Source: Escherichia phage 4MG. From it: 64,000 nucleotides of DNA. The stretch lies in the sequence record NC_022968.1. One strand, given 5' to 3'. Both the position numbers and the translations under genes were made by a program. Shown here piece by piece: positions 1 through 64,000 of this stretch; within the stretch, counting starts at the first letter, position 1, and the number at the start of each line of letters is the position of its first letter. A model generated the notes under the pieces. That model worked only from the letters and a program-made list of their open reading frames with translations, did not search any database and had not been told where the DNA came from.

Positions 1-347
1 GACTGTTTTATTGTATTGCTCTCAGTCTGGATGATTGCGGTAATCATTTTATTGAATACTTCAATATCCACACTGTTGCACCAACTTCTGTTAAGTCTTT
101 TGCCCGTAGTCTGCTCCCGGAAGATGAGCAATGGGAAGTTAAGGAAAAGCTTGACAAAAAGAAGAATAAAATGGTATCATCCAAGTCCAAAGTTAAGATG
201 GACAAAGCCATGATGGTTAAGGCTGTCAATTACGACTGCCCTGGCTGGTTGGATGGTGTTACTCTTGCAGCAGGAAAGGCTGACTATGCAGATGCATATT
301 TGATTGGGAAAAAGTTCTTGGAGGACCTATCCGCAGGAAAAGAGTAA
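1..347 (+). CDS. 5'-truncated CDS running in from the window edge (C-terminal ~115 codons), unknown function
   Basis: Open frame from position 3 to TAA at 345-347 with protein-like composition; absent from ORF track because no start codon lies inside the window. Confidence 0.35.
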   Translation, partial: LFYCIALSLDDCGNHFIEYFNIHTVAPTSVKSFARSLLPEDEQWEVKEKLDKKKNKMVSSKSKVKMDKAMMVKAVNYDCPGWLDGVTLAAGKADYADAYLIGKKFLEDLSAGKE

Positions 348-388
348 AGAGTCCTGCATCTAAACCCAAGGCAAGGAAGAAACCTGTC

Positions 389-877
389 GTGGTGCCATTG
401 ACGGCAGAACTTTGGGTTAAGGATGCAAGACAGATAGCAGCATTCAGGGAGAAGTTAATTCTGGAACAAGGCGGTCTTGATCCTGTACTTGGTGAGCCAC
501 TTCGCAAACCATGTCTCGATCATGATCACTTCGACGGAAAGTGTCGAGGAGTCCTTAGCCAGTGTGTGAATACGTTTGAAGGATATGTCCTGAAGGCTTG
601 GATGAAGTACGTTTCTGCTTACACAGAGACCTCGTTGTCCACAGCGCTTAGAAATCTTGCTGACTACTTGGAACAAGATTTCAGTGGGTATCCTATTCAT
701 GCTGGCTACAAGGACGACATGCTGAAGTTTTTGAGAAGATGTACCAATGAGAAGATCATTGAAAGGGCTGAGTCGGATCTCGGCCTCATCATTCCGAAAG
801 GAACTCAGAAGCATGACAGCATCACACTTTACCTTACGGAGTTTGTCAGACAGACGGAGGAAAGATTTGCTGAATAA
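389..877 (+). CDS. Endonuclease VII-like (T4 gp49 family) nuclease
   Basis: Motif LDHDHFDGKCRGVLSQCVN matches the Endo VII DHDH..G..RGLLC..CN signature; GTG start. Confidence 0.55.
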   Translation: MVPLTAELWVKDARQIAAFREKLILEQGGLDPVLGEPLRKPCLDHDHFDGKCRGVLSQCVNTFEGYVLKAWMKYVSAYTETSLSTALRNLADYLEQDFSGYPIHAGYKDDMLKFLRRCTNEKIIERAESDLGLIIPKGTQKHDSITLYLTEFVRQTEERFAE

Positions 878-878
878 T

Positions 879-1079
879 TTGAGTAAGCCCCTGAAGTTCT
901 ATTACAAGAACTGGCGCGGGGAATACGGTTACCGTACCGTGGTGGACCCGGTGATGTGGTATGGGTCTACAGAGTTTCACAAAAAGCCTCAATGGATGAT
1001 CAAGGCATATGATGTCGAGAAAGATGCCGTGCGAGACTTTGCTGTGAATGATATCGTTGAATTTATCCGAGAGGTGTAA
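879..1079 (+). CDS. hypothetical small protein (start uncertain)
   Basis: Track ORF 747-1079 trimmed to TTG just after the upstream stop; no clear RBS. Confidence 0.3.
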   Translation: MSKPLKFYYKNWRGEYGYRTVVDPVMWYGSTEFHKKPQWMIKAYDVEKDAVRDFAVNDIVEFIREV

Positions 1080-2053
1080 TGCTGAGTGCAGAAGAAATCC
1101 TTGATTTAAAAGCTAAAGGCCTGAGTAACCGTGAAATTGCTCGTCGTTATCTGGGAAAAGAAAGCAAGGAATCCCACATCCGTCTTATTCTTAAGGCGCA
1201 TGAGTATAACAAGGAAGCTGAGAGAGTGATCAGTGATGTTATTGAGCAGCATCCCGGTGCTAAGATCTTCCTCGGTGACGTAGAAGTATCACCAACACTG
1301 GCTTGGGTCTTTAACCGATTCAAGGCGTTTGTAACACCTTCCCACGTAGAGCATGAACCTTACATGTACACATGGGCTGGTAAGTGGTTACATAACCCTG
1401 CGATCATCAGTCGCAAACTTCCTGACTACGAAACGTTCAAAACAGATATCCACGACGACCGTGAACTGGTTGAAGAACTGTGGCATATTTTGGATGAGTG
1501 TGATATCTTCATCGCACACAACGCTCGCTTCGACAAAGGTTGGGCTAACCAGCGTTTCGCGTTCCACGGAATGAAACCGCCATCTCCGTACATCGTGATC
1601 GATACGCTTGCAGAACTCAAGTCAGCATTCTCCTTGCCTTCTAACGCTCTGGAAGCTGCGTGTAATTACTTCCAACTGGACGCTCGTAAGCGCCACCACG
1701 AAGGTATCACGCTGTGGATTCGTTGTTTCCACGGAGAGATTGAAGCATTCGAAGAAATGGAATACTACAACATCGGGGATATCCCGACACTTGAAGGTAT
1801 CTACTTGAAAGTCCGTCCTTTCATGAAGAAACACCCTAACGTGACCCTGTACAATGATGAAGACGAAAACACGGTCCTGCGCTGTGTCCGTTGTAACTCT
1901 GATCAGGTTGTTGAGATGCCGGGTAAGGTCGGTACTACGTACCTGTCTAAGTTCCAGGCATACCGTTGTGAGTGCTGCGGTTCTGTGATGCGTGACCGCC
2001 GTAACATCCGTACTAAGGAAGAAATGGCTAACACGCTTGTGAATATCATTTAA
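1079..2053 (+). CDS. DEDDh-type 3'-5' exonuclease (DnaQ-like)
   Basis: IFLGDVEVS (Exo I DxE) and IAHNARFDKGW (Exo III HxAxFD) motifs; ATG overlaps upstream stop. Confidence 0.55.
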   Translation: MLSAEEILDLKAKGLSNREIARRYLGKESKESHIRLILKAHEYNKEAERVISDVIEQHPGAKIFLGDVEVSPTLAWVFNRFKAFVTPSHVEHEPYMYTWAGKWLHNPAIISRKLPDYETFKTDIHDDRELVEELWHILDECDIFIAHNARFDKGWANQRFAFHGMKPPSPYIVIDTLAELKSAFSLPSNALEAACNYFQLDARKRHHEGITLWIRCFHGEIEAFEEMEYYNIGDIPTLEGIYLKVRPFMKKHPNVTLYNDEDENTVLRCVRCNSDQVVEMPGKVGTTYLSKFQAYRCECCGSVMRDRRNIRTKEEMANTLVNII

Positions 2054-2084
2054 GGGCTTCGGCCCTTTTGCAAAGGAGAGAAGA

Positions 2085-2690
2085 TTGGATATTATTGTTC
2101 TTAACGCCCCGCCACAAAGCGGTAAAGATGAGATCTCTGCGTATCTGTGCAAAGGTAATCCCAACATCAACCACGAAGAGGTAAAGGAACTCCTGTTTGA
2201 GGTTGCTATTCGTTCAGCGGGGATTTCCCGTGAGTTGTGGGATGCAATGTATACTCGTCGGTATAAAGAGATCCCAAGCCCATATCTGATGATTGATGGT
2301 GTGAATGTATCTCCACGTCAGTGGATGATCCATTGCTCTGAGAAGGTTATCAAGCCGTTGTTTGGTAAGTCTGCATTTGGTAAGGCCGCTGTAGAGCACC
2401 TGAAAAAGACCTATGCGAATGATGAAGTCATTGTGTATTCTGATGGTGGTTTCAGGGAAGAAATCAAAGAGTTATCCGATTACGCATATTCAACTGGTGG
2501 TGAATTCTTCCTTGCACGTATCCACCGAAAAGGTTATGATTGGGGTAATGACAGTCGTAACTGGTTGTACCTTGATGGTATCAGAGGCCACGAACGTGAC
2601 TTTGACAACAAAGAGGGCGGCATGATAGACTGTGCTGAAGAGGTTCTCGAATGGGCGAGAACTATTAGCTACGGAGAAGAGAATGCGTAA
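2085..2690 (+). CDS. P-loop deoxynucleoside monophosphate kinase-like
   Basis: Walker A-like LNAPPQSGKD resembling T4 gp1 dNMP kinase (LSGVKRSGKD); RBS AAAGGAGAG upstream. Confidence 0.5.
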   Translation: MDIIVLNAPPQSGKDEISAYLCKGNPNINHEEVKELLFEVAIRSAGISRELWDAMYTRRYKEIPSPYLMIDGVNVSPRQWMIHCSEKVIKPLFGKSAFGKAAVEHLKKTYANDEVIVYSDGGFREEIKELSDYAYSTGGEFFLARIHRKGYDWGNDSRNWLYLDGIRGHERDFDNKEGGMIDCAEEVLEWARTISYGEENA

Positions 2691-3285
2691 ACCGCTAAAT
2701 ATCGGTATTGATGTTGACCTGACTTTTGTCGATTCAGGGTCCCCTTGGATTCTATGGATGGAACAGGTGTATGGTGTGAGTGCTGACTACAAGCTTCCAC
2801 CACCAAACCCACAAGGGAAACTCTACTACAACGTTTCCAAGTATTTTCCACCTGCAAAGGTAAATCAGGTTCCACCATACGAGTTCTGGGAAGACCCATA
2901 CCTCTATGACAAACTGAAGCCTCTGCCTGGTGCAGTTGAAGCAGTAGCGGCTTGGGCCGAAGCTGGACACTTCAACCAGTTTGTGTCTTACTGTAAGAAA
3001 GGCCACTTCTCGTCTAAGGTGCGATTCCTGAAACGTGAAACGGAAGAGTTTTTCAGTATCGAGCCAGGCTCAGGCCACGGGTTCTATGCAACGAAAAACA
3101 AAGCTGGTATCAAACTCGATGTCATCATTGATGACCGCAACGAGTTCCTGAATCAGTTCGGTCCTGAAGTGATCAAGATTAAGTTCAAGACACCTTACGA
3201 TCAGTCCGAAGAACTTCGTGTCTCGATTGACCTTGAGACCGATAACTGGGACGACATCCGGAAGTTTGTTCTGGACATTGCATAA
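2683..3285 (+). CDS. HAD-superfamily phosphatase, probable 5'-(deoxy)nucleotidase
   Basis: N-terminal IGIDVDLTF = HAD motif I DxDxT; start trimmed to ATG with GGAG RBS, overlapping the kinase stop. Confidence 0.5.
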   Translation: MRKPLNIGIDVDLTFVDSGSPWILWMEQVYGVSADYKLPPPNPQGKLYYNVSKYFPPAKVNQVPPYEFWEDPYLYDKLKPLPGAVEAVAAWAEAGHFNQFVSYCKKGHFSSKVRFLKRETEEFFSIEPGSGHGFYATKNKAGIKLDVIIDDRNEFLNQFGPEVIKIKFKTPYDQSEELRVSIDLETDNWDDIRKFVLDIA

Positions 3286-3479
3286 TGAAGAGATGCCCCA
3301 CAGGAGACTTCGTTGTCCACTATGGGGATTGGGTGGAGGTTTTCACCGAGGACGGAACCTTCCTCATATCCTTCAAAGCAACAAGCGACATGTGTCAGGA
3401 CATCCTGACACGTTATCTGGTGTTTAAAGCAGGAATGAACCCTGAGACACCATATCGAATCAAAAGGAGAGGCAAATGA
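3285..3479 (+). CDS. hypothetical protein
   Basis: ORF with TAATG stop/start overlap. Confidence 0.45.
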   Translation: MKRCPTGDFVVHYGDWVEVFTEDGTFLISFKATSDMCQDILTRYLVFKAGMNPETPYRIKRRGK

Positions 3480-3799
3480 CATTAAAACAAGAATCTTTCG
3501 ACATCCTGAAAAATGAATTGCAACGCCGTGTGGATAAGGTTCCACAGGTTATGGGGTTTGATGCCTATGGTATCACCGCCGCAGATATGGGTCTCGATGC
3601 CGATTTCATTAACCGACTGATCACTGAAGCCTACCTTGGTATCTTCACTGCCGAAGAAGCTGAAGAAATGATCGCATTCCAGCAACGCTTTGCTGATCGC
3701 ACCGCGATCCTTGAAAAGGTTGTGGAAGAAGCTGTTGGAAAGGTAATGGAAGCCAACAAAGAAAACATCCTGAAAAAACTGCAAGAAGGGGTTAAGTAA
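3476..3799 (+). CDS. hypothetical protein
   Basis: ORF with ATGA overlap, RBS AAAGGAGAGG. Confidence 0.5.
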   Translation: MTLKQESFDILKNELQRRVDKVPQVMGFDAYGITAADMGLDADFINRLITEAYLGIFTAEEAEEMIAFQQRFADRTAILEKVVEEAVGKVMEANKENILKKLQEGVK

Positions 3800-4764
3800 T
3801 GACAGAAGCTGTAATCGCTCGCGTAGTAGCGGATAGTGTTTCTCCGCAGGGACAACGTATTACAACTTTTGAGCTTGAATACCCGCGTATCATCCACAGT
3901 GAGTTGATGACGCACCGACTATTCAGTCGTAATGCTATGAGTAGCCGTGCAATTCCGATCAAGAAGATGATCGAGCAGGTTCAGCAAAATCCAGCAATGC
4001 CTGTTAAGTTCGGGAAGAACCAGCCCGGTATGCAAGATGCAGGTGACCATAACCAGTTGATCGATGCGGGTTATGAACCCGCAACTTGGTGGGGACTAGC
4101 AGGGCTGAGTGCAGCACGATTTGCTGAGGCATTTGCAGAAGCTGGGTATCATAAGCAGATTGCAAACCGCCTTCTGGAGCCATTCCAGCGTATGAAGACG
4201 GTCCTGACTGCTACCGACTTCGAGAACTTCTGGTGGTTGCGTGTGGATAAGGATGCAGATCCTACCATCTTCGCACTGGCTGAAGCCATGAAGAAGGCCT
4301 TTGATGAGTCCTTACCAGAACTTCTGGAACCGGGACAGTGGCATACGCCGTATGTTGATCACGTCTACGAATACGAAGACATTGACGACAAAGAATGTGT
4401 TGTGTTTGTTGGGTATTGTGTTCTTGACGAGAACGACAAGCCTGTTATGCTTACCGTTGAGGAAGCAAAGGCAATATCTGCCTCGTGTTGTGCTCAGGTC
4501 TCTTACCGTGTCCTGAACAACACAAAAGATAAGGCGCTGGACATTTATGGGAAACTTTTGAGCGGTAATAAGGTTCATGCTTCTCCGTTCGAACACCAGG
4601 CTACGCCACTTGTTCATGCTTCCTGTGATGAACTGGAGAATGGGGCATTCGCTTGGGAAGAGGGCGTTACCCACGTTGACCGGAATGGGATGTTCTGGAG
4701 TGGTAATTTCCGTGGTTGGTCACAACACCGCCAGTTAGTTCCCAACAACGTAGTTTCAGGTTGA
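3799..4764 (+). CDS. putative flavin-dependent thymidylate synthase (ThyX-like)
   Basis: THRLFSRNAMSSR resembles the ThyX RHR-x7-S-x-R signature; sits in nucleotide-metabolism module; 321 aa is long for ThyX. Confidence 0.4.
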   Translation: MTEAVIARVVADSVSPQGQRITTFELEYPRIIHSELMTHRLFSRNAMSSRAIPIKKMIEQVQQNPAMPVKFGKNQPGMQDAGDHNQLIDAGYEPATWWGLAGLSAARFAEAFAEAGYHKQIANRLLEPFQRMKTVLTATDFENFWWLRVDKDADPTIFALAEAMKKAFDESLPELLEPGQWHTPYVDHVYEYEDIDDKECVVFVGYCVLDENDKPVMLTVEEAKAISASCCAQVSYRVLNNTKDKALDIYGKLLSGNKVHASPFEHQATPLVHASCDELENGAFAWEEGVTHVDRNGMFWSGNFRGWSQHRQLVPNNVVSG

Positions 4765-4845
4765 CAAAGGTTCCAGTAATCCGTATCTTGGTTGTATGAA
4801 TTGCGGGGAGAGTTTCTCCCCGATTATAGGCAGAATGGAGAATAC

Positions 4846-5322
4846 ATGAGTAAAACAAAACGCAAACCTACCCAACACATTTCGGTCACTTTGGACTTCC
4901 TGAGAACCGTTCCTGGATTCGATGTGACACAAGAAAGTGGACTCCGCGCTGCCCTTTATGCAGTAGGATTCCAAGTCTCCGACAGTGAGGGTAATCCTAA
5001 GCAAGTAACTATGCTTAACAACAAAAATGTACGATGTGCTAATTTGCCATATTTGTACCGTAAGACCACGATCTTTGTCGGTGACATGCGTCCGGACTAT
5101 CCGTATGCAAAAATTTATAACGGCGTTGACATCCTTGATGTCGGTGTGTATTCAGAGCGCGACATGGAGTTCGTTATCGACTTGCCTTATGACATCCCGG
5201 TAAACGAAAAAGTCAACACCCGTAAGTACACAAAACGCGGTGACCGCCCAGACTCGTTCGATATTACGTTCAATAGTGAAGATGAAGCACGTCTGAGTGA
5301 CGCATTTGGTCTGGGGGACTAA
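4846..5322 (+). CDS. hypothetical protein
   Basis: Track ORF 4792-5322 trimmed to ATG with GGAG RBS; preceded by hairpin CGGGGAGAG-TTT-CTCCCCG. Confidence 0.5.
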   Translation: MSKTKRKPTQHISVTLDFLRTVPGFDVTQESGLRAALYAVGFQVSDSEGNPKQVTMLNNKNVRCANLPYLYRKTTIFVGDMRPDYPYAKIYNGVDILDVGVYSERDMEFVIDLPYDIPVNEKVNTRKYTKRGDRPDSFDITFNSEDEARLSDAFGLGD

Positions 5323-5552
5323 TGAGTAAAGAGAAGACCAAGTGGAAAGACCGTGGCTTTGATGATAAGCATCACTACGCCGGGTGGCTCTACTTCAATG
5401 ATTTGACCGATGACAGTAAGATGTACGATGATGTTTACTATGATCAATATTCTGGTAAAATAATCAATGTCACTGCTCCGTCTGAAGAAACACCTCAAGA
5501 CGAGGAAGTTGACGAAGCCGATAAATATCTTGCTCAATTCGAAGAGAAATAA
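5322..5552 (+). CDS. hypothetical acidic protein
   Basis: ORF; start overlaps upstream stop. Confidence 0.5.
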   Translation: MSKEKTKWKDRGFDDKHHYAGWLYFNDLTDDSKMYDDVYYDQYSGKIINVTAPSEETPQDEEVDEADKYLAQFEEK

Positions 5553-5561
5553 GGAGAAAGT

Positions 5562-7877
5562 TTGATCAATACAGTTGTAAAGAGTGATGGAACAGAAGTT
5601 GTGTTCGAGCCGGAACGTCTTAACAAAGCAGCAATCTTTGGTGATGACGGCAATGGCAACTGGTCACATATCTCAATGGACGCTTACAAGCGTCTGTATG
5701 ACGGTTGCACCACTCGTGAAGTAAACCAGGCATTGATCGACGCTTGTGTAAGTCGTAAAGATGAAGCTCACTCCCGCATGGCTGGACGTGTTCTCATCGG
5801 GCAGATCTACAAAGAGGCGTATGGTGGTTTTACAAAGATCCCTACGCTGTTTAACTTCTACCACTACATGACCAATATCGGCTACTGGGAAGATATGGGT
5901 TATGACTCTTTCGACCTGATTAAGCTGGAAGAAGCTATTGATCACTCGAAAGACCTGAGTTATGGTTATGCGGTTCTGAAACAGTTCCGCGATAAGTACG
6001 GTATCAAGGACAACATCAACGATGTTCTGTTTGAATCTCCGCAGATGATGTTCATGGGTATCGCAATGGCAGTAATGAAACGTATGCCGAAGGAACGCCG
6101 TATCAATGACGTTATCCAACTGTACACGTACCTGTCTGATCTGAAGATCAATGCTCCAACGCCGTACCTGAATGGTCTGCGTACTGGTCGCACTGGCTAT
6201 GCGTCATGTTGCATCATCAAAGCAGACGACACAGCTAAGAGCATCGGTGTTGCTCGTGAAGTTGCGTACACAATGACGGTTGCACAGGCCGGGATTGGGT
6301 ATTACCTGTCCTCCCGTTCAATCGGTGATGGTGTCCGTGGCAATACGATCAAACACATGGGTAAAATCCCATATTACCGTGGGATTGACTCTGGTGTGAA
6401 AGAGAACCGTCAGTCAACTCGTGGTGGCTCTGCAACAGTTTCGTTCTTGGCTATCGACCCACAAGTCGAAGACCTGATGAAGCTGAAGAACCCGCTCACA
6501 GTGACCTCTAAACGCCTGAACACAATGGATTACTCCATCGGTATTAACCAGTCGTTCATGAACCGTGTGGCTAAGAACCTTGACTGGATGCTGGTCTCTT
6601 ACAAGGATGCACCTCAGTTACACGAGGGTATGTTTAAGATGACCATGCAGGAGTTCGATGCGGAAGTTGCTCGTATCGCAGCGGATAAGAAGATCCCTAA
6701 GACTTGGGTTAAAGCCCGTGACTTAGCTCTGGAGATCATCACACAACGAGCAGAAACAGGTCGCCTGTACGTGTACTGGCCTGATGAGATGAACCGACAC
6801 ACGCCGTTCCTGGAGACAATTTACTCCTCTAACCTGTGTCAGGAAATCTGTCTGCCGACCAAGGGCTACAAAGATATGCGTAATATCTTCAACCCTGTTG
6901 CAGACGATGGTGAGGTTGCGCTATGCTTCCTGTCCTCTTTGGTTGCTGGTCGTGTTACTCCTGAAGAGTACGAGGATGTTGCTTACTACACCGTCCTGAT
7001 GATCGATAACGTTATGGATATCATGGAATATCCGTATGAGAACATGAAGCACACAGCCGAATCTCGTCGTTCGATTGGTGTTGGCCTGACTAACCTTGCT
7101 CACTACATCGCGAAACACAAAGTCGCGTATGGTTCTCCGGAAAGCAAGCAGTTGGTTCACGATCTGGCAGAACTGCACAGCTACAGCCTGCACAAGGCAA
7201 GCTTGCGACTGGCGAAAGAGCGTGGTGTGGCACCGTGGATGCATAAGACCAAATACCCTCAGGGTTGGTTGCCTATCGACACCTATAACAAGGCAGTTGA
7301 TAGTGTTGTGAAGAATCCGAGTCTGAAGCAGGACTGGGAAACTCTGCGACAGGAAATCATCAAGAATGGTGGTATTCGTAACAGTGTTCTGGAAGCGTAT
7401 ATGCCGAACGAAAGTTCCTCATTGGCTACCAACACAACCAACGGTCTGTATCCGGTACGTGATCATGTGATCTTCAAGAAATCGCCTCAAGGCTCTGTGC
7501 TGTTTATTGTGCCTGAGTATGAAGAACTGAAGGATTACTACACCTCTGCGTGGGATATCAACACAAACGACCTGATTGACATTTACGCCATCATTCAGAA
7601 GTTCGCAGGCCAGGCAATCAGTGCTGACCTCTACATCGACTACACCCAGTTGAAAGACGGGAAGATTTCGATGAAAGACCAGATTGGTTATCTGATCCGT
7701 GCGACGAAGATGGGGATGAAGACCTGGTACTACCTGAACTCGAAGGTTGGTGCTGGCGACTCCCTCACCGCAGAACTTCAGGCGAAGAAAGAAGCAGAAG
7801 AGGCCACCCGCAAGGATTATCCTCTGATCGCTGACAACTCTGTCGAAGATCCGTACTGTGAAGGTTGTGCATTGTAA
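5562..7877 (+). CDS. nrdA: ribonucleotide reductase class Ia large subunit
   Basis: 771 aa; N-terminal ATP-cone-like segment, SSNLCQEI active-site motif, C-terminal YCEGCAL Cys pair; TTG start after AAGGAG. Confidence 0.9.
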   Translation: MINTVVKSDGTEVVFEPERLNKAAIFGDDGNGNWSHISMDAYKRLYDGCTTREVNQALIDACVSRKDEAHSRMAGRVLIGQIYKEAYGGFTKIPTLFNFYHYMTNIGYWEDMGYDSFDLIKLEEAIDHSKDLSYGYAVLKQFRDKYGIKDNINDVLFESPQMMFMGIAMAVMKRMPKERRINDVIQLYTYLSDLKINAPTPYLNGLRTGRTGYASCCIIKADDTAKSIGVAREVAYTMTVAQAGIGYYLSSRSIGDGVRGNTIKHMGKIPYYRGIDSGVKENRQSTRGGSATVSFLAIDPQVEDLMKLKNPLTVTSKRLNTMDYSIGINQSFMNRVAKNLDWMLVSYKDAPQLHEGMFKMTMQEFDAEVARIAADKKIPKTWVKARDLALEIITQRAETGRLYVYWPDEMNRHTPFLETIYSSNLCQEICLPTKGYKDMRNIFNPVADDGEVALCFLSSLVAGRVTPEEYEDVAYYTVLMIDNVMDIMEYPYENMKHTAESRRSIGVGLTNLAHYIAKHKVAYGSPESKQLVHDLAELHSYSLHKASLRLAKERGVAPWMHKTKYPQGWLPIDTYNKAVDSVVKNPSLKQDWETLRQEIIKNGGIRNSVLEAYMPNESSSLATNTTNGLYPVRDHVIFKKSPQGSVLFIVPEYEELKDYYTSAWDINTNDLIDIYAIIQKFAGQAISADLYIDYTQLKDGKISMKDQIGYLIRATKMGMKTWYYLNSKVGAGDSLTAELQAKKEAEEATRKDYPLIADNSVEDPYCEGCAL

Positions 7878-7914
7878 TTCTTATGGGGCTTCGGCCCCGT
7901 TTTAGAGGGGAATA

Positions 7915-9003
7915 ATGGCTGTATTTAACGTTGAGAACACCGCTCATAAAACTGGTGACTATCCGCTGTTCTTAGGGCAGCAAATGGGGATGTATGACTC
8001 CATCAACAAAAAGTACCCGCAACTGTTCGACCTGTACAAAAAGCAGAAAGAGCAGGACTGGTCTGAAGATGAAGTTGAACTGAACCAATCCATTACCGAT
8101 TTCGCGACCTGTAGCAAATCAACCTACGATGTCATGGTCCAGACGATCATGTGGCAGTGGGAAGCCGACAGCGTTGCAGCACAGGCGATTATTTGTCTGT
8201 TCGCACCATTCATCACCAATAGTGAACTGTTTGCTATGATGATGAAGCAATCTGAGATTGAAGTTCTTCATGCTTTAACGTATTCTGATATTGTCCGTCA
8301 GTGTCTGCCAAACTCACGACAGATCATTGAAGACATTCAGAATAACCAAGCTGTTCTCGAACGCTCTGGTGTAATCGTGAAGTATATGCGTGAACTGGAA
8401 GTTCTCGGTGCAAAATACCGTATCGATCCTGAGTCCGTGGACAAAGAAGAGATTCGCCGTGGTATTCTGCGAGCGCTGTTCTCTCTGCTTGGTCTTGAAG
8501 GTATCGAGTTCATCTCCAGCTTTGCATGTACCTTTGCACTGGCAGAACAGGGTGTGTTCGTTCAGGTCGGTCAGCTTGTCCAGAAAATCATGCTGGATGA
8601 AATGCTGCACACCAAGATGGACTTCGGTGTTATTGACATTCTCCTGAAAGACCCTGTGTGGAAAGATAGTTTCTACGCTATCAAGTCAGAACTGAAGGCG
8701 ATCCTCGATGAGGTACGTACAAACGAGTATGCATGGGGTGATTACCTGTTCAGTGAAGGCCGTGCGATCATCGGGCTTAACGCTCCATTACTGAAGGACT
8801 GGACAGACTGGAACTGCGCCCCGATCTACGATTACTACGGTATCGAACGTGACTTCGAAGCACCAAAACGCGATCCTCTTCCGTTCATGGACACTTGGAT
8901 GAACCCAAGCAAACAGCAGAATGCGAATCAGGAACAAACCAACACCGATTATCGTGTCAACGCGGCAATTGATGACACTGAAGGCGAAACCTGGGATTTC
9001 TAA
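7915..9003 (+). CDS. nrdB: ribonucleotide reductase class Ia small subunit
   Basis: 362 aa directly downstream of nrdA with RBS GGGGAATA; size and position as expected for NrdB. Confidence 0.8.
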   Translation: MAVFNVENTAHKTGDYPLFLGQQMGMYDSINKKYPQLFDLYKKQKEQDWSEDEVELNQSITDFATCSKSTYDVMVQTIMWQWEADSVAAQAIICLFAPFITNSELFAMMMKQSEIEVLHALTYSDIVRQCLPNSRQIIEDIQNNQAVLERSGVIVKYMRELEVLGAKYRIDPESVDKEEIRRGILRALFSLLGLEGIEFISSFACTFALAEQGVFVQVGQLVQKIMLDEMLHTKMDFGVIDILLKDPVWKDSFYAIKSELKAILDEVRTNEYAWGDYLFSEGRAIIGLNAPLLKDWTDWNCAPIYDYYGIERDFEAPKRDPLPFMDTWMNPSKQQNANQEQTNTDYRVNAAIDDTEGETWDF

Positions 9004-9013
9004 GGAGAAAAAT

Positions 9014-9370
9014 ATGACAGTGCAAGACAACGTTCCACTTAAACCGCTACGCTTAGTGGCTTACGACCCACAGAAACTCCATCTTTTCCTTGGTGGCGAA
9101 CGGGTTAGTGGATTCATGCCATACCGTAAGATTTCCTTGCGCCGTGGTCTGAACGGCACGTTTGAAATGGAAATTTTCCTAAGTGGGGTGTCTTCTTGGG
9201 TCCCTAAGTTGCGTCAACTTTTAGGTTATGAAATGGCTATCAGTGTTCAGTATCCAAATGAATTTGCTGATAATCTTGGTTTTGAGGATGTTGGTGTCCT
9301 CTCCGGATTCGACCTGCACTTCACCAACGAAGTTCCGGAAATTGTGTTCTACTTTAAAAATAAGGATTGA
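9014..9370 (+). CDS. hypothetical protein
   Basis: Track ORF 8921-9370 trimmed to ATG after TAAGGAGAAAAAT. Confidence 0.5.
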   Translation: MTVQDNVPLKPLRLVAYDPQKLHLFLGGERVSGFMPYRKISLRRGLNGTFEMEIFLSGVSSWVPKLRQLLGYEMAISVQYPNEFADNLGFEDVGVLSGFDLHFTNEVPEIVFYFKNKD

Positions 9371-9371
9371 T

Positions 9372-9638
9372 ATGAGTATCAAAGACAATACCTTCGTGAT
9401 CTATGGCAAAGATAGCTGCCCTCACTGTGTTCGTGCGAAAGAATTCGCAAAGTCAAAAGGTCTTGACTTCCTGTACATGACCCTTGACAAGAACTATACA
9501 AAGGAAGAACTGGTTGCCAAATGTGCTCCAGTGATCCCGACAACCGTCCCACGCGTATTTATGGAAGTAGACGGTACTGAGCGTTATGTAGGGACCGCAG
9601 ATGAGTTTATCGCATTTGTGAAATCTCATAACATCTGA
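9372..9638 (+). CDS. glutaredoxin/NrdH-like redoxin
   Basis: CPHC active-site motif in an 88 aa protein next to nrdAB; trimmed start. Confidence 0.65.
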   Translation: MSIKDNTFVIYGKDSCPHCVRAKEFAKSKGLDFLYMTLDKNYTKEELVAKCAPVIPTTVPRVFMEVDGTERYVGTADEFIAFVKSHNI

Positions 9639-9716
9639 TTGACAGTCGTCTAAAAACCATATAAGATTAACTAAGCCCATCCTCATGTTGTTGGTGGGCC
9701 ACAAAGGAGAAAAGAA

Positions 9717-9857
9717 TGAGCAAACGTACTCTGCGTAAGGCATATCAAAAGGAACTGGCACTGGAACTGCGTGGTAAAAAGCGTAAGACTAAACGTGCCA
9801 CTGAAGACGAACTCCTGCAACTGGTAGCTGACGCTGCTGCCCGTAGCACATACTGAG
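9717..9857 (+). CDS. small basic protein (46 aa)
   Basis: Below track cutoff; ATG preceded by AAAGGAGAAAAGA. Confidence 0.35.
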
Positions 9858-9864
9858 GTAACCC

Positions 9865-10290
9865 ATGACTGACGTTATCAATGATGAAGGACAAACATTC
9901 GTCCCAATGCCACAATCAGAGCTTGACACTATTCTGTTTGGTGACCACGAGCAACTGGCCCGTGACTTTGTTGGTCTTGTATTCCCACGACTGATTAATC
10001 AGTTCAGTGAACAGACTCAATACCAGATCGAGGCAATGCGCCAGATGAAGTCTAGTTCAAAAGACCCGGCTTTCGAAAAGGAACTGAATGCCGCTCAGGT
10101 TCGCCTGAAAAAGGCTCTTTCCGAAGAGGTTATGCAAAAAGTTATGGATAAGATGGTCTATCTCCTGAAAGAAGAGCTTGCGCCACATGAGCTGGCCTAT
10201 GCTATCTACCAGGAACGTATTACCATCAAGATCTCTGGGATTGCCGCCCAACTTGAAACGGCTTTTGAAGAGGCGCTAGGAGAGGGTTAA
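9865..10290 (+). CDS. hypothetical protein
   Basis: ORF with RBS-like GAGGTAACCC upstream. Confidence 0.5.
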   Translation: MTDVINDEGQTFVPMPQSELDTILFGDHEQLARDFVGLVFPRLINQFSEQTQYQIEAMRQMKSSSKDPAFEKELNAAQVRLKKALSEEVMQKVMDKMVYLLKEELAPHELAYAIYQERITIKISGIAAQLETAFEEALGEG

Positions 10291-10309
10291 TCCGTAAGGA
10301 GGTCTTCTT

Positions 10310-10864
10310 TTGAAACTAACGCTTGAACAACTCAACAAGATTTTTCCAGTAGGTGCATCCGCTGGGCGTAACGCAAAGTTCATTGATGCACTGAACGACT
10401 TGTTTGAGAAGGGTGGTATTAATACTGTCAACCGTATCGCCGGATTCCTCTCCCAAATTGGTGTGGAGTCTGCCGAGTTCCGTTACGTCAAGGAGCTTGG
10501 GAAGGATTCGTACTTTGATAAGTATGATACTGGCTCTATCGCAAAGCGTCTTGGTAACACCCCAGAGAAGGATGGGGATGGGGCCAAGTACAAGGGGAGA
10601 GGCCTGATTCAGGTAACCGGACTTGCAAACTACAAAGCTTGCGGTAAGGCACTTGGTCTGGACCTCGTTAACCACCCAGAATTGCTTGAACAGCCTAAGT
10701 ATGCAGTTGCCAGCGCTGGTTGGTATTGGAACATGAGAAACATCAACGCCGCTTGCGATGCTGATGATATCGTTAAGATTACCAAGCTGGTAAACGGTGG
10801 TACAAACCACCTGGCCGAGCGCACAGCCTATTACAAAAAGGCAAAATCTGTTCTAACCTCGTAA
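10310..10864 (+). CDS. glycoside hydrolase family 19 lysozyme-like endolysin
   Basis: KYKGRGLIQVTGLANYKACG matches the GH19 catalytic signature (GRGxIQ[LV]T..NY); TTG start after TAAGGAGG. Confidence 0.7.
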   Translation: MKLTLEQLNKIFPVGASAGRNAKFIDALNDLFEKGGINTVNRIAGFLSQIGVESAEFRYVKELGKDSYFDKYDTGSIAKRLGNTPEKDGDGAKYKGRGLIQVTGLANYKACGKALGLDLVNHPELLEQPKYAVASAGWYWNMRNINAACDADDIVKITKLVNGGTNHLAERTAYYKKAKSVLTS

Positions 10865-10875
10865 GGAGAACCAAT

Positions 10876-11676
10876 ATGGGAAGAAGCAAAGAGGCTCGTG
10901 CAACAAAACTGAGCGCCCGTCAACAGCAACGTGCTGAACGTCAGGCCGCTAGTCAGGCAAAGCACCACCCGAAATTCGATGAGGAACGAAAAAGCGCACC
11001 ACCGCTAGTTGCTCTGAATGAAAAGCAGCAGGATTACCTTCACAAGTTGCAGACATGCAACATTATCATCGCGAAGGGGATCTTCGGAACAGGTAAAACC
11101 TACCTTGCATCCGCTCATGCTGCCGACTTGCTGCGTAGAAACGAACTCGACAAGATCATTGTCGCTCGTCCATACGTGCAGACGGGTAAAACCTCCGGCT
11201 TCAAACCGGGTACTTCACTGGAAAAGCTGTTCCCTTACGTCCGAAATATGCTGGATACCATCCGTAAGCGTATGGGTGATGGGGCTTACTACAATGCCCT
11301 GAAGGACGGCTTGAATGGGCGTATCGAAGTTCAGGAACTGGAAAGCATCCGTGGTCGTTCATTCGACGAAAAGAGCTTCCTGCTGATCGACGAAGCGCAG
11401 CAGAGCACCCCGGAAGAAATGCTGAGTATCATCACTCGTATTTCTGATAACTGTACGCTCGTAGTCATGGGTGATGCAAGTCAGAAAGATATTCATGGTC
11501 AGTCAGGCCTTGAATGGTTGATCGAGTTCACTCAGCGTCACAATCTTGCAGGCGTGGGATCTGTTTCCTTTGATGACCCGAATGAGGATATCGTTCGTGG
11601 TGGTATGGTTCGCGACATCGCTCTTGGCCTCATGGCTGACCGCGAAGAGAAGCGCTATACCCCGATGGCTTCTTAA
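10876..11676 (+). CDS. phoH: PhoH-like ATPase
   Basis: Walker A GIFGTGKTYLA, Walker B LLIDEAQ, typical PhoH size. Confidence 0.8.
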   Translation: MGRSKEARATKLSARQQQRAERQAASQAKHHPKFDEERKSAPPLVALNEKQQDYLHKLQTCNIIIAKGIFGTGKTYLASAHAADLLRRNELDKIIVARPYVQTGKTSGFKPGTSLEKLFPYVRNMLDTIRKRMGDGAYYNALKDGLNGRIEVQELESIRGRSFDEKSFLLIDEAQQSTPEEMLSIITRISDNCTLVVMGDASQKDIHGQSGLEWLIEFTQRHNLAGVGSVSFDDPNEDIVRGGMVRDIALGLMADREEKRYTPMAS

Positions 11677-11686
11677 CAGGAGGATT

Positions 11687-12319
11687 ATGGCATATTACAC
11701 TGGGGTAGGATCTCGCGAAACACCCCCAGAGGTTATCAGCGTCATGGAAGACGCTGCTTTCCGATTAGCAAGACTTGGATTCACACTGCGAAGTGGAAAA
11801 GCCGGGGGTGCTGATGAGGCATTTCAGGTAGGAATGCAAAAATATTACGAATCTCTTGACAATGGAAAACAAGAAGAGTATCGTACACGCTTGGCAGAGA
11901 TTTACATACCGTGGGACGGGTTTGCAGCAGATAATGACAAGCTCTGGGATTATTGGGATTATCCTTTGAGTTATGTCGATTACCTAATGCCGGAGCAAAA
12001 AGTGGTCAGGGACTCACTGGTCGAGGAAATTCATCCTAATTTCGAGGCACTTAAGAAGAAGCGTGGTGCTTTTGCACTTCACTCTCGCAACGTGCATCAG
12101 GTTTTGGGTGCAAATATTCTTGAGCCGCGCCCCTCTGCGTTTTGCCTGTACTATGCATCCGAGGATAAGCATGGTAATCCGAAAGGTGGTACGGCTACTG
12201 CGGTAAATCTTGCCAAAAAATATGGCGTGAGAACGCTTAATCTAAACACTCCGGAGCGCTTGGCCTTACTTGAGCAGTTCCTGACCAATCTTGAGAGGAA
12301 AAGAGGTGTCCAGGTTTAG
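11687..12319 (+). CDS. Rossmann-like nucleotide-binding protein (SLOG/DprA-like), function unknown
   Basis: N-terminal YTGVGSRETP ... SGKAGGADEAF pattern; trimmed to ATG after CAGGAGG. Confidence 0.4.
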   Translation: MAYYTGVGSRETPPEVISVMEDAAFRLARLGFTLRSGKAGGADEAFQVGMQKYYESLDNGKQEEYRTRLAEIYIPWDGFAADNDKLWDYWDYPLSYVDYLMPEQKVVRDSLVEEIHPNFEALKKKRGAFALHSRNVHQVLGANILEPRPSAFCLYYASEDKHGNPKGGTATAVNLAKKYGVRTLNLNTPERLALLEQFLTNLERKRGVQV

Positions 12320-12614
12320 AGATAAGCTGAATCAGTCCTATTGTCTCGTGAAATATGACAAAAAGGGCTGGGTTCTGGCTAAAAAGACAGGAAAACGGAT
12401 TTATGTCACTGAAAGTAATGGTGAAATCCGCTATATCTGCACCACAGATGATACTGACCAGTTCAAACATCTTACCGAGTCCTTGGAATATGAGTCAAGG
12501 AAGACCCTTGTAGTGGGTGATGTGGTGAGATTGGACAATTTTGGGCCATATCATGTGGTTGATTCCGGTTACCGTGGGGATGACGGTGAAGTGAAATATC
12601 TGATAGCTCGATAG
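12291..12614 (+). CDS. hypothetical protein
   Basis: ORF. Confidence 0.45.
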   Translation: MRGKEVSRFRDKLNQSYCLVKYDKKGWVLAKKTGKRIYVTESNGEIRYICTTDDTDQFKHLTESLEYESRKTLVVGDVVRLDNFGPYHVVDSGYRGDDGEVKYLIAR

Positions 12615-12621
12615 GAGGAGT

Positions 12622-13104
12622 ATGACAGTTAGTATTCATGGGGTTATCTCCCATCGAAAACTGATGGAGTTGAAGAATTGTGGGGTTGTTTCTCCGGGGC
12701 TGTTTGATGCTGAAGCGGAAAGCCTCTTCAATTTTTATCGTAAGGTTGTGGCTCAGTCTCTGTATGAGATGAACGATGGGTTCTTTACCCGAATGATTTA
12801 TAACACTGCCGCAGCAGAACGCGATGCACGGTGGATGTTCCCGGATCGTCGTGATTTGCTGAATCACCTGATCTACCTGGATGGTAAATCCAAGTATGTG
12901 ACTGTCGAAAAGGAAGAACTTGACAAGTTCACAATGCTGCACACCGCAGCCGTAGCCTCTGAAAGGGCGAGAAAAGTTCTCGTGACATTCAAGTACAGCG
13001 ACCAGGTACTTGTCGATGACGAAACAGGGTATTACATCGACTGGCTGATGAAGAATGCATACATTCTGAAAGGCTATATTGCAAACGCTCGTGAGGAGGA
13101 TTAA
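12622..13104 (+). CDS. hypothetical protein
   Basis: ORF after TAGGAGGAGT. Confidence 0.5.
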   Translation: MTVSIHGVISHRKLMELKNCGVVSPGLFDAEAESLFNFYRKVVAQSLYEMNDGFFTRMIYNTAAAERDARWMFPDRRDLLNHLIYLDGKSKYVTVEKEELDKFTMLHTAAVASERARKVLVTFKYSDQVLVDDETGYYIDWLMKNAYILKGYIANAREED

Positions 13105-13105
13105 T

Positions 13106-14029
13106 ATGGAACAGAACAAGAACTTTTTCGGAATGCCGGGATTCAGTGGCAACGTGTACAGCTACCCTGTCCACTCTCACGATCATGTTATCTACATTGA
13201 TGACCTGTCATGGTTAGAAGATCATCAGGACCGCTTGCAGGTAATTCGCCAGGCATCTCCTGATGATACCATTCGTGTGGTAATTAACAGTCCTGGTGGG
13301 GTTGTTTCTATCGCAATGGCTTATGTAAGTGCTATTCGTGAAAGCCAGGCGTCGATTGTTACCCACGCAGAAGGTAACGTGTGTTCTGCTGGTACTGTTC
13401 TGTGGCTTGCCTGTAAGGATCGCACGGTCTCTCCCCTGACTATGTTCATGTTCCACAACTACCAGGGCGGTACGTATGGTGACGGTGCAAACATGTACAG
13501 CCAGATTGCCTTTGAAAAGCACTACTTTGATCGCCTGATGGATACCTTCTACACCGGGGTTCTGACAGAGACTGAAATTGCTACGATCAAAGGTGGTGGT
13601 CAGGTGTGGATGGATGAAGTTGAGATCCTGAAGCGCACCCCAGCGGTTCTGCTCGATGAACGAAACATTAAGCGTATGCAAGAGGGGCAGCGTCCGATCA
13701 TCTCCGGTGAGAAGCCGAAAGAAAAGACCGTGGTCGAGAATGTTGATCTGAATAACCTCCCTGAAGACGGCGTGCCAGAAAGCATTTTCCTGAGAATTGA
13801 AGTTGAGGGTGAGACCTTTAAGTTCGACGTATCGACTCTCCAGGCAAAAGACTTTGATCCTTTCAACGTTGCTGAACTGCAAACCATCTACTCTCAGATT
13901 GGTGCAATCGCCTCAGGGTCAGAGGAAGCCTTGATTGTGAATACTCGAAACCGTCAGGACCTGATCGATGCGATTCTCGCCGCTTCTGAAGAGATTATGG
14001 CTGATGTGCTGGAGAAAATGGGGAAATAA
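13106..14029 (+). CDS. ClpP-like serine protease
   Basis: VINSPGG and GNVCSAGT motifs resemble the ClpP fold; trimmed to ATG after GTGAGGAGG. Confidence 0.55.
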   Translation: MEQNKNFFGMPGFSGNVYSYPVHSHDHVIYIDDLSWLEDHQDRLQVIRQASPDDTIRVVINSPGGVVSIAMAYVSAIRESQASIVTHAEGNVCSAGTVLWLACKDRTVSPLTMFMFHNYQGGTYGDGANMYSQIAFEKHYFDRLMDTFYTGVLTETEIATIKGGGQVWMDEVEILKRTPAVLLDERNIKRMQEGQRPIISGEKPKEKTVVENVDLNNLPEDGVPESIFLRIEVEGETFKFDVSTLQAKDFDPFNVAELQTIYSQIGAIASGSEEALIVNTRNRQDLIDAILAASEEIMADVLEKMGK

Positions 14030-14709
14030 TGTCTGCGCCTTTGAAGAAGAAGGGGGAACGTAGGGATTATGACGTGTATGAGACACCAGAATGGGCTGTC
14101 ACGGCCCTTTTGGATGTTATCCCTATCAACCCACACTGGAAATATTTAGAGCCGTGTAGAGCGTCTGGGAGATTCTACAACCACATGCCAATAGGTTCAG
14201 CCTGGGGTGAAATCCGTCATGGTGTGGATTATCTCAACACAGAGTACAAGCATGTGGATTGTATCATCACAAACCCGCCTTATTCTTTGGCTCAGGAGTT
14301 CGTTACAAAGGCCCTTGAAGATGCGGATGTGGTAATTATGCTCCTCAGGTTAGGATTCCTTGAAAGCCAGATCCGGAACAAGTGGTGGCAGGACAATAAA
14401 CCGTCCAGCCTGATGGTCTTATCACAAAGGCCTTCATTCACCGAAGACGGTAAGACTGATGGTTCTGGGTACGCTTACTTTGTGTGGGATAAGAAGAACC
14501 GCCTTAACCTTGAACCATTCTATTTCTTGGAGGGTCAAAGCGATGAGTGTCGCAAACAAGATGCGAGAGATCGCAAACAACGCAGAAAAGCAAACGCCAG
14601 CAGAAATGAAGGACATCTTCGAACAGATAGTGAGCGGGATAGCTCAGTGTGCGAGGAAGGGGATGTACGGGATGGGACTCTCAATGGACTTCCCGGTGGA
14701 GATGAGTGA
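14029..14709 (+). CDS. N6-adenine DNA methyltransferase (NPPY class)
   Basis: CIITNPPYSL catalytic motif; C-terminal ~55 codons are low-complexity and overlap the next ORF. Confidence 0.55.
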   Translation: MSAPLKKKGERRDYDVYETPEWAVTALLDVIPINPHWKYLEPCRASGRFYNHMPIGSAWGEIRHGVDYLNTEYKHVDCIITNPPYSLAQEFVTKALEDADVVIMLLRLGFLESQIRNKWWQDNKPSSLMVLSQRPSFTEDGKTDGSGYAYFVWDKKNRLNLEPFYFLEGQSDECRKQDARDRKQRRKANASRNEGHLRTDSERDSSVCEEGDVRDGTLNGLPGGDE

Positions 14710-14821
14710 TTACCTGCCTCATATTGTTGGGGATCTTCGTAATGGAGGTTTCACAGTTGACATCATCGGATACCAGCCGACAATGCAAGGCACTTCGATA
14801 AACTTCTTTGTTACCTGGTAA
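14543..14821 (+). CDS. hypothetical protein (overlaps methyltransferase 3' end; boundaries uncertain)
   Basis: Alternative-frame ORF with internal ATG; ends just before a terminator. Confidence 0.3.
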   Translation: MSVANKMREIANNAEKQTPAEMKDIFEQIVSGIAQCARKGMYGMGLSMDFPVEMSDYLPHIVGDLRNGGFTVDIIGYQPTMQGTSINFFVTW

Positions 14822-14826
14822 ATTAA

Positions 14827-14854
14827 CCCGCTTCGGCGGGTTTTTTCGTTTTTG
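14827..14854 (+). terminator. rho-independent terminator
   Basis: CCCGCTTCGGCGGG hairpin followed by TTTTTTCGTTTTTG. Confidence 0.8.
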
Positions 14855-14857
14855 TGC

Positions 14858-14886
14858 TTGACATCAATTTTACCGAGGATTATTAT
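14858..14886 (+). promoter_or_regulatory. sigma70-type promoter
   Basis: TTGACA - 17 nt - TATTAT, about 20 nt upstream of the AAGGAG/ATG of the next gene. Confidence 0.7.
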
Positions 14887-14907
14887 CTACCCAACAAAGG
14901 AGAACAC

Positions 14908-15180
14908 ATGAAATTTTTCATCTATTACCGACCACTGGAAACGATTCGATTCAAAGAGTACATGGGTGACTTGATCCATCTCTCCACTGAAGAGAAAGAA
15001 TATTCCCCGGATGGGAAAGTTTGGAAAATTAGACGTTGCAATCGTCCACAGAGTGTGTATACTCGTTTAGTAAAGATGCTGGCACATGGTGGGATGGAGA
15101 GTGACATGGTTTACCCTCTTGACGGCAAACGGTCAGTAAGAGATCTTGTTAACTACATGAATAAATGGGAGAACAAATAA
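14908..15180 (+). CDS. hypothetical protein
   Basis: Trimmed ORF; AAAGGAGAACAC then ATG. Confidence 0.55.
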   Translation: MKFFIYYRPLETIRFKEYMGDLIHLSTEEKEYSPDGKVWKIRRCNRPQSVYTRLVKMLAHGGMESDMVYPLDGKRSVRDLVNYMNKWENK

Positions 15181-15398
15181 TGTCAAAACGCCTTACGAAA
15201 GAGCAAGCGATTATCATCACCGGGTTTACAGGGCGCACAGCTTGTGGTTTTAGCCTTTTTCACGAGGATGTTGAAAAGCGTCTTGGGCGTCCTGTTTGGA
15301 CGCATGAGTTTGCCAACAAACAATTCTCTGAAGAGCTTCGCGATCTCTATCGTGAAGATTACCTGGCGATCTGTTACAGTGAGGAGGAAGCAGAATGA
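15180..15398 (+). CDS. hypothetical protein
   Basis: TAATG overlap with upstream gene. Confidence 0.5.
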   Translation: MSKRLTKEQAIIITGFTGRTACGFSLFHEDVEKRLGRPVWTHEFANKQFSEELRDLYREDYLAICYSEEEAE

Positions 15399-15784
15399 GC
15401 GAACTGAATGCTCGTGAAAAGCTGTTAGCCATTGCTGACTGGTTGGGTTGGCAGAATGAAGATCTATCTTTCGGCCTGAAGTCTCCTGAAGATGCAGTCA
15501 AGCTGTACAACTACTGGCAGGAACGTGCCGACACCCTACCTGAAATGGCAGACGAGGTAGAGGACGACGAAGGTCGTTATGTGTTCATGTTCCGTAAACA
15601 TGCCTTGGGCTATGACCCGCTTGGACAGGATGTTGAGATCCTTGCAAGCCTTGCACGGGACAAGTATGAAGAGAACAACGAAACACCGTGCTGTGATTTC
15701 AATGGACTCCGTAAACACGTTCGTACAATGTACATGAACGATGCCGAGTGGAAACTGCAAAAGGAGTATGGCCTTGTTCGATGA
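15395..15784 (+). CDS. hypothetical protein
   Basis: ATGA overlap; RBS GAGGAGG. Confidence 0.5.
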   Translation: MSELNAREKLLAIADWLGWQNEDLSFGLKSPEDAVKLYNYWQERADTLPEMADEVEDDEGRYVFMFRKHALGYDPLGQDVEILASLARDKYEENNETPCCDFNGLRKHVRTMYMNDAEWKLQKEYGLVR

Positions 15785-15926
15785 AAAATTTGAAGCGTGG
15801 TTCAATGAGAACTACCCTCATGTGACCGATCCAATCACTCGTGCCATTGCTCACTGTGCGTGGGATGCCCGGTGGGAGCTTCTGGTTGAAGAATTCCGTG
15901 AAGTTCACGGGGAGAAACAAAAATGA
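15768..15926 (+). CDS. hypothetical small protein
   Basis: Trimmed ORF with AAAAGGAG upstream. Confidence 0.4.
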   Translation: MALFDEKFEAWFNENYPHVTDPITRAIAHCAWDARWELLVEEFREVHGEKQK

Positions 15927-16174
15927 ACGGGGTCTCCATCAAGTATCGAGCATACTGGGGTGGGACTCGAAAACAACCGCTCGCAGGGTTCTCTGTAGGC
16001 AACAAACCCTGGGTGACTGTTCGCGAGAACTACGAAAAGCCTCTGCTTGTTCTCTGCACATGTGGGGCAAACGACTGGACCGATAACGGTCGCACAATGA
16101 ATGAATACGAATGTGGCTGTTGTGGCGAATTCGTACTAACAGAACCTAAACAGGAGAAACACAATGACCAATAA
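15923..16174 (+). CDS. Cys-rich small protein, possible zinc ribbon
   Basis: CTCG ... CGCCG cysteine pairs. Confidence 0.45.
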   Translation: MNGVSIKYRAYWGGTRKQPLAGFSVGNKPWVTVRENYEKPLLVLCTCGANDWTDNGRTMNEYECGCCGEFVLTEPKQEKHNDQ

Positions 16175-16475
16175 AACGTACACCGTTGTAAAAGACCAGT
16201 GCCATGAAAACATGGGTACTCCGTCTACCGTGGGTCAGTCAGTGACCACAATTGTGGCAGTTCCTTCTGGAACACAGATCGTGATAGTAGACCAAAACGG
16301 AGCCAAAGGCTTTTCACGGGTTCGTCGTGATGTTTATCTTACTCTTGGCGGTACATCACGAATTGCAGACAGATTCGGAAATGTTTCAGATTGTACATTC
16401 TCTGTGTACATTGGTGGGGTCGCCTATAATGGTAACGATGTGTACACCGCAGAGGAACTGGGGATCACCGAATGA
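16164..16475 (+). CDS. hypothetical protein
   Basis: ORF with AACAGGAGAAACAC RBS. Confidence 0.5.
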   Translation: MTNKTYTVVKDQCHENMGTPSTVGQSVTTIVAVPSGTQIVIVDQNGAKGFSRVRRDVYLTLGGTSRIADRFGNVSDCTFSVYIGGVAYNGNDVYTAEELGITE

Positions 16476-16738
16476 AAGTAACCGCGTTTTTAAAGTACGA
16501 TTTATACCCGTACTACATTGTTCTTGAAGGGGAACTCCAAGAGAACTTTGATGTGAAAACCAGTTGTGGAACCTATTCCCACACAAAAGTTCTGCGTGTT
16601 AAGCCTTTCTCTGAGTACGATTTACACTCTAAAATACACAGAGATATCAAACAACAGCATGATCGTTGTCTTCGTAAATTAAAAGTTGACTTGTTGAAGC
16701 AAAATGGTATAGACTTCATCAACACAGAAAATTTCTAA
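16472..16738 (+). CDS. hypothetical protein
   Basis: ATGA overlap. Confidence 0.45.
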   Translation: MKVTAFLKYDLYPYYIVLEGELQENFDVKTSCGTYSHTKVLRVKPFSEYDLHSKIHRDIKQQHDRCLRKLKVDLLKQNGIDFINTENF

Positions 16739-16747
16739 GGAGAAAAG

Positions 16748-18001
16748 ATGAAAGTATATCTGGTAGGTGGCGCAGTACGTGACGGTTTGCTTGGTCGTGA
16801 AGTTCATGACCGTGACTACGTGGTTGTGGGTGCAACGCACGAAGAAATGATCAATAAAGGTTTCACCCAGGTTGGCGCTGCTTTTCCAGTATACCTGCAT
16901 CCTGAAACCAACGAAGAGTATGCTTTGGCCCGTACCGAGCGCAAGACGGGCAACGGTCATACAGACTTCGAAACATTCTTCAGCCCGGACGTGACTTTGG
17001 TTGAGGATTTGTCTCGTAGAGACCTGACGATCAACGCTATGGCTAAAGATTTGGAAACAGGAGAGATCATCGACCCGTTTGGTGGTCAGTATGATATCGA
17101 AAAGAAAATTCTGCGTCATACAACGCTGGCATTCCTTGACGATCCTCTCCGCATCCTGCGTGTGTACCGATTCAAAGCACAACTGGGCAAAGACTGGGAA
17201 ATCCATGCCGACACTAAAGCTCTGTGCTTTAATAACCGTTATGGGCTGTCCCACATCAGCGGTGAGCGTAAGTGGAAAGAGATGGAGAAAGCCCTTGGTT
17301 CTGACAACTTCCGGGCATATGCTGAAGCAATGGCAGAGCTTGGTGAGTTGCCAGAACTGGATGCCCTGCGTGGAGTAGCACAACCACCAGAACACCACCC
17401 GGAAGGTGATGCTTTCGTTCATACACTGCTGTGTTTGGATGTGGCTGACCTTTACGAGGCTAACCCGTATACCAAATTTGCAGTGCTGTGCCATGACTTC
17501 GGTAAGGCGATCACTTTCCGTAAATACGGCAATCTGATCGGGCATGAAGAGGCAGGTCTGGAACCAGTACGTACATTGTGTGAGCGTATCCGTGTGCCTA
17601 ACGACTTCCGTGATGTTGCACTGTACGTAACAGAGCACCACACCCGTGTTCACTGTATCGCCCCTCGTGGCGGCAATAAGGGTGCAAAGCCACGGTCACT
17701 GATGAAACTGTTTGAGGCAGCAGGTAATGTGGCGAGCGCCAAAACAGCGATGAAGGTTGGTTCTTTGGCAGATGCGTGTTTCTGCGATGCAAAAGGTCGT
17801 GGTCCAACAAAAATTGCAGAGCCGTATCCGCAGGGTTATGTTCTGATGGATGCTTTCCGTTGCATGAAGGCTGTTGACACTAAGGTGATCTCTGCTGAGT
17901 GCCTTGCAAAAGGTAAGAGCGGTATCGAGATTGGTGAAGCTATTCGTGTTGCACGTATTGATGCTATCCGTAGCATCACCCAGCGTGAAATTAAGTGGTA
18001 G
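16748..18001 (+). CDS. cca: CCA-adding tRNA nucleotidyltransferase with HD domain
   Basis: MKVYLVGGAVRDGLLGREVHDRDYVVVG ... RRDLTINAMA ... HD-domain residues; close resemblance to E. coli Cca recalled from memory. Confidence 0.85.
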   Translation: MKVYLVGGAVRDGLLGREVHDRDYVVVGATHEEMINKGFTQVGAAFPVYLHPETNEEYALARTERKTGNGHTDFETFFSPDVTLVEDLSRRDLTINAMAKDLETGEIIDPFGGQYDIEKKILRHTTLAFLDDPLRILRVYRFKAQLGKDWEIHADTKALCFNNRYGLSHISGERKWKEMEKALGSDNFRAYAEAMAELGELPELDALRGVAQPPEHHPEGDAFVHTLLCLDVADLYEANPYTKFAVLCHDFGKAITFRKYGNLIGHEEAGLEPVRTLCERIRVPNDFRDVALYVTEHHTRVHCIAPRGGNKGAKPRSLMKLFEAAGNVASAKTAMKVGSLADACFCDAKGRGPTKIAEPYPQGYVLMDAFRCMKAVDTKVISAECLAKGKSGIEIGEAIRVARIDAIRSITQREIKW

Positions 18002-18009
18002 GAGAGACT

Positions 18010-18471
18010 ATGACCCTATTTGATTTTCCAAAACCGAATGGCAAGACGGTGCAGGAGAAGTACGAATATGCCAAGTTCCTAGTGTTGTGCAAGGAGCCTA
18101 CACTGGAACTTCTGCGATTCCTTGAAAGGGAGAAAGATAATTTTACGTACCGTCATCTTATGGTTGGTGGTTACACGTTTAGCTATGACCTTGTGTGGAG
18201 CAAAGGACTGCTCTTTGATAATCTTTCCCGGCAGGATACTACCTATCCACACTACGGTGTGGGCGGGTATGTAAGCAATGTCACCAGCAGGTACTATGGT
18301 TTTTCGTGGGCGAACCCTTATGAGGCATCTTTGTTGGAAAAGGCTGTTGACAACCTTATATTGTGGTCGGAAGAGCGTACAAGACTGGCAGAGATCCAGA
18401 GGGAAAAGGATATTCAAAATGCTCACCGAACTCGTGTCAAAGAATGGTTGAATACCCATGAAGAAAGCTGA
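18010..18471 (+). CDS. hypothetical protein
   Basis: Trimmed ORF after TAGGAGAG. Confidence 0.5.
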   Translation: MTLFDFPKPNGKTVQEKYEYAKFLVLCKEPTLELLRFLEREKDNFTYRHLMVGGYTFSYDLVWSKGLLFDNLSRQDTTYPHYGVGGYVSNVTSRYYGFSWANPYEASLLEKAVDNLILWSEERTRLAEIQREKDIQNAHRTRVKEWLNTHEES

Positions 18472-18664
18472 CAAGGAAGAGTACACATACGAGAAACACC
18501 ATTTCTACGCAGACAAACATGCAGGGAAGCAGGTCTGCGCCTGGTGCGGCCTTGTAGCCTTGAGAAACAAGGCAAGTGACTGGTGCGTTGACAAGGGGTG
18601 CAACTACAAACTGCACCCGTCTTATCGCAGCGCCATGTACAAATTTACGCAATTCTTCAAATAG
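18458..18664 (+). CDS. Cys-rich small protein
   Basis: CAWCG ... CNYK cysteine pairs. Confidence 0.45.
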   Translation: MKKADKEEYTYEKHHFYADKHAGKQVCAWCGLVALRNKASDWCVDKGCNYKLHPSYRSAMYKFTQFFK

Positions 18665-18672
18665 GAGAGCAT

Positions 18673-18993
18673 ATGTTCTGGTGGATTGATAATGTTGTAG
18701 GGCCATATATGTTCTTCGTGAACGAGTGGTTTGAGTGGCTGACGCTTGGTGTACTGATCGTGTCTTCTGCATTGATAGGTAAATTCTTCCATCCAAGAAG
18801 TTTTGATAGCTGGGAGGACTATTTCTGGCCCGTGTTGTTTATCACGGTGGCGACAGTGCTTATTCCAACTGCATCGGTACTGATAATGTTTATACTTCCG
18901 ATAATCGCCGTTGTCCTCTTGATCGCAGCGGTAGGTGGTGGAATATTCTGGGCTGTGCAGAATAACTTCTGGATAAAAAGGGGAAAACAATGA
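18673..18993 (+). CDS. small membrane protein
   Basis: Hydrophobic segments; RBS AGGAGAG. Confidence 0.5.
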   Translation: MFWWIDNVVGPYMFFVNEWFEWLTLGVLIVSSALIGKFFHPRSFDSWEDYFWPVLFITVATVLIPTASVLIMFILPIIAVVLLIAAVGGGIFWAVQNNFWIKRGKQ

Positions 18994-19208
18994 CTATTGA
19001 ACTTGTAATTTACCTGTGCATCGGTATACTGTGCATGGTCGCTGTAATAGCTGCTGATTGGTTCTTGGCAGATAGATTATCTGGACAAGGAATTGGTATT
19101 GGGCTGCTGGCTGTTGTGTTCTGGCCTTTATTTGGGATTTGCCTTATTGGTGGCCTGATAGCTGCCCTGTTTGAAGAAGATTTTGTAATCGCAAGGAGAA
19201 AGAGATGA
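18990..19208 (+). CDS. small membrane protein
   Basis: Two hydrophobic segments; ATGA overlap. Confidence 0.5.
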   Translation: MTIELVIYLCIGILCMVAVIAADWFLADRLSGQGIGIGLLAVVFWPLFGICLIGGLIAALFEEDFVIARRKR

Positions 19209-19693
19209 AGACACGCATGTACTGCGTAGTAAACCAATATATTGCTGGCATCCATGCCGGGATTCAGTCGGCACACGCGATGTCGGAGATGTTCCTTGAT
19301 TACTCTCAGCGCCGTAACAATGCCGGAAACCTGTTGTGGGACTGGGCTGATCGCGACAAGACCGTAATCGTGCTCAACGGTGGCTACCAGTCTTCATTGC
19401 AGGAACTATGTGAGAAACTGAAGCCTCTGAGCGGCACTTACCCTTGGGCTTCCTTCTGTGAGGAACAGGATGCCCTGAACGGTGCGATGACCGCAGTTGC
19501 TGTTGTGCTGCCTGAGTATATGTACTCACCGCAATACGCAGAAGTTGTTGACTTGGTGAAATTACCAGGTTACAATCCACCACAAGTTGCTAATCAGTAT
19601 CGTGACGAGATGGGAAATACCATCCACAACTATACGCAACCTGAAAAAGACCTGATCACAATGATCAAATCATTCCGACTGAAAGGAGAATAA
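19205..19693 (+). CDS. hypothetical protein
   Basis: ATGA overlap; RBS AGGAGAAAG. Confidence 0.5.
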   Translation: MKTRMYCVVNQYIAGIHAGIQSAHAMSEMFLDYSQRRNNAGNLLWDWADRDKTVIVLNGGYQSSLQELCEKLKPLSGTYPWASFCEEQDALNGAMTAVAVVLPEYMYSPQYAEVVDLVKLPGYNPPQVANQYRDEMGNTIHNYTQPEKDLITMIKSFRLKGE

Positions 19694-19695
19694 AT

Positions 19696-20031
19696 ATGAT
19701 CTACACTATCTTTTTACTCTGGACCCTCTTTGGCCTTGGCATCTGTACATATTCTTGGCTGAAAGGCGAAGATACCGTTGCCGACCCGAAATCGTTTGGT
19801 GTATTCGTTGTTCTGGCAATGGTCGAGGGGCTGATGTTGGTAACAACCCTGATCCCACCAAGCGCGGGTCTGTTTGCAGGGTGCTTGTTTGGTTTCTGGC
19901 TGTTCCGTCACCTGGTGGCAGCAAAAGCAATTCTCACCGGGAAGACCTGCAAAAACAAGAATATGGGTTATGGCATTCTTGTTAACGCCGTGTTCCTTGG
20001 CCTTGTGACCATCTCTTACTTCGGAGGGTAA
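19696..20031 (+). CDS. small membrane protein
   Basis: Hydrophobic segments; RBS AAGGAGAAT. Confidence 0.5.
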   Translation: MIYTIFLLWTLFGLGICTYSWLKGEDTVADPKSFGVFVVLAMVEGLMLVTTLIPPSAGLFAGCLFGFWLFRHLVAAKAILTGKTCKNKNMGYGILVNAVFLGLVTISYFGG

Positions 20032-20032
20032 T

Positions 20033-20209
20033 ATGAAAGTTGAAGAACTGAACCCGGAAATCCTTGTAGCCATGATAAATGCAGCGAGCAACATCGCCGC
20101 TGCTAAAATCAGGACAATTGGTGACGAATTCAACCGTGACCACAACTTTTTTAGCCGGGAATTTGGACGTGTTATCGAAGGCGTAATGAAAGAGGTCAAC
20201 AAAGAATGA
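20033..20209 (+). CDS. hypothetical small protein (58 aa)
   Basis: Below track cutoff; CGGAGGG RBS. Confidence 0.35.
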   Translation: MKVEELNPEILVAMINAASNIAAAKIRTIGDEFNRDHNFFSREFGRVIEGVMKEVNKE

Positions 20210-20547
20210 AAGACGTTCGTGGTGAAACCCTGAATGTTGGTGATGAGGTTTATATCTACTGGGGGTATAACCAATTGCGCCCAGCCGTGGTAAAGCAGAT
20301 CACTAAAAACAAGGCCAAAGTGTTTTGTGACGGGTCACTCTCCAAATGGAAGTCAGGTGAGTGCATGATCAAGGCAGAAGAACCAACAGGCTACTACCCT
20401 GACGAGGTGATCATGCTTCTTGAAGAGATTCGTCGTATTCGGGATGAGGCTCCGATGAATAAAGAGGGTCTTCCAACAAAACAACTGTGCCAGGGGCTTC
20501 TGAATTTTTGGGATATGAAGCGCCCAATGAAACTGGTTACCTCTTAA
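20206..20547 (+). CDS. hypothetical protein
   Basis: ATGA overlap. Confidence 0.45.
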   Translation: MKDVRGETLNVGDEVYIYWGYNQLRPAVVKQITKNKAKVFCDGSLSKWKSGECMIKAEEPTGYYPDEVIMLLEEIRRIRDEAPMNKEGLPTKQLCQGLLNFWDMKRPMKLVTS

Positions 20548-20555
20548 GGAGAGAT

Positions 20556-21629
20556 ATGAAAACTTTTGATATGATGCGATGCTACTCAGGTAGCCTCGCG
20601 TATGGGACTAATCTCCCAACATCGGATGTTGATATCCGTGGTCTGTTCTGTGCGGAACCTAAGTTCATCCGTACTCCATTCTTCAATATCAAAGAGCAGA
20701 CGCTCGCTGATGAAGAGGATGGTAAGATCTACGAACTGACAAACTTCATGAAGTTGTTTGTGGAGATGAACCCCAACATCATCGAACTGATGTTTGTTGA
20801 TGAAAAAGATATCATTTCCAGTTCAGACGCTTACGCATACCTGCGTACAATGGCACCTGAGCTTATGTCAAGTAAGGTTGCATTTAGCTTCTCTGGTTAT
20901 GCTATGGCACAGCTTAAGCGTATCCGTGGTCATGATAAGTGGATCACCAATCCGCAACCGGAGGAAAAGCCAACGCAAAAGGACTTCTTCCGTTTAGTCC
21001 ACAACTACAGTGAGCACCCTTTCCTTGCTGGTGTAATTAAGCACGAACGCTTCATGGAGGCCATGACAAATCTGAACGATATGTGCGTCCTCGTTCCTTA
21101 TGGCAACGACATCTATGGTGTGATGGAGAACTTCAGTAGCTCAGGTATGTTCAACGCAGATGGTTCTATTCGTCATGTTGACTACCAGCAACTGTCTGAT
21201 ACAGACAAGCGCCGGAAACCTGTGTTCATTGTAAAGTATCTGGCAGAAGAGCACAAACAGGCAAAGGAGAAGCACCGTAACTACTGGGCCTGGAAGCAGA
21301 ACCGTAACGAAGTGCGTCATCAGCTTGAAGTGAACTTTGGGTACGACACCAAACACGCCATGCATCTTGTACGTCTGATGCGCATGGCTGAAGAGATCCT
21401 GACTGATGGAAAGGTTCTGGTGAAGCGTCCTGACGCTCAAGAACTCTTAGATATCCGTGGTGGCAAGTGGACTCTTGACGAGCTTCTTAAATGGGCTGAT
21501 GAAAAAGATCATTACATTCGCGAAGTTCTGTACAAAAAGACAGACCTGCCGAAGTACACCGATCTTGAGTTAGCTTCTCGTGTTCTCATGACAGCGCAGG
21601 ATATCTGCTGGGCGAGTATGGATGTTTGA
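20556..21629 (+). CDS. Pol-beta superfamily nucleotidyltransferase (minimal NTase or CD-NTase-like)
   Basis: SGSLAYGTNLPTSDVDIRG = GS-x9-13-DxD nucleotidyltransferase motif; RBS TAAGGAGAG. Confidence 0.55.
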   Translation: MKTFDMMRCYSGSLAYGTNLPTSDVDIRGLFCAEPKFIRTPFFNIKEQTLADEEDGKIYELTNFMKLFVEMNPNIIELMFVDEKDIISSSDAYAYLRTMAPELMSSKVAFSFSGYAMAQLKRIRGHDKWITNPQPEEKPTQKDFFRLVHNYSEHPFLAGVIKHERFMEAMTNLNDMCVLVPYGNDIYGVMENFSSSGMFNADGSIRHVDYQQLSDTDKRRKPVFIVKYLAEEHKQAKEKHRNYWAWKQNRNEVRHQLEVNFGYDTKHAMHLVRLMRMAEEILTDGKVLVKRPDAQELLDIRGGKWTLDELLKWADEKDHYIREVLYKKTDLPKYTDLELASRVLMTAQDICWASMDV

Positions 21630-21834
21630 GGCAATCGTAGGCATAATTGGGGTTGCATATGCTGTGATTGCTGTGGTATACTCCGTGAAGATGGAGAACG
21701 ATAAGGTTCTTAAGCAGGTATATAAAGCAAAGTCAGATCATGACTGGTCAGAAATATGCTTTGCGGTCGGGTTCGCCTGGCCGCTGGCTACTTTGCTCCA
21801 CTATGTTATGAGGAGAAGAAATGCGTCAGCTTGA
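21622..21834 (+). CDS. small membrane protein
   Basis: Hydrophobic N-terminus. Confidence 0.45.
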   Translation: MFEAIVGIIGVAYAVIAVVYSVKMENDKVLKQVYKAKSDHDWSEICFAVGFAWPLATLLHYVMRRRNASA

Positions 21835-21996
21835 ATTTTCAGGAAAAATGCTTGAGCTTGTTGCTGAGTGGATGGATGACTATAAACGTCAACGTAGCTT
21901 CAGCGACGAGCCTGAGAACTGGCCTTATGAGCGCACCCAAGAAGACTGGATGAGTGACTTCTTTGTGTGGCTCCAGTGTAAGGGGTATCCGGTATG
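21821..21996 (+). CDS. hypothetical small protein (58 aa)
   Basis: Below track cutoff; AGGAGAAGAA RBS. Confidence 0.35.
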
Positions 21997-22224
21997 AGCT
22001 TCGGGACACTAACAGCAGAGCAGGCACAGATCCTGCAAGACCGTTATAAAGAACAGCAAGGTATTGAGAAGGTCGTATGGCCCTCACCAGGTAACTCCGG
22101 TGTTATCAAATGCCTGCATGACCAATGTCCTAATTGCGGGGGAACAGGTGTTCGCAAAGACGGCTTAGGACTGTGCTTCCACGGGATAGCCTGTCCTTGC
22201 CCTAAATGCAGTTTTACTTGCTGA
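21994..22224 (+). CDS. Cys-rich small protein
   Basis: CPNCGG and CPCPKC cysteine clusters. Confidence 0.45.
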   Translation: MSFGTLTAEQAQILQDRYKEQQGIEKVVWPSPGNSGVIKCLHDQCPNCGGTGVRKDGLGLCFHGIACPCPKCSFTC

Positions 22225-22231
22225 GGTATTA

Positions 22232-22882
22232 ATGGAAGAGATGCTATTGGTTGGTGGTGGAAAATCACCTGGGGTCACTGTCCTTGATATTGACCCATCA
22301 AAACAAACCCTTGGACAAACAAACCTTGTAGATGTCTACGGGCATCCGTTTACAAAGGTTGGGGCTGGCAATGCCATAATTCAGGATGTCTCTGGTCAAG
22401 GAAGGGTCATGTCCTTCCCAGGATCAGCATACTTCGAGACACCAATGACGGCAGACATAAGCATGGCAGTAGGTAAATTTGAAGTTCGTTCTGAGTTTTA
22501 TCTCAACAATACCGCAACTATGGCAGTATGGGGTACAGGGGATTATGTCTCTACAGGAAATATTGTTGGTGGGGTATTGCAGGTGGCGAACCTGTCTGGA
22601 GGTTCTCAGTATTTTGTTACAGACAATATTGGAAACTTTGTGAGGGCATTCTTCAGTCCGGCTGCTCCGGGGTGGAATGATTTCTCAATGATTTGGGACT
22701 CAACAACCAAAGTTATGAAAGTAGTGAATAACAACAATCCTTTAGCGACACAACAATACATAATTCCATATGGCTTTGGAAACGGGACAAAGTTGAGTGT
22801 CGGGGGAAGCTATCCACGAGGAGTCGGTTCTTATACCCTACAGGGATACCTGAAGCGGTTGCGGATCATTAAGTTATCATGA
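22232..22882 (+). CDS. hypothetical protein
   Basis: ORF. Confidence 0.5.
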   Translation: MEEMLLVGGGKSPGVTVLDIDPSKQTLGQTNLVDVYGHPFTKVGAGNAIIQDVSGQGRVMSFPGSAYFETPMTADISMAVGKFEVRSEFYLNNTATMAVWGTGDYVSTGNIVGGVLQVANLSGGSQYFVTDNIGNFVRAFFSPAAPGWNDFSMIWDSTTKVMKVVNNNNPLATQQYIIPYGFGNGTKLSVGGSYPRGVGSYTLQGYLKRLRIIKLS

Positions 22883-22955
22883 TTCATCCTGTCTCCTATA
22901 TAATATCTTGACTAACCATGATAAAATGGAGGTTAATAATATGATAGGAGGTAGT

Positions 22956-23444
22956 ATGTTTCAGAAATTAGTTCGTGAACACCCTACCCTACAAGAACAC
23001 TGGCAGACCCTGCTGGAAAAGGGGTTCATAGAGAACTCTAAGGGTTGCATCGCGCTTGTACGCAAGTACGCCGCTGATGAAAGAGTGCTTATTATCAGGG
23101 ATGCTAAAAACAGTATCCTTTATACCATTCGTGTAGGGCGATTGGAAGTTACTCGTGGCGTAGACACACAAAACCCGGTGACGTATACATTCCGTGTGGG
23201 TGATATGGGGAAGCTCGACCCAGAGCATCTGGAAGAGGCATTTGACCAATATGAGGGTTTTGAGACTTCCATCCGTGATCTCTATCGTACAATCGACAGG
23301 ATCATTAACGAGTATAAGAAGTCTCTTGGATGGGGATACAGAATCAAAGATTGGTTCAGAAACCCGCCGAACAAGGTGTTCTTTGCTGTATTCGTTATCT
23401 ATGCAATAATTAGCATGGTTGTGTATTTCTATCCACTTTTCTGA
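22956..23444 (+). CDS. hypothetical protein with C-terminal membrane anchor
   Basis: Trimmed to ATG after ATAGGAGGTAGT; hydrophobic C-terminus. Confidence 0.5.
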   Translation: MFQKLVREHPTLQEHWQTLLEKGFIENSKGCIALVRKYAADERVLIIRDAKNSILYTIRVGRLEVTRGVDTQNPVTYTFRVGDMGKLDPEHLEEAFDQYEGFETSIRDLYRTIDRIINEYKKSLGWGYRIKDWFRNPPNKVFFAVFVIYAIISMVVYFYPLF

Positions 23445-23455
23445 GGAGATTGTCT

Positions 23456-23851
23456 ATGAGGGACAGAGGAGATTATTACCGTAAGTACGCCGAGCGGAGG
23501 CGAATGATAGACCGTGAGCGTCGTTCTACGCCAGAAGGAAAGGCAAGGCAGTTACAGATCAGGCTTGAGCGTATCGAGGCTGAGAAACGTGCAACCATGC
23601 ACAGTGAGTGGGACATCTTTGTAAGAGAAGAGGCCAACCATCTTTGCAACGTGAGGATGTGTGAAACTGGCATCCGTTGGGAGCCAGACCACATGCTGCC
23701 CCTCCGGGCAAAGATTGTCTCCGGCCTTAACTGTGGTGATAATATCCAGGTAATCCCTGCAAAGATGAATCGTAGCAAAAAGAACCACATGATTTATACC
23801 AACCGCTTTGAGTGGATTAAGGATTTGGAGACCGTATGCAGGATGAAATGA
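23456..23851 (+). CDS. HNH endonuclease-like protein
   Basis: C-x4-C ... EPDHMLP ... N.Q..P ... NRSKKNH resembles the HNH motif. Confidence 0.45.
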   Translation: MRDRGDYYRKYAERRRMIDRERRSTPEGKARQLQIRLERIEAEKRATMHSEWDIFVREEANHLCNVRMCETGIRWEPDHMLPLRAKIVSGLNCGDNIQVIPAKMNRSKKNHMIYTNRFEWIKDLETVCRMK

Positions 23852-24330
23852 TTAGACTGTTTGTAAAAGACACCAGCCACGAGGTGATAAGCAAACTCCC
23901 CGGAATATCTAGTGCTGTTGCACAGGTAAAGTCCGGGGTTTGTGGGGCAATTGTTTTTGTCGTGAAGTCAAAACACAACATTGATTCTGAAGGCATACTC
24001 AATCCAAGATTGGTTATCACAAAGAGTGCTGGTAAGAATGAGCAGATATTTATGATAGCCACGAGTAAGGATGAGAAGATTTGGATTCATCCGGACGAAG
24101 TTTTCATTGGTAACACCCAGGTCTACAACCGGGACATGTTCTTTGATGCTTCTGCTCCAACTGAGGAAGAAGTCCAAATGCTGAGAATGGCTAAAGGTGC
24201 GGATTTGGATGCCCTTATGAAGGCATTTGGGAAAGTCCCCGGAAGGATTATGGAAAGGATAATGTCCGGGACTTTTGTGGAAGAGTACACAGCGGTAACC
24301 AAAGAAAAGGTAATCGTTTTAATGGGATAA
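23836..24330 (+). CDS. hypothetical protein
   Basis: ORF, last plus-strand gene before a terminator. Confidence 0.5.
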   Translation: MQDEMIRLFVKDTSHEVISKLPGISSAVAQVKSGVCGAIVFVVKSKHNIDSEGILNPRLVITKSAGKNEQIFMIATSKDEKIWIHPDEVFIGNTQVYNRDMFFDASAPTEEEVQMLRMAKGADLDALMKAFGKVPGRIMERIMSGTFVEEYTAVTKEKVIVLMG

Positions 24331-24356
24331 CCCGCCTTGAGCGGGTTTTCTTTTAT
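24331..24356 (+). terminator. rho-independent terminator
   Basis: CCCGCCTTGAGCGGG followed by TTTTCTTTTA. Confidence 0.75.
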
Positions 24357-24667
24357 CTGTCTTTTGACATTTTCTCAATAACGAGCCTGTCAGAATCATC
24401 CAACAGCATGAGGTGCTCTAAAGGAATGTCAATTGTTACTGGCATACCCCTAACGTGACATTCAAACCAGATGTCGTCTGGTGGGTATGGGATACGATCA
24501 GGTCCAAACTTTGATCGTTGGATCACAAAGCATTCACGACCATTAAGTTGCCCGGTAAGAGGGTTTTTAGGGCTGAATCCGTACAGAAGGCAAATGGTGT
24601 CCTCGCGTACACGGTTATCTGGTTCATTGCGGTCTGGACGACCACCCTTATCTTCGAGTAATTGCAT
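24353..24667 (-). CDS. hypothetical protein
   Basis: Minus-strand ORF in a two-gene inverted island. Confidence 0.45.
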   Translation of the reverse strand: MQLLEDKGGRPDRNEPDNRVREDTICLLYGFSPKNPLTGQLNGRECFVIQRSKFGPDRIPYPPDDIWFECHVRGMPVTIDIPLEHLMLLDDSDRLVIEKMSKDR

Positions 24668-24915
24668 TATTTGACTCCAAAGTTGAGTTTGCCATTGAGC
24701 TTCTGCACACGATGCGGCAGTATTTCTTCATACCACCAATCTTTCTCATGAAGACGGTATGATACGTGGGTCCCATAAGTATCTTCCTGACCGTTCTCAC
24801 CCTTGATGCGGTAAGTCCTGGTGAAGATGTCACGGATTGTTGCTTCAAACTGACCATCGATCAAGACGATCTCATTGTATTTGTACTTATCTTGTTCTAA
24901 GATTTCTTGAGACAT
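24667..24915 (-). CDS. hypothetical protein
   Basis: Trimmed to ATG preceded on the minus strand by AAAGGAGAAACATA. Confidence 0.5.
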   Translation of the reverse strand: MSQEILEQDKYKYNEIVLIDGQFEATIRDIFTRTYRIKGENGQEDTYGTHVSYRLHEKDWWYEEILPHRVQKLNGKLNFGVK

Positions 24916-24975
24916 TATGTTTCTCCTTTGTGTTGGTAAGGTAAGATTATCAGTGAAATTATTTTTAGTCAATAG

Positions 24976-25003
24976 TTGACATCATCTTTATTCCTGCCAT
25001 AAT
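24976..25003 (+). promoter_or_regulatory. sigma70-type promoter
   Basis: TTGACA - 16 nt - CATAAT upstream of the GHKL ATPase gene. Confidence 0.6.
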
Positions 25004-25034
25004 GGTTGAACACAAACCGTTTCAAGGAGAAACC

Positions 25035-26183
25035 ATGAAAAGCATTAAACTGAGCATTGCACCAACCTACGTAGCCCATTGGTCATGGTGGGAGGGCGTT
25101 CGTGAACTCATTCAGAACGCCATTGACGCTGGTGACCACGAAGTTGTGTTCATTAAGGACACCATTTCAATTGCATCCTACGGTGGTAAGCTGCCTATCC
25201 AATCCCTCCTGATGGGTAAGACCACTAAGGAAGATGATGATACCAAGATCGGTAAGTTTGGCGAGGGGATGAAGGTAGGTTTCCTGTGCCTGTTACGTGA
25301 AGGTGCAGACATTACCATGTACAACGGTCGAGATCTGTGGAAACCAGAGCTTGCGATGGATGATGTGTTCGACGAGAAGGTTCTCTCTGTCAATATCGAG
25401 GAGGGGCGTTTCCCTAATCGCTCTGAGGATTGTGTTACCATCCATATCAAGAATGTTCCTGAACACGCCATACGTGAAATAAAGAACAACTATGCCCCGG
25501 AACGTGCTAATCTTGAGGTGGTGTTTGAAGCAGAGGGCTATGGTAAGGCCTACGCGAAAAAGAACGAGCGTGATTACAAGGATTGCCGTCTATACGTTAA
25601 TGGCCTGTACGTAACCACCGTTGAGGGTAAGTACAAGTTCGATTATGACTTCCCGGCAGACCGATTCACTCTGGATCGTGACCGTAACCAGGCAAGTGAG
25701 TTCGAAGTTCGCTGGAATGCAACCCGTCTTCTGTCACAATCTGACGATGTGCTTATGCTGGCAGACCTGGGTGTTGGTCAGTACGATGACCTTGAGCACT
25801 TCGATAGTCAGAACGAGTCAAGCTATTATGTTCGTGGTTATGAACAGGACACTCTCGAAGAACGGGCGGTATCCATCTTCCGTGAACAAAATGGTTGGAA
25901 GGCATTCCCTATCAATGCCAATTGGTCTGATAGTCGTAAACGATTAGTTACTGAAATGGCGATCAGCCACGGCAAAACTCCGGTGACAGTCAAGAAAGCA
26001 GCCTACCAGATGCTGAAACACGAGTTTTCTGTGCCTGAGGAGATCAACGAAATGGTTGAATTCAAGGCTCTTAGCTACCTTGAGAAATTCCTTGCAAAAC
26101 ACGGTCGAAAACTGTACAGTAAGCCGCGTAAGGACCTGGAAAAAACAATCCATATGCTAAAAGTGGCTAAAGGGGAAGCATGA
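25035..26183 (+). CDS. GHKL-superfamily ATPase (Hsp90/MutL/MORC-like)
   Basis: N-terminal ELIQNAIDAG matches the Bergerat N-box E-x3-N-x2-D-A; GKFGEG matches the G2 box; RBS CAAGGAGAAACC. Confidence 0.5.
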   Translation: MKSIKLSIAPTYVAHWSWWEGVRELIQNAIDAGDHEVVFIKDTISIASYGGKLPIQSLLMGKTTKEDDDTKIGKFGEGMKVGFLCLLREGADITMYNGRDLWKPELAMDDVFDEKVLSVNIEEGRFPNRSEDCVTIHIKNVPEHAIREIKNNYAPERANLEVVFEAEGYGKAYAKKNERDYKDCRLYVNGLYVTTVEGKYKFDYDFPADRFTLDRDRNQASEFEVRWNATRLLSQSDDVLMLADLGVGQYDDLEHFDSQNESSYYVRGYEQDTLEERAVSIFREQNGWKAFPINANWSDSRKRLVTEMAISHGKTPVTVKKAAYQMLKHEFSVPEEINEMVEFKALSYLEKFLAKHGRKLYSKPRKDLEKTIHMLKVAKGEA

Positions 26184-26327
26184 CATACTCGATCTACGGC
26201 AGAATGTCAAAAGACTCGGCCTCCCGCGAGGGGGCCTGGTACTGTTTGAAAACTAAGGTTTCTGTTGACAATGTTCAGCAGGTTATGGAATACTACGCTA
26301 AGACATGGCGATATGTGGAGAAAAGAA

Positions 26328-26576
26328 ATGAAATTGAGTGAAATCAAAAAGGTCCTTGAGCAGTCCCGCTCTAATGGTATTTATTTTCACGATAAGGGTT
26401 GGAATCAGGACCCAGGAAGTGTTCGTGGACTGGCCTACCTCTCTAAGGATGGTCATTTGTTCATGACCTACTTACACCCACTTAAAAATAGGCGTGTGGT
26501 ACGTCCATTCACGCCGGACATGGAAAACATGCTCAGACCGTCAGAGGGCCTTGTCATCTGGGAGGGTTCTGTATGA
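26328..26576 (+). CDS. hypothetical protein
   Basis: Trimmed ORF with GGAGAAAAGAA RBS. Confidence 0.45.
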   Translation: MKLSEIKKVLEQSRSNGIYFHDKGWNQDPGSVRGLAYLSKDGHLFMTYLHPLKNRRVVRPFTPDMENMLRPSEGLVIWEGSV

Positions 26577-26767
26577 AAATTTCAAGCAATATGAAGAACT
26601 TCCTCATCGGCTTTCCGGTAGTGATTTTCGTTCTGGTAACTCTCGGCTTCCTGATCTCAACTTTCGGCCCAGGCTCCCTATTAATCCTTGGATTTTTGGC
26701 ATTTTTCGGGATGATCGGGATTGTTGTTGGGGATTTTATTCGTGATAAGTTCGGGGTCTGGAAATGA
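26573..26767 (+). CDS. small membrane protein
   Basis: Two hydrophobic segments; ATGA overlap. Confidence 0.5.
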   Translation: MKISSNMKNFLIGFPVVIFVLVTLGFLISTFGPGSLLILGFLAFFGMIGIVVGDFIRDKFGVWK

Positions 26768-26940
26768 CAGAACAAGAACTACGTGTGCAACAGGCAGGTG
26801 ACCTGTTGCATTACATTGAGAAAACGCTGCTGTTTGAGGCGGTTTTTAATTACTGGGAAGACCGTTGTCGGGTTGCAGACAAGATTAAAGAGCTTCACGA
26901 AATGGCTGTAGAGCCACGGGAGCCGTATGCAAAGTCGTGA
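26764..26940 (+). CDS. hypothetical small protein (58 aa)
   Basis: Below track cutoff; ATGA overlap. Confidence 0.35.
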   Translation: MTEQELRVQQAGDLLHYIEKTLLFEAVFNYWEDRCRVADKIKELHEMAVEPREPYAKS

Positions 26941-27175
26941 TTATCGTGAGCTACTGAAAGAGATCCACGGGGATTCTATTGATAACTGGTATCTCCCAGA
27001 AGAAGAGTGGGGAAAGGAGAACGCTATGGGCGGTGAAAATATTCTGGAGTTCATTAACCACGAGGTGTGGAAAGACACCGACACAGGGCAATGGCGATTC
27101 AAGGACAAGCTTTTCAAGCGAGAGGGTCAGGCCCGTAAAGCGGCACGTCTGTACTTTCGCAAGAAATTCTCCTGA
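26927..27175 (+). CDS. hypothetical protein
   Basis: ORF. Confidence 0.45.
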   Translation: MQSRDYRELLKEIHGDSIDNWYLPEEEWGKENAMGGENILEFINHEVWKDTDTGQWRFKDKLFKREGQARKAARLYFRKKFS

Positions 27176-27214
27176 TTTTGTGATAAAATAAAGGTTTACA
27201 AATAGGAGGAAATA

Positions 27215-27868
27215 ATGTTAGAAGCGATGTTAACAGCGGGTAAGAGTGCCCCAGTTGTGGGTAATAAGACTCTTCTTCTGCTACAGGCAGATAAAGGCGG
27301 TGTCGATCAGGCAAAAAGTGACAGGGTGTTCTCTAAAGTGGCGACAGTTAGTACCACAACCACAGCAAAGTTCAACAACAAGCAGTTTGATTGCCTGTCT
27401 GCGGCAAGTTATTTTGAAATAATGGCGGCAAACAAAACAGACCTTGTTTTTGGGTCAACAGATGACTACACTATCGAATTCTGGTGTAAGAACTCCAGTG
27501 TTGCATCCTCGTGGTGGTTGTATTTTGGAACCGGAACACAAAGTTGCTTGAAGGTATATCAGAGCGTTGTCTACTTACAGGATCAACTGAGGTATCTAAG
27601 TTTTAACTCAAACTTCTGGCCTTTATCAACATGGGCGCATATAGCAATTGTTAACAAGGACGGTATAACAAAGCTTTATATCAACGGGTCAACCGCTGTG
27701 ACTGGGGCTGGTTTTGCTTCTGGGGGTTGGAGTCTCCCATCTGTCTATGCGCGAATTGGGTATGGTGAGGCTACAGCGTTTGCATACATGGACCAAATCA
27801 GGATCAGTAAGGTTGCCAGGTATAGCGGTAACTTCTCTGTTCCAACAGCACCCTTTATTCTTGATTAA
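27215..27868 (+). CDS. hypothetical protein
   Basis: RBS AATAGGAGGAAATA; followed by a terminator. Confidence 0.5.
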   Translation: MLEAMLTAGKSAPVVGNKTLLLLQADKGGVDQAKSDRVFSKVATVSTTTTAKFNNKQFDCLSAASYFEIMAANKTDLVFGSTDDYTIEFWCKNSSVASSWWLYFGTGTQSCLKVYQSVVYLQDQLRYLSFNSNFWPLSTWAHIAIVNKDGITKLYINGSTAVTGAGFASGGWSLPSVYARIGYGEATAFAYMDQIRISKVARYSGNFSVPTAPFILD

Positions 27869-27890
27869 GGCCCTTAGGGGCCTTTTTTGT
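27869..27890 (+). terminator. rho-independent terminator
   Basis: GGCCCTTAGGGGCC hairpin followed by TTTTTTGTTGTT. Confidence 0.8.
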
Positions 27891-27948
27891 TGTTGACATC
27901 CAGAAAAATAGCTGGTACGCTCTTGGTAGATAACTAACAGGAGAAACT

Positions 27949-28065
27949 ATGGACACTATTTTAACAATCATCTTCCTTCTTGTGATGGTAGGTGTTGGTT
28001 TACGAGGACTGCCCTTCTGGGCCTGGGTTGTTTTGGCACACGAATCTAAAAGGAGGGATCGATGA
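27949..28065 (+). CDS. small membrane protein (38 aa)
   Basis: Below track cutoff; CAGGAGAAACT RBS; hydrophobic. Confidence 0.3.
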   Translation: MDTILTIIFLLVMVGVGLRGLPFWAWVVLAHESKRRDR

Positions 28066-28256
28066 AGCGAAGATACCGAGTTGTTACAGCAATTTCAGAG
28101 GGCGGCACTGAAATGTTTGTGCTACAGACCCGGAATATCTTCTGGCCCTTCTGGGCTGATGTGAGTCGGCATATGTACGAGGAATATGCTACAAGGGCCT
28201 TAGAGACAGAGAAGAAAAAAGATGCCTACAAGGGACGTGTCGTTCGCTTAGGCTGA
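28062..28256 (+). CDS. hypothetical protein
   Basis: RBS AAAAGGAGGG; ATGA overlap. Confidence 0.45.
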   Translation: MKRRYRVVTAISEGGTEMFVLQTRNIFWPFWADVSRHMYEEYATRALETEKKKDAYKGRVVRLG

Positions 28257-28468
28257 TATTTGCTGCCGTCAGGCAGCGCCGCAAAAATCCAATAGGAGAT
28301 TTTCGTGAAAAGAGGTGTAACTTTTGAGAAAGCGGTAGCCCTCGTTGAGGACACGCTTTCCAAAACAGGGGCCGGAAAATACATTAACGAGTACGTGGTG
28401 AAAATTATGGAGATCACGTATGATATGGGCTTCAAAGCCGGGGCAAAGACCTTAGAGAAGGAGAGGAA

Positions 28469-28714
28469 ATGAACATTTTTATTGACGAGCGTCGTGGAAC
28501 GCCGATCACCCAGGAAGAGCGCGAGTGGATCGAGAAAGAGATCCGTGAACTCGAAGCGTACCGTGTAGATGAGGATGCGCTAGCCGCTGAAGCGCAGTCT
28601 ATGAGGGAGGAAGGCATGTCTGCTTTTGATCGTGACGTGATCATTATGTGTATTGATGCTGATATCTACGGAATGAAACGAACCCTCGAACAGGGTCGTG
28701 TTATTTTGTGGTAA
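28469..28714 (+). CDS. hypothetical protein
   Basis: RBS GAAGGAGAGGAA. Confidence 0.45.
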   Translation: MNIFIDERRGTPITQEEREWIEKEIRELEAYRVDEDALAAEAQSMREEGMSAFDRDVIIMCIDADIYGMKRTLEQGRVILW

Positions 28715-28787
28715 TTCGCTTGACAGCCAGTTAATGCTGGCTTAAAATCACTGCATACAAAACAAATCCATAAAGGAGAAATAAAAC

Positions 28788-28958
28788 ATGCTGTCATTAA
28801 CCACTATCGCTTTTACCCTGAACCTTATCGCGGCGGTACTAAATACCTACATCGGTTTCCAGGGAAAGTCTACGTTCAATCTCGGCCTTGCGATGTTTAA
28901 CTGGCTCCTGACAGGGGCATTTCTGGCTGCGTTGGCACACGAGACAGGGTTATAATGA
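28788..28958 (+). CDS. small membrane protein (56 aa)
   Basis: Below track cutoff; AAAGGAGAAATAAAAC RBS. Confidence 0.35.
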
Positions 28959-29202
28959 AAGCTCATCGCTGGAACGTACCAAAAACGAAAAAGATGACAG
29001 ACATTCAGTACCTGTTCGGCGTTGCCGGGGTGCTTATGTGTGTGGTAGCATTCATTGGTTTTTGGTTGCTCATCCTTGCGGCGCTGCTGTCATGAAGCCG
29101 ATGAGCGAGTACCTGCTGTGCTTCCTGTACTTCGTTATGGTCTTTGCCATTGGAAGCGTTGTCTGGGGCATGTTTATTTTCCTTACCAACTGAGGATAAA
29201 AG

Positions 29203-29385
29203 ATGACACATGAAGATTATGTAAAAGATATGGATGACAAATCCCTGCGACAGCATGTTGAGCATGGAAGACAATTCCTCATTGACCACCCTGAGCCGGA
29301 GGCCCTGAAAGGTCGTAGTCAGGTCCGTAAGTGGGTTGAGTGTGCAGAGCGTGAACTGAAACGGCGATTCCCTGATGAATCGTAG
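29203..29385 (+). CDS. hypothetical protein
   Basis: RBS TGAGGATAAAAG. Confidence 0.45.
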   Translation: MTHEDYVKDMDDKSLRQHVEHGRQFLIDHPEPEALKGRSQVRKWVECAERELKRRFPDES

Positions 29386-29683
29386 CATCACCTATGCCGA
29401 TATCAGCGCGTTGACCAGAGACCTTCTTCAAAGAACCTATCCTAAAGGGAAGGCTCTTTGCATTCGTGCTGACTCTGACTTCTTCCGTGTTGGGGAGTCT
29501 TACGATATCGTCCGTATCGATCACTGGGAAGATACAGTCCACATAGCCACCGGGAATTATTTTGACGATGTTCTGGTCTGCGGAAGAACAATGTACGAAG
29601 GCATTGTTGCGGCTAAGGTCGAGAACGAAGAAAATGTTTACGTGTTTGATATTTGTGAGAGGAGACAAAAACGTGAAAGTTAA
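29375..29683 (+). CDS. hypothetical protein
   Basis: Overlapping start. Confidence 0.45.
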   Translation: MNRSITYADISALTRDLLQRTYPKGKALCIRADSDFFRVGESYDIVRIDHWEDTVHIATGNYFDDVLVCGRTMYEGIVAAKVENEENVYVFDICERRQKRES

Positions 29684-29903
29684 TGTAACACAGAAGAACA
29701 AAGCCAGAGCGATCATTGGTGAACTGGAGGCTGGCGACGGATTCCTTTTTGACGGGTATCCATATATGGTTTGTGAGAACGGCTTGCTGGTGAACTATAA
29801 AGGCTACGTGCCTGCGGTTTGCCTTCGTAATGCAAGAATTGTGACCATCCGATTTGAAACGGAGGTCCAGTTAACGCAGATCGATGTGGAGTACACCGTA
29901 TGA
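29673..29903 (+). CDS. hypothetical protein
   Basis: GTG start after GAGGAGACAAAAAC. Confidence 0.4.
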   Translation: MKVNVTQKNKARAIIGELEAGDGFLFDGYPYMVCENGLLVNYKGYVPAVCLRNARIVTIRFETEVQLTQIDVEYTV

Positions 29904-30292
29904 GTGAAATGCGAATAACCGATGACCCTATCAAGGCCATTGAGGGGACAGTTGGTGATATTACCATCACAGGGACTGGGGTTTACTACCCAGCACACAG
30001 AACGATCAGCATCAGCCAACCGAATGCAAATCGGCCAGACGACGAAGATTTTGTCCTGATGTGCGACGTTTCAGATTTGCCTAAACTGATCGCTGCCCTG
30101 AAAGAAATCCAGAAAGCATATGAGGGGCCGATCTCCTATAGTGGAGAACGATCTGCACACTACGCTAGTGGCTGGGATGATTGCATGAGACATCACAGAG
30201 GCCCACAACTACCAGACGGTTACCGTGGACCCTTGGGTGTTGTAAATAGCGAATATGATGAAGGCTGGAATGATGCCTGGGATTTCTTATAG
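29900..30292 (+). CDS. hypothetical protein
   Basis: ATGA overlap. Confidence 0.45.
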   Translation: MSEMRITDDPIKAIEGTVGDITITGTGVYYPAHRTISISQPNANRPDDEDFVLMCDVSDLPKLIAALKEIQKAYEGPISYSGERSAHYASGWDDCMRHHRGPQLPDGYRGPLGVVNSEYDEGWNDAWDFL

Positions 30293-30300
30293 GAGATGCC

Positions 30301-30720
30301 ATGATTGATTATGATATGCTGAATGAGTATTTCCTCCATGAACGCCATGAGCGGTTGATGGTTGTTTACAAAGAGGGCAGTGTTTCACAGGCAGAGCTAT
30401 ATCGCAGACAAAAGTACCTGAAGGCTTACTACTTCGTCAGTGATAAGCGAGAACTGCGGATGATGATCTGCGGAATCCGGTTCAGTGGTGTCATCATTGA
30501 GCCTGGTGCAGACCTGACCTACGAGAATTTCCGTTACTCGATGAGCCGTATGCGGTCAGAAGATGATGACCTGTTATTTGTGATGGACGATAAACATAAG
30601 GAACGTCTGGACGATATCATGGAAGAGTTCTGGGAAAGTTCCAGCAACAAAGAACTCATGGATAAATTCAAGGAGCGGATCAAGTTTGTAAAAATGGAGG
30701 ATACGAAATGTCAGCATTAA
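30301..30720 (+). CDS. hypothetical protein
   Basis: RBS TAGGAGATGCC. Confidence 0.5.
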   Translation: MIDYDMLNEYFLHERHERLMVVYKEGSVSQAELYRRQKYLKAYYFVSDKRELRMMICGIRFSGVIIEPGADLTYENFRYSMSRMRSEDDDLLFVMDDKHKERLDDIMEEFWESSSNKELMDKFKERIKFVKMEDTKCQH

Positions 30721-30899
30721 TGGTTGTGCTCTGGGTATTGTGGTTTGTGATCGCCGTGCGACTGAACTTCGAATTCGTTGGAATGCGGAGCATGGTTCAG
30801 TTCTTCCCGGAAGGCTGGCGTTGGTGGATGTTGCCAGTACAACTGTTGACACTCTTCAACTTCGCCATGTGTGTACTCTTCAATCCGTTTTCGGGGTGA
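30708..30899 (+). CDS. small membrane protein
   Basis: Hydrophobic; overlapping start. Confidence 0.45.
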   Translation: MSALMVVLWVLWFVIAVRLNFEFVGMRSMVQFFPEGWRWWMLPVQLLTLFNFAMCVLFNPFSG

Positions 30900-30903
30900 T
30901 ACC

Positions 30904-31332
30904 ATGATAAAACATTGCCACAATTGCAGTGCCTGTTGTGAAGTTATCGCTATAGACAACATCACACACGAAGACTTCCACGAAAAGATCAGGACCGGAA
31001 GAATATCCGCTATCCACGGGGAGATGATGAAACCAATCTCCAGGGATGAGGCCTACAAACGGAATCCTCTTGTTGTTACAGGTCGTGAGGAAGTTGGTAA
31101 AGGAACAAAACACTTCACCAGCTACTTTACCTGCACAAAGCTGAAAGACAACAAGTGCTCAATGTACGAGGATCGCCCGTACATGTGCAGCGGGTATCCG
31201 TTCTATGACCGGGAGCCTGTTGACACACAATCCCACGCTTCTCTGTGCAAGACACAGCTACGCAGGAAGGACACCCCGTACTCACCAACATGTACGTATG
31301 TCCCAACACTAATCGCGGTCAGAAATATCTAA
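30904..31332 (+). CDS. Cys-cluster protein (YkgJ-like CxxCxxCC)
   Basis: CHNCSACC near N-terminus plus further conserved Cys residues. Confidence 0.45.
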   Translation: MIKHCHNCSACCEVIAIDNITHEDFHEKIRTGRISAIHGEMMKPISRDEAYKRNPLVVTGREEVGKGTKHFTSYFTCTKLKDNKCSMYEDRPYMCSGYPFYDREPVDTQSHASLCKTQLRRKDTPYSPTCTYVPTLIAVRNI

Positions 31333-31356
31333 CCCACACAATAATGGAGCTTAAAG

Positions 31357-31914
31357 GTGACTAAGAAAAGAACAGAACTCAAGTTGTATAGACTAGTTTT
31401 CATGCTGGACCATATCAAAGAGTGCGATGTTGATGAGACTGGGTATTTGATATATCCAACAACAGACAATAAGTTGTACGACATATACATACTTGCTGAA
31501 AATAAAGAAAGTGTCATATTCAGGGCGGGAAGCTCCATAGCGGATCGCCAATCCTATTTTGGGATTGGTAATTTTTGGGGTGATGTAGAGGTCCTGAAAG
31601 TGGAAGAGATCCCCAGTGAAGACTATAAGGAATATATCATCACCGACACCCCTTTTGAAGGGGGTGGATTAAAGGTCTGGTGTTCAGGACCTGGTTATGA
31701 AAAGAGTAAATGGGAAGAGCTATGCGATGTCAAAGAAGGTACTAATATGCTCCGTGTATCAGACCTCAATGCTCACGCCGGGTGTGGTGCAGTACCTGCC
31801 AAAACGATAGAGGCTGCGCTTGAGAGATACAGGCTAGAAAGGGCAGAGCAAGAGCGCAGACACAAGGAGCGGGAGGAACGGAAGCTCAAGAGGCAGGCAA
31901 AGAAAGTAAAGTAA
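31357..31914 (+). CDS. hypothetical protein
   Basis: Lys/Arg/Glu-rich C-terminus; followed by a terminator. Confidence 0.5.
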   Translation: MTKKRTELKLYRLVFMLDHIKECDVDETGYLIYPTTDNKLYDIYILAENKESVIFRAGSSIADRQSYFGIGNFWGDVEVLKVEEIPSEDYKEYIITDTPFEGGGLKVWCSGPGYEKSKWEELCDVKEGTNMLRVSDLNAHAGCGAVPAKTIEAALERYRLERAEQERRHKEREERKLKRQAKKVK

Positions 31915-31925
31915 CACACAACAAG

Positions 31926-31952
31926 GGAGCCTGAAGAGGCTCCTTTTCTTTT
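31926..31952 (+). terminator. rho-independent terminator
   Basis: GGAGCC-TGAAGA-GGCTCC hairpin followed by TTTTCTTTT. Confidence 0.8.
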
Positions 31953-31977
31953 ATCTAAAGTGGCACATCAATTTCCC

Positions 31978-32006
31978 TTGACCTGAAGTGTCCCGTCGAT
32001 TATACT
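31978..32006 (+). promoter_or_regulatory. sigma70-type promoter
   Basis: TTGACC - 17 nt - TATACT, then GAGGAG RBS and ATG at 32037. Confidence 0.7.
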
Positions 32007-32036
32007 CCATCTATCAATTACACGAGGAGAAATTTT

Positions 32037-32150
32037 ATGACTGGACTTGAATTTTTAGTGCTAAGTGCGTGGGTGTGCTTCATGCTGTTCGGAAGCATTG
32101 GCCTGCTTCTGTGGGTATCTGTTGGTCCAGTGGCTAAGAAGGACGAATGA
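32037..32150 (+). CDS. small membrane protein (37 aa)
   Basis: Below track cutoff; strong promoter and RBS; hydrophobic. Confidence 0.4.
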   Translation: MTGLEFLVLSAWVCFMLFGSIGLLLWVSVGPVAKKDE

Positions 32151-32326
32151 TGGAACTGATTATCTTGTGGGGACTGCTGATCCTCTGTGTTGTCCTGATA
32201 GTGCTTGCTATCTGCGCCATCTTCAGCGATGACGATGACGACACGCCTTCCTCCGGCTCAGGCACTGTTGATACCGCTATGCTGATCACCACACAACAGG
32301 CTATGGTTGTCACCATGATTTTATAA
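32150..32326 (+). CDS. small membrane protein (58 aa)
   Basis: TGATG overlap; hydrophobic N-terminus, acidic DDDDD tract. Confidence 0.4.
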   Translation: MELIILWGLLILCVVLIVLAICAIFSDDDDDTPSSGSGTVDTAMLITTQQAMVVTMIL

Positions 32327-32338
32327 GGAGAACACAAC

Positions 32339-32566
32339 ATGTTTATATTCAGCAAAGAAGTGGTCAACACCCTTCTGAAAGAGGCCCACCAGGAATTAAC
32401 AAGGGTTGAGGATGCCCTGCTTGCACTTCACGACAGGGGGTACGGAATGTGCTCTGAAGAGTTCGTTTCCCTGATGGAGTATCGCAGACTGACAAAGAAT
32501 TCCATTGAAGATCTGGAGAAGAAGTTCAAAAGACTTGGGCTGATTGAGGAGATCCTGAAGAAATGA
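32339..32566 (+). CDS. hypothetical protein
   Basis: RBS TAAGGAGAACACAAC. Confidence 0.5.
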   Translation: MFIFSKEVVNTLLKEAHQELTRVEDALLALHDRGYGMCSEEFVSLMEYRRLTKNSIEDLEKKFKRLGLIEEILKK

Positions 32567-32802
32567 AAGAGCACGAGTTCAAAATACGTTTCGACAAAGC
32601 CACAGGTGAGTGGCGTGTATGGGTGAAGGTTCCGTTCCTGTTCTTCTGGACCTGCTGGCAGGTTGTTTTCAAAACCCAGAATGGCATATACGGAAATCCG
32701 TTCTTTGATAGCGAAAGAGACTGCGAGAAAGGCATCGAGAAGTGGAAGCTGGAAAACGCACCGGACTATGAGCGTTACAACACAACCCACCGCAAACTCT
32801 AA
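32563..32802 (+). CDS. hypothetical protein
   Basis: ATGA overlap. Confidence 0.45.
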   Translation: MKEHEFKIRFDKATGEWRVWVKVPFLFFWTCWQVVFKTQNGIYGNPFFDSERDCEKGIEKWKLENAPDYERYNTTHRKL

Positions 32803-32811
32803 GGAGAACAC

Positions 32812-33099
32812 ATGGCTTTCCACAAGGTTGTAAAAGCGCCTGCGAAACGGGCGCATATAAAGAATTACCCACACAAGAAGTCTGAAGCGAGAGACCGAAG
32901 AGTGAAGTGGTTATGGGACTATACAAAATCACTTCTTGGGGTTATCCTCGTAAACAGCGGCTATCATAAGTTTCACTTCTACGAACAATGGAGTGCTGTG
33001 AAAAAAGAGCTTAAAGAACTCGATGCTTACGATGAGCGAAACACCTGGCTCATTATCTCAGATGTTAAGTGGGAGCACAACAGATTTTATCGGTGGTGA
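32812..33099 (+). CDS. hypothetical protein
   Basis: RBS TAAGGAGAACAC; last gene before the non-coding region. Confidence 0.5.
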   Translation: MAFHKVVKAPAKRAHIKNYPHKKSEARDRRVKWLWDYTKSLLGVILVNSGYHKFHFYEQWSAVKKELKELDAYDERNTWLIISDVKWEHNRFYRW

Positions 33100-33112
33100 C
33101 CACACAAAAGGG

Positions 33113-33141
33113 TTGACGTAAACTGTCAGCCCTGTTATAGT
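33113..33141 (+). promoter_or_regulatory. sigma70-type promoter with no ORF downstream
   Basis: TTGACG - 17 nt - TATAGT directly after the last plus-strand gene; no RBS or ORF follows. Confidence 0.55.
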
Positions 33142-34805
33142 CATTATACGCCACATCTCCTGAAGCGGGAGGATACAATCACCAGACCTGCGTGAAAGGT
33201 TGTACACCCTGTTAACATTCTGTCATGTCGATAAAACACCATTTCATAAACATATACCCCACAACATGTCGATGCTATAAACATGTCTGAAGTGACCCAG
33301 CAAATTAGCCGGGGACTAATCGCCTTGCGATATACCCACCCCTCCCCCGCCCGGAGGGAAACGTAAACAGGCCCCTCTCTTTGTGTTTTCTGGCACGAAA
33401 ATATCCTGAAGAGGCAGGGCCTCGAAGACAGGTGTTTCTGGGCGCAATCTCTATGTCTGATGTGTTAGACGGACAATCACAGCCCCTCCGGGTTGTCAAG
33501 GATCTTTACAAAATATCTGAGAGGTCTGACCACGAGACCCTATCGAGTTTTTGGCACGATGATTGCATGATGATTACGTGGCGCAACTAATGATTACAAG
33601 TGCAACTATTAGCAATGTGACAGTTTACACCTGTTACAGCACGATTTGCTCTTGACTTGCTTATATTTGTGTGAATGAGCCTATTTAACATAATACACGT
33701 TATGCGAACCACAGATCACCGGGAGACAGGCCATATAGTCACATATGTTATCATTGCATCAGTGAACCATACCACAAGGCAACCAATAGCCTGCTACATG
33801 TTACCACCACGACAGTTTCACGCTGTTATTATTCATTTTGTGGGGTGTTTTGTCGATGAGAATACAAATGATAATCATTCTGAATACGATTTCGATTTCA
33901 GTTTCGAAATGAAAACCATTCTCAAATGGAAAATATTTTGTAAATCTGCCATAAAAAGCTTGACACAGAGGGAAAAATGTGTTTAGCATTTAAGCCTATC
34001 TTGAGCATCCAACCGCAATGATAATCATTAACGTTAAGCCTTGCTACGCCTGGCTTTAATAGACTTTTCCTATCAATAAAAAGCTTGACAGTTTACACCT
34101 TTTCATGCTCAAGAAAACCGCTTTTCATCGGGCATCTAGCCCGGTTTACAACATGATTAATCATGATTTGTCAATCATTAAACATGATTAAACCGCTTTT
34201 GATCTTCATAACCTGGCGACACAATAACACGAGGGCGATCATGCGATAGCGTGATCGGTGTTATCGTGGCGAGGTTATAAAATACTTCAACTATGCAATA
34301 GTTGCATTATGAATTATTCATTGTTCTAGTCATCTTGTCTGTTAACGCTTAGGCGCTAACGAGCCACGATAACGCGAACGAAAACGATATTTATTATCGT
34401 TTGAGTTACCCTCGTGTTATTGTGTCGCTCGCTCCGCTCGCGCCACTCACCCCGATAACGCGAACGATATTTTTATTTGACAAAAGATGATTACTATGCT
34501 CAAAAAAGACAGTTCACACAAAGGGTTAGATGAGAAAAGTTATCATTTCAGGGCTTTTGCTTCGTATTCACTCAATTTGCATAAAAACACGGTGTTTATT
34601 CACTTGATAACCTGCGTTATCATTTTTGGGGTGTGAGTGAGTCAAAGGCGGGTAATGATACACGATTAAACGCAATATAACGCGTTTTGAGAGGGTTTAT
34701 CTGTTAGGCTTGCCGTTGTATGGCTTCAAAGAGATCTCTTTAAATTCACTTTTTTGCATAAAGACGGGTAAAGATTTAGTGTTTTGTTTGGGGTGTTGGT
34801 ATGAT

Positions 34806-34834
34806 ATGCAAAAAGCCGGGGATTATCCCGGCCT
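34806..34834 (-). terminator. rho-independent terminator (minus strand)
   Basis: Minus-strand hairpin GGCCGGGATAATCCCCGGC followed by TTTTTGCATAT, just after the stop of gene 34853-35062. Confidence 0.7.
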
Positions 34835-34852
34835 TACTTGGTGTGACTTTGA

Positions 34853-35062
34853 TCAGATAAACATTGCAGCATAATGATCGTAAAGGTCTTGCGCTTGTCT
34901 GGCAGGCCAGCGGCTTTCATCCACCGGGACACGTAGATCAATCGGGCGGCGATCTTTCAATCCGTTAACATGAAAAAATGTTTCACCTGTAAGCTGTACG
35001 ATCTCCAGTTTAACGAGGTTGTCAGAATCTTTTACGGTCTGCTGAATGAGAATAGTAGTCAT
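34853..35062 (-). CDS. hypothetical protein
   Basis: Trimmed ORF; minus-strand GTGGAG RBS. Confidence 0.45.
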   Translation of the reverse strand: MTTILIQQTVKDSDNLVKLEIVQLTGETFFHVNGLKDRRPIDLRVPVDESRWPARQAQDLYDHYAAMFI

Positions 35063-35068
35063 TTGCAA

Positions 35069-35434
35069 TTACTCCACAATTGTGATGGTTTGACCTGGTA
35101 ACAGGAAATTCCCGGTTTTATCGTCAAAAATTCCGGTTGCACTTGTTACGGTGACCGTTTCGCCTGATGTCACGATCATAACTTGGGATTCAGTTGGATA
35201 ATCAAAGGTGTAAAGGCGAGGTGTTAACGGCTTGCCGCTTTCTTTCGAATAGTTAACATCATAATCATAAACGGCTTGACATTTGATCGCTACCGTTTCG
35301 GCCTTGTAATAGTGGTTATCATAGCCATAGCCACGCATAAACGGCGCGGATATTTCCAGGACTTCACACAGCGAACCACGAAACAACATATCGCCTTTTT
35401 TCAGGTCTAAAAGGTTGATTTTCTTAAGATCCAT
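35069..35434 (-). CDS. hypothetical protein
   Basis: Leader hairpin plus AGAGGTAAACAAAATG. Confidence 0.5.
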   Translation of the reverse strand: MDLKKINLLDLKKGDMLFRGSLCEVLEISAPFMRGYGYDNHYYKAETVAIKCQAVYDYDVNYSKESGKPLTPRLYTFDYPTESQVMIVTSGETVTVTSATGIFDDKTGNFLLPGQTITIVE

Positions 35435-35457
35435 TTTGTTTACCTCTCAAAGTGTAA

Positions 35458-35474
35458 CGGGGCGACTAGCGCCC
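35458..35474. repeat. GC-rich leader hairpin (family member)
   Basis: GGGGCG-ACTAG-CGCCCC between two minus-strand genes, about 20 nt upstream of the start codon. Confidence 0.6.
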
Positions 35475-35484
35475 CCGATGATTA

Positions 35485-35862
35485 TTACTGATAAGCGGGA
35501 TCGTTGGTGATGTCGATCCAATGAGTTAAATCAATTTTGCCTTTTTCTTTCATTTTCTCGATCAGGCGGTCGGCTAATGTCTCAGAACGAACATAAACAT
35601 TCTCGCTAAAATCCTGGCCTGTTTCATCGTCGATCATTTCGCAATATTCGATTTTACCGATGAAAGCATGATTCAAGGCGTAAGTTTTACCAGTAAACCA
35701 GTTGTGTAAATGAATCTCGCATTTATAATCATCGCTACGGCCTTCAGTAGTCATAACGTCGATCAGATCACCTTTGAAAACTGAAAGATTCCACATGAGA
35801 TCTTTAGTTTTACCGCCAAAATCTTTAGTTTCTACGGTTGAAGCCAGGTTAATGATCGACAT
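35485..35862 (-). CDS. hypothetical protein
   Basis: First gene of a minus-strand unit; RBS AGAGGTAAATCA. Confidence 0.5.
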   Translation of the reverse strand: MSIINLASTVETKDFGGKTKDLMWNLSVFKGDLIDVMTTEGRSDDYKCEIHLHNWFTGKTYALNHAFIGKIEYCEMIDDETGQDFSENVYVRSETLADRLIEKMKEKGKIDLTHWIDITNDPAYQ

Positions 35863-35899
35863 TTGATTTACCTCTTAGTCTGTTTTGTTTGATTTCGTT

Positions 35900-35945
35900 T
35901 GTTTGCCCTACGAGATAAATATTACTATAGGGGGATCAGCACGTC
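35900..35945 (-). promoter_or_regulatory. sigma70-type promoter (minus strand), conserved family
   Basis: Minus-strand TTGACG - 17 nt - TAATAT followed by conserved CGTAGGGC. Confidence 0.5.
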
Positions 35946-36358
35946 AATAGCTCTTTACATAACTTTACACTATTCACTGTTTGCATCTTTATGCATCGCT
36001 ATGCAATTCATTTCATGGTGAAATTACTTTTTAGGCGTTTTTCCGTGTCAAGCTATTTTTATATAGCCTTTAAACGTCCTGTAACGCGTTTTAAGCGGTT
36101 TTGCGTCCAGGCTGTACCCTAGCCCGTTTTAACGGAGATCTCCCCATATTCACTATTTTGCATAGGATTTGAGGGTGTAGTGATAATCATTCTCATCGCC
36201 CAGCGATTAGCCCCCGGCTAACTATCTAAATGATAGTGATTCTCATTACCGGAATAACAGGCACCTCCGGTGGCTTTCCTCCGGTGTCCATCGTTGCCGC
36301 TTCCACAAAAGAATAACAAAAACCGGGACAGAAAACAAGCCCCGGAATTGTAAAGATT

Positions 36359-36676
36359 TTAGCGGATATTTATCCCGGCGGGTAGCCAGTAGCCAGAATA
36401 ATGATCATGAGGTGTGAACCCGTGGGACGGCTTTATATATGTAACTGATAACCATTCTCGATCATCCAGATAAAGCGCCTCATCTATTGCCACCACAAAA
36501 CACAATTCACCTTCACGATCTTTAACGGTTGCGATAGCGTGTTTTTCTATCGCCTTTTCAAGTGCAGCCAGGCCGCGCCGGAATTGTTCCGGGCGTGTGC
36601 GGTAACCTAAGTTATCCTCAGGGCAAAGTCTGTTTAAGGTAGCCCAGCTAACCGCAATCATTTTTTGAAGTGTCAT
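36359..36676 (-). CDS. hypothetical protein
   Basis: Trimmed to ATG with minus-strand AAGAGG RBS. Confidence 0.45.
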   Translation of the reverse strand: MTLQKMIAVSWATLNRLCPEDNLGYRTRPEQFRRGLAALEKAIEKHAIATVKDREGELCFVVAIDEALYLDDREWLSVTYIKPSHGFTPHDHYSGYWLPAGINIR

Positions 36677-36686
36677 TGTCTGCCTC

Positions 36687-37163
36687 TTATCTGTAACGGT
36701 GCATTGATTCACGATAGACCGATCCGCCGTCGAACTTCTCCGCACTTCTCAGGGCGTCCACTAGCTCGCACATTTTGCGGAGTACATACGAACAATGATC
36801 ATTAAAGTCAATGGCTTTTTTAATCATTTCCTCTTTACTCTCCCCATCAATAAAGACAAGTTGATCAAGGGCGTTATAGTGATCAAGCCAGGCGCGGATC
36901 GCGTCATGCTCCAGGGGGCGATCTGTCTGGCTAAAACTTGACAGGCCGAAAGATTCAAAAGTGTTTACATTGTCCATTAATTCATCATAAGCGGTTTCCC
37001 AGCTACTAGCCCAGAACTCAACCGCATCAGATTGAAAATCAGGATCATCAGGGTCAATAAAACAGATTGAAAAAAGTTGCAGGCCTTCACGCTTTGTTAA
37101 GGTATAGCGAGCACTATCAAGGGCGCGTGTTTTGGTGTCTTCTGGGGTGATTTCATATTTCAT
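36687..37163 (-). CDS. hypothetical protein (start uncertain)
   Basis: Track ORF trimmed to internal ATG. Confidence 0.4.
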   Translation of the reverse strand: MKYEITPEDTKTRALDSARYTLTKREGLQLFSICFIDPDDPDFQSDAVEFWASSWETAYDELMDNVNTFESFGLSSFSQTDRPLEHDAIRAWLDHYNALDQLVFIDGESKEEMIKKAIDFNDHCSYVLRKMCELVDALRSAEKFDGGSVYRESMHRYR

Positions 37164-37305
37164 TCTTTGATACCTATAAACGGAAAATGTGAGAGATCTG
37201 CGGGGCGTAAGTGTTGACTTTGAACCCATTCACCAGACATCAGAGCCAGGACACGGGAACCGCGCCAGCGGTAGCGATTCCCATTCAAAAGGTTAACGTA
37301 AATGA

Positions 37306-37533
37306 TCATGCGCCGTAAAGACCATCACTATTAAAATCATCCTCAAAAGAGGCCAAGTATTCGAAAAATTCAAACTCCATCGCGACAACATGTTTAACCA
37401 AATCAGCATTTTTGTATTCAGCCGGGGACAGGCGGATCGGCGCGTCACTATATAGATCCGTAAGTTCGATGTATTCCCCGACCTTTTGAGCGGTTACCGT
37501 GTTTTTCTTGTTGTCGAAAATTACTTGTTTCAT
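37306..37533 (-). CDS. hypothetical protein
   Basis: ORF with ATGA overlap to upstream gene. Confidence 0.45.
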   Translation of the reverse strand: MKQVIFDNKKNTVTAQKVGEYIELTDLYSDAPIRLSPAEYKNADLVKHVVAMEFEFFEYLASFEDDFNSDGLYGA

Positions 37534-37754
37534 GATATACGCTCAATAATAATGATTGCTTGCGGGATAGAATCAGGAGTAACGATCAGGGCTTTTGATT
37601 GACGAATTTTAAAGCCTAGTTTCGCTTTGCACACCGTGGCGGTCATTTTCCGCATTTCAGGATCTACGTTTGCACCTTCACAGAACCATACAGCCTTTTC
37701 ACCTGCGATAAGGTTGCGTAAAAATTCAGTTTGCCCGGTTTGATTCTTTAACAT
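37530..37754 (-). CDS. hypothetical protein
   Basis: Leader hairpin plus GAAAGGTAAACGAAATG. Confidence 0.5.
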   Translation of the reverse strand: MLKNQTGQTEFLRNLIAGEKAVWFCEGANVDPEMRKMTATVCKAKLGFKIRQSKALIVTPDSIPQAIIIIERIS

Positions 37755-37775
37755 TTCGTTTACCTTTCAAAGTAT

Positions 37776-37794
37776 GCCGGGGACGTTCCCCGGC
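37776..37794. repeat. GC-rich leader hairpin (family member)
   Basis: GCCGGGGA-CGT-TCCCCGGC, 8-bp stem and 3-nt loop. Confidence 0.65.
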
Positions 37795-37801
37795 TTGCTG
37801 A

Positions 37802-38062
37802 TTAGATTGATTTTTCGATATCGGCTAAAATCTCTTTTGCAAGAGTATAGTTTACATTCAGATCCCGCGCTATGTCTTCGGCTAACAGTTTACGACCTAC
37901 GTTACCGAAACTTAACATTCTTTTAACTTCTGGTAACCCTTTGCCCCAATAGTTATAGCAGGAATCACCGATATATTTTGAGTAAAACGCGTTATCGTTG
38001 CGAACTCCACCTAAAACAGCGACATTAACAGAGATAACGTGTTTAAAATTGTGCTTTTCCAT
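37802..38062 (-). CDS. hypothetical protein
   Basis: Leader hairpin plus AAAAGGTAAACAAAATG. Confidence 0.5.
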   Translation of the reverse strand: MEKHNFKHVISVNVAVLGGVRNDNAFYSKYIGDSCYNYWGKGLPEVKRMLSFGNVGRKLLAEDIARDLNVNYTLAKEILADIEKSI

Positions 38063-38082
38063 TTTGTTTACCTTTTCGGCTT

Positions 38083-38103
38083 GCCGGGGAGGTATTCCCC
38101 GGC
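38083..38103. repeat. GC-rich leader hairpin (family member)
   Basis: GCCGGGGA-GGTAT-TCCCCGGC. Confidence 0.65.
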
Positions 38104-38147
38104 CTCAAAAAGATATTAACCGATCCGCGCCTTGCTTGCAAGCGTTT

Positions 38148-38480
38148 TTATTCATCTTCCCCGTAATCATCGCCAATGTTGAAAATGTCCAGCATATCAC
38201 CAGCAGCGATCCACAGCAGGTACATTTCCAGGGTATGGCGATCCATATTATCGATCCCGTCTACCCCTTCACGCTCGATCCCGGTTTCAGCCAGATAATC
38301 CCGGATCATTTGATCGGTGTAGGCGCTAAACTGTAAACCGTCCCGGAAATAGGGCAGGGCTTCAACGGTGGAGGCTTCACAATCCCCAGAGTGGGCGATC
38401 TCTTCTACCTGGTCACGGTCACGGAAAATCAGACACAACCGACCACAGGAGGAAGACCAATAAACGTTTTTCTTTTTCAT
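38148..38480 (-). CDS. hypothetical acidic protein
   Basis: Trimmed start; acidic C-terminus DDYGEDE. Confidence 0.45.
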   Translation of the reverse strand: MKKKNVYWSSSCGRLCLIFRDRDQVEEIAHSGDCEASTVEALPYFRDGLQFSAYTDQMIRDYLAETGIEREGVDGIDNMDRHTLEMYLLWIAAGDMLDIFNIGDDYGEDE

Positions 38481-38482
38481 GA

Positions 38483-38716
38483 TTAAGCCCACACTTTAGC
38501 ATAAGAGAAGAGATCGGAAATATAGCCACGATACCCGCCGCGCTTGTGATTGCTTGCGTTATTCTTCCAGGCAACAACCACAGATCCCGAACGTTTTACA
38601 CCACAGAAGATCCCGCGATCCCCACCTTTTCCGGCTTCTACCCATTGCCCCGGCTGCAATTTTGCAACGTTGGTTTGAGCGTCCCAGATATCCACGGTTT
38701 TAGTGTATCGTGCCAT
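38483..38716 (-). CDS. hypothetical protein
   Basis: Leader hairpin plus GAAAGGTAAATATTATG. Confidence 0.5.
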   Translation of the reverse strand: MARYTKTVDIWDAQTNVAKLQPGQWVEAGKGGDRGIFCGVKRSGSVVVAWKNNASNHKRGGYRGYISDLFSYAKVWA

Positions 38717-38737
38717 AATATTTACCTTTCATTATGA

Positions 38738-38756
38738 CCGGGGACAATCCCCGGCC
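38738..38756. repeat. GC-rich leader hairpin (family member)
   Basis: CCGGGGA-CAA-TCCCCGG. Confidence 0.65.
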
Positions 38757-38768
38757 TGTTAGAATACT

Positions 38769-39110
38769 TTAGCCGATCTGGTTTTCAGAGTCAACCGGGA
38801 AAACATCATTTACAATCTCAACAACTACCGCGAAAACATCCAGAGCATCACGGATCGGCAGGCTATCCGCTTGCTTTACATAGCCTTTCACGCTTTCAAG
38901 CTGATAAGAGATGTAATGAGCTTTGCAGGGTTTTTGTGTGCCGTGATCAATGCTGTTTTCCGTGCGGATCATGATATCCAGGCGATCCCCGTTCACAGCG
39001 TCATTGATATGACAAAAACGCAATAACGTTTTATCATCGAAACGACGAAAATCACATTTTGCTTTGTCAGTAACGCCAGCCAGGAAGAAAAATTTATTTG
39101 CCAGTTCCAT
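38769..39110 (-). CDS. hypothetical protein
   Basis: ORF. Confidence 0.45.
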   Translation of the reverse strand: MELANKFFFLAGVTDKAKCDFRRFDDKTLLRFCHINDAVNGDRLDIMIRTENSIDHGTQKPCKAHYISYQLESVKGYVKQADSLPIRDALDVFAVVVEIVNDVFPVDSENQIG

Positions 39111-39126
39111 TTTTAAAACCTCGTTT

Positions 39127-39243
39127 TAGAATAAAGATAATAACAGCAGGAAGATCACGAAAGACCACACCAGACGACACATGATCCGCGCCTCAGTGTA
39201 AACCGGGTTTTCGGTAGTGTATTCTACTTTGTAACCTTTCATG
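39127..39243 (-). CDS. small membrane protein (38 aa)
   Basis: Below track cutoff; leader hairpin plus GGTGAGGTGAATCATG. Confidence 0.3.
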
Positions 39244-39261
39244 ATTCACCTCACCAGGTGA

Positions 39262-39280
39262 CCGGGAACCGCTCCCGGCC
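39262..39280. repeat. GC-rich leader hairpin (family member)
   Basis: CCGGGA-ACCGC-TCCCGG. Confidence 0.6.
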
Positions 39281-39321
39281 TTGTCTGATAATTATTGATC
39301 AACCGTTCCCCGTTGTCAAAT

Positions 39322-39618
39322 TTATTTTTTGGCCTCTTGTGTGGCGTACATTTCAACCAAACTTTGAGCGCTCAAATTATCCACAAAAAAGGATGTCACG
39401 GCAACCGCCGGATCACCTTCCACGGCTTCACCTTCCGGCATTGGTTCGACTTCCGGCGATGGTATGCAAGCCGGATTAATCCAGCGGCGATCCTCGGAAT
39501 AGCCACGCGCTACAATGTAGCAGGTTAGCGGATCGTCGTATGATTCAACAATAAAATCATCACACTGTTTAAGCGCAAGGGCGCTATAAAAACACATTCC
39601 GGCGAATACTTCAAACAT
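39322..39618 (-). CDS. hypothetical protein
   Basis: ORF. Confidence 0.45.
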   Translation of the reverse strand: MFEVFAGMCFYSALALKQCDDFIVESYDDPLTCYIVARGYSEDRRWINPACIPSPEVEPMPEGEAVEGDPAVAVTSFFVDNLSAQSLVEMYATQEAKK

Positions 39619-39627
39619 GATCTTTAC

Positions 39628-39846
39628 CTACTTTTTGAGGGTGAGGATAGGGCGTTTATCGCCTTCTTTAACTCCGGGATCTAGCTCATCACAGATCCCG
39701 ATCTGCTCGCCTTTGCCTAACGTGTATTCGTTTTCGTACACGTTGCAAGCCTGCTCGGTGGGGAATGTTTTTTTAACATCCCAGCTACATTCTAACTTCA
39801 TTGAAGTTAGCGAGATATGGCAGGCCATAACGATAAACCCGAACAT
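39628..39846 (-). CDS. hypothetical protein
   Basis: ORF. Confidence 0.45.
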   Translation of the reverse strand: MFGFIVMACHISLTSMKLECSWDVKKTFPTEQACNVYENEYTLGKGEQIGICDELDPGVKEGDKRPILTLKK

Positions 39847-40082
39847 TACGCCACCTCTTCAAAAGTCGATTCCCAGGCCCCGTGATAATCAACGCCGTTT
39901 TCGGTGTCCTCATCACAAGAGTGGATATTATCAAAAAGTTCGCCGGATGTATAGCCCTCATTCAACATTTCGAAAATTCTTTCTTGTGCTGATTCTTCTA
40001 AAAAATCCGCGTGGCGGTCTAATACTTCACCGTTATTATCTGACTTTTTCCACCAATAAGAGATTTTGATTTCGCGTTTCAT
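39846..40082 (-). CDS. hypothetical acidic protein
   Basis: Trimmed to ATG (MKREIKISYWW...). Confidence 0.45.
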   Translation of the reverse strand: MKREIKISYWWKKSDNNGEVLDRHADFLEESAQERIFEMLNEGYTSGELFDNIHSCDEDTENGVDYHGAWESTFEEVA

Positions 40083-40189
40083 TTTTCGGACTCCAGAATG
40101 ATATGGATAGCGACAACAGAGCAAGCCGCTACGATGAAAGATACCAGCGCCGCCACACACCAAAGGTTTGTATAATCTAACATTTTCAT
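40079..40189 (-). CDS. small membrane protein (36 aa)
   Basis: Below track cutoff; minus-strand AGAGAGG RBS; ATGA overlap. Confidence 0.3.
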   Translation of the reverse strand: MKMLDYTNLWCVAALVSFIVAACSVVAIHIILESEK

Positions 40190-40259
40190 TACCTCTCTTT
40201 AAGTGGTGGCATTATTGCCGCCTATGAATAAAGATACCATAAGCGGCGCAGATTGCAAG

Positions 40260-40550
40260 TTATTTTTTGATCTGGTTTGTGCGGTTATAGTCCTCATACC
40301 GTACACGGGACACGGTGACCGATTGAGGGAGGAGGCAACGCACACGATCCGCGCGGTTGTCATATTTCTGGATATGTGCCGGGGTATTGTTGCGGGTAAA
40401 CTTCACGCGTAAACGTAATTTTGTTGGATCACGGTCATCGATCCCGGTGACCACACCGAACCCAATTTGACCATAATTATGATAAACCATTTTGCCCAAG
40501 TATTTGTTTTCAAGAGCATTTTTAGTCAGAGCATTCATTACTTTACACAT
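40260..40550 (-). CDS. hypothetical protein
   Basis: First gene after promoter region; RBS AAAAGGTAAATATCATG. Confidence 0.5.
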   Translation of the reverse strand: MCKVMNALTKNALENKYLGKMVYHNYGQIGFGVVTGIDDRDPTKLRLRVKFTRNNTPAHIQKYDNRADRVRCLLPQSVTVSRVRYEDYNRTNQIKK

Positions 40551-40589
40551 GATATTTACCTTTTGGTTGTGTGGGCTTCACTATGTCGC

Positions 40590-40635
40590 CCTACGTGTTA
40601 AATATTAACAGATTCACGCCAGGACGCAAGAAAAT
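40590..40635 (-). promoter_or_regulatory. sigma70-type promoter (minus strand), conserved family
   Basis: Minus-strand TTGCGT - 16 nt - TAATAT followed by conserved CGTAGGGCGAC. Confidence 0.45.
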
Positions 40636-40839
40636 TATTAAATCTTTACAATATTCACTGTTTTGCATAAGTATTCAATGATATGCAAATAGTTTCACGT
40701 TGTTACTAAATTTAAGCCCTTTTGAGCGTGGCGCGGTTTCGTGATACCGCTTTAAAGCTCCTGTAAGCCTCTCTAAGCGCTTCAACGTCGAACCCTGGCA
40801 AGTGCATCACCTCGCGGAGAAGTCCCCAAATTCACTTTT

Positions 40840-40873
40840 TTGCATAGAAAAAAGGCCGGGGATCGTCCCGGCC
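40840..40873 (-). terminator. rho-independent terminator (minus strand)
   Basis: Minus-strand GGCCGGGACGATCCCCGGCC followed by TTTTTTCTATG, just after the stop of gene 40879-41082. Confidence 0.75.
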
Positions 40874-40878
40874 TCTTG

Positions 40879-41082
40879 TTAGTCAGTTTGTACGGCTTGC
40901 CACTGTAAAGCACGTTTGCGATCCGCCAACCGTTTATTGAGATTTGGATCATAACGGTCTGGCGTCCAGGTTTTGGCAACGCGTTCCGGCTTGTGTAATT
41001 TGTCGTTACGTTGGCGGCGCTCGTTTACTTCACCATAAGCCAGGCGATCACGCTTGCTTGTCATCTTCTCAATATTTCGCAT
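40879..41082 (-). CDS. hypothetical basic protein
   Basis: ORF ending at the terminator. Confidence 0.45.
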   Translation of the reverse strand: MRNIEKMTSKRDRLAYGEVNERRQRNDKLHKPERVAKTWTPDRYDPNLNKRLADRKRALQWQAVQTD

Positions 41083-41096
41083 TCTAAACCCTCGTT

Positions 41097-41444
41097 TTAT
41101 TTTCGTTTGTTGTATACATGTTCAATGATCCGGCCTTGCTGTTCTGCTAGCTCATTAGCTCGCCATTCTATGATCTCGGTTATCTGCTCTTTTGTGCCTT
41201 CTTTGTGATACGTGATAAACCCGCCACGCTTTTTCACTTCACACAATAGCCCGTTACCCTCAAGATCATTTAATGCCCCAGATCGCCGGGTGTGGTAGTG
41301 CTTACCGTGGAACCTATATTCAATATAATGATACACTTTCCCGATCCTGTATTCGTAGTAAATCCAGAGCACTCCCCGCCATAGCCTGGCGGGGATCTTC
41401 CAGTAAATAGCAGCAGCAGCTACCAAAAACAGGATTTTAAACAC
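41097..41444 (-). CDS. hypothetical protein with N-terminal membrane anchor
   Basis: Hydrophobic N-terminus. Confidence 0.45.
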   Translation of the reverse strand: MFKILFLVAAAAIYWKIPARLWRGVLWIYYEYRIGKVYHYIEYRFHGKHYHTRRSGALNDLEGNGLLCEVKKRGGFITYHKEGTKEQITEIIEWRANELAEQQGRIIEHVYNKRK

Positions 41445-41446
41445 TG

Positions 41447-42013
41447 TTAATAATCCTCTAACATTTCGCGCAGGGCTTCCAGTTCCTCACCTGTAAAGAT
41501 CTTGCGGAGTTCCTCGCCTGTTTTCTGGCAAGCAAGATAAATCTCTAAACCTTTGCGGCTATCCTCATCATAACCCATGTTAGCGCAAAAATCAGCATGA
41601 GTTTCTGATCCACAATCAGCATCAGCTAGCAGGCAGTAAAGCACGTTTGCGGCGCAAGGTGTCGCAACATATACACGGTAACCGAAAGACATTGCTTTAT
41701 TATTGTTGCGTTTGTAATCGTCGCGTGTCCAGTTTTTCTGATCCACTTGTGCAACTTTCGCGCCAACTTTCGCAAGCTCTCGCGCATCAGTCGGAGTTAC
41801 GCCACCGTTACGGCCTACACGGTGCCCGGTTCCCGTTTTAAATTCAGTGCGGTAAACGTTAGCGCCCTTTTCGAAACTCACAAAAAACAGATCCGCTTCC
41901 CACTTAGGATCATTGTTAACGCCGCCATATTGAGCATTAAAAGTAATGCCCTTTTCTTTCAGGAAGTTAGAAACGGCTACGTCTTGATCGTTGAAAGTGA
42001 TTTTGTTATTCAT
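41447..42013 (-). CDS. hypothetical protein
   Basis: 188 aa ORF. Confidence 0.5.
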   Translation of the reverse strand: MNNKITFNDQDVAVSNFLKEKGITFNAQYGGVNNDPKWEADLFFVSFEKGANVYRTEFKTGTGHRVGRNGGVTPTDARELAKVGAKVAQVDQKNWTRDDYKRNNNKAMSFGYRVYVATPCAANVLYCLLADADCGSETHADFCANMGYDEDSRKGLEIYLACQKTGEELRKIFTGEELEALREMLEDY

Positions 42014-42108
42014 GATATTTTACCTTTTGTTTGGTTTGGCATTATTGCCGGGTTATTTCTCTTACTTGGTGGAGCTATCTTAAAGCCCCACCTATTAAGA
42101 GTCAACAA

Positions 42109-42294
42109 CTATTTAATAATTTCTTTGCCGAAAGAATCAAAAGAGGCGATCACTTTTAGATTATCATCTAACAGCTTGCCGGGGATCTTTAGATTGTTGA
42201 TCCGTTGGCTAGCCTCTTGTTTAACGTCCTCAATAGTGCGGCTTGCCGAATTGAAGATCGTTAAAACTTGCCCGTTATCCATGCTTACAACCAT
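42109..42294 (-). CDS. hypothetical protein
   Basis: ORF. Confidence 0.4.
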   Translation of the reverse strand: MVVSMDNGQVLTIFNSASRTIEDVKQEASQRINNLKIPGKLLDDNLKVIASFDSFGKEIIK

Positions 42295-42295
42295 T

Positions 42296-42691
42296 TCACA
42301 CCGCCTTTAAATAATTGTTAGTTACTCGGTAAACGTGGCGATAAGCTTGTTTTTTGGTGTGCGGCGCATAGGTCATAGACTGATAAGCCAGATCATAACC
42401 GATTTTTTCAAGCCAGTAAAGCGCGGCGCTTTGCCCTTCATTGTGTGATTGTTCCCGGCGGCGTGGCGATTCCAGGACGGTGACGCCGAACCCGGTATAA
42501 CCATTTTGCACGGACAGAAGATCCCCACGGTGAAGCGTGGCGCGGTATTTGTTGATCGTGTTACCGTTGACATCTCGCCCAAAATCAAAGGAATCAATGA
42601 CCACGAAAAAATCCCCGGTTGTCTGGCGTGAAACTTCTTTCAGGCGGTTAACAGCGTCATACAGATTGATTGAGGTTTTAAACTTTGCCAT
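42296..42691 (-). CDS. hypothetical protein
   Basis: Leader hairpin plus TAAAGGTAAAGAAAATG. Confidence 0.5.
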   Translation of the reverse strand: MAKFKTSINLYDAVNRLKEVSRQTTGDFFVVIDSFDFGRDVNGNTINKYRATLHRGDLLSVQNGYTGFGVTVLESPRRREQSHNEGQSAALYWLEKIGYDLAYQSMTYAPHTKKQAYRHVYRVTNNYLKAV

Positions 42692-42711
42692 TTTCTTTAC
42701 CTTTAGTCAGT

Positions 42712-42729
42712 GCCGGGAACCGTCCCGGC
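42712..42729. repeat. GC-rich leader hairpin (family member)
   Basis: GCCGGGA-ACCG-TCCCGGC. Confidence 0.6.
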
Positions 42730-42770
42730 TTGAGTAGAATTATCGGCTTTTCTTGCCGGGGTGTCAATAC

Positions 42771-43064
42771 TTACAGAAGATTTTTTAATTCTTCGTAAGT
42801 GGCGGCGCTAATCTCGGTTACAGATTTAACACGTACAACATGAGCGCCACAATCAGACCAATAACCGCTTTCGTTCACTTCGTCGATATCATCGAAAGAA
42901 TAATGGGCGGCGGCGCAACGGTTTTCCGCTTCGTTGGTTGCATCTTCCAGGGAGTGATCAACAATAAGATCCACGGTCGGGAATTCTTTCCCATCATACA
43001 TGCAATAGATACGGGCAAGGAAAAATTTTGCTGGGGCGGTAGTGGTTTTGTTTGTAGTAGTCAT
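42771..43064 (-). CDS. hypothetical acidic protein
   Basis: Leader hairpin plus AAAAGGTAATACAAAATG. Confidence 0.5.
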   Translation of the reverse strand: MTTTNKTTTAPAKFFLARIYCMYDGKEFPTVDLIVDHSLEDATNEAENRCAAAHYSFDDIDEVNESGYWSDCGAHVVRVKSVTEISAATYEELKNLL

Positions 43065-43085
43065 TTTGTATTACCTTTTTTGTGT

Positions 43086-43104
43086 GGCGGGAACTATTCC
43101 CGCC
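43086..43104. repeat. GC-rich leader hairpin (family member)
   Basis: GGCGGGAA-TAG-TTCCCGCC. Confidence 0.6.
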
Positions 43105-43144
43105 TTGATTTGTAATATAATCGATCTAGCTTAGGATTGCAAAT

Positions 43145-43342
43145 TTATTTTGCAACATAATCCGGGTTAGGTGTACGGCGTTCAATGATCCGGGCTTCGT
43201 ACCCGTTGCGGCGATAATCTTTCTTTGTTGCTCTCGCATCAGACCAATTTGCCTCGGCGCAGGAATCCTCCCAGCCGTTGCAGGTTCTTTCCTGTACGAT
43301 GATTTCATAAAGCCATTTATTAACACGCGGAGCCTTTGCCAT
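43145..43342 (-). CDS. hypothetical protein
   Basis: RBS GAGGTAAACGAAATG; preceded by a hairpin-containing promoter. Confidence 0.5.
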   Translation of the reverse strand: MAKAPRVNKWLYEIIVQERTCNGWEDSCAEANWSDARATKKDYRRNGYEARIIERRTPNPDYVAK

Positions 43343-43373
43343 TTCGTTTACCTCGTTTTGTTTCGGTTTTGGT

Positions 43374-43403
43374 ATTATGCGCCGGATTCCCGGCGCTTGT
43401 CAA
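43374..43403 (-). promoter_or_regulatory. sigma70-type promoter whose spacer is a GC-rich palindrome
   Basis: Minus-strand TTGACA - AGCGCCGGGAATCCGGCG - CATAAT; spacer is a family hairpin. Confidence 0.5.
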
Positions 43404-43405
43404 AT

Positions 43406-43735
43406 TTATTTTCTTGCCATATGAGCAGCAAGCCGGGCGGCAACCTGGGATCGCTTATGCATTACCGGGATCGGCTTGCCGTTTGCGTCGTGTACATAGG
43501 ATACACGGGGCGCTTTGCGGTTGCGATAGCCTGCTTTTACTTCCAGCGTAACAACCGGGGCGCGTTCCATTTCAGCACGTTGATCGGCGGTGTCCTGGAT
43601 TGCTTCAACCATAACGCCGGGGATCACTTGCCAGCGTTTACCAGCAGGGGCGGCGGTGCCGTTGTCGATCACTTTGCCACCGTTAGATTTTGCAGCAGTA
43701 CGGGCAAGGGCGCGAGAATTGAAATAGTTATTCAT
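43406..43735 (-). CDS. hypothetical basic protein
   Basis: Track ORF trimmed to ATG (MNNYFNSRAL...). Confidence 0.45.
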   Translation of the reverse strand: MNNYFNSRALARTAAKSNGGKVIDNGTAAPAGKRWQVIPGVMVEAIQDTADQRAEMERAPVVTLEVKAGYRNRKAPRVSYVHDANGKPIPVMHKRSQVAARLAAHMARK

Positions 43736-43825
43736 GGTGTAACCTCGTTTAGTGTGGTTGTTTGTTTCGCTTGTCAATGTCCGGGAAGTATAACCCCAGA
43801 CATTAACCAGCGTCAACAATTATTT

Positions 43826-44122
43826 TTATTCTTCGGTGTCGTCATCAGGATCACCGTAAGCACTAGGGATCGGGGTGTTACAGTTATCACAAGGCAGATC
43901 CGCGCCTTCCCAGTAGACATCCACGCCAGCAGGCATCCAGGCCGGATCGCATTCGTCCCTTAATTCTTCCAGCAGGCGGGGGAAGTTTTCACGGGTACAC
44001 TTTGAACAAAGGCAACCGCCATCACGCATGATCAAAATTTTCGGATACCCGCCGAACTCATACGGGTGACGGATATAATTTTTTACAGTGCCGATCAATT
44101 GCTTGTTAGCGGAAATTTTCAT
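43826..44122 (-). CDS. Cys-rich acidic protein
   Basis: CLCSKC ... CDNC cysteines; leader hairpin plus GAAAGGTAAAACAGAATG. Confidence 0.5.
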   Translation of the reverse strand: MKISANKQLIGTVKNYIRHPYEFGGYPKILIMRDGGCLCSKCTRENFPRLLEELRDECDPAWMPAGVDVYWEGADLPCDNCNTPIPSAYGDPDDDTEE

Positions 44123-44143
44123 TCTGTTTTACCTTTCGTTAGT

Positions 44144-44162
44144 GCCGGGGCGCGTCCCCGGC
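44144..44162. repeat. GC-rich leader hairpin (family member)
   Basis: GCCGGGG-CGCGT-CCCCGGC. Confidence 0.65.
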
Positions 44163-44195
44163 TTGTTAGTAAGATAGCCGATCCGAACCTGGGGA

Positions 44196-44726
44196 TCAAG
44201 CTACTTTTAAAATATTTTTCAGGCCGTCGATATTAGACAGCAGATCCGCGCCTGCTTTCTTTGCAGCTTCCAGGGCTTCGGAGTCGATCCCGTTTTCCTT
44301 GTAAACATCTTTTGCAGCGTCGATCAATGTTTCATCGTCATCATAGGAATAATCGAAACTACATCCCATCGTTTCGCCGTCCAGGAGTGTGATCCCGTTT
44401 GCGGTAGCAGTTACCACGAAACCATAATCACTAGCGTTTAAATCGCGCTCTAATGCCTCTTGTGCGGCCTTGTAAGCGTTAGCCGATGGATTCTCATCAC
44501 CCTGGCTTATCAGGTGTGCGATCCTTTCTTTCAAGCTGTATTGAAGCGGGATCGCGTACTTGTAAGAGTTTCGGCAGGCTTGCGGATTTTTAACCGTTAC
44601 CCCACCTTCGTGATCGTCGGTCATTTCCCATTGATCCGCGAACCCGGTAAACTCATTAAAGTTAACAACGTTAACAGTAAAATCAATGCCGTTTGAAGAG
44701 TAGTTGAAAGTTTCGATAGTGTCCAT
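44196..44726 (-). CDS. highly acidic protein, first gene of a minus-strand unit
   Basis: 176 aa rich in Asp/Glu; RBS AAAAGGTAAAGCAAATG; directly downstream of a promoter. Confidence 0.5.
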   Translation of the reverse strand: MDTIETFNYSSNGIDFTVNVVNFNEFTGFADQWEMTDDHEGGVTVKNPQACRNSYKYAIPLQYSLKERIAHLISQGDENPSANAYKAAQEALERDLNASDYGFVVTATANGITLLDGETMGCSFDYSYDDDETLIDAAKDVYKENGIDSEALEAAKKAGADLLSNIDGLKNILKVA

Positions 44727-44764
44727 TTGCTTTACCTTTTGTGTGTGGGCGGCGGTGTGTCGCC

Positions 44765-44800
44765 CTGATGAGATGAATAGTAAGCGCTTTACTAATTGCC
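44765..44800 (-). promoter_or_regulatory. sigma70-type promoter (minus strand), conserved family
   Basis: Minus-strand TTGACG - 17 nt - TACTAT followed by CAGGGCGAC. Confidence 0.5.
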
Positions 44801-44850
44801 GTCAATACCCCTGGATGAAAATATTTTAAAAATCTTTTTGCCCGGTGTGG

Positions 44851-44878
44851 TTGCATCCCGGCGGGGATCGTGTACTAT
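44851..44878 (+). promoter_or_regulatory. sigma70-type promoter (plus strand), divergent from the minus-strand promoter
   Basis: TTGCAT - 16 nt - TACTAT, preceded by AAAATCTTTTTGCC element. Confidence 0.45.
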
Positions 44879-44908
44879 ATAAAGACACACACAAGAGAGG
44901 TAAACGAA

Positions 44909-45100
44909 ATGGAAAACGGGAAAGTAGTTGCAAGCGAAACAATGGTAACCCTGTACACCTGGGAGAGTGAGCGCGGAGCGCCCCAGGTTAGGATCGTGCC
45001 TTTGCCGTTTGCAGAACGTGCGAGCGTGTCCGGGTTTTACTATGGCACAAAGGCGGTGAGTGAGTCCGGCGCGGTGTTATGGGATAGCAGGGAAGACTAA
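44909..45100 (+). CDS. hypothetical small protein
   Basis: Trimmed to ATG after AGAGAGGTAAACGAA. Confidence 0.4.
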   Translation: MENGKVVASETMVTLYTWESERGAPQVRIVPLPFAERASVSGFYYGTKAVSESGAVLWDSRED

Positions 45101-45120
45101 AAAATCTTTTTGCCTGGGGC

Positions 45121-45149
45121 TTGCAATCCGTGCGGCCCTGGGTTATATT
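45121..45149 (+). promoter_or_regulatory. sigma70-type promoter with no ORF downstream
   Basis: TTGCAA - 17 nt - TATATT, preceded by a second copy of AAAATCTTTTTGCC; no RBS-led ORF follows. Confidence 0.45.
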
Positions 45150-45475
45150 TATCAGACAGAAGAGAAAACGCCACTCCACGGCGAAAAGGCGGGGCTAACG
45201 TACCGGGCGCGGGTGCCAGGTCGGAAGGTGGATCGCCGGTAGTTCGTCTGAATGACATTTGTAAAGATTTGTAAAGATGGTTGATCCTGGGGTTGGTTCT
45301 GCTATTATTATCACATAGCGGGAACATTGAAACCGGAGTACAAAACACCGGGGGTGCCTGTCATTCTGCAAATGATAATGATTATCATTCAACAAGCTAA
45401 ATGAGAATGCTTCTCATTCCGCATAAAAATTTATCTTGACATCGAGTGTGCTTGTGTGAGAAAATTATTGATCCC

Positions 45476-45681
45476 AAAAAATTTTTTCGCGTCTATAGAA
45501 AAAATACGTTTTTGAAACTGAAAAGTCGATCGAGAACCGGGCGCAAAAATTTTTTCGAGAGCGAGAAAAAATACGATCTCGATTTTGAAAAATCGATCGA
45601 GAACCCAATCTCTACCGAGAAAAATTTTTTGAGCAGTATAGAAAAAATACGATCTTGAAAACGAAAAAGTGATCGAGTACC
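45476..45681. repeat. three imperfect tandem direct repeats (~62 bp unit)
   Basis: Units at about 45476, 45545 and 45621 sharing AAAAATTTTTTCG...AGAAAAAATACG...TCGATCGAGAACC. Confidence 0.7.
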
Positions 45682-45907
45682 TGAAGTTTTACTCCCGAAA
45701 TATTGGAGATAAGTTTTGCAGTTTTTTGAGATATTTGTCCAGATGTGACAGTTGTTTTTGCAGTAAATTCATACAGTTACGTGCATGTTTTTGAGATATG
45801 TGGCAGGTTGTTTTCGAGATCTTTATTCACAAAATATTGGATTTACCTGGACACTTCAGCAGAGGCCGTTTCGAAAACCATTTCGATTTTCATTTTGATT
45901 TCTGGTT

Positions 45908-45942
45908 CAAAATATCCAGGCAAATATCAGGTCAAATATCAC
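45908..45942. repeat. short iteron-like repeats
   Basis: CAAAATATCCAGGCAAATATCAGGTCAAATATCAC (AAATATC three times). Confidence 0.5.
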
Positions 45943-45949
45943 ACGGTTT

Positions 45950-46774
45950 TCATTTCGGTTCCTTACCGAAAATATCTCTCCACATACAAATATCATAGCT
46001 CTTGTGGTGCGCCATCTCATACATCTGAATTTCTTCGTCTGTTGGATGCAAGATATCCATGAAAAGATGCTTTATATCTGAGGTGTTAAACGTTGAAGAA
46101 ACCCCGTCTATGGTGGTATGGATAGCCAGTTCACCATATGCCTTTGTCAGGTGGATACGGTCTTTACCATTCATGATGGTTACACGATCATCTTGCACTG
46201 CAATCCAACTATCCACACCGATAACCATATCACTTGGTGTGCTTGCATGGACCAAAAGCTCTATGACCGTGCTGGTTGGGATGATACTGTTCAGGTAATC
46301 CCTTTGCCACTCATTCCATCCACGCTCCTGGAGGCATCTACGCAATACAAAATCGCATCTAAGCTCGTTAGTGGCATCTCCAACGATATAGTTAAACTCA
46401 TCCGAGATCTCGGCTCTGTCCATTTTGTTGTCGAGGGATAAAATATCTTTTGCCATGTTATCAGCACGGCGAGCAACATTAATCAAGCTCCACGTCAAGG
46501 CCTCTATTTGACGTTCAAGCGCCTCAACGTAGGCTTGGTAATCAGCAATCTCAGAACTCTTTGCATAGGACTTAAGTTCTTCAAGCTCCGACGCGACCTT
46601 GCCCTTCTGCTTATCAAAGTCAGTTTCATCATCTGGATCACTTGAAAACTCAAGATATGATAGCTCATGCTCTGTGCTTTCATAGATCTTTTTCAGGTCT
46701 GTCTCGATGTCTGGGACATCAAACTTCTTTTTGTGGTGTGGGACGATCTCTGTTGTGTGAAATACTGTAGTCAT
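45950..46774 (-). CDS. hypothetical protein
   Basis: 274 aa ORF. Confidence 0.5.
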   Translation of the reverse strand: MTTVFHTTEIVPHHKKKFDVPDIETDLKKIYESTEHELSYLEFSSDPDDETDFDKQKGKVASELEELKSYAKSSEIADYQAYVEALERQIEALTWSLINVARRADNMAKDILSLDNKMDRAEISDEFNYIVGDATNELRCDFVLRRCLQERGWNEWQRDYLNSIIPTSTVIELLVHASTPSDMVIGVDSWIAVQDDRVTIMNGKDRIHLTKAYGELAIHTTIDGVSSTFNTSDIKHLFMDILHPTDEEIQMYEMAHHKSYDICMWRDIFGKEPK

Positions 46775-46896
46775 CTAAAAGCTCCTGTAAGCTCTTCTGA
46801 GCGTTTCTAATCAAAGGCTGTACGTTCGCCTACCTTACATGCTAAAAACCCCGTAGAACTCGATTGGTGAGCTTTACGGGGCATTGTGGTGTCATT

Positions 46897-47046
46897 TTAC
46901 TGACCGTGCTTCTGACTCATCTGATATTTCATCCAAGCCATGTTCATTTTGTGCTTCACATCGTATGTGATCGGGAGATTACCGAATAGAAAATAGCTCA
47001 GGTCATAAAGCTTCTCCCAAAATTTAAATATCAGTTTCTCTTTCAT
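46897..47046 (-). CDS. hypothetical small protein (49 aa)
   Basis: Below track cutoff; minus-strand AAGGAG RBS. Confidence 0.3.
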   Translation of the reverse strand: MKEKLIFKFWEKLYDLSYFLFGNLPITYDVKHKMNMAWMKYQMSQKHGQ

Positions 47047-47167
47047 CCTCGATCTCCTTCAGTAGTCGTTTTGCTTTCGCAAATATGAATCCTCTAGCTG
47101 AACCTCTTGGAGATGCATCGCACAACTCTTTCAGCATCTCATATAGTTTGGTTTCTTTATCTGTCAT

Positions 47168-47512
47168 TCACCCTCCGTTCTTTTCTATACCAAGGATCAT
47201 CCCCTGGAGTTGTTGTTTCATCGGGATCAATGCTGGGAAGTCGTCTACCCAGACATCCGGAACCCAACCCGCTTTTGCACAAACTGTAGCCTTCTGTACA
47301 CCACCACAGTAGATGATGTCAATGCCAAGTTTCTCAGCCCAGTATTCGATGTCTTCATTGCGATCCGTTTCATGTCGGAAGGTAACGAACTTCACCGACC
47401 AACCAGACCCACGAGAACAAAACAGGTGGACAAACTCAGCCCACCGTTGAGGGTCGAGGGTGAAGGTATCATCGAAGTCAAGCGCTATCCGCTTACTTTC
47501 AAATGGCTTCAC
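47168..47512 (-). CDS. small HAD-like protein
   Basis: IALDFDDTFT contains the DxDxT motif; GTG start. Confidence 0.4.
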   Translation of the reverse strand: MKPFESKRIALDFDDTFTLDPQRWAEFVHLFCSRGSGWSVKFVTFRHETDRNEDIEYWAEKLGIDIIYCGGVQKATVCAKAGWVPDVWVDDFPALIPMKQQLQGMILGIEKNGG

Positions 47513-47847
47513 AGCGCCCCCGGATCTGCATTCTCACAACGATCCCACTTGCCACACTTCTTATCAACGTAGTGCTCAAGGCGACGTTGGACTGTTTCTA
47601 CGATTGCTGGCATGTCATCCTCACGAGGATTAATGCAGTCCTGAAGTTCAAGCAGGAAGGCCAGATCGATTACACAGTTGATAACATCAGCAATCTCACC
47701 GATTGCAGGTTCATCGCAACGCCAAGGGCGATTAAGCGCTCTTGACAGTTCACCAACTTCCTCTACGAGATTCTTAAACACTGAATCAACAGTCCGGGCT
47801 TGCGCCCGAACCGAGGACTGGAGTACGCGTTCAGCGATTCCTGTCAT
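47509..47847 (-). CDS. MazG-like nucleotide pyrophosphohydrolase
   Basis: EEVGELSRAL ... EIADVINCVIDLA matches the MazG fold motif. Confidence 0.5.
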   Translation of the reverse strand: MTGIAERVLQSSVRAQARTVDSVFKNLVEEVGELSRALNRPWRCDEPAIGEIADVINCVIDLAFLLELQDCINPREDDMPAIVETVQRRLEHYVDKKCGKWDRCENADPGAL

Positions 47848-48491
47848 TTAGACTCCTTCTCCTTTGCCTTTTCTGCTTCGGCAGCTTTGGCAGAAGCATC
47901 AAGCTCTTCAGTGTACTTCTTGATTTGAGCATCAAGGTACTTGATCGTGCTATCAGCCAGTTGCTGAGTACGAGGTGACTCAACCACGTTCTGACCTACA
48001 TATGCTGCCAGCATCTTGTACGCAGTCTCTTTCTGAGGCATGAAGTTGGCATACAGAATACCGATGAAGCAAACAATCATGCCAAACACAGCGATCTTAC
48101 GTGGTCCTTTGGTCATATCACGCTTAGGAACAGGTTGTTGTTCTTGTTCACGGCGTGGCGGTGCAGTAACTTCGCCAAGAACTTCAAATCGCAGCCAACC
48201 GGAAGTCTCGCCATTTGGATACCGAACTTTCAAAGTTCCATCGTTATCGACGGTTGTGATTACCAGCACATCCCCAGTCTTTAAATTGATCCAGTCCTTA
48301 GTCAGGACAAGGTTCTGACCGAGATAGAAGCCGTAGCTCTCTTTTTTACCGTCAGTCTCTTCATAACATTTCTGGATAGCATACATGATCACATATGCTG
48401 CGCCAGCGATAAACATCAGGAAACCCCAACCGCTGTAAGTACCGTCAGTGGTGAGTACATCAATTAAGTAAATCAGAAAAGGCCATGACAT
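47844..48491 (-). CDS. membrane protein
   Basis: Multiple hydrophobic segments; Lys/Glu-rich C-terminus. Confidence 0.5.
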   Translation of the reverse strand: MSWPFLIYLIDVLTTDGTYSGWGFLMFIAGAAYVIMYAIQKCYEETDGKKESYGFYLGQNLVLTKDWINLKTGDVLVITTVDNDGTLKVRYPNGETSGWLRFEVLGEVTAPPRREQEQQPVPKRDMTKGPRKIAVFGMIVCFIGILYANFMPQKETAYKMLAAYVGQNVVESPRTQQLADSTIKYLDAQIKKYTEELDASAKAAEAEKAKEKESK

Positions 48492-48748
48492 CAGTTATTC
48501 TCCTCTACGTAAGAAACAGTTGTGGAAGGATCATTTTTACTTCCACCGTAATTTGTGTGGGTGGTTGAGTTAGGGCAGCGAACTACGTACAGAGTTCTCT
48601 GTCCACGCTCAGATGAAGACACCCGGTAAATATGACAATCCCGAAGACCATCTGGTAGTTCATAAATTCCAGTTTTTTCCTCTGAAGGATATGGACCACA
48701 ACCAGATAATATCATCGTAACAGCCAGCAATGCAAGAACTTTTCTCAC
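48491..48748 (-). CDS. lipoprotein
   Basis: Signal peptide MRKVLALLAVTMILSGC with lipobox LSGC. Confidence 0.55.
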   Translation of the reverse strand: MRKVLALLAVTMILSGCGPYPSEEKTGIYELPDGLRDCHIYRVSSSERGQRTLYVVRCPNSTTHTNYGGSKNDPSTTVSYVEENN

Positions 48749-48759
48749 TTAATTTCCCC

Positions 48760-48963
48760 TTACGGAATCTCAGCCTTTCGATTATCAACACACATGACAG
48801 TGGGGATAGGTTTGGTAGAGAAATCCTTGATCTTATCTTTGCCGTTGCAAAACTCAACAGCCCACTTGAATGCCCCTTCATCACGGCTAACGCCAGAAAA
48901 GACCACAGCAAAAACAAACAATGAAAGAAAAATACCAACCATAAAATAGTATGGATTACTCAT
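48760..48963 (-). CDS. small membrane protein
   Basis: Trimmed start; one hydrophobic segment. Confidence 0.4.
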   Translation of the reverse strand: MSNPYYFMVGIFLSLFVFAVVFSGVSRDEGAFKWAVEFCNGKDKIKDFSTKPIPTVMCVDNRKAEIP

Positions 48964-49232
48964 GTTGTTGTCGGCTCCGCGCCGCCCCCAGTTGATTCGT
49001 CGCATTTAGAAGCTCCTGTCGCCCATGCCTCCGAGCACATTGAACTTCCACACACATCTGAAGTGACTCACATCACTTCCTCTTGGAACTAACTATACAC
49101 TAACAAATCTTTAGATCAAGTGTTTTTTATAAAGATCTTATTTTTATTTGTTTATATCTTTATTATTTAGTTCTTTATTATATCGTAGGTCGTTTTTGTC
49201 ACCCCTCCACCTACGTTTTTGGCAGGGGTTGG

Positions 49233-49529
49233 TTACTTCTTAATCAGTTCATCAAGAGGAATGTACAGACTGGTTTTGCCGGGTCTTTCTACCACTTCGA
49301 GGTAACCTAGTGCCTCTAAAGTTTTAAGAGACCTCTGTACACTTCGTGGGCTAACACTAGTTGCTTCCGCAATGGTGTTAACTGACTCTACAAACTCTGC
49401 TCCCTTGCTCTGGAAGAACTGCCACCTGAACTTAATATACAGGTAGACCCGGAGGTCTGTTGACGAGACCTCCGGATTTGACAGGATTCCATACGAGCAT
49501 AAAACACTGAAAGACTTATCTATTCTCAT
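49233..49529 (-). CDS. helix-turn-helix DNA-binding protein
   Basis: IAEATSVSPRSVQRSLKTLEALGYL resembles a winged-helix HTH. Confidence 0.45.
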   Translation of the reverse strand: MRIDKSFSVLCSYGILSNPEVSSTDLRVYLYIKFRWQFFQSKGAEFVESVNTIAEATSVSPRSVQRSLKTLEALGYLEVVERPGKTSLYIPLDELIKK

Positions 49530-49912
49530 GCTGTCTCCAGATAGTCTTTCAGATATTCGATGACGTAGCTACGTGCATAGTTCTCATCAGCATCGTTATG
49601 CCACATTTTAGTGACAACACCAGTCAATTTGTATAGTGAACGTTCAAAATGGTTCATCCCCGGAAGAATACTCACCATAAAATCCTCTTCCTCACTAATT
49701 TCAAGAGGATTAACAGTGAAGTCTGGTTGAACTAGTGTCTCCCAGGCTCCATTTTTGAACCGTTTTAAGGTCAAGGCACGACGATTTGAAGAGGTAAGAT
49801 ACTCAGAGTAGTCATCCCCCTGGTGAAAACCGATCCTGACCATAGCCCCACTGTACATAAAATCAACATCCACAGTGAGGCGCTCTACCTTCAGCCTATT
49901 TTGCGTGTTCAT
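49526..49912 (-). CDS. hypothetical protein
   Basis: ATGA overlap. Confidence 0.45.
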   Translation of the reverse strand: MNTQNRLKVERLTVDVDFMYSGAMVRIGFHQGDDYSEYLTSSNRRALTLKRFKNGAWETLVQPDFTVNPLEISEEEDFMVSILPGMNHFERSLYKLTGVVTKMWHNDADENYARSYVIEYLKDYLETA

Positions 49913-51332
49913 CTAAGTCAACAGCCCTCCCAAATGGTGGGTCGTACTTGGATTTGTTACGTCCACACAGCACCCACAACGTATCCCACTTCTTACCCCA
50001 GTCTTTTTTGCGTGAGGTAAGGTCTTCAATGTACCCATCAGTGAAGATTATCACATCTTTTGCATCAGGGATATTCTTTTCGATGTATTCAAAGGCAACA
50101 CCAGCGCGTGTACCACCTGTGGAAGTCACATTATAGTCCAGCATCTCCTTGATGTTATCCTGTGTGTACACTTTCACTTCCCCAACCATCGTAGACCAGC
50201 AGAAAAGTGTTACCCGGAAGCACTTATACAGGGTGCACAGGCCAATAATCTCATTGAATATCCTGGTCATGGTCTGTCTGCTGATAGAACCCGACACATC
50301 GAAGCATACAACGATGTCGATTGTCTCAGATTGCTTCCTTCCCGGAAGAATAATGCTCTGTTTGTGGGTGATTGCCCCATAATTACGCAGTACCTGGGTC
50401 ACCGAGCCAGACCTACGAGCGGGTTTACGGTACGAAAGGTGCGACCTCACACGAGAAACCATACGTTGTTTAATGATTTTCATGTAGTCAATGTGTGGTT
50501 TCCGCATTCTTGCAATCAATTCCCGCGCTTCTTTCGGCCCTTCACCCCCGGCAGCACTCATTGCAGCATCAATCAGCCCAGCAGACCACGCAAGATTCTC
50601 ATCTTTGGCGATTGGGCCGAGGCTTGGGTGCGGGTCTACATACCCAAGGATGTCACGCTCAGGGTCATAATCCCCGATATGTGTACCCATAGGGTTGCCA
50701 GTAACCGCTTTCCCATTGTAGATCATCTCGTAAATTTCTTCTGCTGTCTTGTTTTGGAATGCAAAATCACAATAGCAGTAGGCAAGGAATCCAAATTCTT
50801 TGTCTTTATTGAACTTAGTTTGCGCCCCCAGAGGGAAGAACTTCAGGGTTTTATTCCTTGGCCCCAAGTCTCCAGCCACCAAATCTGTGTTGATGTACTG
50901 ATCCGCTGCGATATTGTACATCTTGGAGTTGAAGCTTTTACCACGGGCCATATGGTCGTTGGTGATATGGCGTATTTCATGCATGAGAATAACCACCACT
51001 TCTTTTGGTGTTTTCTTGCGATAGAATACGTCTACATACGTCTTGTAATCATCCTTCTGTTGTTGTGTCATTGTTGGATGATTGTCAATACGATCAAACA
51101 CTTTCTTTTTGCGCTCTGCTGGCATACCCATAATGAACTCAGGGTTGTAATACAGATTACGATGGTCTGTTGCAGCCGTTGGCAACCAACGCCAGTCAGC
51201 GATGATCGGTAAAGAACTCAGCAAAGTTCCGTAAAATGGGCGATGTTGCAGCAATGCAATACGTGCTGACTGAATTAGTTTTAGCGCTTCATCTTGAAGC
51301 TTAGAGATCATCTCAGATTCATCTTTGTACAC
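49896..51332 (-). CDS. metallopeptidase-like / von Willebrand factor A domain protein (DUF2201-like architecture)
   Basis: HEIRH (HExxH) in N-terminal half; DVSGSI (MIDAS DxSxS) in C-terminal half; start set at GTG with GGAG RBS. Confidence 0.55.
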   Translation of the reverse strand: MYKDESEMISKLQDEALKLIQSARIALLQHRPFYGTLLSSLPIIADWRWLPTAATDHRNLYYNPEFIMGMPAERKKKVFDRIDNHPTMTQQQKDDYKTYVDVFYRKKTPKEVVVILMHEIRHITNDHMARGKSFNSKMYNIAADQYINTDLVAGDLGPRNKTLKFFPLGAQTKFNKDKEFGFLAYCYCDFAFQNKTAEEIYEMIYNGKAVTGNPMGTHIGDYDPERDILGYVDPHPSLGPIAKDENLAWSAGLIDAAMSAAGGEGPKEARELIARMRKPHIDYMKIIKQRMVSRVRSHLSYRKPARRSGSVTQVLRNYGAITHKQSIILPGRKQSETIDIVVCFDVSGSISRQTMTRIFNEIIGLCTLYKCFRVTLFCWSTMVGEVKVYTQDNIKEMLDYNVTSTGGTRAGVAFEYIEKNIPDAKDVIIFTDGYIEDLTSRKKDWGKKWDTLWVLCGRNKSKYDPPFGRAVDLDEHAK

Positions 51333-51344
51333 AGTTATCTCCAA

Positions 51345-51372
51345 ATAAAAAAGGCCATCTATATGATGGCCT
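51345..51372 (-). terminator. rho-independent terminator (minus strand)
   Basis: Minus-strand GGCCATCATATAGATGGCC followed by TTTTTTATTT. Confidence 0.65.
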
Positions 51373-51381
51373 GATTATAAT

Positions 51382-51645
51382 TCACTCTTCTACAGGATGC
51401 AAGAACTTTTGTGGTAAAAAGTGATCAAGCCCTTCTATTCTGAAACACCAGGCCAACTGAGCACCAGGAGCACCGGGGAAATGTGGGATAGCAAACAAGA
51501 CAATCCCATCAACTTTTCCAATTACGAGTCGCCCCATAGAGGTTGTTGATACCTTTTGACCGAACTTGATATCCGGAATAAAGCCTGCATCCAACATTTT
51601 CTTTTCAGGAGCCGACGCGGGTCGGCCCAGCATTTCTTCGTACAT
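51382..51645 (-). CDS. hypothetical protein
   Basis: TAATG overlap with upstream gene. Confidence 0.45.
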   Translation of the reverse strand: MYEEMLGRPASAPEKKMLDAGFIPDIKFGQKVSTTSMGRLVIGKVDGIVLFAIPHFPGAPGAQLAWCFRIEGLDHFLPQKFLHPVEE

Positions 51646-52577
51646 TACACCACCTTGTTGAGCATCGCAGCAATCTTAGGCAGGCCCATCTCTGTCTGAA
51701 TGATCAGTTGGGTCAGCGCCTTTTCCATTTTCTTCGACACAATGATGAAGTTGTCTTTAGCAAAACCAACTTTAAGGTCCATAATCAGGATCGCCTTTGG
51801 TTCACCAGACAGCTTCTCTCCGGTCAGAGAGCAGGTATTGCGAATATACTTCGCTTTGAACTGTGCATAGGTCACAGAAACGTTCATACCAGCGTCGGAG
51901 AATGTCTTGCAGTAGTTGGCGTAGGCCAGCGCTACAGCAACATCATCAGGCAGTTTTTGCTTCTCTTCCGCTGGTGCTGTAGTTTCTTCTGCAACCGGAG
52001 GCTGTTTATGGAAGTGCTGTTCAGCAAGTTCCATTGCGGAAGACGCGGTGCGCTCTTTAGGTTCCGGGTGACGTGGAAAATCTTCTGCAACAACAGGTTT
52101 TTCTACAACTTCTGAAGTATCTACTGGCATTTCTTTCTCCTCTTTTGGAATATATTTGGTTTTCAGTTTTTCCATGTGCTCTTTTGACATGTTGAGCATC
52201 ATTGCTTGTACGATTTCACGGTCAAGTGGCTCAATTATAGTGATTGCCGTCTTCTTGTCAACCAAACAATCTTTCAGTTCGTTAGCACGTTGAAGAACAA
52301 CACAGACGTTACCACGTACATAACCCTTCTTATCGTTGATACGCTCAACGGTTGGGTACAGCGGGTCTTTTTCACCATGCACAGAGCGCATACTGAAGTC
52401 CATATTGGTATAGTCACATTTACCCATACCAAGAAGCTTTTCACCCATCATGAACCAGTCATCAAGGGTCAGACTGAATTCCAGGCCACGTTTCTTTGTG
52501 CGTTCAACCTTTTTACGGTAACGTTCCTCTAGACTTTTGATCTCACTGGCGGTAAATTTCTTTTTCACATCAAACAT
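51645..52577 (-). CDS. hypothetical protein with degenerate HNH_3-like segment
   Basis: ERINDKKGYVRGNVCVVLQRANELK resembles the C-terminal half of HNH_3; minus-strand AAGGAG RBS. Confidence 0.45.
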   Translation of the reverse strand: MFDVKKKFTASEIKSLEERYRKKVERTKKRGLEFSLTLDDWFMMGEKLLGMGKCDYTNMDFSMRSVHGEKDPLYPTVERINDKKGYVRGNVCVVLQRANELKDCLVDKKTAITIIEPLDREIVQAMMLNMSKEHMEKLKTKYIPKEEKEMPVDTSEVVEKPVVAEDFPRHPEPKERTASSAMELAEQHFHKQPPVAEETTAPAEEKQKLPDDVAVALAYANYCKTFSDAGMNVSVTYAQFKAKYIRNTCSLTGEKLSGEPKAILIMDLKVGFAKDNFIIVSKKMEKALTQLIIQTEMGLPKIAAMLNKVV

Positions 52578-52647
52578 TTTCTACTCCTTGGGTTATTCCC
52601 GTTCTTGTTGGGAGAATTATCCTGGATTGTGTCCCCACTGTCAACAC

Positions 52648-52676
52648 TTGATTTCAAAATTTTTACAGTGTATGCT
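52648..52676 (+). promoter_or_regulatory. sigma70-type promoter
   Basis: TTGATT - 17 nt - TATGCT, then GAGGAA RBS and ATG at 52708. Confidence 0.55.
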
Positions 52677-52707
52677 TTCTATACATTCAGTAAGCAGAGG
52701 AATAAAA

Positions 52708-53739
52708 ATGAGTAAGTTTAACGTTGATGTGCGACCCGTGTCTGTCCCAAAAGTGACTGCGGATATAGACTGGAGCCTGTTGAAAGATGACCAAACAACC
52801 CGTGACATGCTGGAACAGCTACAGAGAGAAAGGGAGTATCGACAAATGGCAATGATAGGTATGTGGGAAAACCCACGAGCCAGTAAGGATGAGTTTATCT
52901 CCCGTTTGCAACCCAAGATGGTGGAGGATAATCCTTTCGTAGAACTGCTCAGAGAACTTGTTGATAGGGTTGATGTCAGAGATGGCCCATATTCATGGTT
53001 ATGGGGGACATATGAAGACCGCCGTGGTGGTATGGACAGACGCCAAATGGCAAGATTAGAAGTAGAAATAAGAGAAAGAAACCCTTCCTCAAGCCCTTTT
53101 GAGCGCGCGCCGGGTGAGGATGTATCACGGGGTAGTGTTATCGCTTCTATTCGTGGTCATGGTGATGGTGCAGCGCTTATTGATAGTCATAACTGGCGTT
53201 TGTCTTCACGCACAAGGAACTTTCTCTCTATCTTGAAGCCACTGATCCGGCAAATGGGCCGCTGTGAGCCTGACCTGGTGATAAAGGCAGATTTCAGAAG
53301 GTATAGTGCCAGTACATCGAGCTTTATGCAGCCGCGCTCTGATATCGACCTGCTGGGTATTTCTTTAACCATTGGCGACCTGCTTGTATATTGTGATTTC
53401 AGAGATCGTGATAATTTTGATGTACACTGCAATCACATTGGACACAGTGTTTTCCATTTGCGTGACCAAGGTGTAAGGGTGCAGAATGCTCGTGAGGCGA
53501 TGTTGATTTGCAATAAATATGAAACGCTCTTCACTTTTAAGTGGGACGAACGTCTGAGAAACATGATGGCAGGTGAATCTCCAACGGAAGATGAACTGCT
53601 AATGATGGAAATGGCTGGTTATAAAGATGAATTTTGGCTTGACAAGATAGATTACTTTGATACACTCAAGATCAAACCTTTTAACATGATGGAGCAATCA
53701 CGATGGTACGAACAAACAATTCCTCGATTCCAGTTTTAA
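52708..53739 (+). CDS. hypothetical protein
   Basis: 343 aa, trimmed start. Confidence 0.5.
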   Translation: MSKFNVDVRPVSVPKVTADIDWSLLKDDQTTRDMLEQLQREREYRQMAMIGMWENPRASKDEFISRLQPKMVEDNPFVELLRELVDRVDVRDGPYSWLWGTYEDRRGGMDRRQMARLEVEIRERNPSSSPFERAPGEDVSRGSVIASIRGHGDGAALIDSHNWRLSSRTRNFLSILKPLIRQMGRCEPDLVIKADFRRYSASTSSFMQPRSDIDLLGISLTIGDLLVYCDFRDRDNFDVHCNHIGHSVFHLRDQGVRVQNAREAMLICNKYETLFTFKWDERLRNMMAGESPTEDELLMMEMAGYKDEFWLDKIDYFDTLKIKPFNMMEQSRWYEQTIPRFQF

Positions 53740-54212
53740 CCCCGGCACAAGAACTCGCTTTAGCGATTAAAATTGCAGCAGAAGGCCACCTGAATCAGAA
53801 AGATAAGGGTGGTAACCCGTATATTCTTCACCCGCTGAAGGTGATGCACTACCTGAAGACCGATGATTTTCAGCTTATGGCTATCGCCGCGCTTCATGAT
53901 GTGGTTGAAGACACCGATGTTACCGCTTCGGATCTGGTAATGCTGGGCTTCTCGAATCGTGTGAAGGATGCTGTGGTTCTTCTGACGAAAACCCCTAATC
54001 AGACACCGGAAGAGTATTTTAACCGCCTAGCCCAAAACTACGATGCGGTACGTGTGAAGCTTGCAGACCTGCGCCATAACTCTGATGTTCGTCGTCTGAA
54101 AGGGCTGACGGATAAAGATTTGTTGCGTGTTCGTAAGTATCACGACATGTACCTTCGTCTGACAAAGATGAAAGAACACCATGAAGCAATCAATATGTTG
54201 TCGCAACTATGA
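53703..54212 (+). CDS. HD-domain (p)ppGpp hydrolase-like protein (small alarmone hydrolase)
   Basis: HLNQKDKGGNPYILHP ... AALHDVVEDT ... LADLRHN match the RelA/SpoT hydrolase motifs. Confidence 0.6.
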   Translation: MVRTNNSSIPVLTPAQELALAIKIAAEGHLNQKDKGGNPYILHPLKVMHYLKTDDFQLMAIAALHDVVEDTDVTASDLVMLGFSNRVKDAVVLLTKTPNQTPEEYFNRLAQNYDAVRVKLADLRHNSDVRRLKGLTDKDLLRVRKYHDMYLRLTKMKEHHEAINMLSQL

Positions 54213-54562
54213 ACCTCTTGACACTGCTCCGCACAAACAAGTATACTCAGAAACAGATGGGGTTCCTGCTGGGAATTCCCTCGTGGAAAGTGAGTAAGCT
54301 CGTTCTCAAGCTTGAGAGCCGTGGTTACATACAGGTTAATCGTAGATACAAACTGAGTGGTCCAGTGTCAAGACCTTTTTTGATTTACGATCAGAATCTT
54401 TACAAAGTGACTCTATACAGGAGCAAAGAATGTCCAGAAATCAAGGTTACACCCACAAAGGAACAGTCCAGAAGCCGCGACTCGGTTGGGCGTGGACTGA
54501 GAAACTTCGCGAAACATCTCGTTACTGGATGTCTTACCAGCATTCGGAGACCGGAAAGGTAG
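54209..54562 (+). CDS. hypothetical protein (3' end overlaps next ORF)
   Basis: ATGA overlap with upstream gene. Confidence 0.35.
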   Translation: MNLLTLLRTNKYTQKQMGFLLGIPSWKVSKLVLKLESRGYIQVNRRYKLSGPVSRPFLIYDQNLYKVTLYRSKECPEIKVTPTKEQSRSRDSVGRGLRNFAKHLVTGCLTSIRRPER

Positions 54563-54642
54563 TGAAGTACCGTAAAACTGACGGTAAAGTTGTGGGTGGT
54601 GAAGACTACCTTGATCTCGAATCCATTAAGGAGCTTAAATGA
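54430..54642 (+). CDS. hypothetical protein
   Basis: CAGGAGCAAAGA RBS; overlaps previous ORF in another frame. Confidence 0.4.
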   Translation: MSRNQGYTHKGTVQKPRLGWAWTEKLRETSRYWMSYQHSETGKVVKYRKTDGKVVGGEDYLDLESIKELK

Positions 54643-55127
54643 ATATCAAATCAAGCAAACAGCTTTACGAAGAGCACCTTGAAAAAGGTACACCACTTGA
54701 GAACATCCTCAAGGTTATGGTCAACAGGGCTGATCGTTATCAGAACTATTACAACGATATGAAGATCCGTGCAAAGAACTACGAAAAGCAATATGATGAC
54801 CTGCTTCGTAGTTCTGGACGGCTTATCACTGTTAAGGTTGATCATATAGCACAGGACAACTGGGTGTCATACACCTGGTACAAGCACAACAAATATCGCT
54901 GGAACGGTAAATGCTGGCACAAAACTGATGATAAAGGGCCGCATTACAATGCAAAACACTACCAAGGGAAGTTTACTGTGGATATTCTTCTTTCAGAAGA
55001 AGATATGCCAGAAGTTTTCGTTGGTAAATGCACGGGTAGTGTCTTCGGAGAAAAGGTGATCACAGCCAAAGGGCATATGATCGGGTACGGTGATGAATTT
55101 GAATTGAGGAAAATAACCAATGGCTAA
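54639..55127 (+). CDS. hypothetical protein
   Basis: ATGA overlap. Confidence 0.5.
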   Translation: MNIKSSKQLYEEHLEKGTPLENILKVMVNRADRYQNYYNDMKIRAKNYEKQYDDLLRSSGRLITVKVDHIAQDNWVSYTWYKHNKYRWNGKCWHKTDDKGPHYNAKHYQGKFTVDILLSEEDMPEVFVGKCTGSVFGEKVITAKGHMIGYGDEFELRKITNG

Positions 55128-55500
55128 CTGGAAAACACGGTTTGACATACGTGATGTATGGGGTCAACGAAATGGTGAATGCGGTCCTGAAGAATGGACT
55201 GATAAAACTGTTCATGAGTTGGCAAAAGAGGTTGCTCGTCGCATAAAGCGTAAGTGGCCTCAACACATGATTGACGGTCATGACTGGGACCCTAATCTCA
55301 CAGAAATCTACGACTGGTTTGTGTCGGTTCCTTCTTTGAAAGAACATCGTGATATGCTGGCGCGTCTGATTGCGAATGAGAATGTCAGTGATGATGAGAT
55401 CTGCGATCTTTCAAACAACACACCGATGAAAGAGTTCAATGACGCAATGGACCTTTTCTACGACTGGTGTGATCGTAACTTGGTATGGGTGGAAAAGTGA
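55120..55500 (+). CDS. hypothetical protein
   Basis: ORF. Confidence 0.45.
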   Translation: MANWKTRFDIRDVWGQRNGECGPEEWTDKTVHELAKEVARRIKRKWPQHMIDGHDWDPNLTEIYDWFVSVPSLKEHRDMLARLIANENVSDDEICDLSNNTPMKEFNDAMDLFYDWCDRNLVWVEK

Positions 55501-55713
55501 AGCCTTTAGATTTTAACAGGGACGTTCCTCGTCATCGACACCGCCTTAGTCGTCGTGCATGGTATGTGGTTTTTGGTGCTGGTAGGGTGCATCAAACAGA
55601 TAAGTTATTGCCGAAAGACCTTGCAGAGAGAATCCATACCCTATACAATGATATAGACCCCATTGATATTGAGGGGGTAATTGAAAGTTATCTTGAACAA
55701 AGGAGACAAACTA

Positions 55714-56922
55714 ATGTCGAGTCGTAACATTTTTGATGAGAACCGTATCACACTTCGGGATGTTCCTGATCTGATGAAGTTCTGTCAGCGTCGTGGACGC
55801 GCTTTGATGATGTTTGGTGGTGCTGGTCTTGGCAAGAGCCAGGCAATGAAGCAGGTAGCCAATATGATGTTTGGTGAGCGTGACGACAACCTGATCGACT
55901 TCCGTCTTGCGGATAAAGAACCGTCTGACGTTGTTGGGGTGCAGATCCCCGTTACCGACAACAATGGTATTACACGTACTGTGTACGCTATCCCAAGCTT
56001 CTGGCCTGATGATCCGAACTGGCAGGGCATTGTGTTCCTGGATGAGTTGCTCCATGCGGAGCCATATCTCCAGAAAGTTGCCTATCAGATCATGCTTGAT
56101 CATAAGATCGGTACATATAAGTTCCCGGTAGGCGCGGTGTTTGCAGGTGCAGGTAACCGCCCTGGTGATGGTACTGCGGTAAGTATGCTGGAAGCTCCAC
56201 TGGCTAACCGTATGATCCTCGTTGAACTGGATTACGACACAACTGTTTGGTTACAGGACTTCGCTATGCACAACGATGTTCACCCATCCGTTGTTGGTTT
56301 TGTGAGCGCAAACCCAAGTAAGATCGAAAACTATGAAGAGATGCTGGAGATTAACTCCCCTTCATACGCCACTCCGCGTACTTGGGTCACCGCAAGTGAT
56401 ATTCTGTACGATTATGACGCAGGCCTGCTCTCTGCTCGTCTGGCACTGGCATCGTTGCAGGGTAGTATCGGTAAGCCTCTGGCTAACGAACTGTGGGAAT
56501 ACCATACCCGTATCTCCAAAATGGTCTCTATCGAGGATGTGATGAGCGGTAAACTTACTAAACATACCGGGGCTGACTCATCCGACATCCTGTGGACACT
56601 GGGTTCTCAAGGTTCTATCTGGCTTCGTAAGGCTATCCAGAACAAGGAGTACACTGATGATGAGGTTATCGCGTTTGCTGCTAACTTCCTGAAGTATATG
56701 TATGATAACTTCGGGCAGGATGACACGGCATCCAACCGTGACTTCGTAAGTTCGGTGTTTATGTCCTTCATCCAGGAGAACTCCTTCGGGAAGGCGATCC
56801 TGATGTCGGGTAACCGTGAGCGTTTACCTGCTAAACTACTCCAGAAATACCCGGTGGTTATGGAGATCATCACAGAATACCGTAAGAACTTCTCTGACGG
56901 TGTAGATGCAATCGTGAACTAA
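55714..56922 (+). CDS. MoxR/CobS-like AAA+ ATPase
   Basis: Walker A GGAGLGKSQ, Walker B IVFLDELLHAEP; trimmed to ATG after AAAGGAGACAAACTA. Confidence 0.65.
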   Translation: MSSRNIFDENRITLRDVPDLMKFCQRRGRALMMFGGAGLGKSQAMKQVANMMFGERDDNLIDFRLADKEPSDVVGVQIPVTDNNGITRTVYAIPSFWPDDPNWQGIVFLDELLHAEPYLQKVAYQIMLDHKIGTYKFPVGAVFAGAGNRPGDGTAVSMLEAPLANRMILVELDYDTTVWLQDFAMHNDVHPSVVGFVSANPSKIENYEEMLEINSPSYATPRTWVTASDILYDYDAGLLSARLALASLQGSIGKPLANELWEYHTRISKMVSIEDVMSGKLTKHTGADSSDILWTLGSQGSIWLRKAIQNKEYTDDEVIAFAANFLKYMYDNFGQDDTASNRDFVSSVFMSFIQENSFGKAILMSGNRERLPAKLLQKYPVVMEIITEYRKNFSDGVDAIVN

Positions 56923-56931
56923 GGGGGCGTT

Positions 56932-57621
56932 GTGTCTGGAGATCGCTGGATTCTGTATCGTCAACAGCATGAGCTTGGGTTTTATGAGCTTAAACTCTGC
57001 CTGAACAGTGGTGATGAGTGGGCGTATGCCCCTATCATCTCTCTTGGCTCTGGAAGCCAACAGGCAGATTTTGCTGCTGAGGATTATTTTAAAAGGTCTT
57101 TACCTTTGCTAGGAGAAGAGGGCTACGACAGAAGTATAGACCTGAAGCAGAAGAGAAGCTATGTTGAGGTGGAGACAGACACACAACGCAGACACCTTAG
57201 TTTTATCGAAAGGGGAATATTCCCCTTTGGTGAATGGGCGGGTGTTGCTTTCGAGGACTGTCCCCCACCCCTGCTGTTGTGGTATATCAACGGGGGTGAT
57301 TTTGATAACCTCAAAATTTCTTGCTCTCTGAAGGCAGCGTGTCTTGGTGCGTATCTTTCAATTCAGGATCGTGCTGATTATTACAAACCATCAAGGGACA
57401 AGGTGAGTCTTTCTGGAACCATATTACGCTGTGAAAGGTTCAGAGAGATGTACAGCGTTCATATGGTAACAGAAGACAGGAATTACTTGACCTTCCTGAG
57501 CAAGACACAATACGAATGTGGTGATGAGGCCTGTTTTAATGGCTACATTATTGAGAACATGGAATGGGGTGGTATCTGCTACAATCGTGGTTCTTCTAAA
57601 AAACCTGCTAAAAACATTTGA
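56932..57621 (+). CDS. hypothetical protein
   Basis: GTG start after CTAAGGGGGCGTT. Confidence 0.45.
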   Translation: MSGDRWILYRQQHELGFYELKLCLNSGDEWAYAPIISLGSGSQQADFAAEDYFKRSLPLLGEEGYDRSIDLKQKRSYVEVETDTQRRHLSFIERGIFPFGEWAGVAFEDCPPPLLLWYINGGDFDNLKISCSLKAACLGAYLSIQDRADYYKPSRDKVSLSGTILRCERFREMYSVHMVTEDRNYLTFLSKTQYECGDEACFNGYIIENMEWGGICYNRGSSKKPAKNI

Positions 57622-57646
57622 CAGCCTCTTCGGAGGCTGTTAATCT
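57618..57646 (+). promoter_or_regulatory. sigma70-type promoter whose spacer is a hairpin (may also act as a weak terminator)
   Basis: TTGACA - GCCTCTTCGGAGGCTGT - TAATCT. Confidence 0.4.
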
Positions 57647-57680
57647 TTGTGCATACCAAACAGAACGAGGATAAACTCAA

Positions 57681-58022
57681 ATGCAAATTACTGAAACTCT
57701 GAATGACCAACAACGTCTGATGTCTCTTGGACACAAAGAGGCTCTGCAACAGAACTTCCCGATCTTCAACGAACTGACCACCGATGGTTATGAGGTTGAG
57801 TTCTATTATGTTGATGGTTTTGGTGGCCTGACCATCGTTCCAAGCGTGAAGCGTATCCGCGTTAAAGCGAACCAGGAAGCGCTGTCTGACGTGGACTACT
57901 GCTCTAAACTGGCACATAAGGTCCGTCAATCCTTTGAATCTCGTCTGACAAATCCGAAATTCCTGTCAGGTCAGAAGATCTCCAGTGCATTCAAAAACAA
58001 GAAGGGGAAATACCGTGTATAA
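57681..58022 (+). CDS. hypothetical protein
   Basis: RBS GAGGATAAACTCAA. Confidence 0.5.
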   Translation: MQITETLNDQQRLMSLGHKEALQQNFPIFNELTTDGYEVEFYYVDGFGGLTIVPSVKRIRVKANQEALSDVDYCSKLAHKVRQSFESRLTNPKFLSGQKISSAFKNKKGKYRV

Positions 58023-58206
58023 CTTAACCTGGGAACAAGCAAAGCAGGCAATGCGTGAAGGTAAGCGTGTACGCAACCAATATTTCACCAGCGATGAGTG
58101 GTTTGAAATGGTTGATGGGCGTATCTACGCAGAGGACGGTTGCCCTATGGCAGGCTGGTATCGTGGTGAGGCGTGGCAGGATGAAGGCTGGAGTGTGATC
58201 GAATGA
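58015..58206 (+). CDS. DUF2829-like small protein, possible Thoeris anti-defence (Tad2-like) signal sponge
   Basis: N-terminal YNLTWEQAKQAMREGKRVRNQYF resembles the DUF2829 pattern; GTG start overlapping upstream stop. Confidence 0.35.
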   Translation: MYNLTWEQAKQAMREGKRVRNQYFTSDEWFEMVDGRIYAEDGCPMAGWYRGEAWQDEGWSVIE

Positions 58207-58351
58207 TCTACAAAAACCAATTCTGTAATGTTTGGCGCAAGTTTGTTAACGGTAAAGGCTATGTATCTGGTGACCAAGGCCTTACTTGGACAGAGAACGG
58301 CGCTCCTGAAGACCTGATCAAGCGTTTACCTTACTATGTGGAGAGCAAAGC

Positions 58352-58552
58352 ATGACAACAAAGTGGATCGAGACCCCCAATGGTGTTAATGACATCCCTG
58401 TTGGTTACTGGTGTGTTGTCATGAAAGATGGGAAACCCGGCTTTTGCGAAGCCAGTAAGGGTAACGGTTGCATTCACTACATCATCAACGGGCATTTCTA
58501 TTTCGATATGGAACCTGTTGTTGCGTATTGTAAATTCCCACTTTGGCTTTAG
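58352..58552 (+). CDS. hypothetical protein
   Basis: ATGA overlap. Confidence 0.45.
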   Translation: MTTKWIETPNGVNDIPVGYWCVVMKDGKPGFCEASKGNGCIHYIINGHFYFDMEPVVAYCKFPLWL

Positions 58553-58562
58553 GAGAGAAAGT

Positions 58563-58856
58563 ATGAGCCGCAGACCCGGTTTCGGTTATATCTACATTGT
58601 TGATAAAGAAGGTGATGATCGCCTGGTGCGTCTTGGTTCTCTCGATATCGACTACGTGAAGGACCAGTATGGTCCTGATGCAAAGAACTGCCATATCCGT
58701 GAAGATAGTGGCTTCTGCCAGTCGTCATGGACAGCGGGTGAATCTGCTGGTGCAATTCTGGCTAAAATCTCAGAGCACGATAAAGAGTATGTCCATTTTG
58801 TCCGTGACTTTGCTCAACGGAACCACATTGTCCTGATGAAGGGGGAGTTATGGTAG
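58563..58856 (+). CDS. hypothetical protein
   Basis: Trimmed to ATG after TAGGAGAGAAAGT. Confidence 0.5.
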   Translation: MSRRPGFGYIYIVDKEGDDRLVRLGSLDIDYVKDQYGPDAKNCHIREDSGFCQSSWTAGESAGAILAKISEHDKEYVHFVRDFAQRNHIVLMKGELW

Positions 58857-59047
58857 AATTTAGACCTGTTCCGGATTATGCAGATGTTATGTCAGCGGAA
58901 GATTGGTCAAACTGTGTAAGGGTCGGTGCATTTATTCCCGATGATGGTGATGGGTACTGGTGCAAAAATGATATATCCGAATCCAATATCAGTTGCTGGA
59001 AGCCTAAGCCGGAGTGGGCCACCCATGTTGCGTGGTACAATCGCTAA
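58850..59047 (+). CDS. hypothetical protein
   Basis: ORF. Confidence 0.4.
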   Translation: MVEFRPVPDYADVMSAEDWSNCVRVGAFIPDDGDGYWCKNDISESNISCWKPKPEWATHVAWYNR

Positions 59048-59219
59048 TGGCTAAGTTTAAATTCCAGAAATCCGAACTAAATGAGCGTTGGTGGCTTGAC
59101 ACCGCCAACCTTGTTGTGGGAGGATACACCTACAAAAGGCATCGGGTGTTCGTTGTCTGTGCTAAAACCAAAGCAGAAGCTCGTGAGAGCATGGCTGCTT
59201 TCATTGAGAGGAGTTGTAT

Positions 59220-59732
59220 ATGACGATTGAATTAAAACTGGACACAGCGGCAGTAGAAAAGCTTTTCCCAGAGGGGACAGAACTGCGTGTAAACCTACAA
59301 CAATCTGTGGTGAACAATATCGCCAAGCGGATTCTTGATCGCGATATCTCTGTTCGCCTGGAAACCTTGATCCGTACCCATGTGGCGCATGAGTGCGGCA
59401 TGATGGACCTGAATACCCTGGTCAAGAATGCTCTTGATGCACACCTTGAGAAAACTGGCTGGCATGATCACCGTCTTAAGGATAGCACCACCTCACAGAT
59501 CCGTGAATTGGTTAAGAAAAAGGTGCAACAGCTTGCGGATTCAGAAATGCAAAAGATCATTAACGATACCCTTTCTCGTTCTACCAATACGATGAAGGAT
59601 ACCCTTGATCGCCATATCGACAATGCGCTTCAGGATGTGGAAAAACACATCGCTACACGCCTTAACCAGAAATTCGCTGCGGTTGTTGATGCTGCGATTG
59701 CTGCTAAACTCGGTATGGAGGTGAAGAAATGA
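59220..59732 (+). CDS. hypothetical protein
   Basis: RBS GAGGAGTTGTAT. Confidence 0.5.
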   Translation: MTIELKLDTAAVEKLFPEGTELRVNLQQSVVNNIAKRILDRDISVRLETLIRTHVAHECGMMDLNTLVKNALDAHLEKTGWHDHRLKDSTTSQIRELVKKKVQQLADSEMQKIINDTLSRSTNTMKDTLDRHIDNALQDVEKHIATRLNQKFAAVVDAAIAAKLGMEVKK

Positions 59733-60223
59733 GCTTCAAATACAAAGTTGGTGACCTGATCGAAGCGGTCAAGAATGGTGAGGTTAATGTTTTTGCGCAT
59801 GGCTGCAACTGTTTTTGCACAATGGGTAGCGGTATCGCACCACTGATCAAAGAAGCGTTTCCGAAAATGTACGCTGCGGATCTGAAGACCGAGAAGGGTG
59901 ATAAGCATAAGCTTGGAACCTACACAATGGCCTTCCTGAAGGACGGCGAAGCTGCTGGTTTTAATCTGTATTCGCAATATGGCTATAATCGCCGTAAACA
60001 GGGCCTCAGGGACCTCGATTACAATGCCCTGTATGATTCGTTGGATTTGATGAAGAAGGCCTTACAGAGCTTTACAGACGGTTCTGTGGCTGACTACAAA
60101 ATCGGCTTCCCTAAAATCGGTGCTGGTCTTGCAGGCGGCGACTGGAACGTCATCGAAGCGATGATCAAGTCCGTGTTTTGGGATTGCGATGTCACAATCT
60201 ACATCCTTCCGGAGAAAAAGTGA
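59729..60223 (+). CDS. macro domain protein (ADP-ribose binding or hydrolysing)
   Basis: VFAHGCNCFCTMGSGIAPLI and IGFPKIGAGLAGGDW match the two glycine-rich macro-domain motifs; ATGA overlap. Confidence 0.55.
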   Translation: MSFKYKVGDLIEAVKNGEVNVFAHGCNCFCTMGSGIAPLIKEAFPKMYAADLKTEKGDKHKLGTYTMAFLKDGEAAGFNLYSQYGYNRRKQGLRDLDYNALYDSLDLMKKALQSFTDGSVADYKIGFPKIGAGLAGGDWNVIEAMIKSVFWDCDVTIYILPEKK

Positions 60224-60411
60224 TGTTCGTGATAATCTATTTGGCTATGTGGGTTCTGGCAACAACTGTATTCATCAGGCGCTGGCAGCGTCAGTTTGGA
60301 AGGGTTGATGCCTTTATCTTGGTATCGGCTATCTTTGCAGGGTTCTTTTGGTTCGCATACTTCCCGATTTTGGTAATCCTTCGCTTAATAAACGGAGACT
60401 GGAGATCATGA
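60223..60411 (+). CDS. small membrane protein
   Basis: Two hydrophobic segments; overlapping start. Confidence 0.4.
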   Translation: MFVIIYLAMWVLATTVFIRRWQRQFGRVDAFILVSAIFAGFFWFAYFPILVILRLINGDWRS

Positions 60412-60608
60412 TCGAATTAAAAGATGGTATGGTTGCACATACTAAAAAGATCGACCTTCATGTCGGTAATACGGTGTTCACCTATAACGCCCCTCGTGGT
60501 CAGAGCTTTGCTATCCTACTCCTTGGTGCAGAGAAGCCAAGTGGTGACGGCACTGGTATCCAGATCGATGAGTGGCTGAAGAATCGCGGTTGGAAACTGG
60601 AGGACTAA
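60408..60608 (+). CDS. hypothetical protein
   Basis: Trimmed start. Confidence 0.45.
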   Translation: MIELKDGMVAHTKKIDLHVGNTVFTYNAPRGQSFAILLLGAEKPSGDGTGIQIDEWLKNRGWKLED

Positions 60609-60850
60609 TGTATTATAAACATAAAAGCGCAGACCAGCAGAAAGAATTATTCGCTATTTTGGATACGGATAACAACTCTTTCTGGTTCTCAGGTATGAAT
60701 CGTGTAGCATATTCATCCTCTGGGATTGCAAAGACAGCGTTCTCTTCCAGCGCGAAAAATCCTCTCCGCTGCAAGTTCGGAGAACAGACTCGCTTTAAGA
60801 TTGTTCGCGTAGCGATTACACCAGAGGGGATTATTGCTCATGAGGTATAA
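60608..60850 (+). CDS. hypothetical protein (paralog pair, copy 1)
   Basis: Shares D-T-x-FW-x-G-x-AW/Y-x-S-xG-AK-xA...RxK...Q-TR-x-V-V pattern with next gene. Confidence 0.5.
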   Translation: MYYKHKSADQQKELFAILDTDNNSFWFSGMNRVAYSSSGIAKTAFSSSAKNPLRCKFGEQTRFKIVRVAITPEGIIAHEV

Positions 60851-61088
60851 AAAACGACTTGACACAGTTTTCTTAATCTTCGATACTGAGGACGGTATTT
60901 TGTGGAGTCATGGGCCAAAGGCTGCTTGGATAAGTACCGGGGCAGCAAAGAATGCCTGGAACTTATGCTCTAAGTCATACTATGACGACAAAGGCGACCG
61001 CATAAAACCGAAGTTTGACGATCAAACGCGTTATGTCATCGTTGAAATTCATGAAAATTTTGTTAGAAATCTTGTAGAGGAGAAATAA
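60840..61088 (+). CDS. hypothetical protein (paralog pair, copy 2)
   Basis: Tandem duplicate of previous gene. Confidence 0.5.
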   Translation: MRYKKRLDTVFLIFDTEDGILWSHGPKAAWISTGAAKNAWNLCSKSYYDDKGDRIKPKFDDQTRYVIVEIHENFVRNLVEEK

Positions 61089-61475
61089 ATGACTATGAGT
61101 AAATCTTTGGGCCAAACTACCCCTGCACAGCCTACAGAAATTGGGGGTAAGCGTTTCGCTGGTATCCTGCGTGATGTGGAACCGTTCTTCGGTTTCGGTA
61201 CGCATAAAGAGGTTCGTTGCATCTATGGTATCTTGGGCCGTGACCACAAAAACCGTGGCTTTGATGGTGGGCCGGTCCGTACTTCTGTTGTGCAGGATCT
61301 GATTGTCCATGAAGGTGATATTTATGCTATCACTATGAATAGCGCCTATCTGCTGGAAAGCGTACAGCTTCAGCATTTTATCGCCAGCGATATTTGGCGT
61401 GATGACATTGCCAAGCTCATTGCTCTCGCAATGATTGGTCAGGCAGCAAAGAATGAGGAGTCTAAAATTGACTAA
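61089..61475 (+). CDS. hypothetical protein
   Basis: ORF. Confidence 0.45.
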   Translation: MTMSKSLGQTTPAQPTEIGGKRFAGILRDVEPFFGFGTHKEVRCIYGILGRDHKNRGFDGGPVRTSVVQDLIVHEGDIYAITMNSAYLLESVQLQHFIASDIWRDDIAKLIALAMIGQAAKNEESKID

Positions 61476-62514
61476 ACCTATTAAGTACCCAAGCACCAAC
61501 CAGTTCCGTCAGGTTATTAAGGCGATTCATGATCGCCTGACCTTTGATGGTATTGATGAGAATGGAAACATCAAGCGCAAGGTTGTTGCGCCAGATCAGT
61601 ACCTGATCCCGTACATCGGTACAGTTAAGATCCACGGGACCAACGGCAGCATTGTCTTCCACTCTGAAGATGAGGTTGTTTTCCAGTCCAAAGAGCGTAT
61701 CGTTCAGGTTGGGGATGACAACAACGGCTTTGCTGCGTTCATGACCCGTAAAGATACCAAAGAGCTTCTGGAGCAGGTCAAGTACCTGTGTGAATGCAAT
61801 GACACACCATTCTCTTTCCCAGTTGAGATCGCTGGTGAGTGGGCTGGTCGCGGTATCCAGAAAGGCGTTGCTGTAAGCGAAGTTGAGCCGTTCTTCACGA
61901 TCTTCCGTGTTGCGGTTGGTCGCAATGAAGAGGGAAATTCCCTGAACTGGATGCCACCAAACTTCCAGTACGGCATTGGCCTGCCACAACAGCGGATCTT
62001 CAGTGTTCTTGACTTTGGTTTCTGGTCTGTGCAGATCCCATTCAACGAACCTGAACTGGTACAGAACGATCTGACCACACTGACGATGCAGGTTGAAGCC
62101 TCCTGCCCGGTTGGGAAACACTTCGGCGTTGAAGGTGTTGGTGAAGGCATTGTGTGGTCTCCTCTGCAACCTGAACTGGCTAAAGACTCCGGTCTGTGGT
62201 TCAAGGTGAAAGGCGAGAAGCACTCTGTGTCTAAGGTGAAAACTCTGGCTGAAGTTGACCCAGTACGTCTTCAGAACATGCGTGAGTTTGTTGACTACGC
62301 TGTGACTGAGAATCGCCTTGAGCAGGCTCTTGGTGAGGTTGGTCTCGACCAAACCAAGATCGGTGAGTTCATCGCATGGGTTAGTCGTGACATCAACAAG
62401 GAAGAAGGCGATGTTCTGGAAGCTAACTCCCTGACCATGAAGGATGTTGCGAAGTTCATCAGTAACAAATCTCGTGGCTGGTACATGCAGAAACTGAACG
62501 AGAGTCCACTGTAA
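61468..62514 (+). CDS. Rnl2-family RNA ligase
   Basis: VKIHGTNGSIV (motif I KxHGxN) and AGEWAGRGIQKG parallel T4 Rnl2 EKIHGTNFSL and FGEFAGPGIQKN as recalled; TTG start after GAGGAG. Confidence 0.6.
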   Translation: MTKPIKYPSTNQFRQVIKAIHDRLTFDGIDENGNIKRKVVAPDQYLIPYIGTVKIHGTNGSIVFHSEDEVVFQSKERIVQVGDDNNGFAAFMTRKDTKELLEQVKYLCECNDTPFSFPVEIAGEWAGRGIQKGVAVSEVEPFFTIFRVAVGRNEEGNSLNWMPPNFQYGIGLPQQRIFSVLDFGFWSVQIPFNEPELVQNDLTTLTMQVEASCPVGKHFGVEGVGEGIVWSPLQPELAKDSGLWFKVKGEKHSVSKVKTLAEVDPVRLQNMREFVDYAVTENRLEQALGEVGLDQTKIGEFIAWVSRDINKEEGDVLEANSLTMKDVAKFISNKSRGWYMQKLNESPL

Positions 62515-62699
62515 TGGCGCTGATCGTATGCACCTCACGGCCTGTTAAGGACAGGCCAGTGAAGTCTGAAGTTGATACTCTTATCTTCGAAGATGAAGAA
62601 ATGGGTAGACAATACGTAGAGGAACATGGTACGTTTGTCTTCTCAGTTCAAAAAGCGAGGATTATTCATGCAACAGACAGAGCCGAAGTTCGAAGTTAA
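62514..62699 (+). CDS. hypothetical protein
   Basis: ATGG overlap. Confidence 0.4.
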   Translation: MALIVCTSRPVKDRPVKSEVDTLIFEDEEMGRQYVEEHGTFVFSVQKARIIHATDRAEVRS

Positions 62700-62847
62700 T
62701 CATTTTGTTCGCGATAAGCACACGGGTAGAGTTATGAGAATCACCGATGTGCAATGGCAAGATGGTTGGTGTTATTCTTTTGATATGTTGGGTTGGCGTT
62801 TGTACCCAGAAGAGGATTTAGAGCCAATTGTTCCGATGCGTGGGTAA
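62668..62847 (+). CDS. hypothetical small protein
   Basis: Trimmed ORF. Confidence 0.35.
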   Translation: MQQTEPKFEVNHFVRDKHTGRVMRITDVQWQDGWCYSFDMLGWRLYPEEDLEPIVPMRG

Positions 62848-62875
62848 GCTTAAGGATTTATTAAGAGGAGAAAGT

Positions 62876-63238
62876 ATGGTAAAATCGAATGTTATTACTA
62901 TCAATGGACAGACCATTGTCAATGGTAGTATTAATTTCAATGGTGACCTGAACATCACCTCGAATGGAGATAACGTCTTCATCAATGGTGAACTTGTTCA
63001 CACCACACAGGAAAAGAACATCACTGTCGTTATTAACGGTGACACTAAGGGGATCAGCACAGTCTCTGGTGATGTCAACGTATACGGCACAGTGGCTGGT
63101 AACATCAAAACCACCTCTGGTGATGTTCACGTTGAAAACGGCGCACTTGGTGACGTTACCACAGTGTCCGGAGATGTACGTGCAAAAACAATAGAAGGCA
63201 ATGTAAAAACTGTCTCAGGCGATATCTCCCGCCGTTAA
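62876..63238 (+). CDS. repeat protein with beta-helix-like periodicity (bactofilin-like?)
   Basis: Repeated SGDV/NGxx units; RBS AAGAGGAGAAAGT. Confidence 0.5.
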   Translation: MVKSNVITINGQTIVNGSINFNGDLNITSNGDNVFINGELVHTTQEKNITVVINGDTKGISTVSGDVNVYGTVAGNIKTTSGDVHVENGALGDVTTVSGDVRAKTIEGNVKTVSGDISRR

Positions 63239-63243
63239 TTGAT

Positions 63244-63266
63244 AGCCCCTGCCCTGGGGCTTTTTA
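63244..63266 (+). terminator. rho-independent terminator
   Basis: GCCCCTGCCCTGGGGC followed by TTTTT. Confidence 0.7.
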
Positions 63267-63280
63267 ATTTGGAGCGTAAT

Positions 63281-63811
63281 TTGAAAGTAAAAAATCTGAT
63301 CCTGGCAACCGCCTGTGTGTTTTCTCTAGCCACCACGCCTGTACTGGCTAAAGACAACGCAAAGAAGCCCAAGGTGATTCATCTCTGCAAAAAAGATGAT
63401 TCAGCGGTAAATATCTTGGCATGTAATATGTATCGTGAAGCCCGTGGTGAGAGCGATTCTGGGATGATGTCTATCGCCTTTGTCACCCTTAACCGAAAGG
63501 ACAACGATAAGTTCCCTCACACCGTAAAGAAGATCGTGTACCAGTCCGGGCAATTCTCCTGGACATCTGGTAGTTCTTCCTTCAAAGTGTATGAAAAGGA
63601 GCGTTGGGAAAAGGCAAAAGAGTTTGCCTCGTTTCTAATCAAGGTGCATACCACGAACAAAATTGTGTATGATGCCCTTGACATCACTAAGGGTTCTACG
63701 TATTATCACTCAAAGAAGGTTAAACCATACTGGACGAAAGTTATGATTCGCACTGTAAGGATTGATAACCACATTTTCTATAAAGAGAAGCCTGAATCCC
63801 AGGGAGCCTGA
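63281..63811 (+). CDS. secreted SleB-like cell wall hydrolase
   Basis: N-terminal signal peptide (LILATACVFSLATTPVLA); NMYREARGES ... VTLNR ... YQSGQFSWT match Hydrolase_2/SleB motifs; TTG start after GGAG. Confidence 0.55.
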   Translation: MKVKNLILATACVFSLATTPVLAKDNAKKPKVIHLCKKDDSAVNILACNMYREARGESDSGMMSIAFVTLNRKDNDKFPHTVKKIVYQSGQFSWTSGSSSFKVYEKERWEKAKEFASFLIKVHTTNKIVYDALDITKGSTYYHSKKVKPYWTKVMIRTVRIDNHIFYKEKPESQGA

Positions 63812-63815
63812 ACGT

Positions 63816-63989
63816 ATGAAGAGTATTTTGCTACTTTGTGTTTGCATTATCCCGTATCTTGTGATACTGTCTCTTACTCAATGGATGTTCTGGGAGCAAG
63901 TGTCTGGGGCTTACGCTCTTGGCCTGCTGGCAGGTATCTATATCGTGCGGAAGGCTCGCAAAAGAAACCCCATAAATAACTGCAAATAG
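63816..63989 (+). CDS. small membrane protein
   Basis: Trimmed to ATG after AGGGAG; hydrophobic. Confidence 0.4.
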   Translation: MKSILLLCVCIIPYLVILSLTQWMFWEQVSGAYALGLLAGIYIVRKARKRNPINNCK

Positions 63990-64000
63990 AGGAGAAGCGG

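Follow-up and report, generated by a model that had tools for sequence, protein, structure and literature searches.

The stretch of DNA analysed here, hereafter the window, is 64,000 nucleotides long and carries three nuclease-like open reading frames: gene 1 at 389..877 on the plus strand, gene 2 at 23456..23851 on the plus strand and gene 3 at 51645-52577 on the minus strand. It derives from a Seunavirus-like phage of the Vequintavirinae, the subfamily of rV5-like myophages, and shows 85-91% nucleotide identity to GAP31, LNA4 and EC152. An earlier note had assigned the three frames to HNH or endonuclease VII (EndoVII)-type nucleases. The frames are indeed present and each matches a PHROG profile, with E=1.1e-35 for gene 1 (phrog_423, 'endonuclease VII'), E=5.6e-19 for gene 2 (phrog_1035) and E=8.5e-106 for gene 3 (phrog_3118, 'HNH endonuclease'; phrog_4592 and phrog_1400 were also matched). 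These matches, together with the motifs seen in alignments, uphold the family call: the His-Me finger (HNH/EndoVII) superfamily is the home of all three genes.

NCBIfam searches of the three proteins gave no match, and Pfam searches gave a single one, a sub-threshold match of Endonuclease_7 to gene 1. Thus, among the models recommended in the earlier note (HNH, HNH_3 and Endonuclease_7), Endonuclease_7 (PF02945) narrowly missed gene 1, scoring 22.4 bits for a cut-off of 23.6 bits, 1.2 bits short of the gathering threshold, and the HNH models gave no match. For genes 2 and 3, the Pfam HNH families remained silent even at E≤1. Family HMMs detected no further copies of the three families in the 64-kb window. 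Profile-profile comparison showed no direct relationship between gene 2 and gene 1 or between gene 3 and gene 2, and the sole link among the three families is phrog_1035, which is matched by both gene 2 and gene 3.

An endonuclease VII homologue and a small HNH nuclease

Gene 1 starts with a GTG codon and encodes a 162-residue homologue of the T4 gp49-type EndoVII. The database entry 'endonuclease VII [Escherichia phage 4MG]' matches it with 100% identity. Precomputed matches to PF02945 exist for most of its more distant homologues (68% identity and lower), among them the rV5-type protein at 64%, and the T4 EndoVII structures 1e7d and 1en7 match the gene 1 protein at E=0.011. The motif reads LDHDH...N..EG. 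In the alignment of homologues, D44, H45, H47, R53, G54 and N61 are invariant and E64 is nearly so. Residues D44, H45, H47, N61 and E64 correspond to D40, H41, H43, N62 and E65 of the T4 enzyme, a register confirmed by the phmmer alignment to 1e7d. The Cys4 zinc cluster is absent from gene 1. The T4 zinc ligands, which we take to be C23, C26, C58 and C61, are aligned with L or no residue, V or no residue, S57 and V60, and the Vequintavirinae homologues share these changes. In T4 EndoVII, the zinc cluster is needed for stability. As judged from the alignments, gene 1 is a lineage-wide variant of EndoVII that retains the metal-binding and catalytic residues and has lost the Cys4 zinc cluster. 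By homology to the T4 enzyme, it would act as a resolvase of branched DNA or Holliday junctions, clearing junctions ahead of packaging. Its homologues in relatives are annotated 'EndoVII packaging and recombination endonuclease'.

Gene 2 codes for a small HNH nuclease whose N-terminal half is helical and rich in arginine and whose core carries the canonical DH...N...N motif. Its open reading frame extends from a TTG codon (23450-23851, plus strand), from which the residues are numbered here; the ATG at 23456 appears to be the likelier start, because homologues begin there. The core residues are D80, H81, N98, N107 and K110, and alignment with 20 homologues of 63-89% identity shows no variation at D80, H81, N98 and N107. 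These would supply a histidine general base at the end of strand beta-1, a structural asparagine and a metal-binding asparagine in the helix. A (CxxC)2 zinc site was not found in the protein, C66 and C95 being the only conserved cysteines. No Pfam match was obtained at E≤10, and searching the PDB with the single sequence and with a narrow profile returned nothing useful. The AF2 model has a mean pLDDT of 70.8, which falls below 50 at residues 83-93 in the nuclease core, and Foldseek gave no meaningful match. Because of these missing Pfam and PDB matches and of the poorly modelled core, assignment of gene 2 as a nuclease rests on the PHROG profile and on the motif.

A terminator scan placed a terminator-like hairpin at 24329..24347 (plus strand), at the end of a transcription unit made of the frames 22232-22882 and 22908-23444, gene 2 and the frame 23836-24330. 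In phage Mydo, an annotated terminator lies immediately 3′ of the gene 2 homologue. The late-promoter motif reported for rV5 showed no enrichment in the window and no match near gene 2.

Conservation of the three genes in related phages

Free-standing homing endonucleases marking recent insertions had been the interpretation offered in the earlier note. Several facts make it worth considering. The nuclease folds belong to the superfamily from which most homing enzymes of phages come, and the Vequintavirinae hold many HNH homing genes. In the relatives, such genes were found after thyX (SSE-121 gp192), in a terminase intron (rV5 gp066) and as rV5 gp087, and phage CB7 has 21 of them, unevenly shared with its relatives (PMC7344957). 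None lies in the window. Two of the three homing-type genes tested, SSE-121 gp192 and rV5 gp066, matched HNH_3 together with NUMOD4 or HTH above the Pfam cut-offs, and gp192, present in SSE-121, is missing from GAP31. Moreover, relatives of the gene 2 nuclease core occur as lone genes elsewhere, in the structural module of Jerseyvirus (in opposite orientation) and in the early region of Drulisvirus, and an indel relative to GAP31 lies exactly at the 5′ boundary of gene 2.

The insertion-site comparison proposed in the earlier note nevertheless argued against homing, the genes being found at identical positions in relatives. The three genes are single-copy in hundreds of phage records and have fixed positions in all relatives examined. 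All three are syntenic in every close relative examined, and genes 1 and 3 are syntenic in rV5 too. Gene 1 occurs in 493 phage records, at 494 places, and the order gene 1, small ORF, exonuclease subunit is kept in GAP31, SSE-121 and rV5. Gene 2 has 58 full-length syntenic copies in Seunavirus, Mydovirus and Henunavirus, always at the same locus. The order of gene 3 and a VWA protein gene is kept in GAP31 and rV5, and gene 3 occurs once per genome. Three matches in phage NINP13076 were considered as a sign of gene 2 mobility and rejected, since they include a truncated copy that adjoins the gene of a MoxR ATPase, which reflects a rearrangement or a misassembly.

Sequence divergence and composition agree with the positions. 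Against GAP31, dN/dS values of the three genes are 0.02-0.05 (0.022 for gene 1, 0.052 for gene 2 and 0.044 for gene 3) as compared to 0.03-0.16 for the flanking genes. Identity to GAP31 is 98% for gene 1 and 94% for its neighbour, and 95% for gene 3 as compared to 94% for its neighbour; with respect to rV5, gene 1 shows 64% identity and its neighbour 50%. Across the three genera, gene 2 shows 92%, 77% and 65% identity, as compared to 80%, 66% and 50% for the upstream gene, the GAP31 pair being 92% versus 80%; in all three it is also better conserved than its convergent downstream neighbour. The three genes are thus under strong purifying selection and are conserved like their flanks or better. 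Their base composition is ordinary, with GC z-scores of 0.04, 1.07 and -0.45 for genes 1, 2 and 3, respectively, and dinucleotide distances inside the background range.

Of the 64,000 nt of the window, 58,564 are colinear with GAP31, and 15 short segments are window-specific. One of these, 162 nt long (23360-23521), forms the junction at which GAP31 has an extra gene and overlaps the 5′-terminal 72 nt of gene 2. In this comparison, no other window-specific DNA was found over genes 1-3. Six small, function-unassigned ORFs, taken from the four largest segments, included no recognisable nuclease. Finally, neither Pfam nor NCBIfam detected NUMOD, HTH, AP2 or zinc-finger targeting modules in genes 1-3, and the HNH_3 and HNH matches expected of homing enzymes are missing, as stated above. 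A loss of intact catalytic residues, which the earlier note had also considered as speaking against homing, is not seen in genes 1 and 2 and is seen only formally in gene 3.

Overall, because of fixed synteny, single copy, low dN/dS and normal composition, the homing interpretation is refuted, and genes 1-3 are long-conserved resident genes. That they are free-standing homing endonucleases at recent insertion sites is, in our estimation, extremely improbable. We consider it very probable that they belong to the His-Me finger superfamily, have been inherited vertically and have unrelated functions, and that none of the three is a homing endonuclease.

The history of gene 2 deserves separate consideration. 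At the equivalent locus of rV5 the gene is absent and an unrelated gene, gp129, is found. In Mydo and Hena1, the homologue lies directly 3′ of the virion-protein gene. Jerseyvirus VSt10 gp07 shows 44% identity to gene 2. The clade-limited distribution and the unrelated gp129 at the rV5 locus argue for a single acquisition, which would have occurred at the base of the Seunavirus/Mydovirus/Henunavirus clade, selection then holding the gene at one locus downstream of the virion-protein gene. The same distribution, the intact active-site residues and the free-standing appearance of the small-phage homologues could also be explained by an ancient homing endonuclease that became fixed in the clade and owes its persistence solely to residual selfish activity that brings the phage no benefit. 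We regard this as unlikely. Indeed, decay is expected after fixation, whereas gene 2 out-conserves its neighbours in three genera with a dN/dS of only 0.052, and rV5-type recipients are too divergent for homology-driven homing, a flanking gene showing 28% amino-acid identity. We infer instead that gene 2 is a domesticated HNH gene, once free-standing and serving the phage today.

Domain architecture of gene 3 and its relation to Srd and PacI

Gene 3 encodes a 310-residue protein, the "anti-sigma factor / HNH endonuclease" conserved throughout the Vequintavirinae. Depending on the record, its homologues are labelled 'anti-sigma factor', 'anti-termination' or 'HNH endonuclease', and the nearby VWA/metallopeptidase gene carries a wrong HNH endonuclease label. 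The protein comprises an N-terminal domain (about residues 1-112; 52240..52577, minus strand), a linker (about residues 146-207; 51957..52142, minus strand) and a C-terminal domain (about residues 208-310; 51645..51956, minus strand). The linker is acidic, proline-rich and of variable length; it is predicted to be disordered, with a pLDDT <50, and is highly variable and gap-rich in the subfamily alignment.

A promoter scan revealed a host-type (sigma-70) promoter-like site, TTGACA-17-GATAAT, at 52616..52644 on the minus strand; 11 of its 12 positions match, and it precedes gene 3 by some 40 nt. In rV5, a 'Sigma70-type promoter; P11' is annotated upstream of gp011, at the same position. Because of this site and of its P11 counterpart in rV5, early expression of gene 3 from a sigma-70-type promoter is likely. 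Gene 3 heads a short unit that also includes an 87-residue ORF (51382-51645) and ends at a bidirectional terminator-like hairpin, found by a terminator scan at 51352..51372 (minus strand), with a T-run and an 8-bp stem containing 5 GC pairs.

Searching the PDB with the gene 3 sequence and with a narrow subfamily profile returned nothing useful. A relationship to T4 Srd was detected in the N-terminal domain (hhalign probability 96.5%, E=8e-10 over 87 columns; tblastn E=7.8e-5). The Srd-family profile matches at least 30,000 protein clusters at 50% identity, and no Pfam model covers the Srd-family domain in the 35 members tested. When the broad family profile was compared to the whole PDB, the restriction enzyme PacI was the only match below 0.1 (E=1.8e-4). 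By hhalign, alignment of the narrower subfamily to PacI was weak (probability 9%, E=0.0035). [quoted passage not shown]

The invariant residues of the N-terminal domain are C54, Y56, E78, R79, Y86, N90, N99 and K102. Where HNH enzymes have D/H-H, gene 3 has E78-R79, followed by Y86, N90 and N99. These five residues align with D92, R93, Y100, N104 and N113 of PacI with identical spacing, the common pattern being D/E-R, 6 residues, G-Y, 3 residues, N, 8 residues, N, 2 residues, K. Across 260 Srd-family domains, conservation of the motif is 95-100%. In PacI, a tyrosine takes the place of the catalytic histidine; as summarised in the reports consulted (PMC5714182, PMC4081073), this tyrosine belongs to an omega-loop, and an aspartate and an asparagine bind the metal. 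By comparison, the gene 3 domain would present an acidic metal ligand, an arginine at the histidine position, an omega-loop tyrosine and two asparagines. The two Cys4 zinc sites of PacI are not conserved in gene 3: C54, equivalent to PacI C63, is retained, and the positions of C66, C109 and C112 are occupied by T, L and A. Taken together, sequence comparisons identify the N-terminal domain as a homologue of both T4 Srd and PacI, and as a conserved variant rather than a randomly degenerate one.

The C-terminal domain is a second beta-beta-alpha copy in which the catalytic positions are replaced. The family HMM matches residues 227-288 (i-E=7.9e-5). In the AF2 model, strands 262-265 and 277-280 are followed by a helix at 282-295, with a pLDDT of about 90. 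I264, L265, F272 and E285 occupy the catalytic positions, and N276 is kept. The domain is strongly conserved, P210, D212, C249 and N276 being among the invariant residues of the subfamily alignment. On the basis of the profile match and of the model, we assign it as an inactivated copy of the N-terminal fold. The earlier note had described the HNH-like motif of gene 3 as degenerate, a description that suits this C-terminal domain and does not apply to the N-terminal one. The C-terminal domain probably pairs with the N-terminal domain, which would create an intramolecular mimic of the PacI homodimer. In the family, 103 of 149 proteins have two intact tandem domains.

What the N-terminal domain does can be argued in two ways. 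First, gene 3 may be a catalytically dead pseudo-nuclease that makes protein contacts only, as an anti-sigma 'decoy', in line with the historical annotation, or as an activator of RNase E, the motif serving as a scaffold of the fold. We give this view a nearly even chance. The canonical general-base histidine is missing, and the C-terminal domain illustrates that the fold can persist without catalytic residues. PMC4980113 and PMC7430671, citing Qi (2015), relate that T4 Srd binds the N-terminal, catalytic half of RNase E, thereby stimulating the enzyme, and speeds host mRNA decay; in these accounts, Srd thus works through RNase E binding. For rV5 gp11, already named an Srd homologue, an antisigma role was proposed by the rV5 authors (PMC3606486). 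However, from T4 through to Vibrio phages, it is the PacI-site residues, and not the hydrophobic core, that are invariant, and in the C-terminal domain, where the fold has outlasted function, those same positions have drifted to I, L, F and E. The anti-sigma version also has to face the fact that Pfam detects no sigma-70 region. More generally, no sigma-factor domain was detected in gene 3 by Pfam or NCBIfam at E≤1, and the structural matches are nucleases.

Second, gene 3, and by extension T4 Srd, may be an active PacI-type tyrosine nuclease that attacks host DNA or RNA early in infection, the C-terminal domain being one half of a pseudo-dimer. This remains a serious candidate, though we hold it to be short of probable. 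All the constellation residues aligned with PacI are conserved in identical spacing, PacI is the top structural match, early expression is likely and the two intact tandem domains of many family members echo the PacI homodimer. In contrast, the PacI zinc sites are gone and the Srd phenotype, as far as the citing reports relate it, depends on RNase E. The occurrence of gene 3 as one syntenic copy per genome is uninformative on catalysis either way.

Because the PacI-type constellation is the part that stays invariant, Srd-family proteins could be nucleases or clamps. We tentatively propose that the Srd family is built on a PacI-type tyrosine His-Me finger, that its members are themselves metal-dependent nucleases or nucleic-acid clamps, and that, in the Vequintavirinae version, a live and a dead site are joined in a single-chain pseudo-dimer. 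By analogy with T4 Srd, the role of gene 3 would most likely lie in early host takeover.

Implications and comparison with known systems

The present results show that HNH-like motifs in a phage genome are, by themselves, no marker of mobile elements. Here, synteny, copy number and dN/dS mark all three as domesticated or core genes. The results also expose annotation noise in the Vequintavirinae. The link between Srd and PacI is moderately new, and is the only novel result; in the literature searched, we found no earlier work tying Srd to HNH or PacI, or describing the Srd fold. That Srd and its homologues share the tyrosine constellation of PacI makes a hypothesis testable by point mutants, both for Srd and for the early protein of the Vequintavirinae. 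If Srd-family proteins are indeed nucleases or clamps, Srd-driven host mRNA decay will have to be re-interpreted.

Gene 1 is best compared to T4 EndoVII (gp49; PF02945; PDB 1en7, 2qnc). It aligns to T4 residues 34-125, keeps the catalytic set and has a similar length. However, identity is about 22%, all four zinc ligands are replaced and a 4-residue segment bearing the CxxC is gone.

The free-standing HNH homing endonucleases of phages (I-HmuI, or HNH_3 with NUMOD) belong to the same superfamily as genes 1-3, and gene 2 keeps their His-Asn-Asn core. In contrast to them, genes 1-3 are devoid of HNH_3 and of NUMOD or HTH, and are fixed, single-copy and under purifying selection. The homing HNH genes of the relatives also differ from genes 1-3 in that their presence varies between genomes.

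T4 Srd (NP_049634; 'postulated decoy of sigma factors'), like gene 3, is a phage protein; about 90 N-terminal residues are homologous and every motif residue is common to the two. Homology is limited to this domain, and in the 248-residue T4 protein a second beta-beta-alpha copy was not detected. PacI (His-Me finger group 20, Jablonska et al. 2017; PDB 3ldy, 3m7k) is a bacterial restriction enzyme with two Cys4 zinc sites that functions as a homodimer, whereas gene 3 is a phage early gene for which cleavage is only hypothetical, and whose product combines an intact and a degenerate domain in a single chain. Despite these differences, gene 3 keeps the active-site constellation of PacI in register.

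Family assignment of the three nuclease-like genes

The window DNA is 85-91% identical to that of Cronobacter phage GAP31, Escherichia phage LNA4 and Enterobacter phage EC152, and about 60 other Vequintavirinae (rV5-like myophages) match it more weakly. It is colinear with positions 1-68,000 of GAP31 over 58,564 of its 64,000 nucleotides. The three nuclease-like open reading frames described in an earlier note were indeed present at 389-877 (gene 1, + strand), 23456-23851 (gene 2, + strand; residues are counted from the TTG at 23450) and 51645-52577 (gene 3, - strand). Their assignment to HNH or endonuclease VII-type families was confirmed with high confidence by PHROG profile searches, in which gene 1 matched phrog_423 'endonuclease VII' (E=1.1e-35), gene 2 phrog_1035 (E=5.6e-19) and gene 3 phrog_3118 'HNH endonuclease' (E=8.5e-106). 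The first ~100 residues of gene 3 additionally matched the T4 Srd-type families phrog_4592 and phrog_1400. The Pfam models proposed in the note mostly failed: genes 2 and 3 gave no match, and gene 1 remained below threshold with Endonuclease_7 (22.4 bits for a cut-off of 23.6 bits). An NCBIfam search of the three proteins gave no match.

Genomic position and conservation of the three genes

The genes had been proposed to be free-standing homing endonuclease genes marking recent insertions. This interpretation is refuted by their position, copy number, conservation and composition, and by the contrast with true homing genes. When positions were compared with those in relatives, genes 1 and 3 were found in the same place, rV5 included, and gene 2 was syntenic in Mydo and Hena1. 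The order of gene 1, a small ORF and the DNA-polymerase exonuclease subunit is common to the window, GAP31, SSE-121 and rV5. Gene 3 is located at a divergent junction with a sigma-70-type promoter upstream in the window and rV5 alike, and the same VWA/metallopeptidase gene follows it in GAP31 and rV5. The homologue of a 178-aa virion protein lies directly upstream of gene 2 in Mydo and Hena1, phages of two further genera. GAP31 carries an extra gene, GAP31_106, between the two homologues, and the equivalent position in rV5 is occupied by an unrelated gene, gp129.

Using tblastn, gene 1 was found at 494 places in 493 phage records and gene 3 at 262 places in 261 records. Gene 2 was full-length in 58 records, corresponding to essentially all Seunavirus, Mydovirus and Henunavirus genomes of the collection searched. 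Family HMMs, one per gene, revealed no second copy of any of them in the window. None of the three genes is less conserved than its neighbours, and dN/dS values versus GAP31 are 0.022, 0.052 and 0.044 for genes 1, 2 and 3, and 0.03-0.16 for flanking genes. GC content and dinucleotide signature of the three genes were unremarkable, showing no atypical composition.

Fifteen window segments have no GAP31 match. They overlap the three genes only at the gene 2 junction (23360-23521), where the extra gene is that of GAP31 and is absent from the window. This indel hotspot coincides with the 5′ boundary of gene 2; GAP31_106 (612 bp), labelled 'similar to structural protein of Prochlorococcus phage P-SSM7', is also absent from Mydo and Hena1. 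The largest segments without blastn match in the syntenic GAP31 region are 34841-35858, 31357-31914, 32650-33102 and 18000-18457. Six ORFs checked from these four segments encode small proteins, four of which belong to function-unknown PHROG families (phrog_1507, 29154, 30110 and 19588), the remaining two having no PHROG match. No nuclease or mobile-element signature was found in the six. The four segments are typical accessory early-gene cassettes.

Genuine homing genes do occur in relatives. In SSE-121, a 143-aa HNH_3 + NUMOD4 gene (gp192; 5180-5611 in record L008) is inserted between thyX and the next gene, and is an example of a real free-standing homing endonuclease in this group. Similarly, rV5 gp066, in the terminase intron, carries HNH_3 and HTH domains; both proteins score above Pfam cut-offs. 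An 'HNH (homing) endonuclease' is listed under the same match as the SSE-121 gene in the records of PVP-SE1, NINP13076 and others, and phage CB7 has 21 such HNH genes, unevenly common to relatives (PMC7344957). No homing HNH gene is present at the thyX site of the window (~4800-4880), because the alignment with GAP31 runs through the whole region in one block, both phages having only a short intergenic gap there. Overall, the finding as first written is ordinary, since the homing idea is wrong and relatives already carry annotations for all three genes.

Origin and context of the small HNH nuclease gene

Gene 2 residues D80, H81, N98 and N107 are invariant among 20 homologues (63-89% identity), within the motif W-x2-DH-x-PL...N-x-Q-V-I-P-A-x2-N-x2-K. 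The protein thus has a canonical His-Asn-Asn core, which lacks the usual CxxC pairs and follows an arginine-rich helical half. Certainty of the structure model in the nuclease core was too low to confirm the fold. This core shares 44% identity with gp07 of Jerseyvirus VSt10, encoded by a lone gene in opposite orientation to the flanking structural genes, and also resembles an early-region protein of Drulisvirus KpV71. These similarities suggest that gene 2 derived from free-standing HNH genes. Within the present clade it is fixed, and its conservation exceeds that of the upstream and the convergent downstream neighbour; on this comparative basis we read it as a putative domesticated nuclease.

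Gene 2 lies at the end of a transcription unit that also contains two virion-protein genes and a 164-aa ORF, with a terminator-like hairpin at 24329-24347. The gene directly upstream (22908-23444, + strand) encodes the 178-aa protein, assigned to phrog_7821 'virion structural protein' (E=3e-87). Its distant homologue in rV5 (28% identity) is ORF 133, which we take to be gp133 of the rV5 paper. By mass spectrometry, gp133 was among the predominant rV5 virion proteins (PMC3606486). In Salmonella phage NINP13076 (record L011, 2501-3923), the homologue of gene 2 breaks off at about residue 92, immediately next to a MoxR-like AAA ATPase gene normally located elsewhere. The NINP13076 record is 161 kb long as compared to ~146 kb in relatives. 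Taken together, these features suggest a rearrangement or an assembly artefact in this record.

Genes 1 and 3 compared with T4 endonuclease VII, Srd and PacI

The gene 1 protein (162 aa) is 100% identical to 'endonuclease VII [Escherichia phage 4MG]' and was aligned to T4 endonuclease VII (PDB 1e7d) across T4 residues 34-125. In an alignment of 26 sequences, D44, H45, H47 and N61 do not vary and E64 is almost invariant; they correspond to T4 D40, H41, H43, N62 and E65. The T4 enzyme binds zinc through C23, C26, C58 and C61. In contrast, these four cysteines have no counterpart throughout the Vequintavirinae clade in the same alignment, which probably explains the sub-threshold Pfam score. By homology, gene 1 would be the branched-DNA resolvase of the phage, in a zinc-cluster-free variant; a clade-wide endonuclease VII without zinc cluster goes slightly beyond current annotation. 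The gene 1 frame is open upstream at 329-388, coding a basic stretch, IRRKRVKSPASKPKARKKPV, like the N-terminal extensions of homologues. The codon at 329, the start annotated in GAP31, is ATC in the window, and ATG, GTG and TTG are all absent from 284 to 389. The window may have lost the extension, or translation may start at a non-canonical codon.

Gene 3 (310 aa) is preceded by a promoter-like site, TTGACA-17-GATAAT, at 52644-52616; a terminator-like hairpin lies at 51372-51352. Inside the coding sequence (52234-52261, - strand; codons ~106-115, LVDKKTAITII) there is also a perfect 12/12 match to the sigma-70 consensus, TTGACA-16-TATAAT, which is identical in GAP31. It could be a promoter for the C-terminal half or downstream genes, or a mere by-product of the conserved peptide. 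The neighbouring 482-aa protein (49896-51344, - strand) has a DUF2201_N putative metallopeptidase domain (Pfam, E=4e-24) and a VWA-like domain (E=8e-12). In RefSeq, its orthologues GAP31_033 (GAP31) and gp012 (rV5) are labelled 'HNH endonuclease', apparently in error. Proteins of this kind usually have a MoxR-type ATPase as partner, and one is encoded elsewhere in GAP31 (GAP31_024).

Among 30 homologues of gene 3 (31-95% identity), two conserved domains flank a variable acidic proline-rich linker. AlphaFold predicted both domains with pLDDT ~90, each with a beta-beta-alpha unit, and a disordered linker (146-207). By hhalign, the N-terminal domain shows homology to the corresponding end of T4 Srd (probability 96.5%, E=8e-10), a relationship already noted by the rV5 authors from PSI-BLAST (PMC3606486). 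Labels on the Srd-type domain vary ('HNH endonuclease', 'anti-sigma factor', 'anti-termination', 'Srd'). The 'anti-sigma' label of gene 3 is unsupported, because Pfam detected no sigma-like domain and the structures most like it are those of nucleases. Phage genomes contain about one Srd-type domain each (789 places in 768 records), and its profile matched 30,435 representative clusters at E<=0.001. Within the top 149 proteins, 103 carry a tandem pair; across their 260 domains, Cys is conserved in 99%, D/E in 96%, Arg in 96%, Tyr in 97% and the two Asn in 100% and 95%. The C-terminal domain of gene 3 was matched by the family HMM (i-E=7.9e-5). Its catalytic positions read I264, L265, F272 and E285, only N276 being kept, and judged by these residues it is a recognisable but inactivated copy. 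The two domains would probably pair within the molecule as a pseudo-dimer, in which one metal site is potentially live. That this site is catalytically active on nucleic acid, rather than binding only, is a tentative proposal that we somewhat doubt. T4 Srd is described as binding the catalytic half of RNase E and speeding host mRNA decay (Qi 2015, as cited in PMC4980113 and PMC7430671), and gene 3 is most likely an early host-takeover factor of this kind.

None of the 35 Srd-family members tested matched Pfam HNH models, and our literature search found no paper linking the family to a PacI-type fold, although 'HNH endonuclease' labels are already in databases. When a 41-domain profile was searched against all PDB sequences, PacI was the sole significant match (E=1.8e-4), in the expected register. 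The catalytic histidine is missing from PacI, which uses an omega-loop tyrosine instead and holds the metal by an Asp and an Asn (PMC5714182, PMC4081073). In the PacI sequence, checked against the PDB, the residues were located at D92, R93, Y100, N104, N113 and K116. Gene 3 has E78, R79, Y86, N90, N99 and K102 with identical spacing (8, 4, 9 and 3 residues). These six, plus R30, C54 and Y56, are invariant in a combined alignment of the gene 3 family, T4 Srd, rV5 gp011 and a Vibrio phage protein, with identity down to 22%. The Srd family would thus be a PacI-type tyrosine His-Me finger, an assignment slightly beyond current annotation.

Follow-up and report, generated by a model that had tools for sequence, protein, structure and literature searches.

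A P-loop kinase gene lies near the start of a 64,000-nucleotide stretch of Escherichia phage 4MG DNA (NC_022968.1; the window, hereafter). It is followed, in another frame, by the gene for an HAD phosphatase. T4 Pnkp (PseT; PHROG 505) likewise consists of a P-loop kinase and then a DxDxT phosphatase, and the pair shares both superfamilies with it. Does this pair heal RNA ends, as Pnkp does, or does it act on free nucleotides? And does it make one protein or two? The answer reached here is that the pair most probably encodes two separate proteins, a T4-gp1-type dNMP kinase and a deoxyribonucleotidase of the NT5C type, within the nucleotide-metabolism operon of an rV5/PVP-SE1-like myophage. The analysis covers gene structure, family and fold assignment, conservation of catalytic motifs, operon context and the absence of fusions; we infer the substrates from family and fold. 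The features of the locus are:

2074-2078, plus strand: kinase Shine-Dalgarno sequence AGGAG, 6 nt 5' of the TTG (read from the sequence)
2085-2690, plus strand: ORF A, dNMP-kinase-like; TTG start, 201 residues; homologue of rV5 gp099 and PVP-SE1 gp130
2100-2129, plus strand: Walker A motif (P-loop) LNAPPQSGKD, residues 6-15, with K14 at 2124-2126 and GKD as in T4 gp1
2671-2690, plus strand: coupling junction GGAGAAGAGAATGCGTAA, with Shine-Dalgarno GGAG, the HAD ATG at 2683 and the kinase stop TAA at 2688-2690
2683-3285, plus strand: ORF B, an NT5C-family HAD, 5'(3')-deoxyribonucleotidase-like; 200 residues; homologue of rV5 gp100 and PVP-SE1 gp131
2710-2724, plus strand: HAD motif I, D10-V-D12-L-T14, with the nucleophile Asp and the acid/base Asp
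3100-3102 and 3130-3135, plus strand: HAD motif III Lys, K140, and motif IV DD, D150-D151, aligned with TRDK and LLIDDR of human mitochondrial deoxyribonucleotidase (mdN)
3285-3479, 3476-3799 and 3799-4764, plus strand: orf64, orf107 and a ThyX-like gene, the tightly coupled remainder of the operon

Both ORFs are real genes, since each has dozens of conserved homologues (30-99% identity) and the kinase profile reaches 4,642 representatives at 50% clustering, almost always stand-alone proteins of about 190-200 residues. The kinase begins MDIIVLNAPPQSGKD. An earlier note, made from the sequence alone, had read the P-loop LNAPPQSGKD and the HAD motif IGIDVDLTF at this locus; both are present, the latter at residues 7-15 of the HAD protein (2701-2727). 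The note had also described a frame-shifted overlap. The two genes do occupy different frames, but the overlap is not a long one. Taken mechanically, ORF B spans 2632-3285 in a frame other than that of ORF A; its true start is almost certainly ATG 2683, which has GGAG upstream and from which the protein opens MRKPLNIGIDVDLTF. Because of this start, the overlap that ends with the kinase stop is only 8 nt (ATGCGTAA, 2683-2690).

The junction is identical across six phages save for positions 2681-2682, where GA becomes TG in Ro1; it thus retains a conserved GGAG 8 nt 5' of a conserved HAD ATG. The 8-nt overlap also appears in the annotations of relatives, and five of the ten junctions in the gene cluster overlap, by 1, 4 or 8 nt. 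The kinase/HAD overlap is ordinary phage gene packing with translational coupling: ribosomes that end the kinase would re-initiate at ATG 2683, aided by the conserved GGAG.

A sigma-70-like site inside the kinase gene (2602-2631) might have served the HAD gene as an internal promoter. It was dismissed because PVP-SE1 does not conserve the -10 element and promoter-like sites barely exceed the shuffled expectation. Upstream, between the stop of the exonuclease-subunit gene and the kinase Shine-Dalgarno sequence, lies a GC hairpin, GGGC-TTCG-GCCC, followed by TTTT (2054-2069). The hairpin falls below the length that the terminator scan accepts, and may serve either to terminate transcription weakly or to stabilise the RNA. 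In PVP-SE1 and Ro1 an additional ORF of 186 nt occupies this position.

The kinase had looked, by its P-loop, more like a dNMP kinase than like T4 Pnkp, whose motif GCPGSGKST the earlier note gave correctly. Profile comparison agrees. The kinase matches PHROG 139, 'dNMP kinase', at E 1.3e-38 (profile positions 83-267), as does T4 gp1, taken from NC_000866, at E 1.8e-65 (positions 83-261), whereas T4 Pnkp matches PHROGs 505, 415 and 2071 and not 139. The Walker A motif of ORF A, APPQSGKD, has the conserved Lys followed by Asp (GKD) that is found in gp1-type dNMP kinases, and the family alignment gives the consensus N-[AG]-P-P-x-[SA]-G-K-[DS]. Among 29 homologues N7, P9, G13 and K14 are nearly invariant, and the first P-loop position is A or G. 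Conservation extends to K34, K61, R78, S85-E86, K90, D120-G-G-F, E126, R148 and D156-S-R158, and the conserved charged residues are as would be expected of an NMP kinase with a lid.

Nonetheless, the kinase differs from T4 gp1 (PDB 1DEK; PF21448), with which it shares PHROG 139 and GKD. The two are 13% identical; the phage 4MG protein has 201 residues and gp1 has 241; and the first glycine of the P-loop is Ala here. Pfam DNMK (PF21448), on which gp1 scores 358 bits, does not match the kinase or any of the 29 family members at E <= 0.1, and a search of NCBIfam with the kinase gave no match. These absences count against the assignment. A PDB sequence search with the kinase alone and with its profile found generic P-loop matches only (adenylate kinases, p97), and not 1DEK. 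Aligning the family profile with single sequences (hhalign) is not discriminating, since T4 gp1 (probability 64%) and T4 Pnkp (73%) both match through the P-loop; the kinase P-loop pairs with GVKRSGKD of gp1, and against Pnkp only the P-loop (23 residues) aligns. A local hmmsearch with the kinase family gave E 2.5e-4 for gp1 versus 0.026 for Pnkp, both weak.

The AlphaFold2 model of the kinase, built with the 29 homologues as input (pLDDT 91.9), finds the gp1 fold as its best structural match. Among predicted viral structures, most of its neighbours, in phages and giant viruses alike, bear the name dNMP kinase. By both family and fold comparison, the protein is not of the Pnkp/AAA_33 kinase-domain type. 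Escherichia phage JEP1 encodes a 518-residue protein (BFVD A0A7S6HV70) that matches the kinase at 60% identity across 179 columns and is annotated with a homing endonuclease domain of the DOD type; the JEP1 kinase gene appears, from this arrangement, to carry an intein or homing-endonuclease insertion.

The HAD protein is assigned along similar lines. Residues D10, D12, S102, K140, D150 and D151 are invariant in 27 homologues and T14 is nearly so; motif II is probably S102 (2986-2988). Pfam NT5C (PF06941) scores 24.2 bits against a cut-off of 24.8, 0.6 bits short, which also counts against the assignment; the same match is precomputed in 58 of 72 HAD homologues. The family profile finds mdN at E 1.8e-5, and places TKNK and VIIDDR of the HAD protein opposite TRDK and LLIDDR. 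Identity to the NT5C proteins human cdN and mdN and bacterial 3BWV is 17-19%, and the phage protein differs from them in falling below the Pfam cut-off and in a cap rich in invariant aromatics of its own (W22, W25, Y49, Y54, W69 and Y75).

In the HAD model (pLDDT 95.2) a C1 cap separates motifs I and II: about 65 helical residues intervene before the core is reached from motif I. The whole fold matches known deoxyribonucleotidases. A C1 cap over the active site is typical of HADs that act on small substrates. The phage protein bears the signature of such an enzyme, because it is capped and matches nucleotidases through the cap. Pnkp-type phosphatases are absent from the top 60 structural matches of the model, and hhalign gives the T4 Pnkp phosphatase a probability of 0.5%.

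The surrounding genes run in the order DNA polymerase exonuclease subunit, kinase, HAD, two small ORFs, ThyX-like, class Ia RNR alpha/beta, thioredoxin and class III RNR. The HAD/orf64, orf64/orf107 and orf107/ThyX-like junctions measure -1, -4 and -1 nt, and relatives keep this gene order. The ThyX-like gene is matched by Pfam Thy1 and PHROG 85. Its 321-residue product is very divergent, scoring 33.7 bits on Thy1 over profile positions 52-191 only, and 34.5 bits on TIGR02170 against a cut-off of 87.9; its activity as a true thymidylate synthase is assumed. The genes beside the pair include none seen to be for DNA hypermodification. Other auxiliary genes in the window include those for a PhoH-like ATPase (10876-11676), a ClpP-like protease (13079-14029) and, on the minus strand, a DUF2201 metallopeptidase/VWA protein (49896-51344).

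Distant kinase homologues likewise lie among RNR, thioredoxin and ligase genes. Kinase-HAD adjacency, sought in distant lineages as evidence of functional coupling, was absent outside this phage group: the distant kinases adjoin a deoxyribosyltransferase-like or PHROG 335 gene, and one distant HAD gene has no neighbouring kinase. In Aeromonas phage LAh_8 (L006:5429-6579) the kinase gene overlaps that of a nucleoside 2-deoxyribosyltransferase-like protein by 1 nt, and in another protein the two are fused (BFVD A0A6J5RPH7). The deoxyribosyltransferase-like protein is a recurring kinase partner, and one that differs from the HAD.

Over positions 1000-6000 of the window, identity to the Seunavirus phages LNA4, EC152 and GAP31 is about 90%, and to PVP-SE1 and its relatives in the Vequintavirinae it is 80-83%. 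Several recent GenBank records of relatives already name the pair 'deoxynucleoside monophosphate kinase' and '5'(3')-deoxyribonucleotidase'. Elsewhere in GenBank, the kinase homologue of phage EspYZU08 goes under 'methyltransferase' and that of phage SSBI34 under 'ribulose-phosphate 3-epimerase', and the record of Salmonella phage R7, which matches Seunavirus phages, is filed under Demerecviridae; these names and this filing are likely annotation errors. A literature search found no experimental work on the rV5 gp099/gp100 homologues and no enzyme assay for either subfamily.

What of RNA repair? The window does hold a set of RNA-end-related genes, in two groups (16748-21629 and 59729-62514), and the RNA ligase and CCA enzyme that the earlier note had placed elsewhere in the window are among them:

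16748-18001: CCA-adding enzyme (PolyA_pol head plus HD)
19205-19693: weak PTH2-like ORF
20487-21629: RlaP nucleotidyltransferase (PF10127)
59729-60223: Macro domain protein (PHROG 335, 'phosphatase', in FENT2)
61435-62514: RNA ligase (PF09414)

The ligase, the nearest within the window, is 58 kb from the pair, with no genomic linkage, and ARAGORN found no tRNA genes in the window. This set is the second of two. The relatives FENT2, PVP-SE1, GAP31 and rV5 contain a dedicated RNA-repair cassette, separate from the pair and about 9-11 kb upstream of it, a position just beyond this window. Three of these cassettes are located at:

FENT2, L013:33242-36058
PVP-SE1, L015:461-3704
GAP31, L016:3039-6093

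The FENT2 cassette encodes a calcineurin-type metallophosphoesterase, a hypothetical protein, Rnl1 (PF09511), the 'cyclic-phosphate processing' protein cREC (PF20274) and a 135-residue AAA_33 kinase. This last protein belongs to PHROG 2071, also matched by the T4 Pnkp kinase domain, and aligns with Pnkp residues 2-149. PVP-SE1 and GAP31 share the FENT2 set, and the PVP-SE1 annotation cites rV5 homologues gene by gene; Sir2 and/or DNA ligase, and MazG, follow the cassette in relatives. The cassette matches a neighbourhood of phage V5 that Iyer et al. described as an RNA-repair system centred on a sirtuin; its members are a T4-like tRNA ligase, cREC, a nucleotide kinase, MazG and, in some cases, a calcineurin-like phosphoesterase (PMC9503650). 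In LNA4, the closest relative (an UNVERIFIED GenBank record; L014:3433-4314), the C-terminal half of Rnl1 and cREC are missing and the AAA_33 kinase lacks its first 12 residues, which hold the P-loop; the LNA4 cassette looks decayed or partly deleted.

Could the pair nevertheless be a split Pnkp? The kinase would then act on RNA ends that carry a 5'-OH and the HAD would strip 3'-phosphates, supplying the phage RNA ligase(s) and CCA enzyme so that tRNAs cut by host anticodon nucleases are mended. The kinase-then-HAD order of T4 Pnkp invites this idea, as do the CCA-adding enzyme, RlaP, Macro domain protein and PF09414 ligase of the window and the PHROG 335 'phosphatase' gene beside one distant kinase homologue. 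Yet family and fold identify a gp1-type kinase and a capped NT5C protein, with the C1 cap and the top 60 structural matches both speaking against a Pnkp-type phosphatase, and the pair sits in an operon for dNTP synthesis, far from the in-window ligase. In relatives, Rnl1 is linked to another kinase and phosphoesterase, not to the pair; the lineage has a Pnkp-like AAA_33 kinase of its own elsewhere. The cassette already supplies end-healing in related phages, and gp099 and gp100 fall outside that system. A split Pnkp is further disfavoured because distant kinases adjoin or are fused with deoxyribosyltransferase-like proteins, pointing to mononucleotide chemistry. We judge it very improbable, and the tRNA-repair role that the earlier note had kept in view falls with it. 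Nor is the pair one polypeptide, as T4 Pnkp is: here there are two genes in different frames, the second with its own Shine-Dalgarno sequence and ATG. A programmed +1 (or -2) ribosomal frameshift in the overlap might still yield a single kinase-HAD fusion protein, as the note had wondered. The HAD frame opens at 2632, with stops closing it 17 codons 5' of the ATG, and there is a 59-nt stretch in which a frameshift would produce the fusion; one database HAD homologue (P0054, 217 residues) is called from the upstream GTG. However, positions 2600-2695 contain no slippery heptamer, homopolymer run or known +1 motif; 5' of the ATG, the kinase-frame peptide is conserved between phages and the HAD-frame peptide is not; the GGAG and ATG of the HAD gene are conserved; and short overlaps (1, 4 or 8 nt) are usual among the genes of this operon. 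No fusion occurs among about 270 homologues inspected, including 53 kinase and 72 HAD homologues and the best 150 of the 4,642 kinase-family representatives, and an HAD-family HMM found no match in 199 kinase-family proteins. (The C-terminal extensions of the longest kinase homologues, P0157, P0259 and P0144, were examined as possible HAD domains, and none was found.) Frameshifting is thus extremely improbable; together with the Pnkp-like reading, it claims a very small share of the probability. The kinase and HAD are two separate genes, with no sign of a split or frameshift-fused enzyme.

A closer competitor accepts two small-molecule enzymes and changes their substrates to modified or non-canonical nucleotides, ribonucleotides, NAD-pathway intermediates or sugar phosphates. 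Some weight, if not much, is left to it because Pfam DNMK does not take in the kinase subfamily and identity to gp1 is only 13%. Moreover, HADs with deoxyribonucleotidase-like folds in phage RB69 have been assigned other substrates (PMC13326640), the phage lineage carries extensive NAD salvage genes, and the adjacent ThyX-like protein is very divergent. Against this stand membership of PHROG 139 at E 1e-38, common to T4 gp1; the sequence-level NT5C matches of most HAD homologues; an operon of thymidylate synthase and RNRs; and the lack of DNA hypermodification genes seen beside the pair. Such substrates are unlikely. A dNMP kinase plus 5'-nucleotidase, which the earlier note had offered as the simplest reading, is supported by family, fold and context.

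With canonical substrates, the kinase would phosphorylate dNMPs at the expense of ATP, giving dNDPs for phage DNA synthesis; the dNMPs would come from degraded host DNA and from ThyX. The HAD would split some of the (deoxy)nucleoside monophosphates into nucleoside and phosphate, via an Asp10 phospho-enzyme intermediate. Making a dNMP kinase and a dNMP phosphatase together looks futile if the two do not differ in specificity. Presumably, the opposing activities would form a substrate cycle or a specificity filter that shapes the dNTP pool; such complementary specificities would be the natural answer to why the two are co-translated. In the more specific form of a filter, the kinase would commit wanted dNMPs to DNA synthesis and the NT5C-like enzyme would destroy one that is unwanted or non-canonical (for example dUMP, or a nucleotide that is modified or specific to the host). 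That form is unlikely.

Animal cells run substrate cycles between deoxynucleoside kinases and 5'-nucleotidases. The likeness is that a kinase and an NT5C-type phosphatase would work against each other on one deoxynucleotide pool. However, the animal-cell kinase acts on nucleosides, whereas the phage kinase would act on monophosphates, and the phage genes, unlike those of animal cells, are co-translated from one operon.

Together, these results settle the names of two genes that are 'hypothetical' or misnamed in many related phage records, and remove a tempting but wrong link between the pair and tRNA repair. Beyond annotation, their significance is small. If the filter reading were true, the Pfam-invisible kinase subfamily, with its 4,642 representatives, would have a substrate range distinct from that of T4 gp1. 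An explanation for the co-translation of a dNMP kinase and a dNMP phosphatase could show how this phage group edits its precursor pool.

Follow-up and report, generated by a model that had tools for sequence, protein, structure and literature searches.

Does a phage gene whose product resembles the thymidylate synthase ThyX, but departs from it in length and in its signature motif, encode a thymidylate synthase? We addressed this question for a locus of Escherichia phage 4MG that lies in a stretch of 64,000 nt, which was analyzed as a whole and is termed the window. An ORF on the plus strand, 3799..4764, encodes 321 amino acids and a stop codon from an ATG start. A first-pass annotation based on the sequence had described this ORF as a 321-aa protein with a ThyX-like motif, which agrees exactly with the ORF list and the translation, and had proposed either a divergent ThyX-type thymidylate synthase or an enzyme that makes a modified pyrimidine. 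A database protein of Escherichia phage 4MG is 100% identical and annotated as "FAD-dependent thymidylate synthase". The surrounding DNA is 90 to 92% identical to that of the Seunavirus/Vequintavirinae phages LNA4, EC152, and GAP31, which indicates that the window derives from a PVP-SE1-like, rV5-related myovirus. The features considered here are compiled in Table 1.

Table 1. Positions in the window of the thyX-like gene, the segments of its product, and the neighboring genes
Feature	Position	Strand	Evidence or remark
NT5C-like 5'(3')-deoxyribonucleotidase homologue	2683..3285	+	Pfam NT5C, 23.9 bits, just below cutoff of 24.8; start set to match the 200-aa GAP31_147 (listed ORF begins at GTG 2632)
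Upstream 107-aa ORF of unknown function	3476..3799	+	No Pfam match; overlaps the thyX-like start by one base
RBS-like sequence GAAGGGG	3785-3791	+	Upstream of start ATG 3799-3801
N-terminal strand, aa 1-19 (model strand 6-14; S13 conserved)	3799..3855	+	No ThyX counterpart detectable by sequence
Core, aa 20-175, collinear with Tm ~59-200 (strand β3 to R174 helix)	3856..4323	+	hhalign; Pfam
Variant ThyX motif, T38-H39-R40-x2-S43-R44-N45-x2-S48-S49-R50	3910..3948	+	Corresponds to Tm R78-H79-R80..S83-Y84-N85..S88-G89-R90
Codons of T38-H39-R40 (acg cac cga)	3910-3918	+	Sequence read directly
Family-specific insertion/loop, aa 54-93 (invariant G77-M78; conserved P68, G72)	3958..4077	+	
aa 118-154 (H118-K119-Q120..R124, T137/T139, N143, R148, D152)	4150..4260	+	Profile alignments
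Invariant H182 and P184	4342-4350		Just upstream of aa 186-225
Linker and β-strands, aa 186-225 (model strands 187-195, 198-209, 215-218)	4354..4473	+	Model
Relocated ThyX N-terminal module, aa 226-269: helix with S235 (= Tm S30), second helix, H260-A-S-P-F-E-H266 (= Tm H53-E-T-P-F-E-H59)	4474..4605	+	hhalign, hmmsearch, transplant test
Conserved C-terminal tail, aa 270-321, W..G.TH.D..G..WSGNF.GW.Q.RQL (N303, Q309 conserved; R311 invariant)	4606..4761	+	No significant ThyX counterpart
Ribonucleotide reductase large subunit (NrdA-like)	5562..7877	+	Pfam Ribonuc_red_lgC, 1.2e-104
Ribonucleotide reductase small subunit (NrdB-like)	7915..9003	+	Pfam Ribonuc_red_sm, 5.9e-29
Glutaredoxin	9369..9638	+	Pfam Glutaredoxin, 3.4e-9; start approximate, an internal ATG of ORF 9228..9638 fitted to the 88-aa GAP31 glutaredoxin

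A THR variant of the ThyX motif is a family signature

The canonical ThyX motif is R-H-R-x7-S (Myllykallio 2002, as quoted in PMC2826268). The phage protein carries T-H-R-x7-S in the segment THRLFSRNAMSSR (aa 38 to 50; MTHRLFSRNAMSSR for aa 37 to 50) and has kept the histidine, the second arginine, the spacing, the serine, and the arginine that follows. Residue for residue, the segment equals R78-H79-R80-x7-S88-x-R90 of T. maritima ThyX (Tm in residue numbers), so that both the ThyX-like spacing and the threonine in place of the first arginine, already noticed in the first pass, are genuine. In an alignment of 127 family representatives with 37 to 88% identity, referred to as A1, T38 was found in 123 sequences, H39 in 127, R40 in 107, S48 in 126, and R50 in 127. 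The great majority of 150 representatives showed the pattern T-H-R-x-[FL]-S-[RK]-N-x-x-S-S-R. The THR variant is thus a signature of the family and not a one-off or chance match.

Homologues, nearly all full length, were detected by tblastn in 1,033 phage records, which include rV5/PVP-SE1-like, ICP1, PAK_P1-like, N4-like, phiCbK-like, and other phages. Those in PHROG_85 include N4 gp30, gp110 of Pseudomonas phage PaP1, a "putative thymidylate synthase" of Vibrio phage ICP1, ORF29 of the N4-like roseophage DSS3Φ2 (the N4 gp30 homologue), and proteins of rV5, PVP-SE1, and GAP31. These share THR..SSR and the segment order described below and align over their full length with 34 to 90% identity, and 4MG is an ordinary member among them. 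Family members, of which 5,114 cluster representatives were retrieved at E ≤ 1e-3 (clusters at 50% identity), typically have 300 to 345 aa. The length of the 4MG protein, which had been called atypical, is therefore so with respect to canonical ThyX (solved chains of 216 to 270 aa) but not within its own family.

The start codon of the gene overlaps the TAA stop codon (3797-3799) of the upstream 107-aa ORF in the sequence TAATG, which suggests translational coupling; judging from this arrangement, the gene is probably part of a co-directional, translationally coupled block.

The 4MG protein belongs to the ThyX superfamily

An HMM search for Thy1/ThyX had been put forward as a check of the initial reading. 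The protein matched Pfam Thy1 (PF02511) above the gathering score (33.7 versus 24.8 bits; E 4e-8), and this was its sole Pfam match at E up to 1, limited to aa 15 to 174 on profile positions 52 to 191. The match to PHROG_85 ("thymidylate synthase") reached 1.8e-112. The NCBIfam ThyX equivalog model, TIGR02170, gave 34.5 bits and hence missed its cutoff of 87.9. A PDB search with the single 4MG sequence retrieved no relatives and hence no solved structure from the family, and T. maritima ThyX as a tblastn query had no match in the 64,000-nt window; the relationship to ThyX is therefore detectable only with profiles. The A1 profile matched 20 PDB sequences, all of which are ThyX. An AlphaFold2 model based on A1 had a pLDDT of 95.5 and a pTM of 0.92; all of the 50 matches listed in a Foldseek comparison of this model with the PDB were ThyX, and a structure search of BFVD returned only other phage "thymidylate synthases". 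The modeled protein has the three-dimensional fold of ThyX, and the 4MG protein is almost certainly a ThyX homologue. The matches to Thy1, to PHROG_85, and, with the A1 profile, exclusively to ThyX structures support the view of a divergent ThyX-type thymidylate synthase.

The order of the homologous segments differs from that of ThyX

The A1 profile matched ThyX in the PDB in three pieces that were not collinear, a result that was repeated with native numbering: (i) profile positions 218 to 260 aligned with Tm residues 20 to 60 (DLSAVRAARVSF...HETPFEH), (ii) positions 26 to 55 with Tm 61 to 90, ending in ...SGR, and (iii) positions 137 to 177 with Tm 159 to 199, which contain the NFLNLR174 helix. 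The T. maritima sequence used is identical to PDB 1KQ4. As a canonical comparison profile we used 119 ThyX sequences, all from Thermotogota. Aligned with this profile by hhalign, A1 gave two independent local matches, of aa 226 to 269 with Tm 21 to 62 (probability 91%, E 1e-6) and of aa 19 to 174 with Tm 59 to 200 (probability 87%, E 4e-6). With the comparison profile concatenated to itself, a single alignment of aa 13 to 304 ran over the junction (probability 96.7%, E 3e-10, score 80). Similarly, the HMMER score was 53.0 bits with the doubled target as against 29.7 with the single one, in one domain that covered Tm 160 to 220 and then 1 to 61.

Furthermore, we carried out a transplant test in which aa 213 to 267 were placed ahead of aa 20 to 185. 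The Pfam Thy1 score rose from 33.7 to 45.2 bits and the coverage from profile positions 52-191 to 15-191; the TIGR02170 score rose from 34.5 to 48.2 bits, still below 87.9, with 17-208 of 211 positions covered. With the Thermotogota HMM, the same construct scored 26.0 bits, compared to 13.6 for the native sequence, 9.6 for the core (aa 20 to 185) alone, 8.8 for the C-terminal tail plus core, and 9.4 ± 1.1 (maximum, 15.1) for 100 shuffled-segment controls. A full rotation (aa 186 to 321 followed by aa 1 to 185) barely moved the Pfam score (34.9 bits). In this arrangement, the tail of 55 aa and the N-terminal strand of 19 aa come to lie between the two segments homologous to ThyX; the gain appears when both are removed.

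Canonical ThyX has the order β1-β2-α1-α2-(HxxPFEH)-β3-α4-motif...R174 helix. In the phage protein, α1-α2-HxxPFEH follows the R174-helix equivalent, so that the counterpart of ThyX residues 21 to 60 comes after that of residue ~200. The protein is also about 100 aa longer, and the additional residues come from three places, namely, the 40-aa insertion at aa 54 to 93, which sits at the place of the canonical active-site loop, the linker and strands at aa 176 to 225, and the tail at aa 270 to 321. A search of the tail (aa 267 to 321) for remnants of a second ThyX motif gave no significant match; the best hhalign match paired RGWSQHRQLV with Tm RQWFRHRIAS at E 0.29 and a probability of 0.2%, which is at most a lead.

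It is very unlikely that the rearrangement is an alignment artefact and the protein a normal, collinear ThyX extended at its C terminus. Pfam and TIGRFAM do align aa 15 to 175 collinearly with the last three quarters of their profiles, and the HMMER piece of the relocated module is weak by itself (9.2 bits). However, the collinear matches never reach profile positions 1 to 51, and only 19 residues precede the β3 equivalent; the relocated module contains H-x-[ST]-P-F-E-H and the S30 equivalent, which are invariant or nearly so; and both the doubled-template test and the transplant test, set against shuffled controls, proved specific (z about 15). On the basis of the profile alignments and the order of secondary structure elements, the segment order has very probably been rearranged relative to ThyX, which would account for both the odd length and the altered motif. 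The same data make a true circular permutation, the simplest description, likely. The strands at aa 186 to 225 of the model are candidate counterparts of ThyX β1-β2; the addition of either aa 1 to 19 or aa 186 to 218 to the un-permuted construct brought no gain in score. Since the β1-β2 counterparts were not located by sequence, transposition of the α1-α2-HxxPFEH module alone, instead of a full permutation, may also have occurred.

The nucleotide side of the active site is conserved, and the predicted flavin surroundings are altered

In canonical ThyX, R78, R80, S88, and R90 form hydrogen bonds with dUMP (PMC3498832), which is activated by R174; two conserved active-site residues, S88 and Y91, are close enough for hydrogen bonding (PMC8316439). 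R78 is in addition directed toward N1/C2=O of the reduced flavin, and H53 and S30 are on the folate/flavin side (PMC11940539). Conserved equivalents in the phage family (phage = Tm) are found (i) in the motif, H39 = H79, R40 = R80, S43 = S83, N45 = N85, S48 = S88, and R50 = R90; (ii) in the core helices, R124 = R147, N143 = N169, and R148 = R174; and (iii) in the relocated module, S235 = S30, H260 = H53, E265 = E58, and H266 = H59. On the dUMP side, R124 (126/127) and R148 (127/127) are thus as conserved in A1 as S48 and R50 of the motif, and on the flavin/folate side H260 and S235 are each present in 127/127 sequences. H39, R50, R148, S235, and H260 are invariant, and R124, S48, N143, E265, and H266 are conserved to at least 95%. 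Overall, A1 contains 11 invariant positions and about 35 that are conserved to at least 90%, concentrated at equivalents of the catalytic site.

Nine residues that are invariant in the canonical comparison set, which consists of Thermotogota relatives only, are replaced family-wide: R74 by A/S, Q75 by E, R78 by T, E86 by A/S (position 46), Y91 by A (A51), E144 by Q, N163 by T/S (position 137), R165 by T (T139), and H178 by D/A (position 152). We take N163, R165, and H178 to be flavin contacts in 1O26. Conversely, R30 (or K), G77, M78, K119, H182, P184, and R311 are invariant in the phage family and new with respect to ThyX. As judged from this residue map, the nucleotide side of the site is intact and several of the residues that would surround the flavin have been rebuilt. 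Because canonically invariant residues are replaced throughout the family, flavin binding or chemistry could differ.

Position 44, a Y/F in canonical ThyX, is R/K in 122 of the 127 family members. T38 is combined with R/K at position 44 in 121 sequences and with a non-basic residue in 2; K38 occurs with C/N/M at position 44 in 3 sequences, and R38 with R44 in 1. Positions 38 and 44 hence hardly ever carry basic residues together (Fisher p = 1.2e-4, with sequences counted without regard to phylogeny), and the three K38 sequences are only 33 to 42% identical to each other. This pattern suggests a shift of the R78 guanidinium by six residues, downstream to R/K44.

Neighboring genes are involved in nucleotide metabolism

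In addition to the genes listed in Table 1, an RNase_T-like exonuclease gene flanks the thyX-like gene in the window. Family genes are usually beside ribonucleotide reductase (RNR), and genes for nucleotide metabolism or replication commonly adjoin those of the PHROG_85 homologues; three distant members adjoin DNA polymerase B and dUTPase, DNA ligase, and NT5C (upstream) and RNR, respectively. The gene for PaP1 gp110, which is 50% identical and has the same motif, is followed by one small ORF and then the RNR genes. PaP1 gp110 is highly expressed, and thymidine increases during PaP1 infection, a correlative observation (PMC5377924).

The genome of the relative GAP31, which is annotated in full, lists no ThyA, DHFR, dCMP deaminase, or dUTPase; it does list thymidylate kinase and MazG-like enzymes. 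A tblastn search with E. coli ThyA, FolA, and Dut found nothing at E ≤ 0.1 in the window or in GAP31. In jumbo phages, ThyX anticorrelates with ThyA, the partner of DHFR (PMC7824862). Synthesis of dTMP without the loss of tetrahydrofolate to dihydrofolate would fit a phage that has no DHFR and matches this anticorrelation.

Proposed function

The reading that we favor, and hold to be reasonably probable from the sequence data, is a permuted flavin-dependent thymidylate synthase of the ThyX superfamily that converts dUMP to dTMP for phage DNA. Taken separately, a dTMP synthase activity of the 4MG protein is probable. Circular permutations classically arise from tandem duplication followed by trimming, and this would also be the origin here. 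The chain would begin where ThyX has strand β3 (Tm ~60), continue with the (T)HR..S.R motif and the helices that correspond to those of R147 and R174 as far as Tm ~200, and only then reach the N-terminal module (α1-α2, S30, and H53-x-x-P-F-E-H59) at aa 226 to 269, followed by the new tail of ~55 aa. In the proposed reaction, reduced flavin would accept the methylene from CH2-tetrahydrofolate; dUMP would stack on the flavin, bind through its phosphate to R124 (= R147) and S48 (= S88), and be activated by R148 (= R174) and R50 (= R90), with H260 (= H53) and S235 (= S30) on the folate/flavin side. The canonical R78, which contacts dUMP and stabilizes the anionic FADH-, is replaced by threonine, its charge apparently shifted to R/K44. 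The product would be dTMP. The analysis establishes the homology to ThyX, the fold, the non-collinear segment order, the residue equivalences, and the gene neighborhood; we infer flavin use, dTMP as the product, the oligomeric state, and the shift of the charge. RNR, glutaredoxin, thymidylate kinase, and this enzyme would jointly allow the phage to make dTTP without relying on the ThyA and DHFR of the host. In the open-access literature, we found no biochemical assay of any member of this family; complementation of E. coli by canonical ThyX can be sensitive to oxygen (PMC3498832).

It seems unlikely, but conceivable, that this permuted lineage with its rebuilt flavin pocket works unlike every characterized ThyX. 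The loss of R78, Y91, N163, R165, and H178, the charge at R/K44, the new residues R30, K119, H182, and R311, and the tail would allow for this; differences may concern the flavin or its binding mode, the reductant, the oxygen tolerance, or a product such as 5-hydroxymethyl-dUMP.

The second alternative raised in the first-pass annotation, namely, a pyrimidine nucleotide product other than dTMP, is improbable. Such a product could be 5-hydroxymethyl-dUMP, if water captured the exocyclic-methylene intermediate, or could result from another substrate, e.g., UMP or dCMP. Several points speak against it. (i) R50 and R148, the predicted uracil-contacting and -activating residues, do not vary, and R124 and S48 for phosphate binding are retained. 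(ii) The family occurs in N4-like, ICP1, PAK_P1-like, and rV5-like phages, whose DNA is not known to carry anything other than normal thymine. (iii) Genes for post-replicative modification, such as those for glycosyltransferases or kinases, are absent next to the gene, both here and at the three distant loci. (iv) Known pathways of thymidine hypermodification start with a dUMP hydroxymethylase of the ThyA family and not with ThyX (PMC8989533). (v) Thymidine rises in PaP1 infection, although this is correlative (PMC5377924).

A relic of ThyX that has lost catalysis and serves to bind nucleotides or to regulate another enzyme, e.g., RNR, would suit the loss of several canonical residues, the equivalog score under the cutoff, and the usual vicinity of RNR genes, but is very unlikely for a family that is kept in more than 1,000 phage genomes, has its 11 invariant and about 35 at least 90% conserved positions concentrated at catalytic-site equivalents across sequences of ~40 to 50% identity, is targeted by inteins at THR and HASPFEH-adjacent sites, and, in GAP31, is the sole candidate for a thymidylate synthase.

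Comparison with known enzymes

Our references for canonical ThyX (EC 2.1.1.148) were T. maritima TM0449 (1O26/1KQ4), PBCV-1 A674R (4FZB/2CFA), and the enzymes of M. tuberculosis (2AF6) and H. pylori (3AH5). Canonical ThyX is a FAD-binding homotetramer that converts dUMP to dTMP with the use of NAD(P)H and CH2-H4folate and that complements thyA. PolB of polyoxin biosynthesis, a C5-methylase of UMP/dUMP (4P5A), is a cellular ThyX paralogue that, unlike the phage protein, is collinear with ThyX. Synthases of the ThyA family and the phage dUMP/dCMP hydroxymethylases are functional analogues, since they transfer the carbon of CH2-H4folate to pyrimidine C5 and serve the phage dNTP supply, but ThyA-type enzymes are unrelated to the 4MG protein in fold and mechanism.

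The gene itself is already known, and ThyX or thymidylate synthase is its usual annotation. What seems to be undescribed is that this phage clade probably consists of circularly permuted ThyX proteins without the first arginine of RHR and other "invariant" residues; our survey of the open-access literature revealed no permuted ThyX, no phage ThyX described as lacking RHR or as having a THR signature, no complementation of thyA by a phage ThyX, and no link of ThyX to hydroxymethyl bases. An earlier ThyX survey filtered sequences by their deviation from RHRx7S (PMC2826268), and filters based on this motif or on length could under-sample the permuted phage clade or leave it out altogether. This clade is present in more than 1,000 sequenced genomes, forms about 5,100 clusters at 50% identity, and includes proteins of the model phages N4, ICP1, and PaP1. 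If confirmed, the permutation would (i) explain why the equivalog model fails on these phage proteins, (ii) provide a natural experiment on the residues that ThyX chemistry needs, notably R78, which is thought to stabilize the reduced flavin, and (iii) define a large enzyme family for thymidylate biosynthesis in phages of hosts that have only ThyA.

Inteins in the family

Inteins typically sit at functionally critical sites. Some homologues are split by them at the THR motif and just before HASPFEH; they were of the Intein_splicing plus HNH or the LAGLIDADG type and occupied four or more insertion sites. Members of ~520 to 680 aa with two matched stretches were considered as tandem duplications, i.e., permutation intermediates, an interpretation that was rejected, because each is one unit that inteins interrupt. 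Downstream of the thyX-like gene, some relatives carry an HNH endonuclease gene.

Basic residues and the C-terminal tail of the thyX-like protein

In the alignment of 127 family representatives, basic residues at positions 38 and 44 were found to be nearly mutually exclusive (Fisher P = 1.2e-4), with T38 accompanied by R or K at position 44 in 121 sequences versus K38 accompanied by C, N, or M in 3. This pattern, read from the sequences, suggests that the first arginine of the canonical RHR motif has been shifted six residues downstream in the phage family. The C-terminal tail is strongly conserved, and R311 within it is invariant. No ThyX counterpart of this tail was found; the best match, RGWSQHRQLV versus RQWFRHRIAS of Thermotoga maritima ThyX, was nonsignificant (E = 0.29). 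The tail could be the leftover of a second ThyX motif after a duplication.

Features of the thyX-like gene, its homologues, and related genomes
Feature	Source	Location	Description
107-aa ORF and thyX-like start	Window	3476-3801	TAA stop overlaps ATG (TAATG)
aa 38 and 44	Window	3910-3930	Read in the family alignment
Conserved C-terminal tail, aa 270-321	Window	4606-4761	W..G.TH.D..G..WSGNF.GW.Q.RQL
Sigma-70-like promoter match	Window	4761-4789	TTGACA-17 nt-TATCTT, 10/12; directly past the thyX-like stop
Intein site	Long homologues	Immediately after THR motif	e.g., ...VHN/CFSRNAMSSR (/, site)
Intein site	Long homologues	Profile positions ~47-53
Intein site	Long homologues	Profile position 155/156
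Intein site	Long homologues	Profile position 253/254	Directly ahead of H-A-S-P-F-E-H
NAD+ salvage set and 26 tRNAs	GAP31	L006 6813-9915, L007 9818-12886
Thymidylate kinase GAP31_030	GAP31	L002 12565-13677	Annotated; 370 aa
Long ThyX-like BFVD match	Sulfitobacter phage phiCB2047-B		331 aa
Long ThyX-like BFVD matches	crAss-like		311-334 aa
Long ThyX-like BFVD match	Gordonia phage Skog		372 aa

Inteins and other long proteins

Homologues of ~520 to 680 aa from outside the window (P0126, P0133, P0134, P0148, P0173, P0175, P0179, P0184, P0196, P0208, P0210, P0221, P0257, and P0270) consist of the 320-aa unit split by inteins, at no fewer than four sites across family members; their intein domains are either Intein_splicing plus HNH or LAGLIDADG. 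The BFVD matches also include long phage "ThyX-like" proteins of 300 to 370 aa, structurally aligned over only ~160 to 180 columns, and additional noncanonical ThyX architectures may exist among phages.

Genomic surroundings

The 107-aa ORF upstream, of unknown function and with no Pfam match, is kept in Seunavirus relatives (GAP31_145), and GAAGGGG lies 8 nt 5' of the thyX-like ATG. Downstream, the predicted promoter precedes the next ORF (4792..5322). The thyX-to-nrdA interval is ~350 to 540 bp longer in several Salmonella-phage relatives (PVP-SE1, SSE121, KE22, GEC_vB_MG, and NINP13076), where a gene annotated as an HNH homing endonuclease, absent from the window, lies within it.

The related Seunavirus phage GAP31 encodes 26 tRNAs and an NAD+ salvage set comprising PRPP synthetase, nicotinamide phosphoribosyltransferase, NMN adenylyltransferase, and a PnuC-like transporter. 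There may be a connection between this set and the NAD(P)H that ThyX and RNR require. Typical thymidylate kinases are far shorter than GAP31_030.
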